DNA of 64,000 nucleotides from Anaerolineae bacterium (lineage in GTDB: Bacteria; Chloroflexota; Anaerolineae; SpSt-313), in contig DAOUGZ010000316.1 of the NCBI GenBank assembly GCA_034428955.1, forward strand, positions 285 through 64,284. The letters are read 5' to 3'. A program made the position numbers and the translations under genes. The notes under the pieces were generated by a model that had not been told where the DNA came from, did no database searches, and saw only the letters and a program-made list of their open reading frames with translations. Of the stretch, positions 1-64,000 are shown one piece after another (positions within the stretch are counted from its first letter, which is position 1; the number at the start of each line of letters is the position of its first letter).

Positions 1-594
1 TGCGTCGCCATCCGGCGAACGAGCCCGGGGAGGCTAGAGATATCCACCCATCACAAGCGATGGAGCGTGGAAATCCGCATTCGGGCCGAGGGGCCGCAGG
101 CCCCTTCCACAGCGGAAGATGAAGCCAACCTGGCTGTAGTACGCCAAATAGCCGGCACCTCCAACGCCAGACTGGCGCTCCACGATGGCGCCGGCTTTTG
201 CGCGGTACTGACGCTGCCGGCCGCCGAGCAATTGCCGGTGCTCGCCATCGACGACAACCTGGATACCCTGTGCCTGATGCGGCGCTATGCCAACGGAACC
301 CGCTATCTCGTCATGGGCGCTCAGGACCCTGAGCAGGCTTTTGCGCTGGCCTGTCGGGACCGGCCGAGGGTTATCATCCTCGATGTGATGATGCCCGAGA
401 TCGATGGATGGGAGTTTTTAGGGCGTATCAAGCAACACCCCCTGACCAGCGATATCCCTGTGGTTGTCTGCACCATCCTGGCCCAGGAAGAACTGGCGCT
501 CTCCCTGGGTGCCACCGCCTTTCTCCGCAAGCCCATCAAGCGCCGTGATTTCGTAGCGCTTCTTGACCACCTCGCGCCTTTGGCGGCGTCGTAA
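1..594 (+). CDS. C-terminal fragment of a hybrid sensor histidine kinase (end of HATPase domain plus CheY-like receiver); the gene continues upstream of the window
   Basis: Frame is open from nt 1. GSGARLALHDGAGFCAVLTLP resembles the end of an HK ATPase domain. The receiver motif is VIILDVMMPEIDGWEF...LRKP. The tracked ORF begins at GTG 67, but the frame is open to the window edge. Confidence 0.6.
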   Translation, partial: CVAIRRTSPGRLEISTHHKRWSVEIRIRAEGPQAPSTAEDEANLAVVRQIAGTSNARLALHDGAGFCAVLTLPAAEQLPVLAIDDNLDTLCLMRRYANGTRYLVMGAQDPEQAFALACRDRPRVIILDVMMPEIDGWEFLGRIKQHPLTSDIPVVVCTILAQEELALSLGATAFLRKPIKRRDFVALLDHLAPLAAS

Positions 595-2764
595 CCTCGC
601 TCCACAGCCGAAGGCAAGCCAGTAGATCGTGGAAGCCAAGGCCGCCGCTCCGGCCCAACGTCAGCCCATTGCCGATGATCGAGTCGCGCGCCGGATCAAC
701 GGCAGAGATGCAAATCACAGGGATTGCCCGTATCTGCGGATCCAGGGCCTTCTGGCGGAGAACCTCGTACCCATCCATGCCCGGCATGACCAGGTCGAGC
801 AACATCACGTCCGGTTGGCGCTCGCGCAGCAGGGTCAGTGCGCGCTGGCCGTTGGGTGCGCGCAGCACGCGGTAGCGCCGGCTTGTCGAGTTTAGCATGC
901 GGCCGAACAGCTGCAGCACTTCAGGGTCATCGTCGACCAGCAAGATGGTCCTGACCGTCTCTCCCACTTTGGCGAGCGCGGTGTGTAGCGCCTCGCGAGT
1001 GACCGGCTTGAGCAAATAGCGCACGACACCGAGTTTGGCTGCAGCCTCGACCTCTCCCGGCACCCAGCAGGCCAATACCGGAGTACCAAAGGGTATGTTG
1101 GCCATCTTAGGCGCCAGGTTGTGACCCCCACTGACAAGAGAAGCGTCGTTGATGATGAACGCCTGAGCAGGGACTCGGTTCAGCTCCTCGATAGCCTGCT
1201 CCAGCGTCCTGACAGAGAGAATCTCGGCTCCCTCCAGATAGCGGTTCAGCAGGCGCTCCAGCACATTGGCCGGCTCGAGGATGACAAAGCGGGGCAGGGG
1301 CTCCGTTAGGGGGACCTTTGACGGCCTGATGCGCGGGTTCTCCTGATGGTAGGCTGAGAGCCAACGCACGGCACTGTCCGAAGGGCGCGCCAGGGGCTCC
1401 TGCACCGGCAGGCTAAAGTAAAAGACGCTGCCGACACCCACCTGGCTTTCGAGCCACATCTTGCCCCCATGCATCTCCACAAAGCGCTTGCTGATGCTCA
1501 GACCCAGGCCGGTACCCCCGTAGCGGCGCCGGCTGGAAGCATCGACCTGGTGAAAGGGCGAAAAGATATGTTCCTGGTGCTCCGGCGGGATTCCGGGGCC
1601 GGAGTCCGCTACGCCAATGATGACGCTGTCTCCTTCCCTCTTCACTCGCAGGTGCACCCCTCCCCGACTCGTGAATCGCGCGGCGTTGCTCAGCAGGTTG
1701 AGGATAACCTGCCGGATGCGAGTCCGGTCGCAGAAGAGAAGGGGAATCTCGCCGGGCAGATCCAGTTCCAGATCAAGACCCTTGGCTTCGAAAAGAGGGC
1801 GCACAGCCACCAGCGCCTCCTCCACGATCTCCGGCAGGGACATCCACTCCCTAGTCAGCGCCATCTGCCCCGCCTCCACCTGGGAGAGGTCGAGCACATC
1901 ATCGACCAGGCTAGCCAGATGCCTGGCGTTGCGCACGATAATCGAGACGTCGGCCAGGAGCGCCGCGGGAAGCTCTATCCCATAGGCGTCCACGGACTCG
2001 CTGATCATCTCGCTAAAGCCGCTGATCATATTCAGCGGGGTGCGCAACTCGTGGCTGACGTTGGCCACAAATTCCTCTTTGGCCCGCCGGGCGTCTTCCG
2101 CAACCTGATACATCAGCGAGAGACGCTCCGAGACGCGGGCCAACTCCGAGTTGGCATGGATCAGGTCCTCTTGCGTCTGCTTCAGATCCAGGCGCTGATC
2201 GCGCGCGGCATCGAGAAGTTGCTGCATCCTGACATAGCTGGTCCAGAGGGAATCGATGGAACGCGCGGCAGAGTGCGAGGCCAGGCATACCAGCAAAGCG
2301 CCCCCCCAGATGGCCACCAAGATGGGCATCAGGGATACACTCCCGTCGGAGGGAAGCCAGCTAATGGCCCTCGCCGCCAGCAGGCTTGATGCGGCGGCGA
2401 CACCCAGGCCGGCCCAGGTGCTCAACAGCAGGGAGGCAATCGCTACAGGCAGCACCAGCAGGCAGAGGGTGGCACCCGTCGGCAGCCAGAGAAGAGTCAG
2501 GCAGGCAACGGCCAGGCTGCCCAGAACCAGCACCCAGATGGCCAGGTAATAGGAGTAGCGGAGGAGAGACCAGACAAGCAGCGAAAGGAAAACGAGGATC
2601 AACGCCAGCACATGCGTGCGCCAAGGCCAACTAAGGGCTTCGGCCGCCACAGTCAGCAAGAGCCCCAGGCCGGCCATTCCCGGCCAGACCCAGACGGCTA
2701 GCTGCTGCTTGAGTTCCAGTTGCATCTCGCGTTGCGAAGAGGTCAGAGGCTTGGCTGCCGACAC
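536..2764 (-). CDS. Membrane-bound hybrid sensor histidine kinase with two C-terminal receiver-like domains
   Basis: Multiple N-terminal TM helices; HisKA H-box HELRTPLNMISGFSEM; HATPase G-boxes (GGTGLGLSISKRF, GVGSVFYFSLP); a degenerate REC followed by a canonical REC (LLVDDDPEVL...LLDLVMPGMDG). Its 3' end overlaps the convergent gene by about 59 nt. Confidence 0.85.
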   Translation of the reverse strand: MSAAKPLTSSQREMQLELKQQLAVWVWPGMAGLGLLLTVAAEALSWPWRTHVLALILVFLSLLVWSLLRYSYYLAIWVLVLGSLAVACLTLLWLPTGATLCLLVLPVAIASLLLSTWAGLGVAAASSLLAARAISWLPSDGSVSLMPILVAIWGGALLVCLASHSAARSIDSLWTSYVRMQQLLDAARDQRLDLKQTQEDLIHANSELARVSERLSLMYQVAEDARRAKEEFVANVSHELRTPLNMISGFSEMISESVDAYGIELPAALLADVSIIVRNARHLASLVDDVLDLSQVEAGQMALTREWMSLPEIVEEALVAVRPLFEAKGLDLELDLPGEIPLLFCDRTRIRQVILNLLSNAARFTSRGGVHLRVKREGDSVIIGVADSGPGIPPEHQEHIFSPFHQVDASSRRRYGGTGLGLSISKRFVEMHGGKMWLESQVGVGSVFYFSLPVQEPLARPSDSAVRWLSAYHQENPRIRPSKVPLTEPLPRFVILEPANVLERLLNRYLEGAEILSVRTLEQAIEELNRVPAQAFIINDASLVSGGHNLAPKMANIPFGTPVLACWVPGEVEAAAKLGVVRYLLKPVTREALHTALAKVGETVRTILLVDDDPEVLQLFGRMLNSTSRRYRVLRAPNGQRALTLLRERQPDVMLLDLVMPGMDGYEVLRQKALDPQIRAIPVICISAVDPARDSIIGNGLTLGRSGGLGFHDLLACLRLWSEVTTPPKARGGQEALRNHGA

Positions 2765-3272
2765 AACACCCCTCCTGTAGGCACATGAGCGAGTTCTTGT
2801 TCGTCAATGCCACCGGCCAGGGTGACACCGGGGGTAAGCAGCGCTGGATGTCGGGAGTAGTGAAAAGGCAAAGAAACACGGGGTGTGGGGAGGAGGAGCA
2901 CCGCAGCAACTGCCACTGGTTGTCAAACTGGCAAGTGGCGGCCGGGCCATTCTCGCCAAGGCTCGGCCGCACGGCAATCAACGGCAAGAGGCTGCTTGCA
3001 GCACCCCGTCGGGTCTCAGGCAGCAGTCTCTCCCGGATGCGGGGGCTTGCTCTTTCCTGTTGGAAACGGCGCCGCTTGCGCCTCACCCCTTGGCGAATGG
3101 GGCAAAATGTGGTATGCTCAGACCAGGTTCGCTGACGGCGCCGAGATCGCACCGCGACGCCGCTCAGCGCAAGCCTGGGCAGATGCGCGAATTGGGCGCG
3201 CTGCCGACAAGCGGATAATACCAGGCTAGCCGGGCGCGACGCTCCCGGCTTTTCGCTGCCGAGGTCAGGCCG

Positions 3273-3521
3273 CTAGAGGCCGAGCCAGAGAAGCGGCGGG
3301 ACGACTCCACCCGTCGGGGCGCCGGACTGACCGAGCATTGAGGGCAGCCCGCACATGTTCACCAGCATGAGCAAGATCGAGACGCCGATGATGATGTAGA
3401 GCCATTGCTGCGAGCTGAGTTGGCGCTTTTTCTTGACAACTGGCTTGGGGATGGGCTTGTCGCAGCGCCAGCAAACGGTACGTTCGTCGGGGTTATAGAC
3501 CCCACAGTTTGGGCAATCCAT
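3273..3521 (-). CDS. Small zinc-ribbon membrane protein (CPxCG...CWRC plus one TM helix)
   Basis: MDCPNCG...CWRCDK zinc ribbon followed by a hydrophobic helix; GGGAGGAA RBS 5 nt upstream of the ATG. Confidence 0.55.
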   Translation of the reverse strand: MDCPNCGVYNPDERTVCWRCDKPIPKPVVKKKRQLSSQQWLYIIIGVSILLMLVNMCGLPSMLGQSGAPTGGVVPPLLWLGL

Positions 3522-3608
3522 TCGAGTTCCTCCCGGCGAGCGACCGGCCGCACGGGCGCCGATGAAAGTCCCTGCCGGCCACTACGAGGAAAGCGGTTAT
3601 CCGCACGT

Positions 3609-3645
3609 ATTATAGCACAACCTCAAGGAGTCTGCTAAAAGCCCG
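3609..3645 (-). promoter_or_regulatory. Putative sigma70-type promoter for the zinc-ribbon gene (TATAAT -10 on minus strand with TTAGCA-like -35)
   Basis: Minus-strand TATAAT at 3614-3609, about 90 nt upstream of the ATG; weak -35. Confidence 0.35.
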
Positions 3646-3653
3646 GGGCAGAG

Positions 3654-3878
3654 GGGGTGCAGTTCAGTTTGGGGGCGAAAGGGGAGTCCTCCGCGAGCGC
3701 AGTCACAGCCAAGTCACGCTAGTCGAAGTGTCGAGCGAACTCGGGACGTGTTGCAGAAAACGCCAAGCTGCGCCGGTCCTCAGTTCGCTCAACAGGTCCG
3801 TCCGTGCAGTTTGGCCGCAACTGCGCTCGCGGAGGACTCCCCTCCACGCACGATCCGCCCCCAAAGTAAACTGCACCC
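3654..3878. repeat. Large imperfect palindromic element (about 55-nt arms around a roughly 110-nt core containing nested inverted repeats)
   Basis: Left arm 3654-3710 and right arm 3821-3878 are near-exact reverse complements (a 23-nt perfect core CTGCGCTCGCGGAGGACTCCCCT plus flanking matches). The core contains TCGAGCGAACTC / GAGTTCGCTC. Confidence 0.6.
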
Positions 3879-3894
3879 GGGGAGAGGGGGAGAG

Positions 3895-4377
3895 ATGGCC
3901 GGCGACGTCCCCAAGTCGAACGTGTTGCGCCTGCTGAGCGCGCGCCGGGTGCCCTACGAGGCACATACCTTTTCCAGCGAGATTCACTCCGCCGAGGGAG
4001 CGGCCGAGGCCATGGGCGTGCCGCCTTTGCAGGTGTACAAAACGCTGGTCGTTCTGCGCGAGCGTGGGCGGCCGCTACTGGTGCTGGCACCCGGCGGGCG
4101 GCAGGTGGACCTGCGCCGGCTGGCCAGGTCGGTGGGCGAGAAAAAGCTGCGCATGGCATCGCAGCGCGAGGCGGAATCGCTCACCGGGCTGCAAGTGGGC
4201 GGCATCTCGGCCCTGGCCCTGCTGAACAGGGGGTTCACCGTCTACATCGACACCTCGGCCCAGGGGTTGGACTGGTTCTACGTCAGTGCCGGGCAACGGG
4301 GCCTGAACGTGCGCTTGCCGGTGGCGGACTTGGTCCGCATCACCAACGCTCGCTTCGCCGAGGCAGTGGAGGTTTGA
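3895..4377 (+). CDS. ybaK: YbaK/ProX-family aminoacyl-tRNA deacylase (Cys-tRNA(Pro) deacylase-like)
   Basis: Full-length similarity to YbaK (MAGDVPKSNVLRLLSA...QVGGISALAL...). ATG 3895 is preceded by a G-rich RBS. The upstream 49 codons of the tracked ORF run through the palindromic element and are probably not coding. Confidence 0.75.
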   Translation: MAGDVPKSNVLRLLSARRVPYEAHTFSSEIHSAEGAAEAMGVPPLQVYKTLVVLRERGRPLLVLAPGGRQVDLRRLARSVGEKKLRMASQREAESLTGLQVGGISALALLNRGFTVYIDTSAQGLDWFYVSAGQRGLNVRLPVADLVRITNARFAEAVEV

Positions 4378-4450
4378 AGGTGAGCCGTCCGGGCGCTGGT
4401 AAAAGCCGGAGAATTGTGGTAGAATCGCCCTAGTCCATTGGGGAGCATGT

Positions 4451-6763
4451 ATGGACCCGCTGTTGGATATCCTAAACCCTGCCCAGCGGGAGGCTGTCCA
4501 GGCCAGCGAGGGACCGGTACTCGTCCTGGCAGGCCCCGGGTCAGGGAAAACTCGTGTATTGACTCATCGTGTCGCCTATCTGGTAGGCCGTCTTGGCGTC
4601 CCTCCCTACCGGATCATGGCCGTGACCTTCACCAACAAGGCCGCCCGCGAGATGAAGGACCGCCTTGGCAACCTGATCGGCATGGCCGACCTGGGCGACC
4701 TCACCATCGGCACTTTCCACGCTACCTGCGCGACCATCCTGCGCCGCGATGGCGCCGCCCTCGGCATCGACAGCCGTTTCCTGATCTACGACACCTCCGA
4801 CCAGGAAAGCCTGGTCAAACGCGCCCTGGCCGATCTGAATGTCGATGACAAGCAGTTCCGGCCGTCTTCGGTGCTCAACGCCATCTCTAGTGCCAAGAAC
4901 GAACTGCAAGAGCCGGCAGCAATGCGGGTGACCAACTACCGGCAAGAGGTTATCAGCCGTGCCTATGCCCGCTATCAGACGCTGCTGCACGAAAACAATG
5001 CCCTGGACTTTGACGATCTGCTCTTCGAAGTGGTGCGCCTCTTCCGGCAGCAGCCGGATGTGCTGGCCAAGTACCGCCGCCGCTACCTGAGCGTGCTCGT
5101 GGACGAGTTCCAGGATACAAACATGGCCCAATACGAGATCGTGCGCCTTCTTGCTCAGGAAGCGCGGCACGTCTTTGTCGTGGGCGATGAGGACCAGTCC
5201 ATCTATAGCTGGCGTGGCGCCGATTTCCGCAATGTGCGGCGCTTTCAGAAGGACTTTCCGGAGGCCAAGCTGGTGCTGCTGGAGCAGAACTATCGCTCTA
5301 CGCAGACGATCCTCAAGGCGGCGCAGGAGGTCATCAGCCGCAACCGCCAGCGTACCGACAAGCATCTGTGGACGGAGAACGGGCGAGGCTTGCCCCTCAC
5401 CCTCTTTGAGGCCTATGACGAGCGCGAAGAGGCGCAGTACGTCGTCGATGAGATCCAGCGCCTGGTGGCCCGTGGCGACTGTCGGGCGGCCGACTGTGCG
5501 GTCATGTATCGCACCAACGCCCAGTCGCGCGTGCTCGAAGACGAATTCGTGCGCCGCGGCGTGCCCTACCGCATCGTCGGCGCAACGCGCTTTTATGGCC
5601 GGCGCGAGATCAAAGACGTCTTGGCCTACCTGCGGCTCATCTACAGCCCCGAGGATTCGGCATCGCTCGGGCGCGTCGTGAACGTGCCCACGCGCGGCAT
5701 CGGCGGCAAGACCCTGGCTACGTTTGGAGCCTGGGCCGGCGAGCAAGGGCTCTCCTTCTACGGGGCGCTGCAGCGCCTAGCCGAGAATGACGGCGACTCG
5801 CCGGTCGACACGCGCAGCCGCCGGGCGCTTCTCGGGTTCTATACAATCATGGAGCAACTGCGCGAGCTGGCCCGCGAGGCGGACCTGCTCACCCTGTTCG
5901 ACGAGATGCTCGTGCGCACCGGCTATATGGATATGGTCCGCGACGGCAGCGAAGAGGGCATGGAGCGCTGGCAGAACATCCAGGAGCTACGCACGGTGGC
6001 CCGCGACTATGTGGGCATGGAGCCCGGCGAGGCTCTGGGCGCCTTTTTGACCAACGTTTCTTTGGTCAGCGATGTGGACACGCTGCGCGAAGAGACCGAC
6101 GCCACTACGCTGCTGACGCTGCACGCCGCCAAAGGGCTCGAGTTCAACGTCGTTTTCCTGACCGGCCTGGAGGAGGGCCTCTTCCCGCACAGCCGCTGCC
6201 TCGATGACCCAGACCAGATGGAGGAAGAGCGCCGCCTCTGCTATGTGGGGTTGACGCGCGCCCGCGAACGCCTGCACCTGACCTACACCTTCCGGCGCAC
6301 CATCTATGGGAACCAGGAACTGAGCGAACCGTCGCGCTTTCTGCACGATATCCCAGAGGAGGCCCTGCGCCGCCCGGGGGGCGACGAGCCGGTGCGCCCC
6401 GTTTCGCTGCGCGAGCGCCCGATAGCCCCTCGCCTCGCGGGCGGGGGCTGGCGGAGCGGGACCGGCGGGCGAGCATCTGGGGGGAGCCTGCGGCCCCGGC
6501 CTGCCGCGCGGCCCGCAAGGCCCGCGCCCGCACCCAAGAACCTGCCCAAGCCGCCGGATGAGGAGGATGGGCGCAGGCACCGGGCCGTGCCCGGCGAGCA
6601 GGTCTACCAGGCCGGCGACCGTGTGTCGCACCCCGCCTTTGGGCAGGGGGTTGTCGTCGCCAGCATCCTAAAGGGCGGCGACGAGGAGGTGACCGTCGCC
6701 TTTGAGGGACGAGGCATCAAGCGATTGCTGGCCAGTTTCGCCAAGATGGAAAAACTTGCCTAG
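4451..6763 (+). CDS. pcrA: ATP-dependent DNA helicase PcrA/UvrD family, with a Pro/Arg/Gly-rich linker and a C-terminal UvrD_C_2-like domain
   Basis: Walker A LAGPGSGKTRVLT and helicase motifs (TFHATCA, DEFQDTN, VVGDEDQSIYSWRGA, VGLTRARERLHLT); about 770 aa. Confidence 0.9.
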   Translation: MDPLLDILNPAQREAVQASEGPVLVLAGPGSGKTRVLTHRVAYLVGRLGVPPYRIMAVTFTNKAAREMKDRLGNLIGMADLGDLTIGTFHATCATILRRDGAALGIDSRFLIYDTSDQESLVKRALADLNVDDKQFRPSSVLNAISSAKNELQEPAAMRVTNYRQEVISRAYARYQTLLHENNALDFDDLLFEVVRLFRQQPDVLAKYRRRYLSVLVDEFQDTNMAQYEIVRLLAQEARHVFVVGDEDQSIYSWRGADFRNVRRFQKDFPEAKLVLLEQNYRSTQTILKAAQEVISRNRQRTDKHLWTENGRGLPLTLFEAYDEREEAQYVVDEIQRLVARGDCRAADCAVMYRTNAQSRVLEDEFVRRGVPYRIVGATRFYGRREIKDVLAYLRLIYSPEDSASLGRVVNVPTRGIGGKTLATFGAWAGEQGLSFYGALQRLAENDGDSPVDTRSRRALLGFYTIMEQLRELAREADLLTLFDEMLVRTGYMDMVRDGSEEGMERWQNIQELRTVARDYVGMEPGEALGAFLTNVSLVSDVDTLREETDATTLLTLHAAKGLEFNVVFLTGLEEGLFPHSRCLDDPDQMEEERRLCYVGLTRARERLHLTYTFRRTIYGNQELSEPSRFLHDIPEEALRRPGGDEPVRPVSLRERPIAPRLAGGGWRSGTGGRASGGSLRPRPAARPARPAPAPKNLPKPPDEEDGRRHRAVPGEQVYQAGDRVSHPAFGQGVVVASILKGGDEEVTVAFEGRGIKRLLASFAKMEKLA

Positions 6764-6923
6764 TGCGGCGCCAAGTTCTGACGAGTAACATGGCGCTGCA
6801 TGGGGCGAGTCGCACCCATCAGAATCTCTGCGGTGCACTACTAGCCTGCAGCAAGAGACGCTGTCATCGATGCGGAGGCCACGGGATGAACCCCATCCAG
6901 TGCCCTCCGTGTCTACGTTGTAA

Positions 6924-8756
<1,833 letters not shown>

Positions 8757-8826
8757 TCCCCCCGAGTACCCACATGGCCAACGTCGCCGGGGATAGGGAG
8801 CGAACGTTGATGGGGAGAATGTAGGC

Positions 8827-9027
8827 ATGGAGGTGGGAAAGACCCTGCTGGCTGTGGTGGTGATGAGCCTTGGTGTGCTGGGCGCGCTCTTCCCACATGT
8901 GCCGTGGCACCTGGCCGACGGATGGAGGGCGCGCGAACACGTGCCGAGCCACCTATCGCTGCTGTTCAACCGGGTCGGAGGAGCCATCGTGTTCCTGATC
9001 GGCCTGTGGGTCCTACTGTCAATATAG
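8827..9027 (+). CDS. Possible small membrane protein (66 aa, two hydrophobic segments)
   Basis: ORF with hydrophobic helices located between pyrG and a strong terminator. No homology is recognised. Confidence 0.3.
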   Translation: MEVGKTLLAVVVMSLGVLGALFPHVPWHLADGWRAREHVPSHLSLLFNRVGGAIVFLIGLWVLLSI

Positions 9028-9037
9028 GAAACCTGCG

Positions 9038-9075
9038 AAACCTGACGGGTCTCTTAGACCCGTCAGGTTTTTGTA
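9038..9075 (+). terminator. Rho-independent terminator (14-bp perfect stem, TCTTA loop, T-run)
   Basis: AAACCTGACGGGTC tctta GACCCGTCAGGTTTTTG directly after the pyrG/small-ORF unit. Confidence 0.8.
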
Positions 9076-9079
9076 ATGA

Positions 9080-9109
9080 TTGTTATCTATTGCTCTGGCA
9101 TGGTATAAT
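9080..9109 (+). promoter_or_regulatory. Putative sigma70 promoter (TTGTTA, 18-nt spacer, TATAAT) for the SPT-like gene
   Basis: TTGTTA at 9080-9085 and TATAAT at 9104-9109, followed by a roughly 115-nt leader. Confidence 0.45.
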
Positions 9110-9225
9110 CCCTGCGGGTGCGCTCCTCGCTGCGATAGCCAATCATTCATCCGCCATCGCATCGAAGCAGAGCAGCCCAGGTGAGGCACGGCTTATCATA
9201 CGTTCCTCCAGTGAAAGGAGTCATC

Positions 9226-10404
9226 ATGGATCTCTTTGAGAAGTGCAGGCAGTACACCCGGGCCCGCGAGGCGATGGAATCCGGCTATTATCCCTATTTC
9301 ATCCCTCTGGACCAGACAGAGGGCACAGAAGTCGTCATCAATGGCCAGCGCTTGATCATGATCGGCTCGAACAACTACCTGGGGCTGACCACCCACCCCA
9401 AGGTACGCCAGGCAGCCATCGATGCCATCAAGCAGTACGGCACGAGTTGCACCGGCTCTCGCTTTCTGAACGGCAACTTGATGCTGCACAAGGAACTGGA
9501 GGCGCAACTGGCCGATTACGTCGGCAAAGAGGCGGCGCTCGTCTTTAGCACCGGCTACCAGAGCAACCTGGGCGCCATCGCCGCTCTCATCGGCCGCGGC
9601 GACTATGTCGTCACCGACCGCGAGGACCACGCCAGCATCATCGACGGCTGCAAGCTCTCCTACGGCGAGATGAAACGCTTCCGCCACAACGACCTGGCCG
9701 ACCTGGAGCGCGTGTTGCAGGCTTGCGGCGATACGCCCAAGATGGTCGTCGTCGATGGGGTCTTTAGCATGGGCGGCGACATCGCCCCCCTGCCCCAGAT
9801 CGTGCCGCTGTGCAAAAAGTACGGCGCCCGGCTGATGGTCGATGATGCCCACTCCATCGGCGTGCTGGGTGGCGGCCGCGGCACCGGCATCCATTTGGGG
9901 GTCAACGACGACGTAGACCTCATCATGGGCACCTTTAGCAAGTCCTTCGCCTCCCTCGGCGGCTTTTTGGCCGGCAGCGAAGAGGTCATCCACTATATCC
10001 AGCACGCCGCCCGCTCGCTCATCTTTAGCGCCAGCATGCCCCCCTCCAACGTGGCTGCCGTCCTTGCCGCCCTCGAGGTCATGAAGAGCGAGCCGGAGCG
10101 CATCGAGAGGCTGTGGGCCATCACCAAAAAGATGCGTGAGGGCTTTCAGCAACTGGGCTTCAACACGGGCCAAAGCGAGACGCCGGTCATCCCCATCTAC
10201 ATCGGCGACGACATGAAGACCCTCTTTACCTGGAAGGCACTCTTCGATGCGGGAATCTATGTCAACCCCGTACTGCCGCCCGGCGTCTCCCCCGGCCAGT
10301 CGCTCTTGCGCACGAGCTATATGGCCACCCATACCGACGAGCAACTGGACCGGGTGCTGGGGACCTTTGAGCAGGTAGGGCGGCAATTGGAGCTGATCCG
10401 GTAG
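9226..10404 (+). CDS. PLP-dependent alpha-oxoamine synthase, serine palmitoyltransferase-like (KBL/AONS/SPT family)
   Basis: Class-II aminotransferase fold. The GTFSKSFASLGGF lysine motif and FSMGGDIAPLPQIV...MVDDAHSIGVLG match bacterial SPT better than Kbl (GTLGKALGG) or BioF. ATG 9226 is preceded by AAAGGAG. Confidence 0.85.
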   Translation: MDLFEKCRQYTRAREAMESGYYPYFIPLDQTEGTEVVINGQRLIMIGSNNYLGLTTHPKVRQAAIDAIKQYGTSCTGSRFLNGNLMLHKELEAQLADYVGKEAALVFSTGYQSNLGAIAALIGRGDYVVTDREDHASIIDGCKLSYGEMKRFRHNDLADLERVLQACGDTPKMVVVDGVFSMGGDIAPLPQIVPLCKKYGARLMVDDAHSIGVLGGGRGTGIHLGVNDDVDLIMGTFSKSFASLGGFLAGSEEVIHYIQHAARSLIFSASMPPSNVAAVLAALEVMKSEPERIERLWAITKKMREGFQQLGFNTGQSETPVIPIYIGDDMKTLFTWKALFDAGIYVNPVLPPGVSPGQSLLRTSYMATHTDEQLDRVLGTFEQVGRQLELIR

Positions 10405-10579
10405 TGCACCGAGATTCTGCTGGGTGCAACTCGCCCATGCAGCGCCATGTTGCTCATCACAACTTGTGCGGCGCAGCGCTAGCCCCAATACCTGCGTATC
10501 TCGGCTCGCTTTTTTGCCCATAGCACGCATCGAGGGTAGAATATAAGGTCCGACGGTCTAGCTGGGATGGAGAAGAACC

Positions 10580-10819
10580 ATGGATACGCTGACCATGATT
10601 CTAGCCATGGTGGCTGTGGCAGCTCTGCTGCTGGCCGGCGCCGTCATCGTGGACCGGTATCTGCAGCAGCGCCTTGAGCGGCGCCGGGCAGCCGAGCAAA
10701 ACCCCGAGCTGGCCGCAAAGAAGGCGGATGCAGCCGATGCATTCATCAGTATCCTCAATCGCTCGGGTGAGGCCGTCCGTCAGTCGATGAAGAGCGCCAA
10801 AGAGGAAGACAAAAAGTAG
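10580..10819 (+). CDS. Small membrane-anchored hypothetical protein (79 aa)
   Basis: N-terminal TM helix followed by a charged tail; GGAGAAG RBS; bidirectional terminator downstream. Confidence 0.4.
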   Translation: MDTLTMILAMVAVAALLLAGAVIVDRYLQQRLERRRAAEQNPELAAKKADAADAFISILNRSGEAVRQSMKSAKEEDKK

Positions 10820-10833
10820 CGCCACGCCACGCG

Positions 10834-10878
10834 GCAGGGGCGGGCCGTCTGCAGACGGCCCGCCCCTGCTGCTTTTTG
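10834..10878. terminator. Bidirectional intrinsic terminator (15-bp perfect GC-rich stem, then T5)
   Basis: GCAGGGGCGGGCCGTC tgca GACGGCCCGCCCCTGC TGCTTTTTG between convergent genes. Confidence 0.75.
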
Positions 10879-10900
10879 CGCTCCCGTATCAGAGGGCAAG

Positions 10901-11650
10901 CTATGGCTGCACAAAGGGCGGTTCGCCGCGAATCTCGTCGACGATGCTCATGGCCTTGCGCACCGAATCGGCATCGCCCAGCAGCAGGAAGGAGATGCTT
11001 CCCTCCGCCCCGGCGATGCCCCCCGCGCCGCAGGGGATGGCTTCGACATCCGCCAGGGTGTCAAAGGCCTCAATCTCGGTAAAGAGATCCCCATAGACGG
11101 GAAAGATGCTCACCACATTGCCCAGGGCCTCGTCCTCCTCACTGACGAGAGCGGAGGCCTCCTCGATGGGATAGGGCACGCACTTTTCCAGGCCCACCGG
11201 CACAAGCAGCCTCAGCTTGCGCGTGATGATATAGCCGAGGGTACCGCCGATGGTGCCGCCGCCCTCTCCACCCACCCAGATGCCGGCCACTCCCCGCTCA
11301 TAGTTGATGGCGTTGGCGCCCTTGATAAAGAGGTCGCCGGGCTGCATGACCTTGACGGCCGAGAAGCGGTCCAGGTCGGGCGCCAGCTCGCCGTTGCGAA
11401 AGACGGCATCGGGGCGGCTATCCTTGGGCCAATCCGGCGATTCGCCTCGGGGTGTGATGCGGCCGGTGACATAGGTGCGCTTGTCAAAGCGCTCGCCCAA
11501 GAGTTCTTCGAGGACATAGGCGTTCGTCGTGCCGGTGGAAACCATGATGATGCCCTGGCGCATCTTGTCCTGCACGATGTCGAGCGCGGCCACCCCACGG
11601 GCGATGAGCCGCTTGGACTCGGAGACGGTGAGCGTAACTTGGGCTTTCAT
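10901..11650 (-). CDS. Conserved hypothetical protein (249 aa) with a glycine-rich GGEGGGTIGG loop; function unknown
   Basis: Clean ORF without overlap and globular composition, but no family is confidently recognised. Confidence 0.55.
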   Translation of the reverse strand: MKAQVTLTVSESKRLIARGVAALDIVQDKMRQGIIMVSTGTTNAYVLEELLGERFDKRTYVTGRITPRGESPDWPKDSRPDAVFRNGELAPDLDRFSAVKVMQPGDLFIKGANAINYERGVAGIWVGGEGGGTIGGTLGYIITRKLRLLVPVGLEKCVPYPIEEASALVSEEDEALGNVVSIFPVYGDLFTEIEAFDTLADVEAIPCGAGGIAGAEGSISFLLLGDADSVRKAMSIVDEIRGEPPFVQP

Positions 11651-11739
11651 CTCGTTGCTTGCCTCCTGCTTCAGGTTGGGGAACGAATGCTGTAACGCCC
11701 TGGATTATCACACCGCTCTGCGACGGCGTCAAGCGGCTA

Positions 11740-11862
11740 CTACATGGGGCAAGATGGCATGGCCTCCCCATGTAGTAACGGCTTCCAGCCGTTTGTAGCC
11801 CCGCCATTGCAACACGGCCGTTCCAAAAGCACGAACCGCTGAAGCGGTTACCACATGGGGCT
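11740..11862. promoter_or_regulatory. Repeat-rich divergent intergenic region with direct and inverted copies of GCGGYTACYACATGGGG
   Basis: Direct copies at 11742 and 11844, an inverted copy at 11766 (CCCCATGTAGTAACGGC), a partial inverted copy at 11787, and a CGCTGAAGCGG hairpin. Confidence 0.4.
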
Positions 11863-11943
11863 ATGCGGTAGCTTGGCTGTCTGCCGTGGCACCACTCGTG
11901 CAGGGGCCAAAGGTGTTCCCCGACTCTGCAAGCGAGGTGCGTC

Positions 11944-12741
11944 ATGGCCATCATCGAGACGGAAGGCCTGACCCGCCGCTTCGGGGCTCAAGCCGCGGTG
12001 GACGATCTGACCCTCTCGGTCGAGGCGGGGGAGTCGTTCGGCCTGCTCGGCCCCAACGGCGCGGGCAAGACGACGGTAATCAGAATGTTGGTGACCCTGA
12101 TCAAGCCCAGTTCGGGCAGCGCCCGCGTGGCCGGATACGACGTGGTGCGCCAGGCGGCCCAGGTGCGCCGCGTGATCGGCTTTGTGCCGCAGGTCATCTC
12201 CGCCGACGGCACGCTGACCGGCTATGAGAACCTGCTCATCTTTGCTCGCCTCTACGACATCCCCCGCAGCGAGCGCAAAGCACGCATCCACGCCGCGCTA
12301 GAGTTCATGGGCCTCGCCGAGGCGGCCAACAAGCTCGTGCGCCAGTACTCGGGCGGCATGGTCCGTCGGCTGGAGATTGCCCAGTCGGCGCTGCACCGCC
12401 CGCAAGTGCTCTTTCTCGACGAGCCGACCGTCGGCCTGGACCCGGTAGCCCGCCGGTCGGTGTGGGAGCACATCGAAGGTTTGCGCCGCGACCTGGGGAC
12501 GACGATCTTTTTGACGACTCACTACATGGAAGAGGCCGATAGCCTGTGCGACCGGGTGGCCATCATGCACCTGGGCCGGGTCGTGGCGGCCGGCACCCCG
12601 GCCGATCTCAAGGCATCCGTCAACCATGGGGCGGCGACGCTGGAGGAGGTGTTTGTCCACTACACCGGCACGGGGCTCGAGGGCGCCGGCGGCTACCGGG
12701 AGGCCGAGAGAACGCGGCGCACAACGCGCCGCCTGGGGTAG
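11944..12741 (+). CDS. ABC transporter ATP-binding protein (ABC-2/DrrA-like exporter)
   Basis: Walker A GPNGAGKTT, signature YSGGMVRRLE, Walker B LFLDEPT. Confidence 0.9.
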   Translation: MAIIETEGLTRRFGAQAAVDDLTLSVEAGESFGLLGPNGAGKTTVIRMLVTLIKPSSGSARVAGYDVVRQAAQVRRVIGFVPQVISADGTLTGYENLLIFARLYDIPRSERKARIHAALEFMGLAEAANKLVRQYSGGMVRRLEIAQSALHRPQVLFLDEPTVGLDPVARRSVWEHIEGLRRDLGTTIFLTTHYMEEADSLCDRVAIMHLGRVVAAGTPADLKASVNHGAATLEEVFVHYTGTGLEGAGGYREAERTRRTTRRLG

Positions 12742-12744
12742 GCA

Positions 12745-13542
12745 GTGAGCATACGTGGCCTTTTCTCGCCGGCCGTGCGTTTTGTCGTCAAGACGTGGAC
12801 CATCGCTGACCTGGAGGTACGCAAGATCCGCCACGAGCCGATCGAGTTGCTGACGCGTGCGGTGCAGCCGGCGCTCTGGCTCGTCGTCTTTGGCGTGGTC
12901 TTTACCCGCGCCCGCGCCATCCCTACCGGCAATCTGCCCTACGTCAGCTTTCTGGCTCCCGGCATCCTGGCGCAGAGCATTCTGTTCATCTCTATCTTTT
13001 ACGGCATCGCCATCATCTGGGAGCGCGACCTGGGCATCACGAACAAGTTCCTGGCCAGCCCCACGCCGCGCGAGGCGCTAGTGCTGGGCCGGGCGTTGGC
13101 GGCCGGGATGCGGGGGCTGGTGCAGGCGACGATCATCTATCTGCTGGCCGCATTGCTGGGCGTGGGGCTGAGCCTGAACCCGCTCGACCTTGCCGGGGTG
13201 ATTCTGGCCATTCTGGCGGCCTCGACCATCTTTACCGCCTTTTCGCTGATCATTGCTGCCCTGGTCAAAACGCGTGAGGCCTTTATGGGCATTGGTCAGG
13301 TGATCATCTTTCCCCTCTTTTTCGTCAGCAACGCCATCTACCCCATAGCCCTGATGCCCTCCTGGCTGCAGGTGCTCTCGCGGTTCAACCCCCTGTCGTA
13401 CCAGGTGGATGCGCTACGTGCCCTGATGCTGACCGAGGGCACAAGCGCCTACGGCCTGGGGGTAGATTTCGCCGTACTCATCGGGCTCGCCCTCTTGCTC
13501 GTCCTCGCTGCCGGGCGAGCATACCCCAACGTGGTGTCTTAG
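12745..13542 (+). CDS. ABC-2 type transporter permease
   Basis: Six predicted TM helices; directly follows the ATPase gene. Confidence 0.85.
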   Translation: MSIRGLFSPAVRFVVKTWTIADLEVRKIRHEPIELLTRAVQPALWLVVFGVVFTRARAIPTGNLPYVSFLAPGILAQSILFISIFYGIAIIWERDLGITNKFLASPTPREALVLGRALAAGMRGLVQATIIYLLAALLGVGLSLNPLDLAGVILAILAASTIFTAFSLIIAALVKTREAFMGIGQVIIFPLFFVSNAIYPIALMPSWLQVLSRFNPLSYQVDALRALMLTEGTSAYGLGVDFAVLIGLALLLVLAAGRAYPNVVS

Positions 13543-13677
13543 CAGCCTGCCGGGCAAAGTGCTGCAGCAGGCAACCGGGCATGTAGCTGCATCCCACGCT
13601 CCGAGGGCAGCAGATCCCCTCCGGCAGGCTCCTGGCGCAACCCTGGGCTCACTTTACCGTATAGGTTAGCGTAAGAT

Positions 13678-13706
13678 TTGGCTGAACTCTGCCTGCTCTG
13701 TATAAT
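13678..13706 (+). promoter_or_regulatory. Putative sigma70 promoter (TTGGCT, 17-nt spacer, TATAAT) for the efflux operon
   Basis: TTGGCT at 13678-13683 and TATAAT at 13701-13706, followed by a roughly 220-nt leader. Confidence 0.45.
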
Positions 13707-13926
13707 ATGTTGACACATCGAATGGGAACGGGCCGATGCCGTCATGAGCGAGCGCCGGCCCGCCTTCTGCCGGCCGGCGCCGGCAATGCCAGGGCGGCCT
13801 TCGCGACACCTGCAAGTCTCCGCACCATGTAGGTGCCTGGGGCTTTGTGGGCCGTCCTCCAGCGCCACGCGTTGCAGGGCATGGCGCGACCTGGCTGAAT
13901 CGACGCGTTTTTTGGAGGATTGTTGA

Positions 13927-15327
13927 ATGCGTAAAAAGATTATCATTATCGGCCTGGTTCTGCTCGTCGTCGCAGGGCTGGGCTACTGGGGGGTGGGGCG
14001 GCTACGCCAAGCCGGGCGTGCGGCGATGGAGGACCTGCAGATCATCACCGTGCAGCGTGGCCCGCTGGCCGCCACGGTAGACACAGCCGGCACCGTCGAA
14101 ATGGTCCGCTCGGTGAACCTGGTGTTCCAGACGGCGGGGCAGATCAAAGAGATTGCCGTCAGCGAGGGTGACACGGTCAAGGCCGGGCAGATCATCGCCC
14201 GCCTGGACACGGCAGATGCTCAACTACAGGTGGCCCAGGCCGAGGCCAGCCTGGCCACCGCCGAGGCCCAGTTGGCCCTGGCCAAAAAGAGCAGCACAGC
14301 CGAGGAGATTGCTGCCGCCCAGGCCGCCCTGGCCAGCGCCGAAGAAAACCTCAGGCGCCTGCAGGCCGGGGCCACGGAGGAGGAAATCGAGATCGCACGC
14401 CTGCGTTGGGAGCAAGCCAAAGACCAACTCTGGGGCGCCCAGGCCCAACGCGATGCCACCTGCGGCAATCCCCTCGCCGGCGGCGGCGCCTGTGACGGGG
14501 CTAACGCCTCCGTCGCCGCAGCCGAGATGGCTGCCGAGATCGCGCGCATCCAGTATGAGCAGGCGCAAAAGGGCGCCAGCGATAGCGACCTGCGCGCCGC
14601 CGAGGCCCAGGTGGCGCAAGCACAGGCCAACCTGACCCGCCTGACCAGCGGCCCCAGCGCGGAGGATCTGCGTGTGGCCGAGTCCGCAGTGGAGCAGGCC
14701 AGGGTCTCTGTGGAGCTGGCCAAGCGCGGCCTGGAGCAGATGACTCTGCAGGCCCCCTTTGACGGCACCATTGCCCAGTTGGACCTGGAGGTGGGCCAGG
14801 TCGTCGGCCCTTCGTCGCCCGTGGGCGTGTTGGCCGGCGATGAGCGCCTGCAGGTCGTTGCGGATATGTCGGAAGTGGATGTGGCGCTCATTGCCGAAGG
14901 GCAAGAGGTCGAAATCACGCTGGACGCCCTGCCGGAGCGCACCTTCAAGGGGCACGTCACCGACGTGGCACTGGCCGGTGTGAGCACTCAGGGAGCCGTC
15001 AATTTCCCGGTGACGATTGCTCTGGACGAGGCGGACCCGATCGTCAGGCCGGGCATGTCGGCCAGCATCTCGGTGATCACTGAACGTCGCGAGAATGTGC
15101 TGCTCGTGCCCAGCCGGGCCATCTACGCCCAGGGCAGAGATAGAGTAGTCTATGTGTGGCGCGGCGGGCAGGTCGAGGCCGTGCCCGTGCAGATCGGCAT
15201 GAGCGGCGACAGCGGCACCGAGATCCTGGGAGACAGCCTCAGCGAGGGACAGGAGATCATCCTGAGCGGCGGGACCCTCTTCGAGTTGATGGTCCAGACC
15301 AGTGGCCCAATAGTATTTGGGCAGTAA
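13927..15327 (+). CDS. HlyD/MacA-family periplasmic adaptor (membrane fusion protein) with long Ala-rich coiled coil
   Basis: N-terminal TM anchor, extended coiled coil (AQLQVAQAEASLATAEAQLALAK...) and a beta-barrel/MPD C-terminus. Confidence 0.85.
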   Translation: MRKKIIIIGLVLLVVAGLGYWGVGRLRQAGRAAMEDLQIITVQRGPLAATVDTAGTVEMVRSVNLVFQTAGQIKEIAVSEGDTVKAGQIIARLDTADAQLQVAQAEASLATAEAQLALAKKSSTAEEIAAAQAALASAEENLRRLQAGATEEEIEIARLRWEQAKDQLWGAQAQRDATCGNPLAGGGACDGANASVAAAEMAAEIARIQYEQAQKGASDSDLRAAEAQVAQAQANLTRLTSGPSAEDLRVAESAVEQARVSVELAKRGLEQMTLQAPFDGTIAQLDLEVGQVVGPSSPVGVLAGDERLQVVADMSEVDVALIAEGQEVEITLDALPERTFKGHVTDVALAGVSTQGAVNFPVTIALDEADPIVRPGMSASISVITERRENVLLVPSRAIYAQGRDRVVYVWRGGQVEAVPVQIGMSGDSGTEILGDSLSEGQEIILSGGTLFELMVQTSGPIVFGQ

Positions 15328-15339
15328 GCAGGCTGAGCG

Positions 15340-16020
15340 ATGATCATTCTCGAGAACGTTACCAAAGTCTACCGGCTGGGCACAGTCGAGGTCCGTGCGC
15401 TGGCCGGCGTGTCACTCACTGTTGAGCAAGGTGAGTGGGTGGCCATCATGGGACCCTCCGGCTCGGGCAAGTCAACGTTGATGAACATCATCGGCTGCCT
15501 CGATACGCCTACCTCCGGCCGCTACACCCTCGATGGGGTGGATGTCAGCTCGCTGGATGACGGCCAACTGGCCGAAATCCGTAACCGCAAGCTCGGTTTT
15601 GTCTTCCAGTCCTACAATTTGTTGCCGCGAACCACGGCGCTGGAGAATGCCGAACTGCCGCTGGTCTACAGCGGCGCTCCCAACCGACGCAAGCGGGCCA
15701 TCGAGTCCCTCATTCGCGTGGGCCTGGCCGACCGTCTGCATCACCGGCCCAACGAGCTCTCCGGCGGGCAGCAGCAGCGGGTGGCCATCGCCCGCTCGCT
15801 GGTGAACAATCCGCCGGTGCTGCTGGCCGATGAGCCCACCGGCAACCTCGACTCGCGTTCGGGCGAGGAGATTATGGCCATCCTGCGTGACCTGCACGAA
15901 CAAGGCCTGACCATCGTCCTCGTCACCCACGACCGGAGCGTCGGGAGGCAGGCGCAACGCATCATCCGCCTGCGCGATGGTCTGGTTGTGCAAGACAGCA
16001 GGACGAGGACGGGAAATTGA
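15340..16020 (+). CDS. ABC transporter ATP-binding protein, MacB/LolD-like
   Basis: [35 protein letters not shown]. Confidence 0.9.
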
Positions 16021-16096
16021 CGGAGCCGGAGGGAGCCGAGGACGGGCCACAGGCCGAAGCATCCCCGCCTCCCTCAACTCCTCTTAGAGGTCTGAT

Positions 16097-17341
16097 ATGA
16101 ACATACAAGAAAGCCTGCAGACGGCGTTGCGCAGCCTGCGGGCCAACAAAGCCCGCTCGGGGCTGACCATGCTAGGGATCATCATCGGCGTGGCCGCCGT
16201 GATCGCCCTGCTCGCCATCGGCCATGGGGCGCAGGCTGTCGTCACGGAGCAGATCCAGGGTATCGGCTCGAACCTGCTCTTTGTGATGCCCAAAGCCACG
16301 CAGCAAGGCGGAGTGCAGATGGACACAGGCATAGTGCAGACCCTGACCTATGAGGATGCCCTGGCCATCGCCTCCCCTCTCAACTGCCCTAACGTGGCCC
16401 GCGTGGCGCCCCAACTGGGCCGAGGGGTGCAAATCGTCTACAAGGGAGAGAGCGTACAGACGCAGCTTGTAGGCACAACGGCCGATTTCGCCATCGTGCG
16501 CAACTTTCAGTTGGCCGAGGGCGAGTTCTTTTCCCCTTCCCACGTTAGCGGCCGTTCGCTGGTCGCCGTGCTCGGGCCTGATACCGCCGAGGCGCTCTTT
16601 GGCAGTGAAAGCGCCCTGGATAAGAGCATCCGGGTGAACAATATCACCTTCCGCGTGATCGGCGTGCTGGCCGCCAAGGGCGGCGGCAGCTTTGGCAGCG
16701 AGGATGACCAGGTAATCGTCCCCCTGACCACAGCCGCCCTCCGCCTGGGGCGCCAGCAGGTGCGCGGCGGTACGGCCGTGGTCGCGATCAACGTGCAGGC
16801 GATCAGCGACAAAGCGGTCGAAGCGGCCGCGGAGGAGATCCGGACCGTGCTGCGCGAGCGCCACCGCTTGCGCTTTGAGGATGACTTTCAGATACTCTCG
16901 CAGACCGACATCCTCTCGCTCGCCAGCCAGGTCACAGGGGTGCTGACCATCTTCCTGGGCGGAATCGCAGCCATATCGCTCTTGGTGGGCGGTATCGGCA
17001 TCATGAACATCATGCTCGTATCGGTTACTGAGCGTACGCGCGAGATCGGCATCCGCAAGGCCGTGGGGGCCAAGCGGCGCGACATCCTCATGCAGTTTCT
17101 CACAGAGGCCGTCGTCCTCAGCATCGCCGGCGGCCTGTTGGGCATCCTGCTCGGCTGGGGGCTTTCGTCGCTCGTAGAACGCATCAGCACCGCGAGCGGC
17201 ACCCCCATTCCGGTCACCCTCACGCCGAGTTCGATCGCCCTGGCCTGCGGGTTCTCGATCGCCGTAGGGCTGTTCTTCGGCATCTATCCCGCCGCCCGCG
17301 CAGCGAGCCTGAACCCGATAGACGCCCTGAGGTACGAGTAG
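16097..17341 (+). CDS. ABC transporter permease, MacB/FtsX family
   Basis: MacB periplasmic core domain plus an FtsX four-helix C-terminus (ISLLVGGIGIMNIMLVSVTERTREIGIRKAVGA). Confidence 0.9.
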   Translation: MNIQESLQTALRSLRANKARSGLTMLGIIIGVAAVIALLAIGHGAQAVVTEQIQGIGSNLLFVMPKATQQGGVQMDTGIVQTLTYEDALAIASPLNCPNVARVAPQLGRGVQIVYKGESVQTQLVGTTADFAIVRNFQLAEGEFFSPSHVSGRSLVAVLGPDTAEALFGSESALDKSIRVNNITFRVIGVLAAKGGGSFGSEDDQVIVPLTTAALRLGRQQVRGGTAVVAINVQAISDKAVEAAAEEIRTVLRERHRLRFEDDFQILSQTDILSLASQVTGVLTIFLGGIAAISLLVGGIGIMNIMLVSVTERTREIGIRKAVGAKRRDILMQFLTEAVVLSIAGGLLGILLGWGLSSLVERISTASGTPIPVTLTPSSIALACGFSIAVGLFFGIYPAARAASLNPIDALRYE

Positions 17342-17360
17342 GGGGGACGAACAGACCCGA

Positions 17361-17394
17361 CGGGTCTCGGAAACCCGTCGGGTCTAGGCAGAGT
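17361..17394. terminator. Hairpin between convergent genes (12-bp stem AGACCCGACGGG/CCCGTCGGGTCT), no T-run
   Basis: Lies between FtsX (+) and gcvPB (-). It shares the GACGGGTCTC...ACCCGTC core with the hairpin at 9038-9075. Confidence 0.45.
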
Positions 17395-17404
17395 CCGTTG
17401 GACC

Positions 17405-18895
17405 TTATGGCGTCCAGCGCAGGCGCGGCTCGCGCGCGGCGTGCACTTCGTCCAGCCTCCCCACGAGGGTGTTGTGCGGCGCCTCGTGCAGCAGGTTGGG
17501 ATCGGTGCGCGCATCCTCGGCAATGCGCAGCATGGCCTCGACAAAGGCATCCAGCGTTTCCTTGCTCTCCGTCTCTGTCGGCTCGATCATCAGCGCCTCG
17601 GGGACGATGAGCGGGAAATAGTTCGTCGGCGGGTGGAAGCCATAGTCGATCAGGCGCTTGGAGATATCCAGCGCCCTCACCTCCGGCGCCCCTTCCACGC
17701 GCCCTTCGAGCACAAACTCGTGCATGCACGGGCGATCGTGAGAGATGCGGAAGGCGCCTCTGAGCCGGGCCTGCAGATAGTTGGCATTCAGAACAGCGAC
17801 CTCGGAAGCCTCTCTCAGGCCCGCCGCGCCGAGCATGCGGAGATAGGTGTAGGCCCGGATCATGACGGCAAAGTTGCCGTAGAAGGCCTTTAGCCGCCCG
17901 ATCGAGCTCTCGGGCCACACGAGCCGATAGGCGACATCCTCCTCGCACTCTTCGCCTTCACAACCGCAGCCACAACTACAGCCGTCCTCGGCCACATAGC
18001 GCTCGACGATGGGCCCAGGCAGGAACGGGGCCAGCTCGGCGGTGACGCCGACGGGCCCCGACCCGGGACCGCCGCCGCCATGCGGCGTGGAAAAGGTCTT
18101 GTGCAGGTTAAAGTGCATGATGTCAAAGCCCAGCTCGGCCGGCTTGGCGATGCCCATCAGGGCGTTAAAGTTGGCGCCGTCGCCGTACATCAGGCCGCCC
18201 GCAGCGTGGACCAACTCTGCGACCTCGAGGATATGCTCGTCAAAGAGCCCCAGGGTATTCGGGTTGGTCAGCATCATGCCGGCGACCCGCTCGTCGAGAT
18301 GGGTGCGCAGGTCTTCCAGGTCGACATTGCCCCGCTCGTCGGATTTGCACTCGACCACCTCATAGCCGCTCATCGAAGTGCTGGCCGGGTTGGTGCCATG
18401 CGCCGAATCGGGGATCAGCACACGCTTGCGCTGCTCGTCGCCCCGGGCGAGGTGATAGGCACGCATGATCAGGGTGCCTGCCAACTCGCCATGGGCACCC
18501 GCAGCCAGCTGCAGGCTGACGGCCGCAAAGCCGGAAAGGGCGCCCAGGTAGGTCTGCAATTCGTACATCAGGCGCAGGTTGCCCTGAACGGTCTCTTCGG
18601 GTTGGTAGGGATGGGTGCGCGCAAAGCCGGGCAGGCGCGCCGCGTCCTCGTTCACTTTGGGGTTATACTTCATCGTACAAGAGCCGAGGGGGTAAAACCC
18701 GGTATCCACACTATAGTTCAGGTGCGACAGGCGGACATAGTGGCGCACCAGGTCTACCTCGCTCACCTCGGGGAGCAGCGGAGCTTGCTCGCGCACCCAT
18801 TCGTCGGGCAGCGCCGCCGCGGGCACGTCGGAAGCGGGCAAGGAGCAGGCGCAGCGGCCAGGCCGGCTCTGTTCAAAGATCAAGGGCTCGCTCAT
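17405..18895 (-). CDS. gcvPB: Glycine dehydrogenase (decarboxylating) subunit 2
   Basis: Strong GcvPB similarity (PLGSCTMKYNPK, DSAHGTNPAS, HFNLHKTFSTPHGGGGPG). Contains an unusual Cys/Glu-rich insertion. Confidence 0.95.
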   Translation of the reverse strand: MSEPLIFEQSRPGRCACSLPASDVPAAALPDEWVREQAPLLPEVSEVDLVRHYVRLSHLNYSVDTGFYPLGSCTMKYNPKVNEDAARLPGFARTHPYQPEETVQGNLRLMYELQTYLGALSGFAAVSLQLAAGAHGELAGTLIMRAYHLARGDEQRKRVLIPDSAHGTNPASTSMSGYEVVECKSDERGNVDLEDLRTHLDERVAGMMLTNPNTLGLFDEHILEVAELVHAAGGLMYGDGANFNALMGIAKPAELGFDIMHFNLHKTFSTPHGGGGPGSGPVGVTAELAPFLPGPIVERYVAEDGCSCGCGCEGEECEEDVAYRLVWPESSIGRLKAFYGNFAVMIRAYTYLRMLGAAGLREASEVAVLNANYLQARLRGAFRISHDRPCMHEFVLEGRVEGAPEVRALDISKRLIDYGFHPPTNYFPLIVPEALMIEPTETESKETLDAFVEAMLRIAEDARTDPNLLHEAPHNTLVGRLDEVHAAREPRLRWTP

Positions 18896-20253
18896 TCCTC
18901 GCCTCCCTCGCCGATCACCTCCAGCGCCATCACCAGATCATCGATCTCCTGCCGCGTGTTCATCTCGGTCACACAAAGCAGCATGTGACCCTGCAGGCTG
19001 GGATGACACTCGCCCAGGTCGTAACCGCCGATGATCCCATAGTCGAGCAGCAGATCGTTGATCTCAGCGACGGGGAGCGGGCAGCGCACGACGAACTCTT
19101 TGAAGAAAGGCCGATCGCGACGAACGGTAAAGCCGGGGACGGCGTCGATCTTGCCCGCGGCATAGTGGGCCTTGTCGTAGCACAGCCTGGCCACCTGCTG
19201 CAGCCCCTGCCGGCCCAGGGCAGACATATACACCCCGGCGGCCAAGGCGCAGAGCGCCTCGTTGCTGCAGATATTGGAGGTGGCGCGCTCGCGGCGGATA
19301 TGCTGCTCGCGCGTGGCCAGGGTCAGCACATAGCCCCGCCGCCCCTGGTGATCGACCGTCTCACCGACCAGGCGGCCCGCCATGCGCCGCACATAGGCTG
19401 CGCGACAGGCGAAAAAGCCCAGGTAGGGGCCGCCAAAGCTGAGGGCATTGCCCAGCGGCTGACCCTCGCCCACGACGATATCCGCACCGTAGGTAGCCGG
19501 CGGCCGCAAGAGCCCGAGGGAGATGGGGTCCGCCGCCACGACAAAGAGGGCACCGACTCGATGCGCCGCCTCGGCCAGCGCCGCCAGCTCGGCCGGCGAG
19601 TCCATGGCGCCGAAAAAGTCGGGCACCTGGACGATGACACAGGCCGTCTGATCATCGACGCGCGCGGCCAGGTCGCCGAGCGTGGCCGATGGGTCCTCGT
19701 CGCCGGCGATCTCTACATTCATGCCCTGCACATAGGTGCGGACCACCGCGCGGTACTCGGGATGCACAGCCGGCGCCACCAGCGCCTTGCGCCGCTTGCC
19801 GCGGGTTGCGCTGACGGCCATGATCACCGCCTCGGCCATGGCCGTGCCGCCGTCATAGTGCGAGGCGTTGGCCACATCCATGCCCGTCAGCTCGCAGATC
19901 ATGGTCTGATACTCAAAGATGGTCTGCAACGTGCCCTGGCTGATCTCGGGCTGGTAAGGCGTATAGGCGGTGTAGAACTCGGAACGGCCGACGATATGCT
20001 GCACCACACTGGGCACATAGTGGTTGTAGGCCCCGGCCCCCAAAAAGCAGGCATAGTGGTCCAGGTCGGCGTTCTTCTCGCTCAGGAGGCGCAAGTCGGC
20101 CAGCACTTCCATCTCCGAAAGCGCGGGCGGCAGCGTCACCTCCGGAAAGCGCGCCGACTCCGGCACGACCCCGAAGAGGTCTTCCACAGACCGGACCCCA
20201 ATCGCAGCCAGCATCGCCTGCCGATCGGCGTCGGTGTGGGGAATGTAGGACAT
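18892..20253 (-). CDS. gcvPA: Glycine dehydrogenase (decarboxylating) subunit 1
   Basis: GcvPA similarity (YTPYQPEISQGTLQ..., NASHYDGGTAMAEA); 4-nt overlap with gcvPB. Confidence 0.95.
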   Translation of the reverse strand: MSYIPHTDADRQAMLAAIGVRSVEDLFGVVPESARFPEVTLPPALSEMEVLADLRLLSEKNADLDHYACFLGAGAYNHYVPSVVQHIVGRSEFYTAYTPYQPEISQGTLQTIFEYQTMICELTGMDVANASHYDGGTAMAEAVIMAVSATRGKRRKALVAPAVHPEYRAVVRTYVQGMNVEIAGDEDPSATLGDLAARVDDQTACVIVQVPDFFGAMDSPAELAALAEAAHRVGALFVVAADPISLGLLRPPATYGADIVVGEGQPLGNALSFGGPYLGFFACRAAYVRRMAGRLVGETVDHQGRRGYVLTLATREQHIRRERATSNICSNEALCALAAGVYMSALGRQGLQQVARLCYDKAHYAAGKIDAVPGFTVRRDRPFFKEFVVRCPLPVAEINDLLLDYGIIGGYDLGECHPSLQGHMLLCVTEMNTRQEIDDLVMALEVIGEGGEE

Positions 20254-20646
20254 CTAGTGCCCCCCCTCTTCGCTCGCCACGTGCTCAGCATAGGCGTCCG
20301 CGTCCAGGAGGCCATTCACGTCCTCGGGATTGTCGGGGGTAAAGCGGACCAACCAGGCCTTGTAGGGTTCCTCATTGACCTGCCCGGGGTTGTCGGCCAG
20401 CTCCTCGTTGACCGCCACAATCGTGCCCGCGACGGGCATATAGAGGTCCGAGGCCGCCTTGACCGACTCGACAACGCCCCAGGTCGCACCCGGGTCGAAA
20501 TGCTCCCCCACCTCGGGCAGCTCGAGGTAGACGACATCGCTGAGTTCATCCTGAGCATAGTCTGTGATGCCCATCAGCGCCTCGGAATTCTCGATACGCA
20601 CCCACTCATGGGTCTTGGTGTAGCGGGCGGTCTGGTCGATCTCCAT
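20254..20646 (-). CDS. gcvH: Glycine cleavage system H protein
   Basis: Lipoyl-lysine motif VESVKAASDLY. ATG at 20646 with GAAGGAGGT RBS. The tracked ORF extends to TTG 20667. Confidence 0.9.
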   Translation of the reverse strand: MEIDQTARYTKTHEWVRIENSEALMGITDYAQDELSDVVYLELPEVGEHFDPGATWGVVESVKAASDLYMPVAGTIVAVNEELADNPGQVNEEPYKAWLVRFTPDNPEDVNGLLDADAYAEHVASEEGGH

Positions 20647-20754
20647 GGTGTGTACCTCCTTCACCAACCGTCATCAATCATCAGTCGTCAGTCTCGTCTC
20701 ACGCTTCTCGGATCCTTTCACGGATCACGGATCAGGCTTGATGCAAGACACCGC

Positions 20755-21858
20755 TCAGGCCTTACGGCGATAAGCCGGCGTGTAGAAGGGCGTCTTGACA
20801 ACCACCGCGCGACGGGCCTGGCCGCGAATCAGCACCTGCAGCTCTGTACCGATTGCCGAGTATTCCTTGGGCACATAGGCCAGGGCGATGTACTGGCCGA
20901 CGGTGGGGCCGAACATGCCGGTGGTGATTTCGCCGATGACCTGCCCCTCGGAGGCGACCGCATAGCCGTGCCGCGGCACCCCCCGATCGACCATGGACAG
21001 GCCCACCAGCACACTGCGCGGCCCCTCGAGCTTGATCTTGAGCAGCGCATTACGGCCGATGAAATCGCCCTTGTTAAAGGCCACGGCCCACCCCAGGCGC
21101 GCCTGCAGTGGGTTGATCGTCGCCGAGATCTCTTGCCCGTAGAGGGGCATCTTGGCCTCGAAACGCAGGCTATCGCGCGCCGCCAGGCCAATCGGCTGCA
21201 AGCCGAGGGGGGCACCGGCCTCCAAGAGGCGGTCCCAGAGCATGCCCGCCTTCTCGCGGGGGAAGAACAGCTCAAAGCCGTCCTCGCCGGTGTAACCGGT
21301 GCGGCCGATGAGCATCGGCACGCCGGCGACCTGGCTATCCACAGCGTGGTGGAAGGGCACCTGATCGAGCCGGACGGGGGTCAACGGCTGCAGAATGTCC
21401 TCGGCCTTGGGGCCCTGGAGGGCCAACATATACGTCTCATCGGAGACGTTCTCGACCGTGGCCTGATAGCCGGAGAGGTGGTGCTGGAACCAGAGGACGT
21501 CCTTCTCGAGGTTGGCGGCGTTGACGGCGATAAAGTAGCGGTCCGCCAGGCGGTAGATAAAGATATCGTCGACAATCCCGCCGTCCTCGTAGCACACCGG
21601 GGAGTAGCGGGCCTCGCCCATGGCCATGCGCGAGACGTCCGTCGTCGCAATCCGCTGCAGATAGGCCAGGGCATCGCGCCCCTTGACGACCAATTGCCCC
21701 ATGTGGTCAATATCAAAGAGCCCAGCAGCTCGGCGGACCGTGTGGTGCTCCTCGAGCGGGCCGGTGGGATATTGGACGGGGAGCACCCAGCCGGCAAAGT
21801 CGACCATCCGGCCACCCAGCTCCACATGACGAGAGTACAGCTCGGTCTTTTTGCTCAT
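20755..21858 (-). CDS. gcvT: Aminomethyltransferase (glycine cleavage T protein)
   Basis: GcvT similarity (RRAAGLFDIDHMGQLVVKG...); AGGAGGAAGG RBS. Confidence 0.95.
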   Translation of the reverse strand: MSKKTELYSRHVELGGRMVDFAGWVLPVQYPTGPLEEHHTVRRAAGLFDIDHMGQLVVKGRDALAYLQRIATTDVSRMAMGEARYSPVCYEDGGIVDDIFIYRLADRYFIAVNAANLEKDVLWFQHHLSGYQATVENVSDETYMLALQGPKAEDILQPLTPVRLDQVPFHHAVDSQVAGVPMLIGRTGYTGEDGFELFFPREKAGMLWDRLLEAGAPLGLQPIGLAARDSLRFEAKMPLYGQEISATINPLQARLGWAVAFNKGDFIGRNALLKIKLEGPRSVLVGLSMVDRGVPRHGYAVASEGQVIGEITTGMFGPTVGQYIALAYVPKEYSAIGTELQVLIRGQARRAVVVKTPFYTPAYRRKA

Positions 21859-22064
21859 ACCTTCCTCCTAAGGTGCAGCACCGCTGCTGCAGGCCCCACG
21901 GGCAAGCGCCGGCTCGATCTATGGTAGTGTACCACAATGTCATCGAGAAGCGCGACTCGTCAGATCTGACACACCGGTTTCGAGAGAGGGAGTCCCGCCC
22001 AATCACCTTCTTGCCAGGAAAGCCGGTACGTCGGCGGACTCGGCGTCACAGACCTGACGCAGGT
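21859..22064 (-). promoter_or_regulatory. 206-nt gcvT 5' leader; candidate glycine-responsive element (canonical glycine riboswitch motifs not clearly matched)
   Basis: Long non-coding leader between two minus-strand genes. Only a partial CUGGCAAGAAGGUGA resemblance to the CAGGCAAAAGGAC motif of glycine aptamers. Confidence 0.3.
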
Positions 22065-23162
22065 CTAACGGCCGCGCCCGCGGCCGGCAATGGGCCAGAC
22101 GTCCTCCACAATGCCGCCGCGCACGGCGTACAGCTCGTCGTGCAGATTGATCGTCGTGCAGCAATGGCTGGGGCGAATGGTGACCTTGTCTCCAGGGCGA
22201 AGGTGAACCGCGCCCGGATCGGCCAGGGTAATGCGTCCGTGCTCCTCCGATAGGCCCACCAGCTCGGCCCCGGGGATGCCCTCCACCGCCGGCAGGCCCA
22301 TATCGCTGCTCAGCTCTTTGCGCCCGGCGTCGACGATCAGCACATCCTCGCGCACGCGGCTGATAACGGTCGAGAGCAGAGAGAGCGAAGGGCGGAACTC
22401 GGGCCGCACCGGGCCATAGTGAGTGTCCATAAAGACGTAAGAGCCCGCCTGCACCTCGGTCACCCCGGGGTAGCTGCCGGTTACGTCGTAGGTGCCCGTG
22501 CCCCCACCGCTGACGACAGCCACGGGCAAGCCCGTGCTCTCGAGCAGCGACTTGGTCTCCAGCAGCGAAGCCAAGGCCGCCTCCACCTTGGTCCGGCGCT
22601 CGGCCGCGTCCAGGATGTTCACCAGATGGCCCTCGTAGCCCATCAGGCCGGCGAACTCGAGGCCGCGCCGGCGGGCCACCTCGCGGGCAAGCGCCAGAGC
22701 CGGCTCGCCAGGGGCCACGCCGCAGCGCCCCATACCGATATCCACCTCCACCAGCACGCGCAGGGCGGCGCCGCTACCGGAAGCCGCCTCGCCCAACTCG
22801 GCAACGTTAGCGGCGTCATCCACGGCCACGGTGAGGCGAGCACGCCGAGCCAACTCCATGAGCCGGGCAATCTTGAGCGGCCCCACAACCTCGTTGGCGA
22901 TCAGGATATCGTCGATACCGGCATCGACCAGCGCCTCCGCCTCGCCCACCTTGGCGCAGGTCACCCCGCGCGCGCCGGCGGCCAGTTGTCGGCGGGCAAT
23001 CTCGGGGCACTTGTGCGTTTTGGTATGCGGGCGCAGGTTGGCCGGACGGGCTGCAAAGAAATCGGCCATCAGCGCCAGGTTGTACTCCAGCGCGTCCAGG
23101 TCCACGAGCAGGGCCGGCGTGTCCAACCCGGCCACGCCGTTGGGGGCAGCTCTCTCTGGCAT
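22065..23162 (-). CDS. Alanine racemase-fold PLP enzyme of the DSD1 family (D-serine deaminase / D-threo-3-hydroxyaspartate dehydratase-like)
   Basis: N-terminal alanine-racemase domain (HTKTHKCPEIARRQL, ANEVVGP) and a C-terminal DSD1 domain; GGAGAGAGG RBS. Confidence 0.8.
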   Translation of the reverse strand: MPERAAPNGVAGLDTPALLVDLDALEYNLALMADFFAARPANLRPHTKTHKCPEIARRQLAAGARGVTCAKVGEAEALVDAGIDDILIANEVVGPLKIARLMELARRARLTVAVDDAANVAELGEAASGSGAALRVLVEVDIGMGRCGVAPGEPALALAREVARRRGLEFAGLMGYEGHLVNILDAAERRTKVEAALASLLETKSLLESTGLPVAVVSGGGTGTYDVTGSYPGVTEVQAGSYVFMDTHYGPVRPEFRPSLSLLSTVISRVREDVLIVDAGRKELSSDMGLPAVEGIPGAELVGLSEEHGRITLADPGAVHLRPGDKVTIRPSHCCTTINLHDELYAVRGGIVEDVWPIAGRGRGR

Positions 23163-23196
23163 GTGATCCTCTCTCCTACGGATAAGGCAGCCGAAT

Positions 23197-23967
23197 CTAG
23201 ACCGGCAACAGGCCGAACAGCTTGAGAATCGAGGCGACGATGACGACGATCAACAAGCGACGCACCCACACGTTAGCGTTCTTGTTCCGGGCGGCAAAGC
23301 GGGCGGCGAGCCAAGCGCCGATGCTCTGGCCGGCAGCCATCAGGGCGCCCACACTCCAGATCACCTGGCCGCGGCTGATAAAGACGGCCAGCGCCGTGAG
23401 GGTGAGCCCCAGCACGATGATCAGCTTGATGCCGTTGGCCTCAACGAGATTGTAGCCAACCCCCAGCACCATAGACGCCAGCAGAAAGACCCCCACACCG
23501 GCCTGGATAAACCCGCCATACACGCCCAGAGCAAAGAAGAGCAGCAAAACCGGGGCGCTCGGGCGGCCGGGTTTGACGATGGACTCTTTGCGCAGCCAGC
23601 GCTTGGGGTCGATGAGGATAACCACAAGCATCACCAGCATCACCACACCGATGACCTGGTTCATAGCTTTGGCATTCAGGTTGGCGGCCAGCCAGGCGCC
23701 GGGGATGGAGCCGAGCACCGCGGGCCCAACCAGCCACCACACGCCGCGCAGGCTCAGCCGGCCCTCACGGTGGAGCGTGCCGGCGCCCACAACGTTCTGC
23801 AGGACCACACCGACGCGATTGGTGGCGTTGGCGACATTGGCCGGCAGGCCCAGAAAGATCAGCATCGGCAATGTGATCAGCGAGCCGCTGCCGGCCAGTG
23901 TGTTGATGATGCCGGCGAGGATGCCGGCCAGAATAGCGAGCAGATAGACGTACCACGGTTGGCCCAC
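23197..23967 (-). CDS. TauE/SafE family sulfite/anion exporter (DUF81)
   Basis: Two TauE repeats with GxGGG-like motifs (INTLAGSGS, GGFIQAGVG). GTG start after AAGGGGAG. Confidence 0.85.
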   Translation of the reverse strand: MGQPWYVYLLAILAGILAGIINTLAGSGSLITLPMLIFLGLPANVANATNRVGVVLQNVVGAGTLHREGRLSLRGVWWLVGPAVLGSIPGAWLAANLNAKAMNQVIGVVMLVMLVVILIDPKRWLRKESIVKPGRPSAPVLLLFFALGVYGGFIQAGVGVFLLASMVLGVGYNLVEANGIKLIIVLGLTLTALAVFISRGQVIWSVGALMAAGQSIGAWLAARFAARNKNANVWVRRLLIVVIVASILKLFGLLPV

Positions 23968-24213
23968 AAGACACTCCCCTTACATCACAGCATCTACGCG
24001 GTCGGCGCCGCCGCAATCCTCCCAAAGGCTTCAAAACGCGCTCCGCAGGTTGGCGTGGGCGCCGGAACCTCCGGGAGGGTGGTATCGCGTGAGCGCTGGT
24101 TAGAGAGTATACGGCGAGAACCCGCAACCGCAAAACAGACAGGCGGGCTCCAATCCGGGGAGATGGTGGGCTTGGCCTTGCTGAGCACGCGCTCTCCAAC
24201 CCTGCGCGGGCCT

Positions 24214-25623
24214 TTAGGCGCGGAGCGTCCTCACGGCCTCGGCCAATGCACCGGGGCCGCCGACGTTGCCGGGAAAGACGATGTAGGTCAGCCCCGGATA
24301 GCGGCTCTCAGCCCCCAGCTCCCATACAGGCACGCCGGGTAGGATCTGCCCACGCACCAGGGCGCGCTTGACGCCCAGCCCACGGGTAGCCAGATCGCTG
24401 GAGGTGATGCCGCCCTTGGCCAGGAGGTAGCGTGGGCGGTTGCGCAGGGCGCGCACGACGGCTACGAGCCCCGCCGAGACCTGTTGGCCGATTTGCAGGC
24501 TCTGGTGGGCGCCTGCGCCACTGACGAGGCGGCGGCTGGTGTAGACCACGACATCCTGCCCACGCGCCAGGGCGGCATCGGCCTCGGCGGCCACGCGCCG
24601 CACCACGTCCTCCGGGCCGGCCAGGAGCTCTTCCACGCCCACCTCGATGCCGCGCAAGGCCGGGTCCGCCAGCAGGGGCTGCAACTGGGCCGTCGTCCGC
24701 GGGACGTAGGAGCCGACGACCGTCAGCCCGCCGGCGCCCTGGGGCAAGTCCAGATCGGCGGCGGTCAGCAGGGGGCGCGGGGCCAGCCCGGCGCGCACGC
24801 GCACAAAGGAGGCTGCAGTGCGATAGAGAAAGCGGCGCCCCTGCGCCTCAGCGGCCAAGAGCCCGGCAGTCAGGACCTCCAGGTCCCGATAGCTGGCGGT
24901 GTTGACCACGCAGACCGCCCCCGGCTGCAGGGCCATCAATCGTTCGGCTACGTGCTGGGGGCCACCCAGGCGCAGGTCCTTGATGGAGAGAGAGGCCACA
25001 TCCTCAGCGGGCACACGGCCGGCCGTCTTTTCGGCCACCCACTGGCGCAGGTCCGAGGCGCGGTAGCCAAAAGCCTTATCGCGGGCGAATTCCGTCTCGC
25101 CGGCCGGCACCAAGCGCTCGCCGTCGGCCACATAGTGCACATCGCCCAGGGTATAGCGGCCGCCCTCCAGGAAGAAGGGTATCAGCAGCCAGGCGGCAAA
25201 GGGCTCGCCGAGGGCCTCGGCCAGCGCCTCCACCTCGCCGGGGAAATGGCCGCGCAGAGTGGAGTCGCTGCGGCTGACGACGGCACAGCGGCGCCCGGCC
25301 TGGCGCGCCGCCTCGGCCAGGTTGCGGCCGATCTCGGCGTTCAGCGCCTGCGCCTCTGCAAGCGGCAGGCTGCGCGAGTTGGTCAGGAGGTAGAAGGCGG
25401 GCAGATCGTTGGCCAGTTCCTCGCGCAGAGCGGCCACCGGCCACTCGGTCAGCACGGGCACGCCGTGCACCGTCTGCGTGCCCGTGGGGTCATCGTCGAG
25501 CACGACAACCTTGTCGCCCAGCGCCGCGCGGATGCCCGGCAGCAGGTCCTCCGGCCAGGCGGGCGGCAGCCCGGCAAAGAGTTCGCTCTGAGGAACGCCT
25601 TTGAGACTAGAGTTGGTATCCAT
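24214..25623 (-). CDS. Four-carbon acid sugar kinase family protein (OtnK / DUF1537-DUF2088 type)
   Basis: N-terminal VVVLDDDPTGTQTV... motif and a C-terminal nucleotide-binding domain; about 470 aa. Confidence 0.8.
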   Translation of the reverse strand: MDTNSSLKGVPQSELFAGLPPAWPEDLLPGIRAALGDKVVVLDDDPTGTQTVHGVPVLTEWPVAALREELANDLPAFYLLTNSRSLPLAEAQALNAEIGRNLAEAARQAGRRCAVVSRSDSTLRGHFPGEVEALAEALGEPFAAWLLIPFFLEGGRYTLGDVHYVADGERLVPAGETEFARDKAFGYRASDLRQWVAEKTAGRVPAEDVASLSIKDLRLGGPQHVAERLMALQPGAVCVVNTASYRDLEVLTAGLLAAEAQGRRFLYRTAASFVRVRAGLAPRPLLTAADLDLPQGAGGLTVVGSYVPRTTAQLQPLLADPALRGIEVGVEELLAGPEDVVRRVAAEADAALARGQDVVVYTSRRLVSGAGAHQSLQIGQQVSAGLVAVVRALRNRPRYLLAKGGITSSDLATRGLGVKRALVRGQILPGVPVWELGAESRYPGLTYIVFPGNVGGPGALAEAVRTLRA

Positions 25624-25700
25624 AAACCTCTCACCCTTATGCCTGTCACAGCCGGTCGTCGTGGGGCCCCTCGAACGGCCCGGCCCCAGTGGCGGTTATG

Positions 25701-26507
25701 TCAGGATGAACGAGCACAGCCGGCCGTGCCGGAGAAACCCAGGCGCTCCGAGAGCTGCGCGGCGGCCCAGCGCACGATGCCACCCAGCTCGGCAAAGCGC
25801 TCGGGCGTGATGCGGCCCGACGGCCCCGAGATGCTGATGGCGGCGACGAGCTGGTCGTCGGCGTTCCACACTGGGCTGGCGATACAGCGCACCCCCAGCT
25901 CGCGCTCCTCGTCGTCGATGGCATAACCCCGTTGGCGGATCTCGGCCAGCTCGCTCCGCATGCGCAGTGGGTTGGTGATCGTATTCACGGTGTAAGCCGG
26001 CATCCCTTCCTCGATGACCCGCTCCAGCTCCTCCTCGGGCCAATAGGCGATCATGGCCTTGCCCACGGCAGTGCAGTGCAGCGGCGCCCAGGCGCCAAGC
26101 TGGGTAAACATGCCGAACGCACGCTGGGCGGGCGCCTGCGCCTGGGCAATGTAGATGACGCGATTGCCACTTGGGATGACCAGGTTGGCCACCTCACCAG
26201 TGCGATGTGCCAGCGCCTCCAATGTACCCATGGCCTCGTCGCGCAGGTCGTACTGCGCCTTGGCAGCCTCGCCGACGTGCAACAGGTGCAGGCCAAGGCG
26301 ATACACCTTGCTCTGACGGTCCTGTCGCACGTACCCCCGCCGAATCATCGTGGCCAGGATGCGGTGAACAGTCGACGTGTGCAGGCCAACACGCTCACAA
26401 AGCTCGGTCAAGGCCAGACCGTTCTTTTCCTCAGCCAGTGTATCGAGAAGGAGCAATGCGCGCTCCACTGATTGAATTGACCCCCGCTCCACCTTACTTG
26501 ATGACAT
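25701..26507 (-). CDS. IclR family transcriptional regulator
   Basis: N-terminal wHTH (SVERALLLLDTLAE...LTELCERVGLHTSTVHRIL) plus an IclR effector domain. The start is trimmed to M28 of the tracked ORF. Confidence 0.85.
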   Translation of the reverse strand: MSSSKVERGSIQSVERALLLLDTLAEEKNGLALTELCERVGLHTSTVHRILATMIRRGYVRQDRQSKVYRLGLHLLHVGEAAKAQYDLRDEAMGTLEALAHRTGEVANLVIPSGNRVIYIAQAQAPAQRAFGMFTQLGAWAPLHCTAVGKAMIAYWPEEELERVIEEGMPAYTVNTITNPLRMRSELAEIRQRGYAIDDEERELGVRCIASPVWNADDQLVAAISISGPSGRITPERFAELGGIVRWAAAQLSERLGFSGTAGCARSS

Positions 26508-26602
26508 GCGTTTGCCCTCTCTGCTGCGTCTATGAACATCCAGCACATCTATCACAGCTATTATACTTCTAGAAATCATTTTCCGCAATGTGGCAATATA
26601 CC

Positions 26603-26631
26603 TTGACTCTATGCTTTCTCCATGCTATAAT
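26603..26631 (+). promoter_or_regulatory. Sigma70 promoter: TTGACT, 17-nt spacer, TATAAT
   Basis: TTGACT at 26603-26608 and TATAAT at 26626-26631, upstream of the sugar-ABC operon and divergent from iclR. Confidence 0.6.
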
Positions 26632-26659
26632 GGCATTGTTTCTTTTCACAATGCTGAAA

Positions 26660-26682
26660 GAACTTGCGCCAAGCGCAAGTTC
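26660..26682 (+). promoter_or_regulatory. Perfect 10-bp inverted repeat GAACTTGCGC-caa-GCGCAAGTTC downstream of the promoter; candidate operator (IclR) or 5'-UTR hairpin
   Basis: Seen directly in the sequence, about 30 nt downstream of the -10 element. Confidence 0.45.
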
Positions 26683-26747
26683 GCAGCTGCTCGATGGCCT
26701 GCCCGCTCAGCAATGCGCAAAGAGAGCAACGGAAAGGAGTCACCCAG

Positions 26748-28163
26748 ATGAAGACCCAGATCTCCCGTCGTGCATTCTTGAGGCACACGAGTCTGACCAC
26801 CGTTGGCATCGTGGCAGCCGCTTGCGCCCCCAAAACCTCTTCTCCCGGCGTAGCGCCCACAACGCCAGCCGAGGCACCGTCCGAGGCGTCCGGCGAAGTA
26901 TACAAGGTATACTTCTACGCATGGACCAATCCGGACAACATGGTCCCGCTACTCGAGGCCTTCAATGAGGAGTACAAGGGCAAATACGAGATGGTCTATC
27001 AAAAGCTGGCGGACGCCAAGACCATGACCATCAACACCGCTCTTGCCTCCGGCGAACGCATCGACGTCATGACCCAGGCCAGCGCCTTCGACCTGCGCCA
27101 GCGGGCGAACGCCGGTACTTACCTCGGCCTCACGCAGTTCTTTGATAAGGAAGGGCTCACCTACAAGGGGGTGTTCGGCGAAGCCATCGAGCAGACGCAG
27201 AACTTTGAAGGCGAATATTACGCACTCCCGTACTGCAACAACATCAACATGGTGTGGTTCAACAAAAAGCTCTTCGATCAGGCCAATGTACCCTATCCTG
27301 ACCCCAACTGGACCTGGGACGACTTTCGCGAGACGGCGAAAAAGCTGACCTCCGGCGAGGGGGCGAACAAGGTCTACGGCGCCGCGTTCGGCTACGTAGG
27401 CGAGGATATGTACTGGAGTTCCATCGCGCAGCAAAAGCTGGGGAGCTTTTACTACTACGCCCCGGATTTCAAGTCCACCCGCTTCGATGCGCCCGAGATG
27501 AAGGAGAGCCTCCAGTTCTTCTACGACATGGTCATGGTCGACAAGAGCATCATGCCCCTGGAAGAATACAACGCCCTGCAACTGGATGCGGACGTCAACG
27601 GCATGAACGGCCTGTATTCCGACCGTTACGCCATGTGGATCGCGCCCGTTTACGGCAACCTCTACCTCAACAAGAGCTACGGTGACGTTCCCGAGGGCAC
27701 GGATATCGGCATGACCAACTTCCCGCGTCCGGTCGGCGCAAGCGAATCCATTACCCTCTGCTACACCTCCACCGCCAGCATCCCCTCCAACGTGGAGAAA
27801 CCCGAGGCTTCCTGGATCGTCCTCAGGTACATCTGCATCGACCACGCCGAGCTGTTTGCCGGCCCCAAGGCCATGCATCCCGGCTATGCCTTCCCGGACG
27901 AAGCGTCCGCGAAAGCCTTTAACGAGATCATCTTCGCCAACGGCAACCGTCCCGGACTCGATTTTGACATGTGCATGGAGGTCATGCTCCTGCCCCGCAA
28001 GCTGGTCAGCAGGGATAACCCCATCATCCAGGGACAAGGCAAGATAAACGATTTGATCCTCGCCAACATGTCGCTGGTATTCAACGGCGAAATGAGCGTG
28101 GACGACGCACTGGCCGACCTGAAAACCAAGGGCGACGAATTCATCGCCGCGGATCTGAAATAA
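26748..28163 (+). CDS. ABC transporter extracellular solute-binding protein (family 1, sugar), lipoprotein-type signal
   Basis: Twin-arginine-like leader MKTQISRRAFLRHTSLTTVGIVAAAC and an SBP_bac_1 fold. ATG 26748 after GGAAAGGAG. The tracked ORF includes 28 spurious upstream codons. Confidence 0.9.
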   Translation: MKTQISRRAFLRHTSLTTVGIVAAACAPKTSSPGVAPTTPAEAPSEASGEVYKVYFYAWTNPDNMVPLLEAFNEEYKGKYEMVYQKLADAKTMTINTALASGERIDVMTQASAFDLRQRANAGTYLGLTQFFDKEGLTYKGVFGEAIEQTQNFEGEYYALPYCNNINMVWFNKKLFDQANVPYPDPNWTWDDFRETAKKLTSGEGANKVYGAAFGYVGEDMYWSSIAQQKLGSFYYYAPDFKSTRFDAPEMKESLQFFYDMVMVDKSIMPLEEYNALQLDADVNGMNGLYSDRYAMWIAPVYGNLYLNKSYGDVPEGTDIGMTNFPRPVGASESITLCYTSTASIPSNVEKPEASWIVLRYICIDHAELFAGPKAMHPGYAFPDEASAKAFNEIIFANGNRPGLDFDMCMEVMLLPRKLVSRDNPIIQGQGKINDLILANMSLVFNGEMSVDDALADLKTKGDEFIAADLK

Positions 28164-28188
28164 CGGTTCCGCTCCCCGTCTGAAACGG

Positions 28189-28236
28189 CTGTATGAGCGT
28201 GTCATGGCGGTTCACCGCCATGACACGCTCATACAG
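28189..28236 (+). terminator. Perfect 22-bp hairpin (CTGTATGAGCGTGTCATGGCGG ttc ...) between the SBP and permease genes; intra-operon attenuator/terminator-like, no T-run
   Basis: Seen directly in the sequence; typical position for an SBP-versus-permease expression differential. Confidence 0.5.
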
Positions 28237-28344
28237 CGCTGTGCACATATTGGCCATGCAAGGACTGTTGGCCGCATGCAGCACGGCCGTTTACATGGAG
28301 ACAATGATCCGCATATACAATACACGGGAAGGGATGTGACCGTT

Positions 28345-29259
28345 ATGGCCATCGCCGCCGTCAAGGTGAAGAAAAAGTCCTCCACCTTTGAACGCAACGA
28401 AAACTTGGCGGGCTTTGCATTTCTGTCATTGAACCTGATCGGGTATGTCCTGTTCAAGCTGATTCCCATCGTTCTGGCCCTGGGCCTGAGCTTTTCCGAA
28501 TGGAACTTTATTTCCGGCGTGGGAGGCATCCGCTTCGTCGGGCTGGAAAACTACGCAAAGCTGCTTTCCGACGAGGTGTTTGTGGCGTCGGTGATCAACA
28601 CCATCATCTATGCCGTCGCCCTAGTGCCCGTCTCCATTTTCCTGGCGCTGGTTTTTGCCGTCATTCTCAACGAATACGTCTTCGGGAAGGGGCTTTTGCG
28701 GCTGGCGTTCTACCTGCCTTACGTCTCCTCCATGGTGGCGGTGTCCATCGTGTGGATGGTGCTGTTTTTGCCCTCCTACGGCCCCATCAACACCTTCCTG
28801 ACGAGCATCGGCATCGCGAATCCGCCCCGCTGGCTCAACAGCAGCAGCACCTCACTACTGTCCATCATCATCATCGGCGTCTGGCAGACGCTGGGCTACA
28901 ACATCATCATCGTGCTGGCGGGCCTGCAGGGGATTCCCCGTTCCCTGTATGAAGCGGCCGATATCGACGGCGCCAACGTCGTGCAAAAGTTTTTCTACAT
29001 CACGATCCCCTCCCTATCCAGCACCATGTTCTTCCTCGTGATGATCAGTTTCATCCGCTCCTTCCAGGTGTTCACGCCAGTGCAGGTCATGACCCAGGGC
29101 GGACCGGGCAATTCCTCGTCGGTGCTGGTGTATTACATTTACAAAACCGCATTCCATTTCAGCGATATCGGCTACGCAAGCGCCATGTCGTGGGTGCTGT
29201 TCATCATGGTGTTCGTGTTCACGAGCATCCGCAGCTTTGTCAACAGCCGGGCGAGATAA
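28345..29259 (+). CDS. ABC sugar transporter permease (MalF/UgpA-like)
   Basis: Six TM helices and an EAA-like loop (YEAADIDGANVVQKFFYITIP). Trimmed to M48 of the tracked ORF. Confidence 0.85.
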   Translation: MAIAAVKVKKKSSTFERNENLAGFAFLSLNLIGYVLFKLIPIVLALGLSFSEWNFISGVGGIRFVGLENYAKLLSDEVFVASVINTIIYAVALVPVSIFLALVFAVILNEYVFGKGLLRLAFYLPYVSSMVAVSIVWMVLFLPSYGPINTFLTSIGIANPPRWLNSSSTSLLSIIIIGVWQTLGYNIIIVLAGLQGIPRSLYEAADIDGANVVQKFFYITIPSLSSTMFFLVMISFIRSFQVFTPVQVMTQGGPGNSSSVLVYYIYKTAFHFSDIGYASAMSWVLFIMVFVFTSIRSFVNSRAR

Positions 29260-29275
29260 AAGGAAGCGTGAGTAG

Positions 29276-30112
29276 ATGGGCTACGCAAAACGCAAGCTTG
29301 TTATAAAAATCGTCCTCACTATTCTCATGGCGGTGCTCTCCATCACCATGCTACTGCCGTTCGCCTGGATGCTTTCCGCCTCTTTCAAGCCGGATAACCA
29401 GGTGTTCAACGTCCCCATCGAGTGGATTCCCCGCAAGCCAATCCTCGGCAACTATGTGAAGGTGTGGGCCTCGTCGGTGCCGTTTTCCACCTTCTTCCTC
29501 AACTCCGTCAAGGTCACAGTCTGGAGCGTGATCGGGGAGGTGAGCACCAGCGCCTTGGCGGCCTACGCCTTTTCCAAGATCAAATTCCGGGGGCGGGAGG
29601 TGATCTTCTGGCTCTATGTCGCCACCCTCATTTTCCCAAGCCAGATGATGCTGATCCCACGATTCGTGCTCTTCCGGCTCACCGGGCTTTACAACACCCA
29701 CTGGGCGCTGATCCTGCCGGGCATGTTCACCGCGTTCGGCACCTTCATGCTGCGGCAGTTCTTCTCCACCATCCCGCAGGAACTCAGCGAATCGGCCAAG
29801 ATCGACGGCGCGGGCCATTTCACCATTTTCCGTAAAATCATCGTGCCGCTGTCGACACCCGCCTTCAGCGCGCTGATCATCTTCATGTTCGTATCCTCCT
29901 GGAACGAATACGAAGCGCCGCTGGTATATCTCCGCTCCAAGGAGCTGGCTACCATCCCGCTGGGCCTCCACTTCTTCCGGGATGAAAACTCCACCAGCTA
30001 CGGCGCGATCATGGCGGCCTCGGTCTGTTCGCTGATCCCCATTTTCGTGGTCTTCCTCACGTTCCAGAAGCAGTTTGTCGCGGGTATCGCGACCTCAGGC
30101 CTGAAGGAATGA
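29276..30112 (+). CDS. ABC sugar transporter permease (MalG/UgpE-like)
   Basis: EAA motif SESAKIDGAGHFTIFRKIIVP. Confidence 0.9.
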   Translation: MGYAKRKLVIKIVLTILMAVLSITMLLPFAWMLSASFKPDNQVFNVPIEWIPRKPILGNYVKVWASSVPFSTFFLNSVKVTVWSVIGEVSTSALAAYAFSKIKFRGREVIFWLYVATLIFPSQMMLIPRFVLFRLTGLYNTHWALILPGMFTAFGTFMLRQFFSTIPQELSESAKIDGAGHFTIFRKIIVPLSTPAFSALIIFMFVSSWNEYEAPLVYLRSKELATIPLGLHFFRDENSTSYGAIMAASVCSLIPIFVVFLTFQKQFVAGIATSGLKE

Positions 30113-30210
30113 CCTGCGTCCTGCATATTGGCGGGCCGAGGCACGTATTTATCGCATGAAGCTTGTCCTTTTGACACTGACATAATGTCTCATCAAAGGA
30201 GAGGAAGCGT

Positions 30211-32785
30211 CTTGCACAAGTTTCAATCAAAGAGCCTGCCCGTGTGCTGGCTCGACACGGGCGGTTGCGCCGCCTTTGGCCGCAAGGAGCTGGAGGCCGC
30301 GCTCGAAAGCAATGGGGTGAGCCTTCTGCCGGTCAACCACTGGACGCAGAGGACGCGGGCGGATGAGTCTGTCCTCATTGTGGGCACCACCGCCAACCGC
30401 CGCATCCAGCTGTTGCTGGAAAGCGCAGGCGTCGATTACCGCCTGCCGCCGGAGAGCCTGTTCGTCCGCCGGTGCGCTATCCCCGGCGGGACGGCGCTGG
30501 TTGTGGCGGGCACCGACCAGACCGGCCTCATGTACAACCTCCTGGAGCTGGCAAGGCAGGTGCGCGTCCGCGGCCTTTCGGCCCTCGAAAAAGCCGCCGA
30601 CCTGACTGAAAGTCCGCAAAACCGCGTGCGCGGCGTGGACCGCTACCTGCTGGGCCACCTCGACGACGAGTGGTTCAAGTCGGAGGCGTTCTGGCATTAC
30701 CTGCTCGGCCGGATGGCAAAGGCCCGCTTCAACCGCTTCTGTCTGATCCTGGGCTTCGACACCGCTTATATGTCGCCGCCCTATCCCTTCTTCCTCAAGT
30801 CGGAGAAATACCCCGAGGTCACGGTGAAGGGCCTCTCCGCCGAGGGCATGGCGGAGAATCTGGCGGCGCTGCGCCGCGTCGGCGCCTTGTGCCATGCGTA
30901 CGGCATGCAGTTCGTCTTCGCCACCTGGCAGCAGCGCCCCTGGACCGAAGAACAGGACCAATTGGTGAAAAACCTCCCACAAGGGGTAGCAGCTCTGGCT
31001 GAATACTGCTATAACGGCCTTAAGGATCTGATCACCGCCGTGCCCGAGATTGACATCGTCCAGTTCCGGGTCAATCACGAGTCCGGCGTGGGCGACCAGG
31101 TATCCGCCGAGGATTTCTGGAACCGCTGCATCGACGCGGTGGCCGATACTGCGGCCGACACAGGCCGTCCGCTGATTCTGGATCTGCGCGCCAAGGGGCT
31201 CACCGACGCGATGATCGACCACGCCTTCGAGCGGGGTCTTGCGGTGGAGGTGCCCACCAAGTATTGGTGCGAGCACGCCGCGCTGCCCTACCACATCACC
31301 GTCATGCGCAGCGAGGAGCTTGCCCAGTTGGATAACTTTAACCACTCCCGGCGCTATTCCTACGCCGACATGCTGCGCAAGCCCCGCTATTACGACGTGA
31401 TCTTCCGCCTGTGGAACTATGGCTCCACCAACCTGTTTTTGTGGGGCGACGCCGATTACGCGCGGCGCTTTTCCAAGAGTTGCGGCCTGTCCGGTTCGGC
31501 GGGCTTTCAAATCAACACGCCGCTCGCCCTCAAATACGGCCACGAGCTATCTCACAAGGAAGCGTGGTATACCTTCAAAAAGCCGGAGCTGCGCCACGGC
31601 CGCTGGGAAGACGAGCGCTTCTGGATGTGGTATACCGTCTACGGCCGGCTAGGCTACAACCCCGAAGCCGACCCTGCCGTCTGGCGGGACGAGTTCACGG
31701 CCCGGTTCGGCGCGGCGGGTCCCCTGCTGGAGCAGGCCCTTTCCGCCGCCAGCAAGATCGTGCCTTTGGTCACCACCGCCCACATGCCGGTGCATCCCTC
31801 CCTGCGCTACTGGACCGAACTGAACACAGGCTGGGCGCTGTTCGAAGAGAACAACTTGAACCAGCCCAAGCATTATGACTGGCAGCACGGCATCACCTAC
31901 GGCAGCACGGAGCCGAGCGATCACGGCCTGTTCTACGGCGTGGACGAGTACGTGGCCGACCTGAGACTGGGCAAGCTCCAGGGCAAGTATTCGCCGTTGC
32001 AGGTCGCCCAGTGGCTGGACGATCTGGCGGCGGAAACCCTGGCGGCCTTCGGGGCGGCCGGAACGGTAGACAGCCCCGAATATCGCGCCATGGCCGTCGA
32101 CCTGAACATGCTGGCCGATTTTGCCCGCTACCACGCCGAAAAGCTGCGCGCCGCCACCGCGCTCGCCTTCTGGCGCGCCACCTCGGACGGCGGCCGCCTC
32201 TCGGATGCTGCCCTGCTGCTGGACCGCGCCATCGCCCACTGGAAATCCCTGGCGGAGCGGGGGAGCGACAACTACTACCACGATCTGAACTTTAGCTCCG
32301 CTGGCTCCGAAACCCGCCGCGGCACCTGGGCCGACCTGACCCGGGAGCTGGAGGGGGACCGCACTACGCTGGCCAGCCTTCTGACGGAAAACGGCGTTGC
32401 AGCGAGAGAGGCGCTGTCCGCCTGCTACGAACCGGCCCGCCTGCCGGTGGATAGCCGCCAGATTGCCCTGGACTGGCCGGAAACGGCGCGTGCGGGCTGC
32501 CCGCTGCGCATCGAGGTGGCGGCCGCTGCTTTCGCCGAGGCCGAGGCTGTGCCCATCCTCCACTACCGCCACACCGATCAGACCGAGGGATTGTTCCACA
32601 CCCTCCCGATGGAACGCACCGCCACCGGCTATGCCGCCACCATCTCGGCGGACTATGTCACGGCCCAGTGGGACCTGTTGCTCTATGTTACGGTACAGGG
32701 GCCGTCTGGCGCTTGTCTCATGCTGCCGGGGGTGTATCACACCATTTACCCCTATCCCTACCACGTCGTTACCGTGGTAAAGTAA
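30211..32785 (+). CDS. Large glycoside-hydrolase-like protein with a GH20/GH67/GH115/DUF4838-type N-terminal domain; family undetermined
   Basis: N-terminal GTDQTGLMYNLLELAR motif typical of the GH20b/GH67N domain, then a TIM-barrel-like region. Likely TTG start at 30211 after AAAGGAGAGG. Its position inside a sugar-ABC operon supports a CAZyme role. Confidence 0.6.
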
Positions 32786-32895
32786 CTTGCTGGGCTTATT
32801 TCACTTCCGCGCCATAGCGCGGCCTCCCGAGATACTTCCCTGGATTGGCGGAGGAGCGCCGCACCCGAATCCTCCGAGGAAAGGAATGGTTTACT

Positions 32896-34269
32896 ATGAG
32901 CCCCCAGTACATACAAGAGAACCTGCAAACTCCCGTTAACTACGAATGCGACGTCCTTGTCGCCGGAGGCGGCACGGCAGGCGTCGTTGCCGCCTTAGCC
33001 GCCGCCCGCAACGGCGCAAAGACCATCCTGATCGACCGCTACGGCTTCCTCGGCGGCACCATGCTCAACGGCGCGGGGCCGCTGCACAGCTTTTTCAATC
33101 TCTATAAGGCCTTCCCCGGCGCAGAGAAGGTGCAGGTGGTCCGCGGCATCCCCAGCGAAATCGTCGACCGCCTGGTGGCTGTGGGCGGCTCGCCCGGCCA
33201 TCTCGAGCAAGAGAAGGGCGGCAGCTACGACTCCGTCATCACGCTGATTGACTGGGAGATTTTCAAAGGCGTCATCTTCGACATGATGGAGGAGGCGGGA
33301 GTTCGCCTGCTGCTGCACACCATGGTGGTCGACGCCGTCCGCGAGGGGAACAAGGTCATCGGCGCGATCATCGAGGGCAAGTCCGGCCGCGAGGCGATCC
33401 TGGCCCACACGGTCATCGACGCCACCGGCGACGGCGACCTGGCCGCCAAGGCGGGCGCCAAGTTCATCAAGCAGCACGCCACGACCAAGGTGGGCATGCC
33501 CTTCGGCATGATGAACGTGGATTTGCCCCGCTTGGTGGCGTTCCTCGAAGAGAACGACATGGTCAACCAGATCGTCCGGGCGGACAAGGGCAGCAGCGTC
33601 GACGACATTGTCCGCCTGGGCTTCGAGCTGCGCAAGCTACCCCTGTTCCGGGAATACATGGACAAGACCGGCATGTGGGGCCCGCTGGGCGCTTCCCTTC
33701 ATGAGTACAATTACACCTACATCAACGGCACCTCCATCTCGAACGTGGATGCCACCGACACCGAGACGCTCTCCAAGGCGGAGGTCACCCTGCGCAAGCA
33801 GGTTATGACGCTGTCGGCCATGCTCAAGGAGCATATCCCAGGCTTCGAGAACGCCTACCTCAGTTGGACGCCGGTCAGCGTGGGCATCCGCTACACCCGC
33901 GTCATCGAGTGCGGCCACGACATGTCGCTCGACGAGATCGTGAACGCCCAGCGCTTCGACGACGAGGTGATGCTCTACGGCTTCCACGACTGCGCCCCCC
34001 GCATCATGATCAAAGACGCCGGCTACTACGGCATCCCTTACAGGGCATTCCTGCCCAACGGCGTGGAAGGACTGCTGGTGGCGGGCCGCCTGATCACCAG
34101 CGTGTGGGAGGCCCATATGTCCACCCGCAACACCGTTTCCTGCATGGCGCAGGGTCAGGCCGTCGGCACCGCTGCCGCCCTCGCCGCCAAACAGAACAAG
34201 CAGCCCCGCGACTTGGACGTGCAGCAGCTGCGCACAGTCCTCAAGGAGCAAGGGGTTTTCCTCGGCTGA
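32896..34269 (+). CDS. FAD-dependent oxidoreductase (pfam12831-like; GGGTAG dinucleotide-binding motif)
   Basis: DVLVAGGGTAGVVAALAAARNG and a C-terminal GAAAALAA segment; GAGGAAAGG RBS. Trimmed to M18 of the tracked ORF. Confidence 0.8.
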   Translation: MSPQYIQENLQTPVNYECDVLVAGGGTAGVVAALAAARNGAKTILIDRYGFLGGTMLNGAGPLHSFFNLYKAFPGAEKVQVVRGIPSEIVDRLVAVGGSPGHLEQEKGGSYDSVITLIDWEIFKGVIFDMMEEAGVRLLLHTMVVDAVREGNKVIGAIIEGKSGREAILAHTVIDATGDGDLAAKAGAKFIKQHATTKVGMPFGMMNVDLPRLVAFLEENDMVNQIVRADKGSSVDDIVRLGFELRKLPLFREYMDKTGMWGPLGASLHEYNYTYINGTSISNVDATDTETLSKAEVTLRKQVMTLSAMLKEHIPGFENAYLSWTPVSVGIRYTRVIECGHDMSLDEIVNAQRFDDEVMLYGFHDCAPRIMIKDAGYYGIPYRAFLPNGVEGLLVAGRLITSVWEAHMSTRNTVSCMAQGQAVGTAAALAAKQNKQPRDLDVQQLRTVLKEQGVFLG

Positions 34270-34342
34270 GAAACACACGGTTCGTCCGGGCTTATCCATC
34301 GGAATAAGCCCGGACGAACCGTCCTTTGAGAGGAGCAAACCC

Positions 34343-36013
34343 ATGCGCGTCGCAGAAGTGGTCGTCCGCATTCTCGAAAGCGAAGGCATCGAGGCCGCCT
34401 TCGGCATCCCCGGCGCCGCCATCAACCCGGTTTACGAGTACCTGGGCGCCTCGAAGCAGATCAAGCACTATATCGCCCGCCACGAAGAGGGCGCCGTGCA
34501 TGCGGCCGACGGTTACTATCGTGCTTCGGGCCACATGGCCCTGGCCATCTGCACCTCCGGCCCGGCGGCGACCAATTTCGTCACCGGCCTCTACACGGCC
34601 CAGGTCGACTCCATCCCCCTCATCGCCATTACCGGCCAGAACGTGCGCGCCCAACTGGGCAAAGAAGCCTTTCAGTGTGTAGATATCGCCGCCATCGCCC
34701 GGCCTGTGTGCAAGGGCGCCTGGTGCATCACCGAGCCCAACCAGGTGCCGTCGATCATGCGCGAGGCCTTCCGCCTGGCACGCGAAGGGCGCCCCAGCCC
34801 GGTGCTCATTGACCTACCGCTCGACGTGCAGATGGCCGATATCGCCTACGACCCGGCCGCCGATGCGCCGCTGCCGTTGCACAAGCCGGCACCCAACCCG
34901 GACCAGATCGCCCGCGCTGTGGATATGCTGCTCGCCGCCGAAAAGCCGGTCATCATCATGGGCGGGGGCGTGCTCCTTGCCCAGGCAAGCGACAAGCTGA
35001 TCCGTCTTGCCGAGCACCTCTCGTTGCCGGTAATCACCACCTACATGGCCACGGGCGGCATCCCCGCCAGCCATCCCCTGCACGTGGGGCATATAGGCAT
35101 CCAGGTAGGCACACCTTTCGGCAACCGCTTCTTCCTCGACTCGGACCTGGTGCTGGGCATCGGCTGCCGTTTCTCCGACCGCCACACCGGGGCGCTGGAT
35201 GTCTACACCCACGGCCGGCGCTTTATCCACATCAATATCGAGCCTTCGCACATTGGGCGCATCGTCCCCACAGCGTTGGGCATCGTGTCCGACGCCGGCC
35301 TGGCCCTCGATGCGTTGCTCGCGGAGGCTCAGCGCCGCACCCCTGCGCGCCCACCGTCGGCCCGGGTGGCGGCGATCCCTGCCAAGCGGGCGCGGTTGGC
35401 CCGCCGCACCGACTATGACCAGGTGCCGATCAAGCCGCAGCGCGTCTACCAGGAGATGAACGACTTTTTCGGCCCGGATACCATCTTTACCACCGGCTGC
35501 GGCCTTAACCAAATCTGGTCGGGGCAGTTGCAGAGCGTGGAGCGGCCCTACACGTACCTGCCTTCGGGCGGGGCAGGCACCCTCGGCTACGACCTGCCGG
35601 CGGCCATCGGCGCCAAGATCGCACGGCCCGAGTCGACGGCAGTGGCGGTGATGGGCGATGGGGGCTTTTGCTTCATGATGGAAGAGCTGGCCATGGCCTG
35701 CCAGCACCAAGTGCCGGTCATCGTGGTCATCATCAACAACGGCTACCTGAGCCTGATACGCCAGAACCAACGCTACGCTTACGAATACGAGCACGGAGTG
35801 GACCTGACCTACAACGGCCGGGGCATCGATTTCGTGCGCGTGGCCGAGGGCTTTGGCGCCTACGGCGAGCGGGTGGAGCGACCCGAGGACCTGCGTGGAG
35901 CCTTCCAACGCGCCGTGGAGGCCGGCAAGCCGGCGGTCATCGACGTCATCGTCGAGCGTGAGACCGACTGCTCGATGGGCGCTAGCCTCGACAAGGTGCG
36001 CGAGTTCGAGTAG
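34343..36013 (+). CDS. gcl: Glyoxylate carboligase (tartronate-semialdehyde synthase), TPP enzyme
   Basis: Collinear with E. coli Gcl from memory: FGIPGAAINP; DSIPLIAITGQ; VDIAAIARPV; SPVLIDLPLDVQMADIAYDP; VPIKPQRVYQEMN; LSLIRQNQR; C-terminal SMGASLDKVREFE. Confidence 0.75.
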   Translation: MRVAEVVVRILESEGIEAAFGIPGAAINPVYEYLGASKQIKHYIARHEEGAVHAADGYYRASGHMALAICTSGPAATNFVTGLYTAQVDSIPLIAITGQNVRAQLGKEAFQCVDIAAIARPVCKGAWCITEPNQVPSIMREAFRLAREGRPSPVLIDLPLDVQMADIAYDPAADAPLPLHKPAPNPDQIARAVDMLLAAEKPVIIMGGGVLLAQASDKLIRLAEHLSLPVITTYMATGGIPASHPLHVGHIGIQVGTPFGNRFFLDSDLVLGIGCRFSDRHTGALDVYTHGRRFIHINIEPSHIGRIVPTALGIVSDAGLALDALLAEAQRRTPARPPSARVAAIPAKRARLARRTDYDQVPIKPQRVYQEMNDFFGPDTIFTTGCGLNQIWSGQLQSVERPYTYLPSGGAGTLGYDLPAAIGAKIARPESTAVAVMGDGGFCFMMEELAMACQHQVPVIVVIINNGYLSLIRQNQRYAYEYEHGVDLTYNGRGIDFVRVAEGFGAYGERVERPEDLRGAFQRAVEAGKPAVIDVIVERETDCSMGASLDKVREFE

Positions 36014-36061
36014 CCCAACGAGGGGGGTGTGGGGGGCGCTGCCCCCCACACCCCTCCTACC

Positions 36062-36874
36062 TTAGGCAGGCTGGAGGACCACGGCCTCGCCGTGCTCGCC
36101 AATCCAATAGCGCAGGCCGGGGTACTTGACGTCCATGTAGGCGGCAAAGAGCTGCGGGTCCTCCGAGTTGTTGGAAAACATCTCATAGTGCCCCGGCACG
36201 GTCAGGCGTGGGCGGAGGGCGCCGGCCAGGTCTACCGCCTCTTGATAGGTCATGTTGCCGATGCAGTTTCGGGCATAGCGCTCGGCATCGCGGCCGTTGA
36301 TGGGCAGGAAGGCCAGGTCAAAGCGCCAGCGCGAGAGCTTGGCCAGCAACCCCTCGTACCAGACCGTATCGCCGGTGTGCAGGATGGTCACGCCGCCGGC
36401 CTCGACCACATAGCAGAGGTAAGGGTAGCCCAGCTCAGGGTCGCGGTCCAGGAACTCGTGGGCCGCGGCGACGGCGGTGATGCGCACCCCATCCTCTTCG
36501 TGCGTCAGGCCGTCGTCCAGGGCCACAATCCGCCCCTCAGGCACGCCCAACTCGCGCACGTGCGCACTGGCCACACGCGAGCAGACAAAGCGCGCCTGCG
36601 GCGAGGCGGCAGCAATGCCCGGCACGGCCACGGGGTCGATGTGGTCGAGATGGTCGTGGCTGCCCAGGACCCAGTCGGCGTGGGTCACCTCCTCCGGCGC
36701 GACCAGGGGCGGGACGTTGCGCCCGGCGTGCGGCATGAGGAAGGGATCGAAGTAGAGAACCTTGCCGGCGACCTTGACGATGTAGCTGAGCTGCCCCAGC
36801 CACCAAAAGGCGACGGCGCCCTCGGCCAAATCAAGGCCGTTAACGTCAGCGATGAGTGCCTTGCCTGTCTTCAT
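36062..36874 (-). CDS. MBL-fold metallo-hydrolase (UlaG-like lactonase/hydrolase superfamily)
   Basis: HxHxDH motif (GSHDHLDHID) and downstream His/Asp ligands. Trimmed to M26. Confidence 0.75.
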   Translation of the reverse strand: MKTGKALIADVNGLDLAEGAVAFWWLGQLSYIVKVAGKVLYFDPFLMPHAGRNVPPLVAPEEVTHADWVLGSHDHLDHIDPVAVPGIAAASPQARFVCSRVASAHVRELGVPEGRIVALDDGLTHEEDGVRITAVAAAHEFLDRDPELGYPYLCYVVEAGGVTILHTGDTVWYEGLLAKLSRWRFDLAFLPINGRDAERYARNCIGNMTYQEAVDLAGALRPRLTVPGHYEMFSNNSEDPQLFAAYMDVKYPGLRYWIGEHGEAVVLQPA

Positions 36875-36906
36875 GCTCCCTCCAGTCTTGGTCCGGCTGC
36901 CGGCGC

Positions 36907-37731
36907 TCAGCGTCCGGCCAGGATCTCGGCCGCGCGCCGGAAACCGCACTCGGCGCTGGTGAACACGGGTACGCCAAACTCGGCAGGCGAGTCGGGGTAC
37001 GAAAAGGCGAACACAGCCATGGAAAGCTGGGCCAGGACGACGCAGCCAATCTCCTCGCGGCTGAGGCAGGCGCGGATTCCCTCAGCCAGGGCCCGGTTAT
37101 GGCCCTGCACGTCGCCCACGGCCAGCCGCTGCCACGCCTCTTCGACGGTCAGGCCGCTAAAGGTGACCTCGCAGCCCATCTCCGCCGCCGCCTCTTGCAG
37201 GAGCGCCTGGGTGCTGGCCACCGTGGGGCCGTGGGTGGCGACGACGAGCACGCGCCCGCCGTGGGCCACCGCCCGCTCCATCATCGGCCGGTCGATCTGC
37301 AGGACGGGCACGCCATAGGGCGAGAGGGCTTGCTCCACCTGGGCGTAAGCCCGGTTCATCGTCGAGCAGGTAATGAGCACCGCGTCGACCTGGGCCAACT
37401 CGACCAGGTCCTTGGCATAGCGCACAAAGGCATCGATATTAGGCTGGGGCGGGCAGGGCAGCCCCTGCTCATGCGCGGCCATAAAGTTGAGCTGCACCGC
37501 CTCGTTGCCCACGTTGACCAGGTGCACCCCAGGCAGGTACAGCCGCCCGAAATAGTTGGCCCAAAGGGTGATCCACGACGAGCCGTTCAGCAGGCCCAGC
37601 CGTTTGCCCCGTAGGGGCAGGGCGACCTCGCTCCCACATTCCACGGGTTCGGGCCCCAGGTGCGCCACGCCGGTCACCCGTAGATAGCTGGCGAAAAGAT
37701 CGAAAGGGTTGATATCGGCCAAGTCCGTCAC
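36907..37731 (-). CDS. Asp/Glu/hydantoin racemase superfamily protein (putative isomerase/racemase/decarboxylase)
   Basis: Two-Cys architecture (ITCSTM ... second domain) reminiscent of maleate isomerase/AMDase-like folds. Assignment is tentative. Confidence 0.5.
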   Translation of the reverse strand: MTDLADINPFDLFASYLRVTGVAHLGPEPVECGSEVALPLRGKRLGLLNGSSWITLWANYFGRLYLPGVHLVNVGNEAVQLNFMAAHEQGLPCPPQPNIDAFVRYAKDLVELAQVDAVLITCSTMNRAYAQVEQALSPYGVPVLQIDRPMMERAVAHGGRVLVVATHGPTVASTQALLQEAAAEMGCEVTFSGLTVEEAWQRLAVGDVQGHNRALAEGIRACLSREEIGCVVLAQLSMAVFAFSYPDSPAEFGVPVFTSAECGFRRAAEILAGR

Positions 37732-38672
37732 CGCAGTGCCTCCCGTGCCTCGATGGCCTCGCGCGCCGCGGCGGCAATGTCTTCAGGCCGCAGGCGATAC
37801 TCGGCCAGCAACTCGGCGACTCCGCCGCTCTCGATGAAGCGATCCTGCACGCCGATGCGCCGCAGCACGGCCGGCGCCCGCTCGCCGAGGACCTCGGCCA
37901 CGGCGCTGCCCAACCCACCGATGACCGAGGCGTTCTCTGCCGTGACCACGGCGCCCGTCTTGCGGGCCGACTCAGCGATCAGGTCCTCATCAATGGGCTT
38001 GACCGAGCCGTAGTGCAACACATCCGCCCAAATGCCGTCGCGGGCCAAAAGGTCCGCCGCCTGCAAGCAAAAGCCCGTCATCATGCCGGTGCCGATGAGG
38101 GTCACGTCGGCCCCCTCGCGCAGCCGGTGGCCCCGCCCCCAGGCGAACTGATGGCCCTCGCCGAAAAGATCGGGCAGGGTGTAGCGGGTGACGCGGAAAT
38201 AGACCGGCCCCTCGGTCAGCACCGCCGCGCGCATCATGGAGCGCAGTTCCCAGTTGTCCCCCGGATCGGCCACGCGCATGTGGGGCATACCACGCATAAT
38301 GGCCATATCGGTGACGGCATTGTGCGAAGCGCCGGCCCGGCTGGTGGGGATGCCCACATAAGAGCCGGGGATCTTGACGTTCAGCTTGGGGTAGGCGATG
38401 CTGATCGACACCTGGTCCAACGCTCGCTTGGCCGCGAACACGGCAAAGGTGCAGGGGAAGGGAATGTACCCCTGCGTGGCCAGCCCGGCGGCGATGCCGA
38501 ACATGTTCTGCTCGGCGATGCCGCATTGGATAAAGCGAGCCGGAAAGGCCTGCTTAAAGTATACGGCCTTGCTGGAGGTGTGCAAATCCGCGTCGAGCAC
38601 GATAATATTGGGGAACTCGTGCCCCAGCTCGAGCAGGGTTTTGCCGAACACGTCGCGCATTTCCTCGGGCAT
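37728..38672 (-). CDS. Transketolase, C-terminal (pyrimidine-binding plus C-terminal domain) subunit of a split transketolase
   Basis: FIQCGIAEQNMFGIAAGLA and GASHNAVTDMA motifs. ATG 38672 after GGAGAATGAGAGG. Confidence 0.9.
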   Translation of the reverse strand: MPEEMRDVFGKTLLELGHEFPNIIVLDADLHTSSKAVYFKQAFPARFIQCGIAEQNMFGIAAGLATQGYIPFPCTFAVFAAKRALDQVSISIAYPKLNVKIPGSYVGIPTSRAGASHNAVTDMAIMRGMPHMRVADPGDNWELRSMMRAAVLTEGPVYFRVTRYTLPDLFGEGHQFAWGRGHRLREGADVTLIGTGMMTGFCLQAADLLARDGIWADVLHYGSVKPIDEDLIAESARKTGAVVTAENASVIGGLGSAVAEVLGERAPAVLRRIGVQDRFIESGGVAELLAEYRLRPEDIAAAAREAIEAREALR

Positions 38673-38682
38673 GGTCAGCCTC

Positions 38683-39594
38683 TCATTCTCCACCGTAGAA
38701 CTTTTCCTTGGCCACCGGGTCGTCGAGCTTGCTGTAGCCTTCCGCCGGCCGGCCATAGTTGCGAGCCAGGCGGCGCAGCATGGCATCGGCATCCTCCGGG
38801 TCCGGCGCCTGGGTGTGCCACTTGTAGTTGAACTCGGTCTGGCTCAGGCCCTTGCCCTTGACGGTGTGGGCGATGATCGCCACGGGGGCGCCGTGGACAC
38901 GCACGTGACGCGCCGCGTGCAGCGTCTGCAGCAGGGCTTCGATGTCGTGCCCGTCAACCTCCAGCACCTCCCAGCCAAAGGCCCGCCACTTGTCGGCAAA
39001 GGGCTCCAGGGTCATCTCCTCCCAGATAAAGCCCTTGGCCATGACCTTGTTATAGTCCACGATGGCGATGAGGTTATCCAGGTGATAGTGGGCCGCCGAC
39101 ATGGCCGCCTCCCACACCTGGCCCTCGTCGCACTCGCCGTCGCCCAGCAGGCAGTAGACGCGGTTGTAGGGCATCTCGCGGAAGCGAAAGCCCAGGGCCA
39201 TGCCCACGCTGATGGAGAGCCCCTGGCCCAGCGGCCCGCCGGAAGACTCGAGCCCGGGCGTGCGGGTCATGTCGGTGTGCCCCTCCAGGCGCCCGCCCAG
39301 CTCGCAGTAGGTATAGACCTCCTCCAGCGGGAAAAAGCCGCGCAGGGCCAGGGCGGCATAGAGGGCCGGCGAGGCGTGAGCCTTGGAGAGGACAAAGCGG
39401 TCCCGCTCCTCCCAGCGGGGGTTCTGCGGGTCCACCTGCAACTCGCGGAAGTAGAGGCAGGCCAAAAGCTCGGCAATGGAAAAGGCGCCGCCGACATGCC
39501 CCCAGCGGCCGTAGGTGATCATCTCCAGGCTCAACCGGCGGATCCGGTAGGCGATTTCCTCCAGCCGGTCAATCTCTTGGGGTTTGAGGCGCAT
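38683..39594 (-). CDS. Transketolase, N-terminal (TPP-binding) subunit of a split transketolase
   Basis: GHVGGAFS, CLLGDGECDEGQVWEAA, and TPP-binding GDG...N motifs. Confidence 0.9.
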   Translation of the reverse strand: MRLKPQEIDRLEEIAYRIRRLSLEMITYGRWGHVGGAFSIAELLACLYFRELQVDPQNPRWEERDRFVLSKAHASPALYAALALRGFFPLEEVYTYCELGGRLEGHTDMTRTPGLESSGGPLGQGLSISVGMALGFRFREMPYNRVYCLLGDGECDEGQVWEAAMSAAHYHLDNLIAIVDYNKVMAKGFIWEEMTLEPFADKWRAFGWEVLEVDGHDIEALLQTLHAARHVRVHGAPVAIIAHTVKGKGLSQTEFNYKWHTQAPDPEDADAMLRRLARNYGRPAEGYSKLDDPVAKEKFYGGE

Positions 39595-39629
39595 AGAGGC
39601 AGTCTCCTTTCAAGGAAGCGCTACCCGCG

Positions 39630-40380
39630 TCAAGGGCGAGGCGCACACGCCGCGGCAAACTCGGCACCGATGACGGTGTATCCCACCGTCTCCTCGAACC
39701 AGGCGACCCAGCGGGCGGTATTCTCCAGATTCGCCACGCTCTCCGGCGTCTCCCCGGCGAGGGTGCCGTCGCGCAGCCAGATGACGGTATAGTTGCGATA
39801 GAGGGCGTCGAGGGCGGTGGCGGCCAGGCAGACGTTGGCCCACAGCCCGGCACAGACCAGATTGCGCACCCCCAGGTTGCGCAGGGCCGTGTCCAGCCGG
39901 GTGTCGAAAAAGCCGCTGTAGACGTGCTTGCGAATGTAGGGCTCGCCCTCGCGCGGCGCCAGGCGGGGGGATATCTTGAGCGGCCCGGCAGGCCCGCCGT
40001 GGTATTCACGCGAGTCCACGCCGCCCTCGGCGAATGTGCGGTTAAAGGTGTCGGGCACACCATCGAGGCTCCAGCTACGGGCGAAATGGGCGCCAAAGGC
40101 CGAGCGTTCGAGCGCGATGCGCGGCGCGCTGTTCATGGCATAGAGCACCGGCAGGCCCACGGCGCGGGCCGCGTCGAGGGCCAGGGCGATGCGCCCCTCC
40201 ATGCGCTGCAGGTGAGGCACGAGGGGGTCCGCCGGGTCGCCCCAGTCGCCGCGTTTTTGGTCGTTGTAGTAGACGTCTACGAGGAGCAACCCCGTCTCCG
40301 AACGCGACAGGAGCAGGTCCTCGTGCCGCTCCTCTCCCGAGTGGGTGTAGCGGCCGCATAATGCGAGGGCTTTGCTCATC
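39630..40380 (-). CDS. Isochorismatase-family cysteine hydrolase
   Basis: LLLVDVYYND, VYSGFFDTRLDTALRNLGVRNLVCAGLWANVCL. ATG overlaps the upstream stop (TGATG). The tracked ORF has a spurious 210-codon N-terminal extension. Confidence 0.8.
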
Positions 40381-41515
40381 ACGCCTCCATCTTGCCCCAG
40401 ACCCGGCGTACGGTTTCGAGGTAGTACATATAGTTGTCGAGCGGGACGTCCGGCGGCACGCGATGATCGCAAAAGCCGATGTAGCCGCCCTCCTCCACCA
40501 AAGGCGCCAGGCGATAGACCTCTTGCTCGATCTCGCGCTTGCCCTGGGCCAGGATGTGCTTGTCGAACCCGCCCAGCATGAGCAGGTCCCGGCCGTACTC
40601 CTGGCGGTAGCGAACCGGGTCCGCGCCCCAGGTGCCGACCTCGACCGGGAAGAGGCCGTTGATGCCCGCTTCGAGCCACAGAGGGATGAGGGCGTCGATC
40701 TGGCCGTCGCAATCGATCCAGATGACCTCGACGCCATGCTTGCGGACCAGGTCGCTGATGCGGCGATAGTGGGGCACGAGATACCGCTTGACGTGCTGAG
40801 GGCTCAGAAGCGGCCCGCTGCTGTAGCACATGTCTTCCCACAGGGCGCAGGCGTCGAACTGACCACCCGTCTCCAGCACCCGGCCAAAGACGCCGATGAT
40901 GCAGTCGGCGACGGTGGTCACCATCTCTTCGAACCAGGCCGGGTCGTCGTACACGACCATCGAGAGCTTCTCGACGCCCATCCAGTTGCGCAGCCAGCCA
41001 TAGAGGCTGGCACAATACCGCCCACAGGGCAGGGCGATGACCTCATTGCGCTCGGGGTCGGCCCACAATCGGGTGCGCTCTTCCCAGTCTGGGGGGTAGC
41101 GGTCGGGGTGTGCCGGGTCCAGGCGGGGTTTGTAGTGCTTGCGCCAACTGTCGCGGTCCACCAGTTGGTGGCCGATGGGCATGGGGATAGTGCTGCCCAG
41201 CTTGCTGCGCAGCACGCGCACGCCATCCCACTGCTGGACGAGTTCGCGCTCGCCGCAATCCTCCAGCACGACCTCTTCAAAGGCCGGCATGAGGCCCACC
41301 TCAACGCCCGTCGCAGCCATGACCGCATCCAGGCCATAGTCCATGCCAAAGAAGGCGTCGCTGTTGGTCTTGTCGATGTGCGGCGGCAGGCCCTGCCCAT
41401 GCCAAACGGAGAGGGTCTCGCGCCAAAAGCCGAAATCGCAGATGGGCGCGCGGTCGCGCGGTTGGTAGCGCATGGTGGCCAGAAAACGCTCTCGGTCGGT
41501 CATCGGCCCGATCAT
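40379..41515 (-). CDS. Uroporphyrinogen decarboxylase (URO-D)-like family protein, paralog 1
   Basis: URO-D/MtaA-like TIM-barrel signature across the full length; 4-nt overlap with GH2. Confidence 0.85.
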   Translation of the reverse strand: MIGPMTDRERFLATMRYQPRDRAPICDFGFWRETLSVWHGQGLPPHIDKTNSDAFFGMDYGLDAVMAATGVEVGLMPAFEEVVLEDCGERELVQQWDGVRVLRSKLGSTIPMPIGHQLVDRDSWRKHYKPRLDPAHPDRYPPDWEERTRLWADPERNEVIALPCGRYCASLYGWLRNWMGVEKLSMVVYDDPAWFEEMVTTVADCIIGVFGRVLETGGQFDACALWEDMCYSSGPLLSPQHVKRYLVPHYRRISDLVRKHGVEVIWIDCDGQIDALIPLWLEAGINGLFPVEVGTWGADPVRYRQEYGRDLLMLGGFDKHILAQGKREIEQEVYRLAPLVEEGGYIGFCDHRVPPDVPLDNYMYYLETVRRVWGKMEA

Positions 41516-44337
41516 GGCAGCTCGCCTCCTTCGCCCGCGGCCAGGCGTACCAGGTTGCGCGCCAGGGTGGCGGCGATGGGGTTGGCCTGGGCCTGCTCAA
41601 AGATGCGGTACTGGCAAAAGATCAGCCGGCCCCGGCCACAGGGGATGGCCTCGATGTCGCTGTACCAGAGGATGGCGGAGGGCTCGCGCCGGGTCTGGGT
41701 GTTGCGCAGGGAACCGGCCAGGACCTCGCCGCCCAGCTCGGTCATGACGTACCAGGGCAGCACGTCCACATAGGCCTCGCCACCAAGCCCCTTCGGCAGC
41801 CCGGCAAAGAGGCCGGACTGGGGTTGCCAGTGGTAGCAGCCCATCCAATTGCCGATGCCGTAATGGAGCTGGAGCGGCACCCCCCGCTCCTGGAGGACGC
41901 GCCGGGCGAGTTCGTCGCGCGGATGCAGCGCGCCGATGATGCCGGTGCGCCCTTGCTCTACCTCGCCGAGCAGGCGCTGCCAGTCGCCCTCGCTGAGGGT
42001 CGCCGGCAGGGCAGCCAGCAACACGGGGCGCTCCCCAGGCGCGCTCGCCGCCCCGTCCGCCCAAGCCGCCGGAACGCTTCCGAGGCACTCCACACTCGCC
42101 GCCGCCCGGCTCAGGTCCGGCGGCACGAGCGCCAGGATGGCCTCAACGGACTCGGCCAGTACCTCCCCATCCCTGAGCAGGCGCGCGGATACCCGCCACT
42201 CCCCAGGCTCTTGGCCGGTCTCGACGGCGACGGCGCCCATCTCGCGGACGCCGGTGCCCGCCGGCGCGGCATAGCTCGTCTCGCGCTCGGCCCCCGAAGG
42301 GCTCTGCACGGTCACCCGTACCTCTTCCGCCCCCTGCAGCGGCTCGCGGCTGACCAGGGTCAGGGCCACCTCGATACGCTCGCCGCAAGCGGCCGCAGGC
42401 TTGGCCGCCTTGAGGATCAGGCACTGGGGCCGCTGGAGCCGCTTGAGCACCTCGTAGACCGGCTTGGGGTTGCGCCAGTGGTCGAGGAGGCCGGCGTGGA
42501 ACTCCCAGGCCACGTCATTGAGCTGGGTGACGATATACCCCGACACCCGTGGGTTGGCCAGGAGCGCCTCGACCTGGCGCTTGAGGCCGGCGGCCTGCAG
42601 TGCCTGCGAGGCGCGGACCAGCTCGCGCACGGAGGGGAAAACGCGGTCCAGGCGGCGCGCGGCAAAGCCCTGCTGCAGGCTGTCGCGGAAGGCCATCATC
42701 TCGCGGGCGTCGCGCAGGTCTTGGCGCCCCTGAAAGCCGGCAACGACCTGGTCCAGGTCGGCCATGCCGCCGCAGCCCAGCTCGGAGACAAAGACCTGGC
42801 CCCGGTAAGATGCCAGCCCTTGGGCCCACTTGTCCAGCATCGCCGGCGAGCCGAAATCGAGGGCCGCCATGTCTACCGGGGGCGGGCTGATGCCCAGGGT
42901 GCGCATCCACTCATACGCCTCTGAGGGGATGGGGGCGCCGATGTAGACGTGCAGGTCCTGGATCGGTTGGCGCTGCATCTCGCGGGAGGGGATAACGGTA
43001 GTGCGATCGGCCCAGCCGTAATCCTGATCGATGGCCATCGTGCCGCCCGAGTTGTCCAGCACCACACGCGTGGGGTCCAGGGCGCGGGCGAGGCGGGTGA
43101 GTTCGTCGCTGTTGAGGGCGTTGGCCGCCCGGTTCTCGTTGTTGATGCCCCAGATGACGACGGAGGGATGGTTGCGGTCGCGTTCGATCATCGCCCGCAG
43201 CTCGCGCCGGCCATGATCCAGCAGGCGCGGGCTGTCTTTGATCCAGGCCAGGCAGCTCTCGGCGTAGACCAGCATGCCCAGCTCATCGGCCAGGTCCAGG
43301 TAGCCCGGCGGCGCCGGCCGGATGTGAGCGCGGATCAGGTTGAACCCGGCCTCCTTGGCCAGGGTGATCTCGCGCACCATCATCTCGCGCGTCGGCGGAG
43401 TGACGATGGTGATTGGATAGTTAGGCTGCAGAAGCAGGCCCCGCAGCAGGATGGGCTCGCCGTTGAGGAAGAACCGGCCGTCGCGCACGGTGAAATCGCG
43501 CAGGCCAAAGCGCACCGTCCGGCTATCCACCTCGGCGCCGCCTCGCCGCAGCGCCAAGCGCAGGGTGTAGAGGTGCGGGTTGCGGCAATCCCAGAGCAGC
43601 GGGCGCGGCAGGGGGATGCGATAGGAGAAGGAAGACTCCCCCGGTGGCAGCACGACCTGAGAAGACTCTGTGGCGGCCAGGTCGCCGGAAGGCCCCTTCA
43701 CCTCCAGCCGCAGCACGGCACCTTGGCTCTCCTGGTCATAGTTCTCAAGGGCCGCCTCCACCCGCACCATCTCTTGGGCCGGGTCGGGCTCGACGGTCAC
43801 CGCTGTGCAAAAGGTGGTGGGCAAGGCCTCCAGGTAGACCTCTCCCCAGAGGCCGCCGTGGGTGTAATACCAGCTCTGCTTGGAGGCCGGCGACTGCTGC
43901 AGGACCATGCCGTCCACGTCCCAGGTCTTGGCCAGGCTCGCCACGCGCACTACCAGCTCGCTCTCCGCGCCGGGCCGGATGTGCGGCGTGACATCAAAGC
44001 CAAAGGGGGTGTAGGCACCCTCGTGGCTGCCCACATAGGCGCCATTGAGCCAAGCCTGGGTGCGATAGCTGGCGCCGCGAAAGTGCAGGCGCACCACGCG
44101 CCCCTGCCAATCCGCAGGAACGGTAAAGACGCGCCGGTAAAAGCCCACGCCCTCGGCATCGGGATGGGTAACGTTCCACAGAGCGGGCACCTGCACGCGC
44201 TCGGCGCGCGCCTCGGGCCAGTGGCCAAGCGCCCAGCCCGCGCGAATGCCCTCGCACGCCGGGTCGAAGGCCAGTTGCCACAGGCCGGCCAACTCCAGCC
44301 GTGGCCTGAAGCTGGGAAGGTCTATCGGGTGAGCCAT
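41512..44337 (-). CDS. Glycoside hydrolase family 2 (beta-galactosidase/beta-glucuronidase/beta-mannosidase-like) with an extended C-terminal region
   Basis: GH2 sugar-binding (WLNGAYVGSHEGAYTPFGFDVT), Ig-like and TIM-barrel (NHPSVVIWGINNEN) domains. ATG 44337 after GGAGAG. Confidence 0.85.
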   Translation of the reverse strand: MAHPIDLPSFRPRLELAGLWQLAFDPACEGIRAGWALGHWPEARAERVQVPALWNVTHPDAEGVGFYRRVFTVPADWQGRVVRLHFRGASYRTQAWLNGAYVGSHEGAYTPFGFDVTPHIRPGAESELVVRVASLAKTWDVDGMVLQQSPASKQSWYYTHGGLWGEVYLEALPTTFCTAVTVEPDPAQEMVRVEAALENYDQESQGAVLRLEVKGPSGDLAATESSQVVLPPGESSFSYRIPLPRPLLWDCRNPHLYTLRLALRRGGAEVDSRTVRFGLRDFTVRDGRFFLNGEPILLRGLLLQPNYPITIVTPPTREMMVREITLAKEAGFNLIRAHIRPAPPGYLDLADELGMLVYAESCLAWIKDSPRLLDHGRRELRAMIERDRNHPSVVIWGINNENRAANALNSDELTRLARALDPTRVVLDNSGGTMAIDQDYGWADRTTVIPSREMQRQPIQDLHVYIGAPIPSEAYEWMRTLGISPPPVDMAALDFGSPAMLDKWAQGLASYRGQVFVSELGCGGMADLDQVVAGFQGRQDLRDAREMMAFRDSLQQGFAARRLDRVFPSVRELVRASQALQAAGLKRQVEALLANPRVSGYIVTQLNDVAWEFHAGLLDHWRNPKPVYEVLKRLQRPQCLILKAAKPAAACGERIEVALTLVSREPLQGAEEVRVTVQSPSGAERETSYAAPAGTGVREMGAVAVETGQEPGEWRVSARLLRDGEVLAESVEAILALVPPDLSRAAASVECLGSVPAAWADGAASAPGERPVLLAALPATLSEGDWQRLLGEVEQGRTGIIGALHPRDELARRVLQERGVPLQLHYGIGNWMGCYHWQPQSGLFAGLPKGLGGEAYVDVLPWYVMTELGGEVLAGSLRNTQTRREPSAILWYSDIEAIPCGRGRLIFCQYRIFEQAQANPIAATLARNLVRLAAGEGGELP

Positions 44338-44347
44338 GTCTCTCCTA

Positions 44348-45802
44348 TCACTGCTCAAAGGGATGCTTCCTCTCGATTCGGAAGGTGAAGGCGTGTTCGC
44401 AGGGTTTTTTGCCGGGGGTGCGGATGACGAGGCCATCCGGCGCGAACGTCCAGGGCAGTTCCTCGTCAACGCCAAGCATCCTCACCGAGCTAATCTCCGA
44501 CGGGTACAGCTCCTGGGCCGGCGTCCGGACGACCAGCGCATCGCCCGGCCAGCCCAGGCAAATAGCATAGAGCGTGTCATCTCTAGCGGTAAAGCGGATG
44601 TCTTCCGCGGTGTAGCGGATGTCCTGGTCCTCACAGAACGGCCCGCTCTTGACCATCCGGCTGGGTCCCTCGCCATAGACCATCCAGGGGGTCGTGCCGT
44701 AGATGGCCTCGCCATTGACCTCGAGCCAGCGGCCGATGGCCAAAAGGAGGTCCCGGGCCGGCTCTGGGATCTCGCCGTTGGGTTTGGGCCCCACGTTGAG
44801 GAGCATGTAGCCGTTCTTGCTCACATTGTCTACCAGGTAATGCACCAGCACGCTCGCCGGCTTGTAGGCCGTGTCTTTCAGGTAGCTCCACCCACGCCCG
44901 TCGTCTACCGTCGTGTCGGTGATCCAGTCTTGGTAGGTCAGGTCCGGGAAGCGCCCCAGCTCGAGGTCGACGACGGCACAGCCGGGAACCAGAGTGTGCC
45001 ACTTGTAGGTCACGACCACTTCCTGGCCCCACTGTGCGGCTCTGTTGTAGTAGTAGGCCAGGAGCTCTTTTTTGTAATGCTCCTGGATGTGCTCAATGCC
45101 ATGGTCGAACCAGAGCATGTCCGGACGGTACTTGTCGATGACCTCCTGCGCTTTGCCCAGCCAGAGGTCGAGGAACGCCTTGCTGGGCCGGTCTTGCAGT
45201 GCCCAGAGATCGTCCCTTGAATGGGTGAGGTACATGCCTGCTGCCCACTCTCGATTGTGCAGCTCACCGTAAAGCCCGGCGTAGCGCGGGTCGGAGGTAT
45301 CGAACTCGTGCCGCCAGTGGGGGTAGTACCACCAGTTCTCGGCGTGGTGCAGGGCCACCATAAAGCGCAAGCCCGCCCGGCGCACGGCTCGCTCCAGCTC
45401 GCCGACGACGTCTCGCTTCGGCCCCATGCGCGCGGCGTTCCAGGCGTTGAGTTGGCTATTCCACATAGCAAAGCCGTCGTGATGCTCGCCCACAGGGCCG
45501 GCAAAGCGGGCGCCGGCCCGCTTGAACAGATCGGCCCACTCGTCGGGGTCGAACCGCTCGGCCGTGAACATGGGGATAAAATCCTTGTAGCCGAACTCGG
45601 AGACGGGACCATAGGTCTCGACGTGATGCTTGTGCTGTGGCGAGCCCTCACGATACATGAAGTAGGGGTACCAGGTGGCATTAGGCCCGCACGCCGGAAC
45701 CGAGTAAATCCCCCAGTGGGTATAGATGCCGAATTTGGCGTCTCTGAACCACTGGGGCGTCTGGTGCGCTCTGAGCGAGTTCCAGGATGGCTTGTAGGTC
45801 AA
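44348..45802 (-). CDS. Alpha-L-fucosidase, glycoside hydrolase family 29
   Basis: QWFRDAKFGIYTHWGIYSVP, HHDGFAMWNS and YHAENWWYYPHW motifs typical of GH29. TTG start after GGAGGA. Confidence 0.9.
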   Translation of the reverse strand: MTYKPSWNSLRAHQTPQWFRDAKFGIYTHWGIYSVPACGPNATWYPYFMYREGSPQHKHHVETYGPVSEFGYKDFIPMFTAERFDPDEWADLFKRAGARFAGPVGEHHDGFAMWNSQLNAWNAARMGPKRDVVGELERAVRRAGLRFMVALHHAENWWYYPHWRHEFDTSDPRYAGLYGELHNREWAAGMYLTHSRDDLWALQDRPSKAFLDLWLGKAQEVIDKYRPDMLWFDHGIEHIQEHYKKELLAYYYNRAAQWGQEVVVTYKWHTLVPGCAVVDLELGRFPDLTYQDWITDTTVDDGRGWSYLKDTAYKPASVLVHYLVDNVSKNGYMLLNVGPKPNGEIPEPARDLLLAIGRWLEVNGEAIYGTTPWMVYGEGPSRMVKSGPFCEDQDIRYTAEDIRFTARDDTLYAICLGWPGDALVVRTPAQELYPSEISSVRMLGVDEELPWTFAPDGLVIRTPGKKPCEHAFTFRIERKHPFEQ

Positions 45803-45811
45803 GGTCTTTGT

Positions 45812-45880
45812 CCTCCGCCTTCGGAGGTTTAGGGGGTAAACTGTCGCCGCCCGCGGGCGGCGACAGTTTACCCCCTAAAC
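45812..45880. repeat. Short hairpin (CCTCCG cctt CGGAGG) followed by a 54-bp perfect palindrome (27-bp arms, no loop) inside the operon between the Gfo/Idh/MocA and GH29 genes
   Basis: GTTTAGGGGGTAAACTGTCGCCGCCCG | CGGGCGGCGACAGTTTACCCCCTAAAC at 45827-45880, confirmed base by base. Confidence 0.7.
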
Positions 45881-45912
45881 CCCTATCCCAGCCTGGGCCG
45901 GGTAGCGCATAC

Positions 45913-46920
45913 TCATGCATCCAAGGGAATGTCCACCGGGGCGCCAAGCTCGGCGGAGCGAGCGGCCGCCAGGGCCAGGCGCAGCGAGCGATAGCCCTCT
46001 TCGATGGGGGCGACGGTGGGGCGGTCGCCGCGGATGGCGGCCAGGAGGTCGAGCGTCTCGGCCAGGTAGACGTCTTCCTCGCTGGCGATGCGCTGCGGGG
46101 GGCTGTCGCCGGCGGTATCGTAGAGCGTGCCCACATTCGCATCAGCGAGATCGGCGGTGAGGCCGGCCAGGCAGACGCGGACGTCGTTATCCCAACGGTT
46201 CGGGATGGCACCGTTGGTCGCGGCCACGACAGCCAGGCCGCCGGAGGCAAATTGGATGACCGTGCCGCTGGCATCCTCGACGGTATAGCCGGGAACGTCC
46301 CGGTGAAAGAGGTTGCCCTGCGCCGAATAGACCCGAACCGGCTCGCCCAGGAGGAAGCGAGTCAGGTCCAGCAGGTGGATGACCTGCTCCACCAGTTGGC
46401 CGCCGCTCTTGCTGCGGTCGCGCCACCAGGGCCGGTGCAGCGCATTGCAAAAGTAGCGGGCGGTGATAAAGCCCACCGGGTTCGTTCCCAGTTCGCGCAT
46501 GTATTGCCGCACCCGGCGAACGGCCTCCCCGTGGCGCCACATAAAGCCCACCTGGCTCTTCACGCCGCTCCGGCGGGTCGCCTCGACCATGCCGGCGGCC
46601 AGTTCCAGGGTCAGCGCGATCGGCTTTTCGATGAGGTAATGGACCCCATGCCGGCAGGCCAGCTCGACCTCGTTGCCGTGGGCAAAGGGCGGCAGGCAGA
46701 TGTAGACCAGGTCCAGGTCCAGCTCTTCGAACATGCGCCGGCTATCGGTATAGACCTGCGCCCGGCCGGCGGCGAACGCTTCGTTAAAGGCCTCGGCCTG
46801 GCCGCGCACCTCGTCGCAAAAGCCGACGAGGTCGATGCACTCCAGCGCCGCCAGGTGGGCGGCATGTTGCTTGCGGGCAAAGTGCCCGCAGCCGATCAGT
46901 CCGGTTCGCAAGGGTCTCAT
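45913..46920 (-). CDS. Gfo/Idh/MocA family NAD(P)-dependent oxidoreductase
   Basis: GLIGCGHFARKQH Rossmann N-terminus and an EKP catalytic motif. Confidence 0.9.
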   Translation of the reverse strand: MRPLRTGLIGCGHFARKQHAAHLAALECIDLVGFCDEVRGQAEAFNEAFAAGRAQVYTDSRRMFEELDLDLVYICLPPFAHGNEVELACRHGVHYLIEKPIALTLELAAGMVEATRRSGVKSQVGFMWRHGEAVRRVRQYMRELGTNPVGFITARYFCNALHRPWWRDRSKSGGQLVEQVIHLLDLTRFLLGEPVRVYSAQGNLFHRDVPGYTVEDASGTVIQFASGGLAVVAATNGAIPNRWDNDVRVCLAGLTADLADANVGTLYDTAGDSPPQRIASEEDVYLAETLDLLAAIRGDRPTVAPIEEGYRSLRLALAAARSAELGAPVDIPLDA

Positions 46921-46930
46921 GGCTTCTACC

Positions 46931-47980
46931 TCATTCCGTATAGGTCAGGACCATCTTGACCCGGTCTCCAGGCTGCAGGTCGAGCAGGGCATAGGCCTCG
47001 GCGGCGCGCTCGAAGGGGACACGCGCCCCGATCAGCGGCCGGACCTGTAGCCTGCCCTGTTCGAGGAGGCGAACCGCCGTGTGCTCGAGGCGAAGCAGGT
47101 CCCACATCGGCTGGCAGCGATGCGAGCACTCCCAAACGGGCATGCTGGAGCGCAGAGTCACCCGGTTGTGGTGCCACTCCGCCGCCAGATCGAGCCGGCC
47201 CTTCTGGTCGCCGTAAAAGCTGACGGTGACGACGAGCCCCTCTTTATGCACCGCACGCACCGCCTGCTGCAGGGCGGTGTATACCCCCGAGATTTCCAGC
47301 GCCACGTCGACGCCCTCGCCGGCCGTGGCCTCTTTGATCGTGAGGCCCGCGTCGTCCTCGGCGGGGTTCACCGTCAGGTCCGCGCCCAGTTGCCGGGCCA
47401 GGGCCAGGCGCCCGGGGACGGGGTCAACGGCCGCGATCCACTCGGCGCCGTTGAGCCGGGCCATCTGCAGCGCCAGCATGCCGATCGCCCCCAAGCCAAA
47501 GACGGCCACCCGGTCTCCGAGCTTGATGGCCGCATCGTGAATGCCGCCCAGGGCGAAACGGGCCGGGTCGGTGAAGAGCATCGTCTCCTCGTCGGCCTGG
47601 TTCGCGACGGGGTAGAGGTTCGCCTCGGGCATGAGCACCGTCTGGCGATGCTTCCATTCCCCGTGCACGCGGTCACCAGGCTTGAAGCGGCGCACGTCGG
47701 GCCCCACACGAGTGACGACACCCGCCGCCCACGAGCCCATCTGGTGCGGGAAGTACGGCTTGATGCACTCATCCTCTCGCGGAGGCCTGAAGAGGCGGAG
47801 GGTGGGGTCCCACAGGCGATCGCCAAAGGGCACAACGCCCCGGTAGGTGTTTAGTTCCGTGCCGTGCTTGATGCCGCTCACGGTCGTGCGAATGTGGACC
47901 TCGTCGCCGCTGGGCTCCCGGTCCTCATACTCCTGGTAACCGATGGTCTTGGGCGCTGTCACGACAAGTTCGAGAGGCAT
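46931..47980 (-). CDS. Medium-chain dehydrogenase/reductase (zinc-type alcohol/polyol dehydrogenase-like)
   Basis: GroES-like N-domain and a GLGAIG Rossmann motif. Confidence 0.8.
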   Translation of the reverse strand: MPLELVVTAPKTIGYQEYEDREPSGDEVHIRTTVSGIKHGTELNTYRGVVPFGDRLWDPTLRLFRPPREDECIKPYFPHQMGSWAAGVVTRVGPDVRRFKPGDRVHGEWKHRQTVLMPEANLYPVANQADEETMLFTDPARFALGGIHDAAIKLGDRVAVFGLGAIGMLALQMARLNGAEWIAAVDPVPGRLALARQLGADLTVNPAEDDAGLTIKEATAGEGVDVALEISGVYTALQQAVRAVHKEGLVVTVSFYGDQKGRLDLAAEWHHNRVTLRSSMPVWECSHRCQPMWDLLRLEHTAVRLLEQGRLQVRPLIGARVPFERAAEAYALLDLQPGDRVKMVLTYTE

Positions 47981-48101
47981 GGTTGCTCCTTCTGATTATT
48001 GCATTGGCTCTGGCGCTGGGCCCCACGGATATTTGCCGGCATCGTGGCACCACCCGCGACGGGCCTTGCCCGCCAGAGTCTCAGGCACGATGGGTTATCC
48101 A

Positions 48102-49103
48102 TCATTCAGCGGAGAGTGCTGCTCTTCGCCAGGGGTCTGCTTGCCGGAATGCCTCCAGCATGATGCCCTTCCTCTCCAGGGCCACGCCAATCGCAGTCCC
48201 ATCGCCATAGTCGGAGAGGATAAAGCCCCCCGCAGGAACGGCCCACTGCTGCAGCAAGAGCCGGGCTTCCTCGCGTATCTCGTCGTCGCCTGCGAACGGC
48301 AGCGTATGCTGAATGTCGCAGAGGGACTCGAAGCAGATGCGCCCCCGAAACCGCCGGCCCATCTCCTCGATGCCGAGCACGCGGGGCTGCTGCAGGTTGA
48401 TGACGTCCAGGCCGATTTCGATGAGGCTATCCAGGATGGCATCGACCTTGCCGCAGGAGTGCATCCACACATGCCAGCCCTGCCGGTGGATCGCGTCAAA
48501 GATGCGCTTGTAGCGTGGCTTGAAGAACTCGTCCCAGAGGGCCGGGCTGACGAAAAGCGCCTGCTCGCTGCCCCAATCATCCGTGAACGAGAAACCGTGG
48601 ATGCGGCGCCCAAACCGGCGCCCGATGTTCTCGATAATGCCCAGGTCGAACTCGACAATACGGTCGGCGAGCGCCTCGGCGGCCTCCCGCTCCAGACGCA
48701 GATCGACAAGCGTGTTCTCAAAGCCGCGCAGAGCATGCATGCGCTCAAAGAGCAGCATAAAAATGCCCGTCAGCACATACTGGCCGTCCGAGCCGGCAAA
48801 GCGCTCTTCCATGCCCCGGTAGAACGCCGGCGAGTCGGCATCGGGCCAGCGGAAATGGGCCATGTCTTGCCGGTCGGCCAGCGGATGGCCTTTCACCTGC
48901 CCCATGTTGCCCATCTCGGAGCGCACCCACAGGCAGCCCCATTCATCGACCGTGCGCCGCAAGCGCTTGTCGCCCGTGCCTGTCTGGTTCCAGGCCACGG
49001 TGTGGGTATCGCTCAGCCCCAGCGCCTCAAAGCGCAGAGGCAACCTATCCGGCACGCCGAACTCGATAGCGCGGCGCACAACCTCCAGGCCAGACATCGC
49101 CAT
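48102..49103 (-). CDS. URO-D-like family protein, paralog 2
   Basis: URO-D-like fold (...FSFTDDWGSEQALFVSP..., HSCGKV...). Confidence 0.85.
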   Translation of the reverse strand: MAMSGLEVVRRAIEFGVPDRLPLRFEALGLSDTHTVAWNQTGTGDKRLRRTVDEWGCLWVRSEMGNMGQVKGHPLADRQDMAHFRWPDADSPAFYRGMEERFAGSDGQYVLTGIFMLLFERMHALRGFENTLVDLRLEREAAEALADRIVEFDLGIIENIGRRFGRRIHGFSFTDDWGSEQALFVSPALWDEFFKPRYKRIFDAIHRQGWHVWMHSCGKVDAILDSLIEIGLDVINLQQPRVLGIEEMGRRFRGRICFESLCDIQHTLPFAGDDEIREEARLLLQQWAVPAGGFILSDYGDGTAIGVALERKGIMLEAFRQADPWRRAALSAE

Positions 49104-49114
49104 CAGGCACCCCT

Positions 49115-50269
49115 CTACTTTTCAACGGAGTGAAATGCCTCATAGACCCGCCACAGGGGCTCGACGCGCGCCGGCAGCGGCAGATGGGCCGGGAGCGGCC
49201 GGGCGCTTTGGTGGAGCGCCGCGTCGATCAGGGCGACGGCGTTCTCCGGCGGGACGTCCGGCAGGATGGCCTTGGCGGGGCTAAAGACGTAGCCGCCGCC
49301 GCGCCCCAGGTAGCGCAGGCAGGCCTCGGCCTCGCAGCGCACCTCCTCGGCAGTCCCGCGCGGCAGCGTATGCTGCGAGCTGACGCCGCCGTTCAGGCAA
49401 AGCGCGTGGCCGTAGCGACGCTTGATCTCCAGCATATCCATCGCTTCCGGCTGCAGCGGGTTGAGGATCTGGACGCCGATATCGATCAGGTCGGGCACGA
49501 TCTCGGTGACATCCCCGCAGGTGTGGACCATGACCACCATGCCTTTAGCCCGCACCCGCTCAAAAATGCGCCCGGCCCTGGGCTTGATGAGCTTGCGCCA
49601 GCGCTCCGGCCCCATGAGCAGGCCGCGCTGGGCACCCCAGTCGTCACCAAAGCGAAACCCGTCAAAGGGGTAGCCGGCGATGCGCTCGACAAGGCGCAGG
49701 TGCAGCTCCGTCAGAGCCTCCAACAGCTCCTCGGCAAAGACGGGATGCAGGACCATATCGGTCAGGAAGGCTTCCATCCCGCGCAAGGCCCAGCAGCGGT
49801 CAAAGAGGCCGTGCGCGTCGCCACACAGAACAAAGCGGTCCCCGTGTTCCGCCAGGAACTCGCCGGCGCCGTGGAAGTAGCTCTCCTCACACAGGTCGGG
49901 GAACTCGTACCCCCGCAACGAGGGCTCTTTTAGCGGGGAATCCTCCAGGTGCGGCGCATGGCCTGCCCGCCAGGTGCAGCCAAAGGCATCCACATAGCGG
50001 TCCGGGCCAAGCGGGCGCCGCGCCGCCTCGATGTGGAAGAAGGGCAGGTGGTTGACGATGCGCCCGGCCAGGTCGCGCCCCTCGGGGAGTTGAGTGAGCT
50101 TGTCCAGAGCGGCATCGTCGATGCGGATATCGTAGGGGACAATGTCCGACTCCTGCCCGGCCAGCGCCCTCAGCACACGCTCCTTGGGCGTCAGCCGCGC
50201 CGGCAGCCCATCCCGCTTGCCGCCCAACCGCTCGCCTCTGTTGCAGGGGATAGGTCTTTCTTCGCTCAC
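49115..50269 (-). CDS. URO-D-like family protein, paralog 3
   Basis: URO-D-like fold (FRFGDDWGAQRGLLMGP, HTCGDV). GTG start overlaps the permease stop (GTGA). The tracked ORF has a spurious 170-codon extension that runs antisense through the permease gene. Confidence 0.8.
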   Translation of the reverse strand: MSEERPIPCNRGERLGGKRDGLPARLTPKERVLRALAGQESDIVPYDIRIDDAALDKLTQLPEGRDLAGRIVNHLPFFHIEAARRPLGPDRYVDAFGCTWRAGHAPHLEDSPLKEPSLRGYEFPDLCEESYFHGAGEFLAEHGDRFVLCGDAHGLFDRCWALRGMEAFLTDMVLHPVFAEELLEALTELHLRLVERIAGYPFDGFRFGDDWGAQRGLLMGPERWRKLIKPRAGRIFERVRAKGMVVMVHTCGDVTEIVPDLIDIGVQILNPLQPEAMDMLEIKRRYGHALCLNGGVSSQHTLPRGTAEEVRCEAEACLRYLGRGGGYVFSPAKAILPDVPPENAVALIDAALHQSARPLPAHLPLPARVEPLWRVYEAFHSVEK

Positions 50270-51144
50270 CCCTTCAACGCCCCTGCCGTCATGCCCTTGA
50301 TCACATAGCGCTGCAGGAAGGCAAAAGCCAGCACCACCGGCACAATCGTAATGGCCATGCCGGCGGCCACGCCGGGCTCGTTGGAGGTAAAGTGGCCCTC
50401 CAACAGGCTGATGCCCACCGGCAGCGTGCGCGATTCCGTCGTGCCCGTCAGGACCAGGGCCAGGATGTACTCGCTCCAGGCGGAGAGAAAGTGAAAAGTG
50501 GCCATCGTCGCCAGGGCGGGCTGGGAGAGGGGCACAATGATGCGCCAGAAGACACTCCACATCCCCGCTCCGTCCATGATGGCCGCTTCCTCCAGCTCTT
50601 TCGGGATCGTCTCCATAAAGGCGCGCAGGAAAAAGACATTCCACGGGATGCCGACCGCGGCGTAGACAAGGGCCAGGCCGCCCAGGTTGTTGTAGAGGCC
50701 GATGCGACGGGTAAAGATGGCCAGGGGCACCAGGAGGATGGAGTGAGGGATCAAAAAGCCAAACAGGATATAGCCCCAAACCAACCCCTTGAGCCGGAAC
50801 TCGAAGCGCGCCAGGGCAAAGGCCGCCGTCGCGGCCAGGAGCAGCACCAAGATGAGGGAGCCGATAGTCAGCACGACGCTATTCAGGAAGTAGAGGCCCA
50901 TCTTGGCATGCACCCAGGCTTCCTGATAGTTGGACCACTTCCAGTGCGCCGGCAGGCCAAAGGGGTCGGCGTACAGCTCACGCGTGTACTTGAGGGAGGT
51001 GAGCAGTACCCAAACCAGCGGATACACACAGACGAGGGCCCACGCGATCAGCCCTGCGTGCAGCGCACCCTGCACAAGGCGGTGAATCCAGCGGTCGCGT
51101 CGTTGCTGCCTGGCGATATCGGCCTGGGAGCTGATTGCTGTCAT
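50266..51144 (-). CDS. ABC sugar transporter permease (MalG-like)
   Basis: EAA motif KELEEAAIMDGAGMWSVFWRIIVP. Start trimmed to the ATG just downstream of the preceding permease stop. Confidence 0.85.
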   Translation of the reverse strand: MTAISSQADIARQQRRDRWIHRLVQGALHAGLIAWALVCVYPLVWVLLTSLKYTRELYADPFGLPAHWKWSNYQEAWVHAKMGLYFLNSVVLTIGSLILVLLLAATAAFALARFEFRLKGLVWGYILFGFLIPHSILLVPLAIFTRRIGLYNNLGGLALVYAAVGIPWNVFFLRAFMETIPKELEEAAIMDGAGMWSVFWRIIVPLSQPALATMATFHFLSAWSEYILALVLTGTTESRTLPVGISLLEGHFTSNEPGVAAGMAITIVPVVLAFAFLQRYVIKGMTAGALKG

Positions 51145-51160
51145 CGCTTTCCCCATTTCC

Positions 51161-52081
51161 TCAAGCGTCCAGCGCCGCCTCATGCCGCCGGCCATAACGC
51201 CACACCAGCGTGACGGCGATGATGCCCAACAAGAAACTCAGCGTGGCGACTGCACTGCCATAGCCCCACGTCTTTTTCTGCCACAGCAGATACAGAGAGT
51301 AGGAGATCAAAGTCTCACTCAGGTGGATCGGGCCGCCCTTGGTCATCAGCAGAGGATAGATAAAGGCGCCCAGCGCGCCCTGCAGCGTCAGGACCATACA
51401 GGAGACGTACACGCCGCGGATGTTGGGCAACGTGACGTGCAGCAACTGCTGCCAGGCATTTGCCCCATCGATGGCGGCGGCCTCATAGTACTCCTCGGGT
51501 ATGCCCACCAAAGCCGCCAAAAAGATCACCATATAGAAGCCGATATGCTGCCACGAAGAGGGAAAGCTCGTAGCCCACTGTACGTACCCATCGCCGCTCA
51601 GCCATGGGCGCACCCAGGCGCCCCGCCCTGTCAGGCGCAGGAGGCTGTTGAGCACGCCATACTCGTTGCCGGAAAGAACAAAGCGCCACATCAGGGCCAT
51701 GGTAGTGGCCGGCAAAATCACCGGGATGTAGAACAAAAAGCGGTAGATGTTCGCCCCGCGACGGAGCCGGTTGAGCACAAACGCCAGCAGGAGAGCGACG
51801 GGCAGCATAAAGCCCCAATCCAGAGAGAGGCGGCGAGCGTTATTGACCAGCGCCAGGGGCACGATCGGATCGTTCAGCATCTGGGAAAAGTTGGCCAGGC
51901 CGACAAAGGGGGCGGCGCTGATAGGCCCACCTTCCCAATCCAGAACACTGTAATAGAGCGAGAGCAAGCTGGGGTAGAGCATCAGGGCGGTGTAGATGCC
52001 CACCGCCGGGAGCAGGAAGAGCGCAATGCCCACCGGATTCCCATACCACGAACGGCCCCTGTTTCTACGATTTCCCATCAT
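51161..52081 (-). CDS. ABC sugar transporter permease (MalF-like)
   Basis: Six TM helices and EAA YEAAAIDGANAWQQLLHVTLP. Start near the ATGATG at 52081. Confidence 0.85.
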   Translation of the reverse strand: MMGNRRNRGRSWYGNPVGIALFLLPAVGIYTALMLYPSLLSLYYSVLDWEGGPISAAPFVGLANFSQMLNDPIVPLALVNNARRLSLDWGFMLPVALLLAFVLNRLRRGANIYRFLFYIPVILPATTMALMWRFVLSGNEYGVLNSLLRLTGRGAWVRPWLSGDGYVQWATSFPSSWQHIGFYMVIFLAALVGIPEEYYEAAAIDGANAWQQLLHVTLPNIRGVYVSCMVLTLQGALGAFIYPLLMTKGGPIHLSETLISYSLYLLWQKKTWGYGSAVATLSFLLGIIAVTLVWRYGRRHEAALDA

Positions 52082-52192
52082 CACCCCCCGTTCCGCCGGC
52101 CATGACCCTGGGTAGGGGTTTGGCGGGTTGGTTGGCCTGGCCGCCCTGCGGGCGGCCAGGCCAACCAACCCGCCAAACCCTCAGATCAACAA

Positions 52193-53629
52193 CTATTCAG
52201 CGTACTTGGACATCTCGCTCTGGTAGGCGGTCATGGCGTCTTCCACGCTCTTGCCGGCCATGAGGGTCTGCAGGCCGGTCCAGCAGTCGTCCCAGCCGCG
52301 CTCCTGCATGGCCTGAGTGCCGGGCAGGCTGTATGCCGTGTCGGCCTGATACTGGGCATCGAGGAAGGCGAGCAGCAGCGGGTCGACGCCGCTGATGGAT
52401 TTGACATCGATGCTGACGTCCATCGGCGACTTGCAGAGGAGGATCCACTGCTTGGCCGCTTCCGGGCTAAAGAAGAACTTTAAGAAGGTGATAGCCGCCT
52501 CGAGCTTGGCCGGGTCCTCCTCCAGCTTTTTGGCCAGGCCAATGGGGGTCCCCAGCTTGAGCTCGACGGTCGTGCCGTTCTCGCCGGCGGCCGGATAGGG
52601 CGCGAACTGGACATTGTCCTTCAGATCGGGCGCCGCACCCTCACCGGTGATCTCATTGCCGATGGTCCAGGCCCCATTCAGATAGAAAGCGGTCTGTTCG
52701 GCGACAAAGAGGGCGACGGACTGCTGCCACGTCAGCTCGATCTCGTTGTCGGGGATCCACTTGTTATCCACAAAGACCTTCATCAGCTCAAAGGCCTTGG
52801 CGAGCTGTGGCGCGGCAAAGTCGTTGACTGCCAGGGCCTCGCGGCCGCCCTCCTGGCTGGCGATGATGTTGTGCCACTGATGGGCCCCACCCACGCCCCA
52901 GGAGGTGGCGAGCTTGCCGATGGCCTTGATCTTCTCGCAGGCCGAGAGCAATTCATCCCAGGTCGTGGGCACTTCTGCGACGCCGGCCTCCGCCAGGATG
53001 CGTGTGTTCCAGATGGTGGGCATGGGCGAAACTTCGGCCGAGAGCCCCCAGATATGGCCGTCGGTGCTGAAGGCATCCAGAGCATCCTGGGAGAAGAGCG
53101 CTTTCCACTCGGGGTCGGCATCGAGATGGGCCGCCAGGTCCACTACGTAACCGCCGTTCCACATGTCGGTGCCCGTTTCGTGGATGATGTCCGGGCAGTC
53201 GCCGGCGGCACAGTCGGCAAGGATCTTTTTGCGCGACTCTTCGCTGTCGGGGTTGAGGATGTTCTCGATCTTGATCTCGGGGTGCTCAGCGGCGAACTCT
53301 TCAAAGAGCCAGAGCATGCCCTCATAGTGAGCATCCGTCTCTTTGGACCAGTGGTTCTGGTAGCGCAGAACGACCGGCTCGGCCGGTGCCGCCGTCGGCT
53401 CGGGGGCCGCCGTGGGCTCGGGCACGGCCGTCGCTTCGGGCGCTGCCGTTGGCTCGGGCGCGGCGGTATTCTCCGCAACCGGCTGAGGTGCAGCAGTCGG
53501 CGCGGGCTTTTCGCTACAAGCTGAGAGGATGGGAGTGACCAGCGTGGTGCCCGCCAAGAGCCCCATCATCTTGAGCAGTTCGCGCCGGCTCATGGAACGA
53601 CCACACTGGAAGCGATTCCGTCCCTTCAC
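52193..53629 (-). CDS. ABC transporter sugar-binding lipoprotein with Pro/Ala/Glu-rich (PEPTAA repeat) N-terminal linker
   Basis: Signal/lipobox (LAGTTLVTPILSAC), the linker AAPEPTAAPEATAVPEPTAAPEPTAAP, then an SBP_bac_1 fold. GTG start after AAAGGAG. Confidence 0.9.
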   Translation of the reverse strand: MKGRNRFQCGRSMSRRELLKMMGLLAGTTLVTPILSACSEKPAPTAAPQPVAENTAAPEPTAAPEATAVPEPTAAPEPTAAPAEPVVLRYQNHWSKETDAHYEGMLWLFEEFAAEHPEIKIENILNPDSEESRKKILADCAAGDCPDIIHETGTDMWNGGYVVDLAAHLDADPEWKALFSQDALDAFSTDGHIWGLSAEVSPMPTIWNTRILAEAGVAEVPTTWDELLSACEKIKAIGKLATSWGVGGAHQWHNIIASQEGGREALAVNDFAAPQLAKAFELMKVFVDNKWIPDNEIELTWQQSVALFVAEQTAFYLNGAWTIGNEITGEGAAPDLKDNVQFAPYPAAGENGTTVELKLGTPIGLAKKLEEDPAKLEAAITFLKFFFSPEAAKQWILLCKSPMDVSIDVKSISGVDPLLLAFLDAQYQADTAYSLPGTQAMQERGWDDCWTGLQTLMAGKSVEDAMTAYQSEMSKYAE

Positions 53630-53798
53630 GTCGGATCTCCTTTCCTGGTATCAGAACGAAGGCCAATAGCGAGGGAAACGAGTGTCAACCTGGGTTACGC
53701 ATCCGATCGGGACCACCTCCCTTCGCCGGTGTTCGTGGGCCCTGAGCCGCATCAGCCGACCCGGACGCGGCTCCGCTCTCGACAAAGCGAGAGCCTCC

Positions 53799-54806
53799 TC
53801 AATGCGGAGGGGCCGTCGACTGGCGGGCGATTAGCGAGAACTGGAGCAAGACCCGTTTGGGCTCAGCGCGCCCATTGATCCGCTCGATGAGCGTCTCGGC
53901 CGCCAGGGTGCCCAGACGCCGTGGCGGCTGGCAGATGGTCGTAAGCGGCGGCACAGCGCGCCCGGCTTCATCAATGTCGTCGAAACCGATGATGGAAATA
54001 TCCTGCGGCACGCGCCAGCCGGCCTGCTGGGCCGTCTCCATGGCCCCCAGCGCGATCAGGTCGTTGGCACAAAAGACGGCCGTGGGGGGGGCCTCCCGGG
54101 CGAGCAGCGCCATGATGCCCTCTCGCCCCGCTTCGCGGGTATAGTCGCCGGAAATCAGCAGAGACTCGTCAACGGGCAAGCCGGCGGAGCCGAGGGCACG
54201 CCGGAACCCGGCCAGGCGGCGCATGCTGCTGGGCGTACCGGGCGGCCCCTGGATGAAAGCGATGCGCCGGTGGCCCAGACCCAGCAGATGCTCCACCGCA
54301 GCCTGCGCCCCTCGTTCGTTATCGCCGTGGACGTGATCCCAGTTGGAGGTCTGCTCCTCTTCGCTCATATAGTCGCCAAGGATAACGACAGAGACATCGT
54401 CGCCCATGAGCGGGTTCACGTGCTCATAGGTAACATGGTAGGGATGCAGAATCAGCCCACTAACCCAACCGGAAAGAGAGCGCAGAAAGCGCACCTCGCG
54501 CTGCAGGAGGCCATCGGTGCTGCAGACGATGACGGAATAGCCGTACTGGTCGGTCACATCCTGCACGGCCCGCGCCACACAGGACCAATAAGGGTTGCCG
54601 ATATCGGGCACGACGAGCGCCAGGAGGGGGATCGCTTTTCTGCTCAGGGCGCGAGCGAGCCGGTTGGGCCGGTAGTTGAGTTCCTTCACAGCCGCCATCA
54701 CCCGCTGGTACAGTTCGGGGCTGACGTAGTGAGTATCGTTGATCACATGCGATACGGTCGCTACGGACACCCCTGCCCGCCGCGCAACATCTCGAATCGT
54801 AGCCAC
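53799..54806 (-). CDS. LacI family transcriptional regulator
   Basis: N-terminal HTH ATIRDVARRAGVSVATVSHVIN and a periplasmic-binding-like effector domain. GTG start after GGGAG. Confidence 0.9.
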   Translation of the reverse strand: MATIRDVARRAGVSVATVSHVINDTHYVSPELYQRVMAAVKELNYRPNRLARALSRKAIPLLALVVPDIGNPYWSCVARAVQDVTDQYGYSVIVCSTDGLLQREVRFLRSLSGWVSGLILHPYHVTYEHVNPLMGDDVSVVILGDYMSEEEQTSNWDHVHGDNERGAQAAVEHLLGLGHRRIAFIQGPPGTPSSMRRLAGFRRALGSAGLPVDESLLISGDYTREAGREGIMALLAREAPPTAVFCANDLIALGAMETAQQAGWRVPQDISIIGFDDIDEAGRAVPPLTTICQPPRRLGTLAAETLIERINGRAEPKRVLLQFSLIARQSTAPPH

Positions 54807-54830
54807 GCAAACACTCCCAATCAGAGGCTT

Positions 54831-54864
54831 AACCGTTTATATAAACGGTTATAAAACCGGTTAA
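54831..54864. promoter_or_regulatory. Candidate LacI operator: perfect 20-bp palindrome AACCGTTTATATAAACGGTT plus adjacent AACCGGTT half-site repeat
   Basis: Lies 25-58 nt upstream of the lacI-family start, at the head of the long minus-strand locus. Confidence 0.55.
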
Positions 54865-55287
54865 ATCATATCATACATTCCGTTTTTTGTCAATGGCTTG
54901 CACACTCCATTTTCCGAGCCTTTTCAGAGTCAGCGTTATGTCCTCCTGAGCGGGTTCTGCGGACGTTGCATCGTTGCGAACCGTGGCCCGCGAAGGATCC
55001 CTGTGCGCGATGGGGATGCTTCGCTTCAGCCAGTTGACTGCCTATGGGATGAGTCCTTGCCCGCTCAGCATGACAGGCCGCAACTTAAAGGCCCTGCACT
55101 CCATTTTCCGGGCACGGTGCACATTCGGTTGTCGGACGGCCTTTGACGCCCCCTGCTCCTTCCACTATAATGCCGCTGCTGGCGGTGGCCGGGCTGCCCT
55201 GCTCGGGTTGGCCTGCATCACGCCCCTTGCCCACTGGCGCCACCGACCACCCACCGTTCCTTCCCGTTCGCCACACCGGAGGCTACT

Positions 55288-56055
55288 TTGCTCGAGACTG
55301 CCATCGCCGCTGCTGAGGCAGCCGGCCAGATTCTCAAGGACCGTTTCGCCAGGCCGCACCAGATCAGCTCCAAAGGGCTGCGCAACCTGGTCACCGAAGC
55401 CGATATCCTGGCCGAGAAGGCCATCATCGCCGCCATCCGCGCCCGCTACCCCGAGCACCAGATCCTGACCGAGGAGACGCAACACATCCTGGGCTCGGAC
55501 GCCACCCACCGCTGGATCATCGACCCCCTCGACGGGACGACCAACTATGCCCGCGGCATACCCTCCTTCGCCGTTTCTGTTGGCGTCGAGCGTGAGGGCG
55601 AGCTACAGGCCGGGGTAATCTATGATCCCCTCTCCGGCCGCCTCTTTCAGGCTCAGGCCGGGCAGGGCGCCTTCCTGAACGGGAAGCGCTTGCACGTCAG
55701 CGCCTGCAGCGAACTGATCGATGCCCTGCTGGACCTGGGCTGGGCGCGCAGCCAGGATGCCCGCCTCGCTTCAGTCCGCGCCACGTGTGACCTCGGGCCC
55801 TATGTGGGCTCGGCGCGCAATTCGGGCTCGGCGGCTCTGGGGCTGGCCGCCATCGCGGCGGGCTGGGAGGATCTCTACTTCCACCCTGAACTGGCCCCGT
55901 GGGATATGGCCGCCGGCGCGCTGCTCATCCGCGAGGCCGGCGGGACGGTCACCGCGCCGAACGGCGGGCCCTGGACGCCCTTCTCCGGCGGCTGCCTGGC
56001 CAGCAACGGCCTGCTGCACGAAAAGGCCCTACAACGCCTCAAGGGCCTGGGCTGA
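55288..56055 (+). CDS. Inositol monophosphatase family protein (SuhB-like)
   Basis: EETQ..., WIIDPLDGTTNY, and the downstream WDxAAG motif. TTG start after GGAGG. Confidence 0.85.
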   Translation: MLETAIAAAEAAGQILKDRFARPHQISSKGLRNLVTEADILAEKAIIAAIRARYPEHQILTEETQHILGSDATHRWIIDPLDGTTNYARGIPSFAVSVGVEREGELQAGVIYDPLSGRLFQAQAGQGAFLNGKRLHVSACSELIDALLDLGWARSQDARLASVRATCDLGPYVGSARNSGSAALGLAAIAAGWEDLYFHPELAPWDMAAGALLIREAGGTVTAPNGGPWTPFSGGCLASNGLLHEKALQRLKGLG

Positions 56056-56123
56056 CACTCTTGCCAGGTAGCACGAAGCACGGTAGAATAGGCCATCCGC
56101 TACACGCATAAAGAGGTGTTGGC

Positions 56124-56645
56124 ATGAGGCAGTTGCAGGGGACGGACATCAAGCGGTTGATGCGTAGCTACCGCCGCGAGCACCCACCCCGGCACAGCAT
56201 CGTCGCCCTCTGCCAAAGCGTCGAGTACCCGGTAAATGTCGGTTCGATCTTTCGCCTGGCCGACGCGCTGGCCCTCGACGAGTTGGTGCTGACGGGTATC
56301 ACACCCACGCCGCCCAACGCCACCCTCCACAAAGTGGCTCGCGGCAAGGAGGCTCGGGTTCCCTGGCGCTACGTCCCCACCCCAGGCGATGCCATCCCCG
56401 AACTCAGAGCTGAGGGCTATCGGATCATCGCTGTCGAAATCACCGACACGGCGACCCCGTACATGACCTACGACTATCCCGAGCGTGTGTGCCTCGTCGT
56501 CGGCCACGAGGATCATGGCGTCACCAACCAGACCCTGGCCCTCTGCGATTCCGCCGTCTACATCCCCATGTTCGGCAAAGGGCGGTCGCTCAACGTGCAC
56601 GTTTCGCTCTCTATCGTCTGCGCTCACCTGCGCTTTGGTTGCTGA
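56124..56645 (+). CDS. SpoU/TrmH-family RNA 2'-O-methyltransferase
   Basis: SPOUT motifs: VEYPVNVGSIFR, LVVGHEDHGV, IPMFGKGRSLNVHVSLSIV. Confidence 0.85.
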   Translation: MRQLQGTDIKRLMRSYRREHPPRHSIVALCQSVEYPVNVGSIFRLADALALDELVLTGITPTPPNATLHKVARGKEARVPWRYVPTPGDAIPELRAEGYRIIAVEITDTATPYMTYDYPERVCLVVGHEDHGVTNQTLALCDSAVYIPMFGKGRSLNVHVSLSIVCAHLRFGC

Positions 56646-56660
56646 CTCTGGGAGGGCACT

Positions 56661-57287
56661 ATGGCACTCATCAAATTCGTCCGCAACTATCACGACCTGA
56701 GCACCGACAACGGCTTCCAGTTCGAGTTCTTTTGTGACCGCTGTGGCTCGGGCTATCAGACTCCATTCCAGGCCTCGGCTACGGGCCTGATCAGCGGCGC
56801 CCTGCAGACCGCCTCCAGCCTCTTTGGCGCCCTCAGCGGCGCTGCGGAGGTGGGCGAGCGAGTGCGCTCTTCCACCTGGGAAAAGGCCCACGACGCGGCC
56901 TTTGCCAAGGCTATCGAAGAGGCCAAGCCGCACTTTAGGCAATGTCGCCGCTGCGGCCAGTGGGTCGACGATGCCTGCTGGAACAACGAACGCGGCCTGT
57001 GCCTCGACTGCGCACCGGACCTGGAGGTCGAAGCATCCGCCGCCCAGGCCGAGGCCGCCGTAGAGAACATCCGGGAGGCGGCCCGCGAGGTCAAATACGT
57101 CAGCAAGAAAAAGTTCGAAGGTACCGTCGTGGCCACCTGCCCCAAGTGCGGTGCCCCCGCCGCCGGCGGCAAGTTCTGCGCCGAGTGCGGCGCGCCGCTG
57201 GCCAAGGAAAAGCACTGCACCGAGTGCGGCGCCAAGATCAAAGCCGGGGCCAAGTTCTGCCCAGAGTGCGGGACGAAGCAGGGGTAG
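56661..57287 (+). CDS. Multi-zinc-ribbon protein (two N-terminal CxxC pairs plus C-terminal triple CPxCG ribbons)
   Basis: CDRCGS, CRRCGQW...CLDCAP, CPKCGAP...CAECGAP...CTECGAK...CPECGTK. Confidence 0.7.
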   Translation: MALIKFVRNYHDLSTDNGFQFEFFCDRCGSGYQTPFQASATGLISGALQTASSLFGALSGAAEVGERVRSSTWEKAHDAAFAKAIEEAKPHFRQCRRCGQWVDDACWNNERGLCLDCAPDLEVEASAAQAEAAVENIREAAREVKYVSKKKFEGTVVATCPKCGAPAAGGKFCAECGAPLAKEKHCTECGAKIKAGAKFCPECGTKQG

Positions 57288-57289
57288 CG

Positions 57290-57415
57290 TCAAACGTCAT
57301 CGCTCAAGCGTCGTTCTACTGCGTGACACGTACTGCGTAACCTCGCCTTGTGCAGCGCCCGCCGCTCCAGGCGAGTTTACGCATTACGCAGCAGCATGGC
57401 GTTTGACGATAGGAG
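57290..57415. repeat. Palindromic repeat element, copy A (terminal inverted CGTCAAACG/CGTTTGACG; internal CTGCGTAA...TTACGCAG arms)
   Basis: Shares CGTCAAACGT, CTACTGCGT, GCGTAACCTCG and TTACGCATTACG blocks with copy B. Confidence 0.55.
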
Positions 57416-57421
57416 TTGTGA

Positions 57422-58357
57422 ATGCAGTTGCAGATCGGCGAGCTGGTGCACTATGCGCTGTTCTTTGCGCGGGCACGGCTGCTGGGCGCGCGTCGGCCGC
57501 TCGTTGGCGGCATCAACATCACCTCCCACTGCAATCTCGGCTGCGCGCATTGCGTGTACGCGGCGCAGGCGGCACCCCGCGAACACCTGACTCGCGGCCA
57601 GATCGAGGGGTTGATGGCCGGCTTCCGACGGCAAGGGGTACACGTGCTCTTTTTGCAGGGCGGCGAGCCGACCCTCTGGCACGACGGCGACTATTGCTTC
57701 AACGACCTGGTCCGTGATGCGCGCCGCCGGTTCTCGCGGGTAGGCTGCGTGACCAACGGCATCCTGCCCATCGATAACCCCTGCGACCTGGTCTGGATCA
57801 GCGTGGACGGCTCGCCGGAGGTGCACGATCGCGTGCGCGGGGCGGGGAGCTTTGAGCGGATGGCCGCCAATATCGCCGCCAGCGCCAACCCAAACCTGTA
57901 TGCCAACATCACCCTCTCCCGGCTGAACGTCGACGATCTGGAAGCGTGCATCGAGCACATCCGCCGCGATATGCCGCGCATCAAGGCCGTCTCGATCAAC
58001 TTTCAGATTCCCTATCCGGGCGTCGAGGCGCACACGCTGAGCTATGCGCAGCGCGCCGAGGCCGTCGAGCGAGTCATCGCCCTCATCCGCCGGGGCTACC
58101 CGATCCTGAACTCGCCCGCCGCGCTCCGGCTGATGCTCAAGCCGGGGTGGAATACGACCCACTGGCTGATCAGCCTGGCCCATCCCAACGGCACGGTCGT
58201 GGAGGGGTGCGGCGCGCGTCACATCGACCCCAAGATCTGCGAAAACTGCGGCTATGGGGTCATGGCCGAGGTCCAGGCCATCTGGCGTGCGCACCCTGGG
58301 GTGATTATGAATGCGTTCAGGCTGTTTGGGGTGGTGGGGCGGAGACGTCAAACGTGA
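57422..58357 (+). CDS. Radical SAM protein (CxxxCxxC) with C-terminal extra Cys pair (twitch/partial SPASM-like)
   Basis: GINITSHCNLGCAHCVY cluster motif, a GGEP-like LQGGEPTLW SAM-binding motif and C-terminal CENCGYG. AGGAG RBS. Confidence 0.8.
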   Translation: MQLQIGELVHYALFFARARLLGARRPLVGGINITSHCNLGCAHCVYAAQAAPREHLTRGQIEGLMAGFRRQGVHVLFLQGGEPTLWHDGDYCFNDLVRDARRRFSRVGCVTNGILPIDNPCDLVWISVDGSPEVHDRVRGAGSFERMAANIAASANPNLYANITLSRLNVDDLEACIEHIRRDMPRIKAVSINFQIPYPGVEAHTLSYAQRAEAVERVIALIRRGYPILNSPAALRLMLKPGWNTTHWLISLAHPNGTVVEGCGARHIDPKICENCGYGVMAEVQAIWRAHPGVIMNAFRLFGVVGRRRQT

Positions 58358-58359
58358 AG

Positions 58360-58445
58360 CGTCATTCTACTGCGTAATGCGTAACCTCGTGCTGCACCTG
58401 CCGCTTCACCTTACGCATTACGTATTACGTAGTAGAATGACTCCT
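58360..58445. repeat. Palindromic repeat element, copy B (near-perfect roughly 25-bp arms GTCATTCTACTGCGTAATGCGTAA / TTACGCATTACGTATTACGTAGTAGAATGAC)
   Basis: Seen directly in the sequence; lies between the radical SAM and UbiA genes. Confidence 0.55.
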
Positions 58446-58464
58446 GCCTCTAGAAAGAACCGCC

Positions 58465-59454
58465 ATGCCCACGTACGCAGAGATCCATGAGGCCTATCGC
58501 CGGCGCCTGGCCAAGTCCCGGCCCAACTCGCCACGGGCCTATTACGAGATTATGGTGCCGCGCTTTATCATGGTCTCCGCGTCGCTGCCCTTCGCGGTGG
58601 GGGCGGCCCTTGCGGCTTATCGCACCAGCGCCTTCAACTGGCCGGTCTTTGGGCTCAGTTCGCTGGTCGTCTTTCTGATCATGGCCGCGGTCAACGCCGG
58701 CAACACGTATTTTGATTATGAGACGGACCGCCAGAACCGGAACTTTAGCGCCTACTCGGGCGGCATCCGCATCCTGGTAGAGGGCAAAATCACCAACCGG
58801 CAGCATGCCCTCCTCTTTGCCGGCGGCCTCCTGGCCCTGGCCTGCCCATTGGGGCTGGCGCTCTACTTCCTGCTGCACACGGGGCCGTGGACCCTGGCTT
58901 TGGGCTTTTTCGGCGCTCTCTGCGGCTGGTTCTACACGGCTCCGCCGCTGAAGCTGGTCTATCGGGGCCTGGGCGAGTTGGTCATCGCCGTCTGCTCGGG
59001 CATGCTCACTGTCGTCACCGGCTACTATCTGCAGGCCGCCCGCTTCGACCTGGCCCTCCTGCCGCCGGCCGTGGGGCTGGCCGCCTCGATCCTCAACGTC
59101 ATCCTCATCAACGAATTCGCGGACCGGCCGTCGGATGCCCGTTCGGGCAAGGTAACGGCGCTGGTGCGGCTGGGGCCCGAGCGCGCGGCCCGGCTGTACC
59201 AGGCCAACCAAATAGTCACGCTGCTTGCGCTCGCGGCGGCGCCCCCCTTCGGCCTGCCCTGGTATGCCGCCTGGGGTGCGCTGGTCGCGGCGCTGCCCCT
59301 CGCCTGGCGCAACCGGCGGGCGATGCGCGCCGCTGCCTGGGCCGGCGATGGGATCAACGATCTCACCCTGCAGACCACCACCGTGCACCTCCTGCTGGAG
59401 GGAGGGTTGCTGGTGGGGCTGTTGGCGGGTGTGGTAATGCGATTGTTGGCATAG
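58465..59454 (+). CDS. UbiA-family aromatic prenyltransferase (MenA-like)
   Basis: Eight or nine TM helices and Asp-rich motifs (NAGNTYFDYETD, NEFADRPSD). Confidence 0.8.
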   Translation: MPTYAEIHEAYRRRLAKSRPNSPRAYYEIMVPRFIMVSASLPFAVGAALAAYRTSAFNWPVFGLSSLVVFLIMAAVNAGNTYFDYETDRQNRNFSAYSGGIRILVEGKITNRQHALLFAGGLLALACPLGLALYFLLHTGPWTLALGFFGALCGWFYTAPPLKLVYRGLGELVIAVCSGMLTVVTGYYLQAARFDLALLPPAVGLAASILNVILINEFADRPSDARSGKVTALVRLGPERAARLYQANQIVTLLALAAAPPFGLPWYAAWGALVAALPLAWRNRRAMRAAAWAGDGINDLTLQTTTVHLLLEGGLLVGLLAGVVMRLLA

Positions 59455-59566
59455 GATTCGAAAGAACCAGGAATCAGGGAACCGAGAGCCCAGGCAGCGA
59501 GCCGCGCTCGCCCTGGGCAGCCGATTCCTCCGGTTCCTTTCCCGTTCGCTGATCGGAGACAGCATT

Positions 59567-61315
59567 ATGGAGACCATCCCTCATGCGGAACACCCCCGGC
59601 CGGACCTGCAGCGAGAGGTCTGGTGTACGCTCAATGGGCAGTGGGAGTTTGCGCCCGACCCCGAGGACCGGGGCCTGGCAGAGGAATGGTGGCAGCGCCC
59701 CGGCCTGCCCGGCCGCATCACGGTGCCCTACCCCATTGGGTCCGAGCTGAGCGGCGTTGAGGCCATCAATGCCCCCCACACTGTTTACTGGTACATGCGC
59801 CGCTTCGATCTGCCCCGCGAAATGCACGACCACATCGTCTACCTTCACTTTGGCGCTGCCGACTATCACGCACGGGCCTGGCTGAACGGCACCCTGCTGG
59901 GGGACCACGTCGGCGGCTATACGCCCTTTTCCTTTGATGTGAGTGAGACCGTGCAGCCACACGACAACCGTCTGGTGGTGCGCGTGGCAGACAGCCGCAG
60001 CCTCCGGCAGGTGCGAGGCAAACAGACGTGGCGCGCCGAGCCTTTTGCGATTTTCTATCCGGGCACGAGCGGCCTCTGGCAGAGTGTGTGGCTGGAGAGA
60101 TCGGGGCCGAGCCGGCTGACCGGCGTGCGCCTCTACCCGGACCTGAAAGCGGGCTGCTTCCACCTGCGCGCGGCCATCGAGCGGCCCGAGCCTGCCGCCT
60201 ACCTCGACGTTCGCGTCACCGGCCCCGACGGCCTACCCCAACCCCTGGCGCGCCTGGATGTCTCCGCCGGGCGCGCCGACGGTGTCATCCCCATCCGCGA
60301 CCCGCAGGCCTGGTCGCCCGAGGCGCCGCACCTCTACGAGCTGGAACTCGTCCTGCAGACGGCCTACGCGCAAGAGCTGGACCGCGTCCGCACCTACGGC
60401 GGCCTGCGGGAGATTGCCGTCGATGGCGGGCAGATATTACTGAACGGCAAGCCCCTCTACCAGCGGCTGCTCCTGGACCAGGGCTACTATCTCGGCGGAG
60501 GCTACACGCCGGCCGGCGACGGCGACTGGCGCCGCGATGTAGAGCTGGTCAAGGCCATGGGCTTCAATGGGCTGCGTATGCACCAAAAGCTGGAGGCGCC
60601 GCGCTTCCTCTACTGGTGCGACCGGCTGGGGGTGCTGGTGTGGTCGGAGCTGCCCTCGGCCTACTGGCCCGGGCGCGAGAGCCGGCGGCAGGTGGCCGAA
60701 CTCTTGCCGGCGATGATCGAACGCGACGGCAACCACCCATCGATCATCACCTGGGTGCTCTTTAACGAGAGCTGGGGCATCCATGACCTGAACTGGTCCG
60801 CCAAGGCGCGCGACGAGGTCGTGCAGCTCGTGTATCAGGCGCACAACTTGGACCCCTCGCGCCTGATCATCGACAACAGCGGCTTTGACCACCTCGAGAC
60901 CGACGTCATGGATATCCATCACTACCTGAGCGGGCTCGACGAGGCGGAGCGAATCTACGACCGGCTCGTGGCCGGCGAACTCTGGCGCCACGCCCTGCTA
61001 CCCGGCCTGCGCTACATGCTACAGCCGCAGCGGGCCTACAAGCCGCCTCTGGGCCCGCGCGTCCGCTATCAGGGCCAGCCGCTCTTTGTCAGCGAATACG
61101 GGGGCTTTGGCCACTATGAGAGCAGCGTGCCCGGAGGGCTCCTGGAGCAATACCAGGCAGCCACCCTGGCCATCGCCCGGCGGCCCGCCTTCCAGGGGTT
61201 CTGCTACACCCAGATGTACGACACCTACCAAGAGCGGAACGGCCTGCTGACCTTTGAGCGCGAGCCCAAAGTGCCCCTTGAGGCGCTGCGCGCCTTCAAC
61301 GAGAGCTTGCCCTAG
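59567..61315 (+). CDS. Glycoside hydrolase family 2 (582 aa, beta-galactosidase/glucuronidase-like core)
   Basis: WLNGTLLGDHVGGYTPFSFDV, NGLRMHQK, HPSIITWVLFNESWG. Confidence 0.85.
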   Translation: METIPHAEHPRPDLQREVWCTLNGQWEFAPDPEDRGLAEEWWQRPGLPGRITVPYPIGSELSGVEAINAPHTVYWYMRRFDLPREMHDHIVYLHFGAADYHARAWLNGTLLGDHVGGYTPFSFDVSETVQPHDNRLVVRVADSRSLRQVRGKQTWRAEPFAIFYPGTSGLWQSVWLERSGPSRLTGVRLYPDLKAGCFHLRAAIERPEPAAYLDVRVTGPDGLPQPLARLDVSAGRADGVIPIRDPQAWSPEAPHLYELELVLQTAYAQELDRVRTYGGLREIAVDGGQILLNGKPLYQRLLLDQGYYLGGGYTPAGDGDWRRDVELVKAMGFNGLRMHQKLEAPRFLYWCDRLGVLVWSELPSAYWPGRESRRQVAELLPAMIERDGNHPSIITWVLFNESWGIHDLNWSAKARDEVVQLVYQAHNLDPSRLIIDNSGFDHLETDVMDIHHYLSGLDEAERIYDRLVAGELWRHALLPGLRYMLQPQRAYKPPLGPRVRYQGQPLFVSEYGGFGHYESSVPGGLLEQYQAATLAIARRPAFQGFCYTQMYDTYQERNGLLTFEREPKVPLEALRAFNESLP

Positions 61316-61350
61316 CTGCCTACCGCAAATGGAATGCGCGCAAAAGCGGA

Positions 61351-61379
61351 TTGACAGCCCGCAGACATGGCAGTATAAT
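61351..61379 (+). promoter_or_regulatory. Sigma70 promoter TTGACA, 17-nt spacer, TATAAT for the pheST leader
   Basis: TTGACA at 61351-61356 and TATAAT at 61374-61379. Confidence 0.6.
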
Positions 61380-61384
61380 GCGAA

Positions 61385-61700
61385 CAACCAATGGCCATGA
61401 CGGAGAGAGTAGGCACGAGAAAGCCGCCAGGGAGAGGGGGCCACCGACTGCAAGCCCCCTTGGGCCGAACCGTGCTGAAATTCACTCCCGAGCCGGGCGG
61501 GGGAAAGCGCCTGCAGGCGCGAGTAGTTCGCCCCGGAGGCCCACCGTTACAGGGGCAGCCGGTAATCCGCAGCTTTGGGCTGCGGCCGCCGGCGAGAAGA
61601 GAGGGCCTGCTATCCGGCGGGCCAAGCGGGGTGGTACCGCGGAGTGCGCACGGCCGCACCTTCGTCCCCAGACGAGGGTTGCCGGCCGTTTTTTTTGTTA
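61385..61700 (+). promoter_or_regulatory. T-box riboswitch leader (Phe) with intrinsic terminator
   Basis: AGAGAG element near the 5' end, T-box sequence GGGUGGUACCGCGG at about 61628-61641, and a terminator hairpin GCACGGCCGCACCTTCGTCCCCAGACGAGGGTTGCCGGCCG followed by T8 (61648-61699). Located upstream of pheS. Confidence 0.65.
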
Positions 61701-61715
61701 GAGTGGAGGCCGCAT

Positions 61716-62744
61716 ATGCAAGAGCAACTGAGAGCCATGGAGAAGCAGGCCCTTGCCGCCCTGGAGCAGGCCGGTGACCTATCGGCCGTAGAGGAGTGGC
61801 GGGTAGCCTACCTGGGCAAGAAGGGGGCGCTGTCGCAGATTCTGCGCGGGCTTGGGCGCCTGAGCCCCCAGGAGCGCCCGGCCGCCGGCCAGGCCGCCAA
61901 CCGGGCCAAAAACGCGCTGGAGACGGCCTATGAGTCGCGCAAGGCGGTCCTCGAGCAAGAGGCCATCGCCCAGGCCTTTCGCGCCGAGGCGGTCGATGTC
62001 ACCCTGCCCGGGCGCCCGCCGGCGCTGGGGCGGCTGCACATCAGCACCCGCTCGCTGCGCGAGATCTATGACATCTTTGGCCGCATGGGGTTCAGCGTCT
62101 ACGAAACGCGAGAAGTCGAGACCGACGAGATCAATTTCCAGGCACTCAACATCCCGCCGCACCACCCGGCGCGCGACATGTGGAGCACCTTCTACACCGA
62201 CCGCGAGGGGGTCGTGCTGCGCACCCATACCTCGCCGGGCCAGATACACGTCATGCGCCAACTGCATCCGGCGCCCATCCGCGCCATCCTGCCGGGCAAG
62301 GTCTACCGCTACGAGCAGGTATCGGCGCGCTACGAGTTCATGCTGCACCAGGTTGAGGGGGTGGCAGTCGGCAAGAACATCCACATGAGCGACCTGAAGG
62401 GCGTGCTGGTAGCCTTTGCCCAGCAGATGTTCGCCGGCATGCGCCGCTGGCGCTTCCGCGGCAGCTATTTCCCCTTCACCGAGCCGAGCATGGAGATGGA
62501 CATCGAGTGCGTGCTCTGCGGCGGCGCGGGCTGCCGCGTGTGCAAGTATTCGGGCTGGGTCGAGATCCTCGGCTGCGGCATGGTCCACCCGCAGGTGCTG
62601 CGCAACGGGGGCTACGACCCCGAGGTCTATAGCGGCTTTGCCTTCGGCATGGGCGCCGAGCGGATCACCATGATCAAGTACGGGATCAACGACATCCGCT
62701 ACTTCTTTGGCAATGATCCGAGGTTCTTGGCCCAGTTCGGATGA
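61716..62744 (+). CDS. pheS: Phenylalanine--tRNA ligase alpha subunit
   Basis: Class II motifs (FRxE-like HPARDMWSTFY, GFAFGMGAERI). ATG 61716 after GGAGG. The tracked ORF start at 61575 lies within the leader. Confidence 0.95.
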   Translation: MQEQLRAMEKQALAALEQAGDLSAVEEWRVAYLGKKGALSQILRGLGRLSPQERPAAGQAANRAKNALETAYESRKAVLEQEAIAQAFRAEAVDVTLPGRPPALGRLHISTRSLREIYDIFGRMGFSVYETREVETDEINFQALNIPPHHPARDMWSTFYTDREGVVLRTHTSPGQIHVMRQLHPAPIRAILPGKVYRYEQVSARYEFMLHQVEGVAVGKNIHMSDLKGVLVAFAQQMFAGMRRWRFRGSYFPFTEPSMEMDIECVLCGGAGCRVCKYSGWVEILGCGMVHPQVLRNGGYDPEVYSGFAFGMGAERITMIKYGINDIRYFFGNDPRFLAQFG

Positions 62745-62753
62745 GCGGGGATG

Positions 62754-62773
62754 AAACGTCACGCGTGACGTTT
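62754..62773. other. Perfect 20-bp palindrome AAACGTCACGCGTGACGTTT in the pheS-pheT intercistronic spacer
   Basis: Seen directly in the sequence. It shares the ACGTCA/TGACGT core with the repeats at 57290 and 58360. Confidence 0.5.
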
Positions 62774-62792
62774 GATGCAGAGGAGCATTATT

Positions 62793-64000
62793 ATGCGCGT
62801 GCCACTAAGCTGGCTAAAGGAATATGTAGATATCGTCCTCCCGGTAGAGGAATTGGCCGACCGGCTCACCCTGGCCGGCCTGGAGGTAGAGCGCATCGAG
62901 CGCATCGGCGACTTTTGGGACCGCGACAAGATTTTCGTCGGCGAGGTGCGCGAGGTGCGGCCCCACCCCAATGCCGACCGGCTGGTCATTGCCGTGGTGG
63001 ACTATGGTGCCGCCGAGCCGATGGCGGTGGTCACGGGGGCGCCCAATCTAAAGCCCGGCGACCGGGGCATCAAGGTCGCCTTCGCCATCTCCGGCGCACG
63101 GGTCATCGATGGCCACGCCGAGGAATTCCGCATGATGACCCTCAAGCCGGGCAAGATCCGCGGGGTGCGTTCCGCGGGCATGGTCCTCTCGGAGAAGGAG
63201 CTGGGCATCTCGCAAGCCCACGAGGGGATCATCGAGCTGGCGCCCGACGCGCCGGTAGGCCGGCCCCTGGTCGACTATCTGGGTGACACCATCCTGGATA
63301 TCGAGCTGACGCCCAACCTGGCCTATGCTCTCTCCATCACCGGCATCGCCCGCGAGGTCGCGGCCCTGACCGGCCAGGAGCTACGCTTGCCCGCCCCCAC
63401 CGAGCACGGCACGGGCGACCCCGCAGCCGGGCAGGCCACAGTCGAAATCCTCGACCCGGACCTCTGCCCGCGCTATATCGCGGCGATCATCCGCAACGTG
63501 GAGATCGGCCCGTCGCCCGATTGGATGCAGCGCCGCTTGACCCTGGCGGGCATGCGGCCGATCAACAATGTCGTCGATATCACCAACTATGTGATGCTCG
63601 AGCTGGGGCAGCCGCTGCATGCCTTCGACCTGGACCTGCTGCGCGGCAAGGAGCCCGGTGGTGCGCCGGCGATCATCGTTCGTCGTGCCCATCCGGGCGA
63701 GCGCATGGTCACACTAGACAAGGTGGAGCGCACCCTCGACGAACAGATGCTGCTCATCACCGACGGCGCCGGGCCGGTGGCCATTGCCGGCGTGATGGGT
63801 GGCCTGGAAAGCGAGGTCACCGAGCAGACGCGCCACGTCCTGCTGGAGGCGGCCAATTTCAACAACCTGAGTGTGCGGCGGACCTCGCAACTGCTCAAGC
63901 TGGCCAGCGAGGCCGCGTATCGCTTCGGGCGCGGGCTCGACCCCGAGCTGCCGCCCCTGGCCGCCCTGCGTGCCGCCGAGCTGATGCGGCAGTATGCCGG
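62793..64000 (+). CDS. pheT: Phenylalanine--tRNA ligase beta subunit (5' partial; runs off window)
   Basis: [13 protein letters not shown]... canonical PheT N-terminus, tRNA-binding and B3/4 domains. AGGAG RBS. No stop within the window, so it is absent from the ORF track. Confidence 0.9.

Follow-up and report, generated by a model that had tools for sequence, protein, structure and literature searches.

Two diverged heptamer-built palindromes at a conserved radical SAM–UbiA gene pair in Anaerolineae

The locus lies within a 64-kb stretch of Anaerolineae DNA (the window, i.e., the whole stretch that was analyzed) and comprises genes for a SpoU-family RNA methyltransferase, a zinc-ribbon protein, a radical SAM protein (rSAM), a UbiA-family prenyltransferase, and a glycoside hydrolase of family 2 (GH2). 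All of them are probably read as a single transcript, an assignment whose basis is a consensus promoter scan only. Two of the spacers, on either side of the rSAM gene, are occupied by imperfect palindromes, referred to as copies A and B (Table 1).

Table 1. Features of the locus, numbered as in the window.
Feature	Position	Strand	Remarks
Promoter-like site TTGCCA-17-TAGAAT	56061–56089	+	Only one between 56056 and 61350
SpoU-family RNA methyltransferase	56124–56645	+	Probably first gene of the transcription unit
Zinc-ribbon protein	56661–57287	+	Double zinc ribbon
Copy A, imperfect palindrome	57288–57408	.	121 nt; between zinc-ribbon ORF and rSAM gene
rSAM	57422–58357	+	311 aa; narrow Anaerolineae family
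Copy B, imperfect palindrome	58346–58441	.	96 nt; rSAM–UbiA spacer
Period-7 tandem array TTACGTA x3	58411–58431	+	TRF; within right arm of copy B
UbiA-family prenyltransferase	58465–59454	+	329 aa; MenA/UBIAD1-like
Third palindrome, heptad family GGAACYG/CGGTTCC	59464–59548	.	UbiA–GH2 spacer; -47.8 kcal/mol, z -3.5
GH2	59567–61315	+	Downstream of third palindrome
Perfect 20-nt palindrome AAACGTCACGCGTGACGTTT	62754–62773	.	pheS–pheT spacer

The first-pass annotation had described two related palindromes around the rSAM gene, and these are real, with an identity of ~70%. Its copy B stands as an element, but not with the start assigned to it, which truly lies 14 nt earlier at 58346. The four blocks it had listed as common to both copies were recovered (CGTCAAACGT, AAGCGTC[G/A]TTCTACTGCGT, TGCGTAACCTCG, and TTACGCATTACG). 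When A is compared with the 64-kb window by BLASTN, B is matched at ~70% identity across 83–99 nt (E 2e-8 for the inverted and 1e-5 for the direct alignment); besides B there is no match below E 0.2. All four half-arms of A and B can be aligned with one another. With up to two mismatches allowed, TTACGCATTACG is found at five sites at A/B and at one elsewhere (1.8 expected). Over 2720 positions, four differences separate the window from an independent Logan assembly (L001). All four lie outside A and B, so the two copies are not an assembly artefact.

Copy A follows the TAG stop codon (57285–57287) of the zinc-ribbon ORF, beginning one base beyond it, and is closed by a 9-bp outer stem, in which CGTCAAACG (57288–57296) pairs with CGTTTGACG (57400–57408). 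Its inner arms are composed of heptads (TACTGCG TGACACG TACTGCG TAACCTCG), and its end is formed by AGGAG, located 6 nt upstream of the rSAM start codon. Copy B takes on a 24-bp stem (58361–58384/58418–58441) that is 92% complementary; its left outer repeat is present and the right one is missing. The left end of B, CGTCAAACGTGA, overlaps the rSAM gene and encodes its final codons and stop. B thereby supplies five terminal codons plus the stop (the C-terminal extension RRRQT*) and has replaced the ancestral rSAM stop codon.

Folding of each copy into a long hairpin, as proposed earlier, is borne out by predicted energies of -65.8 and -43.6 kcal/mol (z about -4.6), for which 0 of 200 shuffles were as good. 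On the sense strand, the stems of A and B contain 19 G·U versus 12 A·C pairs; since this is no clear excess of G·U over A·C, nothing shows selection on the stems at the RNA level. None of the Rfam 15 covariance models yielded a gathering-score match anywhere in the 64-kb window. At E<=1, the search of positions 56000–63000 gave nothing at A or B, and its sole match was a T-box leader upstream of pheS.

The arms of both copies are built by short arrays of the degenerate heptamers TACTGCG/TAATGCG/TTACGTA. Their identity at lag 7 is 0.6 to 0.7, compared to 0.1 to 0.2 at other lags. As intergenic arrays of a 7-nt unit in at least two copies, the arms have the form of heptamer tandem repeats. CGTAANNCGTAA is present at five sites at A/B with 0.67 expected in the window, and at 10 sites in L005, a 12.9-kb relative (0.09 expected). 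These 10 sites fall into three different spacers, and in L005 the heptad motif adjoins unrelated genes. An nhmmer profile of the arms finds two copies in the 64-kb window and additionally matches L146 (two loci), L134, L155, and L159. In L134, an Anaerolineae MAG, the heptad motif occurs at three sites, two of which are inside ORFs; related heptad hairpins lie in frame within two ABC-transporter genes, as judged from length and sequence only. The pattern TTCTACTGCGTN{2,9}TGCGTAACC gave three matches over contigs of GTDB-representative genomes, a set to which the source genome does not belong. Over metagenome contigs, the pattern TTACGCAKTACGN{0,9}YAGTAGAA gave 30 single matches, mostly chance occurrences in low-GC contigs.

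Further palindromes are found in the window. The one in the UbiA–GH2 spacer belongs to a different heptad family and has counterparts at the same position in the relatives L005 and L008. The palindrome in the pheS–pheT spacer had been described as related to A and B; it is indeed a perfect 20-mer, but the kinship is only suggestive. A 9-nt terminal motif, SAAACGTSA, is common to it and A/B (four sites, 0.94 expected, a number reached in 1 of 100 shuffles). Aligned with copy A from which the interior was deleted, the palindrome matches at 14 of 15 positions, which is its best non-self match, but with an E value of 0.35. It resembles the outer stem of A minus the interior, a likeness in sequence that is suggestive of a common origin. 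Long hairpins are also located at 28188–28237 and 52116–52180, in two ABC operons, each in the gap that separates the gene for the binding protein from that for the first permease. REP elements at the binding-protein/permease junction stabilize the malE mRNA in E. coli.

The spacers that correspond to those of A and B differ between related Anaerolineae loci of the same gene order. They are bare and 15 to 57 nt long in L009, L011, L003, and L007, and A and B are absent from these four as well as from L002. L005 and L008 harbor unrelated, quite different palindromes in their place. The zinc-ribbon gene is missing between the SpoU and rSAM genes in the syntenic relatives L005, L009, and L011. 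L008 was considered as an independent carrier of copy A; its first 424 nt are identical to the window, after which it diverges. Being chimeric or recombinant, this contig was left out as independent evidence for A. A Pfam survey of the window ORFs detected no transposase (including Y1/RAYT of the IS200/IS605 type) and no parent IS, and no integrase was found in the window. The borders of A and B show no clear direct repeat that would represent a target-site duplication: TAG is present on both sides of A (57285–57287 and 57410–57412), and there is no matching pair around B.

The rSAM protein carries the cluster motif CxxxCxxC (C37/C41/C44) and a conserved C-terminal cysteine triad (C263, C273, and C276). 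Its best NCBIfam match is TIGR03961 (PTO1314) with 73.2 bits at a cut-off of 306, and members of the wider family (29–41% identity, ~300 aa) score 66 to 142 bits on this model. The wider family carries PF11946 (DUF3463) and distantly matches HpnH. Relatives at 37% identity have PF11946 and reach ~55 bits on TIGR03470 (HpnH, cut-off 225). The window rSAM gave no match to PF11946 at E<=10 and none to PF13186 (SPASM). Every NCBIfam match to named equivalogs (MqnE/MqnC, PqqE, MoaA, and others) is far below cut-off, and MqnE/MqnC lie outside the top 25 matches. The subfamily, which the first-pass annotation had named as a point to settle, is accordingly described as PTO1314/DUF3463-related and fits no curated one. 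The AlphaFold model (pLDDT 88) finds generic SPASM/twitch and viperin folds as its structural neighbors in the PDB at a TM score of ~0.6, the nearest being SkfB, CteB, and anSME. A sequence search of the PDB returned only SkfB (E 3e-7). Literature searches on PTO1314, TIGR03961, and DUF3463 found nothing relevant.

The gene that follows copy B had been assigned to the UbiA family, which is confirmed by PF01040 (105.7 bits, cut-off 34.2). Two Asp-rich motifs are present, and N77, D84, D220, D224, and K229 are invariant across nine partners of the rSAM. The protein scores 83.2 bits on the MenA model TIGR00751 (cut-off 102.15) and 102.7 bits on the best other model (NF0047xx MenA set, cut-off 264). 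It is thus below all equivalog cut-offs, and its best matches are MenA models. In the PDB, the sequence search identified human UBIAD1 (E 1e-13).

Co-occurrence of the rSAM and UbiA genes, raised earlier as a question, is found throughout: the two are direct neighbors in all nine contexts (9 of 9), including that of a homolog with 36% identity. The partners diverge together, with UbiA falling from 76 to 27% identity while rSAM falls from 85 to 36%. Distant clusters of the pair additionally contain genes for a polyprenyl synthase and for FixC/FixX-like proteins that resemble ETF-quinone oxidoreductase. Hopanoid, men, and mqn genes were absent from the vicinity of the pair, and a literature search on rSAM with UbiA in Chloroflexi/Anaerolineae found nothing relevant. 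The pair is a conserved functional unit, and its role is probably isoprenoid-related. Modification of a prenylated quinone or lipid, as first suggested, is plausible, with some support from the neighboring polyprenyl synthase and FixCX-like genes. UbiA, being MenA/UBIAD1-like, would most likely attach a polyprenyl chain to a head group; the rSAM, with its auxiliary cysteine triad, would then use radical chemistry to modify either the head group or the chain.

A and B are best explained as two diverged copies of a small palindromic repeat that is specific to an Anaerolineae lineage, resembles REPs, MITEs, and RPEs, and resides in intercistronic spacers (probability roughly 0.6). The earlier description as REP/MITE-like repeats holds, as they are real palindromes of that kind. 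The accompanying proposal, in which the repeats bracket a cassette or, as hairpins, insulate an rSAM–UbiA unit, does not: the repeats flank the rSAM gene only, a third, unrelated heptad palindrome lies after UbiA, and in relatives whose gene order is the same the spacers are short and bare or contain different palindromes. Since the rSAM–UbiA pair is the conserved unit and the bracket splits it, A and B do not define a cassette. Elements of the A/B type would be selfish or neutral DNA that spreads or is turned over, either through transposition or through slippage and template switching. When transcribed, their stems would block 3′ exonucleases or serve as RNase III sites; the effect would be on how stable the flanking cistrons are relative to each other, not on transcription termination.

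A purely local origin is rather unlikely. The heptamer arrays would have grown in place by slippage and template switching, and the two spacers would share sequence through local duplication or gene conversion without any transposition. Local duplication is conceivable because only two copies are present in 64 kb, at a distance of 1 kb. The number of arm heptads differs (two versus three) as slippage would give, the window contains numerous further long perfect palindromes, each of unique sequence, and the lack of both a transposase in the window and a clear target-site duplication fits as well. What such an origin does not easily explain is the TGCGTAA/TACTGCG motif at unlinked sites, namely in three spacers of L005, at two loci of L146, and at three sites of L134. 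It is improbable that rSAM and UbiA are controlled by the hairpins as a dedicated RNA element or operator in cis, be it an attenuator, a riboswitch, or a site for protein binding, even though very stable structures are positioned directly upstream of both genes, the shared blocks could bind a common factor, and A ends in AGGAG just before the rSAM start. Related loci largely refute this role, since A and B are absent there (L009, L011, L003, L007, and L002) or replaced by unrelated palindromes (L005 and L008) and the motif stands beside unrelated genes (L005). Rfam is likewise silent on them at E<=1, though the same search detects the pheS T-box leader.

Rho-independent terminators that separate three transcription units would account for strong stem-loops right after stop codons. 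A T-run is lacking after both stems, a terminator scan reported no site at A or B, promoter-like sequences are lacking downstream before 61351, and the stems (at least 24 bp, 80–120 nt overall) are far longer than typical, which makes this explanation very improbable. The poorest account is that of the rSAM gene as a mobile cassette, either a MITE-bounded composite element or an integron-type cassette with attC-like palindromes. Related palindromes do flank the gene in the same orientation, and the upstream zinc-ribbon gene is extra compared to the relatives. On the other hand, relatives without the repeats keep rSAM in synteny with SpoU and UbiA, the bracket would part it from its co-evolving UbiA, copy B has no right outer repeat, and neither an integrase nor a transposase was found in the window. 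A regex scan for RYYYAAC...GTTRRRY core pairs gave 0 in the whole window, and the attC/integron reading is rejected.

Beyond the preferred explanation as lineage-specific repeats, two more far-reaching proposals are tentative at best: the heptamer-arm palindromes may be a new selfish class in Anaerolineae, and rSAM–UbiA may be a new route in which two enzymes yield a modified polyprenyl quinone or lipid. As a selfish class, the elements may colonize intercistronic spacers and, in frame like the RPEs of Rickettsia, the surface loops of proteins, and they may spread without a recognizable transposase. In the new route, the rSAM, as a distant relative of HpnH/DUF3463, may have either the isoprenoid chain or the head group as its target. 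Neither the repeat nor the gene pair is a major surprise. With the repeat, an uncultivated Chloroflexota lineage joins the bacteria known for small palindromic repeats; its unusual build from heptamer arrays and its apparent tolerance of insertion into reading frames bear on the origin of such repeats. For annotation, elements of the A/B type are of use to know, as they make ORFs longer or shorter and can look like regulatory RNAs. The rSAM–UbiA pair is the more practical lead, being conserved, co-diverging, and outside curated families, and thus lends itself to study as a candidate for a new modification of lipoquinones or isoprenoids in Anaerolineae.

Among known enzymes, MenA/UBIAD1 share the Asp-rich motifs with the window UbiA, which scores far below the curated cut-offs. 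PTO1314/DUF3463 (HpnH-type) enzymes are matched by the wider rSAM family, whereas the window rSAM itself has no DUF3463 match. Among known repeats, the STRR of cyanobacteria are intergenic heptamer tandem repeats. Like A and B, TAACTGA repeats are composed of 7-nt units in 2 to 6 repeats, are intergenic near start codons, and are lineage-restricted, with slippage as the proposed origin (MacGregor 2015, PMC4679880). TAACTGA and STRR arrays are direct and predicted not to fold, whereas the A/B arrays are inverted pairs of degenerate units that form long hairpins. MITEs resemble A and B in size range, non-coding nature, and variable presence at equivalent sites, and A has terminal inverted repeats. 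The differences are that neither a clear target-site duplication nor a parent IS was found and that B has one terminus only.

REPs consist of a stem of 5 to 13 bp and a loop of 2 to 20 nt (20–40 nt in total) with an unpaired terminal GTAG/CGTC tag, are present in tens to thousands of copies per genome, and are associated with RAYTs of the IS200/IS605 type (Di Nocera et al. 2013, PMC3733652). Like A and B, REP/BIME elements are short palindromic repeats, mostly just 3′ of coding regions and often within operons, that form hairpins when transcribed, vary between strains or species, and are sometimes intragenic (PMC3733652). A starts with GTAG|CGTC and B has CGTC at its left end, a likeness to the REP tags that concerns two copies only; in A/B, CGTC is base-paired in the outer stem, in contrast to the unpaired tag. 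With 95 to 120 nt, nested stems of at least 24 bp, and heptamer-array arms, A and B exceed the REPs in size, and the window holds no RAYT gene. Rickettsia palindromic elements differ from A and B in their unrelated phylum and sequence, and heptad substructure is not reported for them. They are alike in being palindromes of ~100 nt that can sit inside reading frames (PMC3733652), as does B by giving the rSAM five codons and a stop, and as do the L134 hairpins in two ABC-transporter genes.

The radical-SAM gene (rSAM) is flanked by two related palindromic repeats, A and B, whose arms are runs of degenerate 7-nt units (heptads) and not random palindromic sequence. As the first-pass annotation had claimed, the copies have four blocks in common, and both fold into hairpins (-65.8 and -43.6 kcal/mol, z about -4.6 versus shuffled sequence). 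BLASTN of A against the window returns B at ~70% identity over 83-99 nt (E 2e-8 and 1e-5) and no further match, and the half-arms are all mutually alignable (4/4). The left arms read TACTGCG TGACACG TACTGCG TAACCTCG in A and TACTGCG TAATGCG TAACCTCG in B; the right arm of B reads TTACGCA TTACGTA TTACGTA. A period of 7 is detected at 58411-58431 by Tandem Repeats Finder, and lag-7 identity in the arms is 0.6-0.7 compared to about 0.1-0.2 at lags 5, 6, 8, and 9. At A and B the doublet CGTAANNCGTAA is present five times, with 0.67 occurrences expected for the whole window. Within one element, one arm can have a heptad more than the other, the outcome that slippage would give.

Features of the window discussed in the text
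Feature	Position	Strand	Properties
SpoU methyltransferase	56124-56645	+	
Zinc-ribbon protein	56661-57287	+	
Copy A	57288-57408		imperfect palindrome in 134-nt zinc-ribbon/rSAM spacer; outer stem CGTCAAACG/CGTTTGACG
rSAM	57422-58357	+	
Copy B	58346-58441		palindrome, mostly in 107-nt rSAM-UbiA spacer; 24-bp stem, 92% complementary
UbiA prenyltransferase	58465-59454	+	
UbiA-GH2 spacer	59455-59566		112 nt
Third palindromic element	59464-59548		in UbiA-GH2 spacer; GGAACYG/CGGTTCC heptads; -47.8 kcal/mol, z -3.5
GH2 glycosidase	59567-61315	+	
T-box leader (RF00230)	61388-61672	+	66.6 bits, gathering score 93; E 3e-13, full model length
pheS-pheT spacer palindrome	62754-62773		perfect, 20 nt
Spacer palindrome	45826-45881		perfect or nearly; no loop
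Spacer palindrome	34277-34322		perfect or nearly
Spacer palindrome	10831-10872		perfect or nearly; no loop
Spacer palindrome	17353-17385		imperfect
Spacer palindrome	11723-11792		imperfect
ABC-operon hairpin	28188-28237		perfect, 24 bp
ABC-operon hairpin	52116-52180		perfect, 31 bp
URO-D-family gene	40379-41515	-	
URO-D-family gene	48102-49103	-	
URO-D-family gene	49115-50779	-	
Large ORF	18985-21927		Pfam test extended to E<=1e-3
Large ORF	24484-25926		Pfam test extended to E<=1e-3
Large ORF	30128-32785		
Large ORF	36029-37318		
Large ORF	38398-39792		

The zinc-ribbon ORF ends in a TAG stop codon, and copy A begins at the very next base. Copy B is present but starts earlier than first annotated, and it therefore overlaps the 3' end of rSAM. 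The left end of B encodes the final RRRQT and the stop of rSAM, and B lacks the right-hand outer repeat. In all relatives, rSAM stops four residues sooner, with a TAG codon exactly at the start of the window's element. An independent Logan assembly of the same organism differs at 4 positions in 2720 nt, all of them outside A and B; the repeats are therefore no artefact. A second Logan contig (L008, SRR31933951) is identical to window positions 57261-57684 over its first 424 nt, which span copy A and the first ~90 rSAM codons, and then switches to sequence about 80% identical. Either the assembly is chimeric here or two co-occurring strains have recombined, and this abrupt divergence rules the contig out as independent evidence for A.

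A consensus scan places a promoter-like site upstream of SpoU (56061-56089) and the next one not before 61351. Neither A nor B coincides with a terminator-like site in the scan, and no T-run follows the stem of either. The most economical reading is a single transcript from SpoU to GH2 with three intercistronic hairpins. The third of these, in the UbiA-GH2 spacer, was missing from the first-pass list; it has counterparts in the equivalent spacer of L005 (a 78%-identical relative) and L008, and a second copy at L005 12275-12380. The zinc-ribbon gene is found between SpoU and rSAM in the window's lineage only, and SpoU leads directly to rSAM in L005, L009, and L011. The gene and copy A may have arrived together.

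The proposal that the repeats bracket a cassette or act as insulators is unsupported by related loci. Both spacers around rSAM are bare in L009 (17 and 57 nt), as is the rSAM-UbiA spacer in L011 (15 nt) and in L003 and L007 (28 nt each). Other spacers carry palindromes whose sequence is quite different: rSAM-UbiA in L005 and L008, and SpoU-rSAM in L011. A and B are thus not a conserved part of the locus, and no convincing target-site duplication was found at the repeats.

The heptads extend to other loci. Within the window, a profile of the four arms picks up A and B alone; outside it, the profile matches other high-GC contigs (L134, L155, L159, and L146, the last at two loci separated by 3.8 kb). 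Metagenome matches to the repeat are mostly chance. L005 carries three further spacers with hairpins of CGTAAnn heptads, as in A and B, and two more with the second heptad, GGAACTG; CGTAANNCGTAA occurs 10 times there versus 0.09 expected. In L134 (JANTGY010000010.1, an Anaerolineae MAG), two neighboring ABC-exporter genes contain in-frame hairpins of the CGTAATG family (3072-3155 and 1077-1136), which add about 15-28 residues to the same ATPase-domain loop. The encoded peptides are alike (ASSxMR ... RITD), a pattern similar to the intragenic insertion of Rickettsia palindromic elements, and a third heptad palindrome lies in a spacer (2270-2317).

The palindrome between pheS and pheT, put forward as a relative of the repeats, is real, and its kinship with A is suggestive. 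With the interior of A left out, the outer stem matches this palindrome at 14/15 positions, which makes it the best non-self match (E 0.35). The motif SAAACGTSA is confined to A, B, and this palindrome, where it occurs twice (four sites versus 0.94 expected), and in L005 a comparable mini-hairpin (AAACG...CGTTT) comes after the stop codon of SpoU. These features are compatible with, but do not prove, the idea that A consists of a heptad element inside a small hairpin that existed beforehand. Upstream, a perfect sigma-70-type promoter match (61351-61379) is followed directly by the T-box leader and then pheS, which puts the true pheS start later than the ORF start at 61575. The other spacer palindromes have unique sequence and arms of 16-29 bp; only 10831-10872 is followed by a T-run. 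Elsewhere in the window, GH2 and ABC sugar-transport genes are close neighbors of the three URO-D-family paralogs, and the large ORFs (429-980 aa) have no Pfam match at E<=1e-5.

The predicted co-occurrence of rSAM and UbiA holds: the genes are adjacent in 9/9 related contexts fetched for comparison, in surroundings that vary in at least four ways, and their identities drop in parallel (UbiA 76 to 27%, rSAM 85 to 36%). The pair is a conserved uncharacterised module. The rSAM family is narrow, with about 35 clusters at 58-100% identity from Chloroflexota/Anaerolineae MAGs before a drop to 36%. The protein carries CxxxCxxC and a conserved C-terminal Cys triad, and its confident model (pLDDT 88) is nearest to generic SPASM/twitch and viperin folds. 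Subfamily assignment yielded no curated family (best match TIGR03961, 73 bits versus a cut-off of 306). An exhaustive search recovers a wider family of about 300-aa proteins (29-41% identity) that score highest with the PTO1314 model, carry PF11946/DUF3463, and are distant matches to HpnH (about 55 bits, cut-off 225); the window rSAM itself has no DUF3463 match. UbiA is MenA/UBIAD1-like, yet under every equivalog cut-off. In L165, which holds a 36%-identical rSAM homologue, the pair is reversed with a 4-nt overlap; its flanking genes are a polyprenyl synthase and genes resembling FixC and FixX, with ETF-QO quinone-binding and 4Fe-4S domains. L168 has a 37%-identical relative at a distance of 3.6 kb from a UbiA and a polyprenyl synthase, and a third relative has no UbiA nearby. 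Given these neighbors and the enzyme families, we interpret the pair as a module of isoprenoid or quinone type, in which UbiA would add the chain and rSAM would alter either it or the head group.

By analogy, A and B may shield the upstream message from 3' exonucleases or serve as RNase III sites. In malEFG of E. coli, mRNA-stabilising REP hairpins take the classic position between the binding-protein and first permease genes, a position matched by the perfect hairpins (loops 2-3 nt) of two ABC operons in the window. In the stems of A and B, G.U pairs are not in excess of A.C pairs on the sense strand (19 versus 12), and the repeats are dispensable in relatives, so a neutral or selfish nature is at least as likely as an adaptive role. 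A Pfam survey of the window's ORFs gives no transposase, integrase, or REP-associated transposase (RAYT). The attC/integron reading was rejected as the core pair is absent. No Rfam family matches A or B at gathering score or E<=1, a relaxed search that does pick up the T-box leader.

The REP super-families (Di Nocera et al., PMC3733652) have their context and the left-end CGTC/GTAG letters in common with A and B but differ in size, and in REPs the tag is left unpaired. Direct heptamer repeats in Beggiatoaceae (PMC4679880) and cyanobacteria share the 7-nt unit without the inverted, hairpin-forming layout. The A/B repeat is a new one among the small palindromic intergenic repeats as a broad class, and its construction from arrays of heptamers is unusual.
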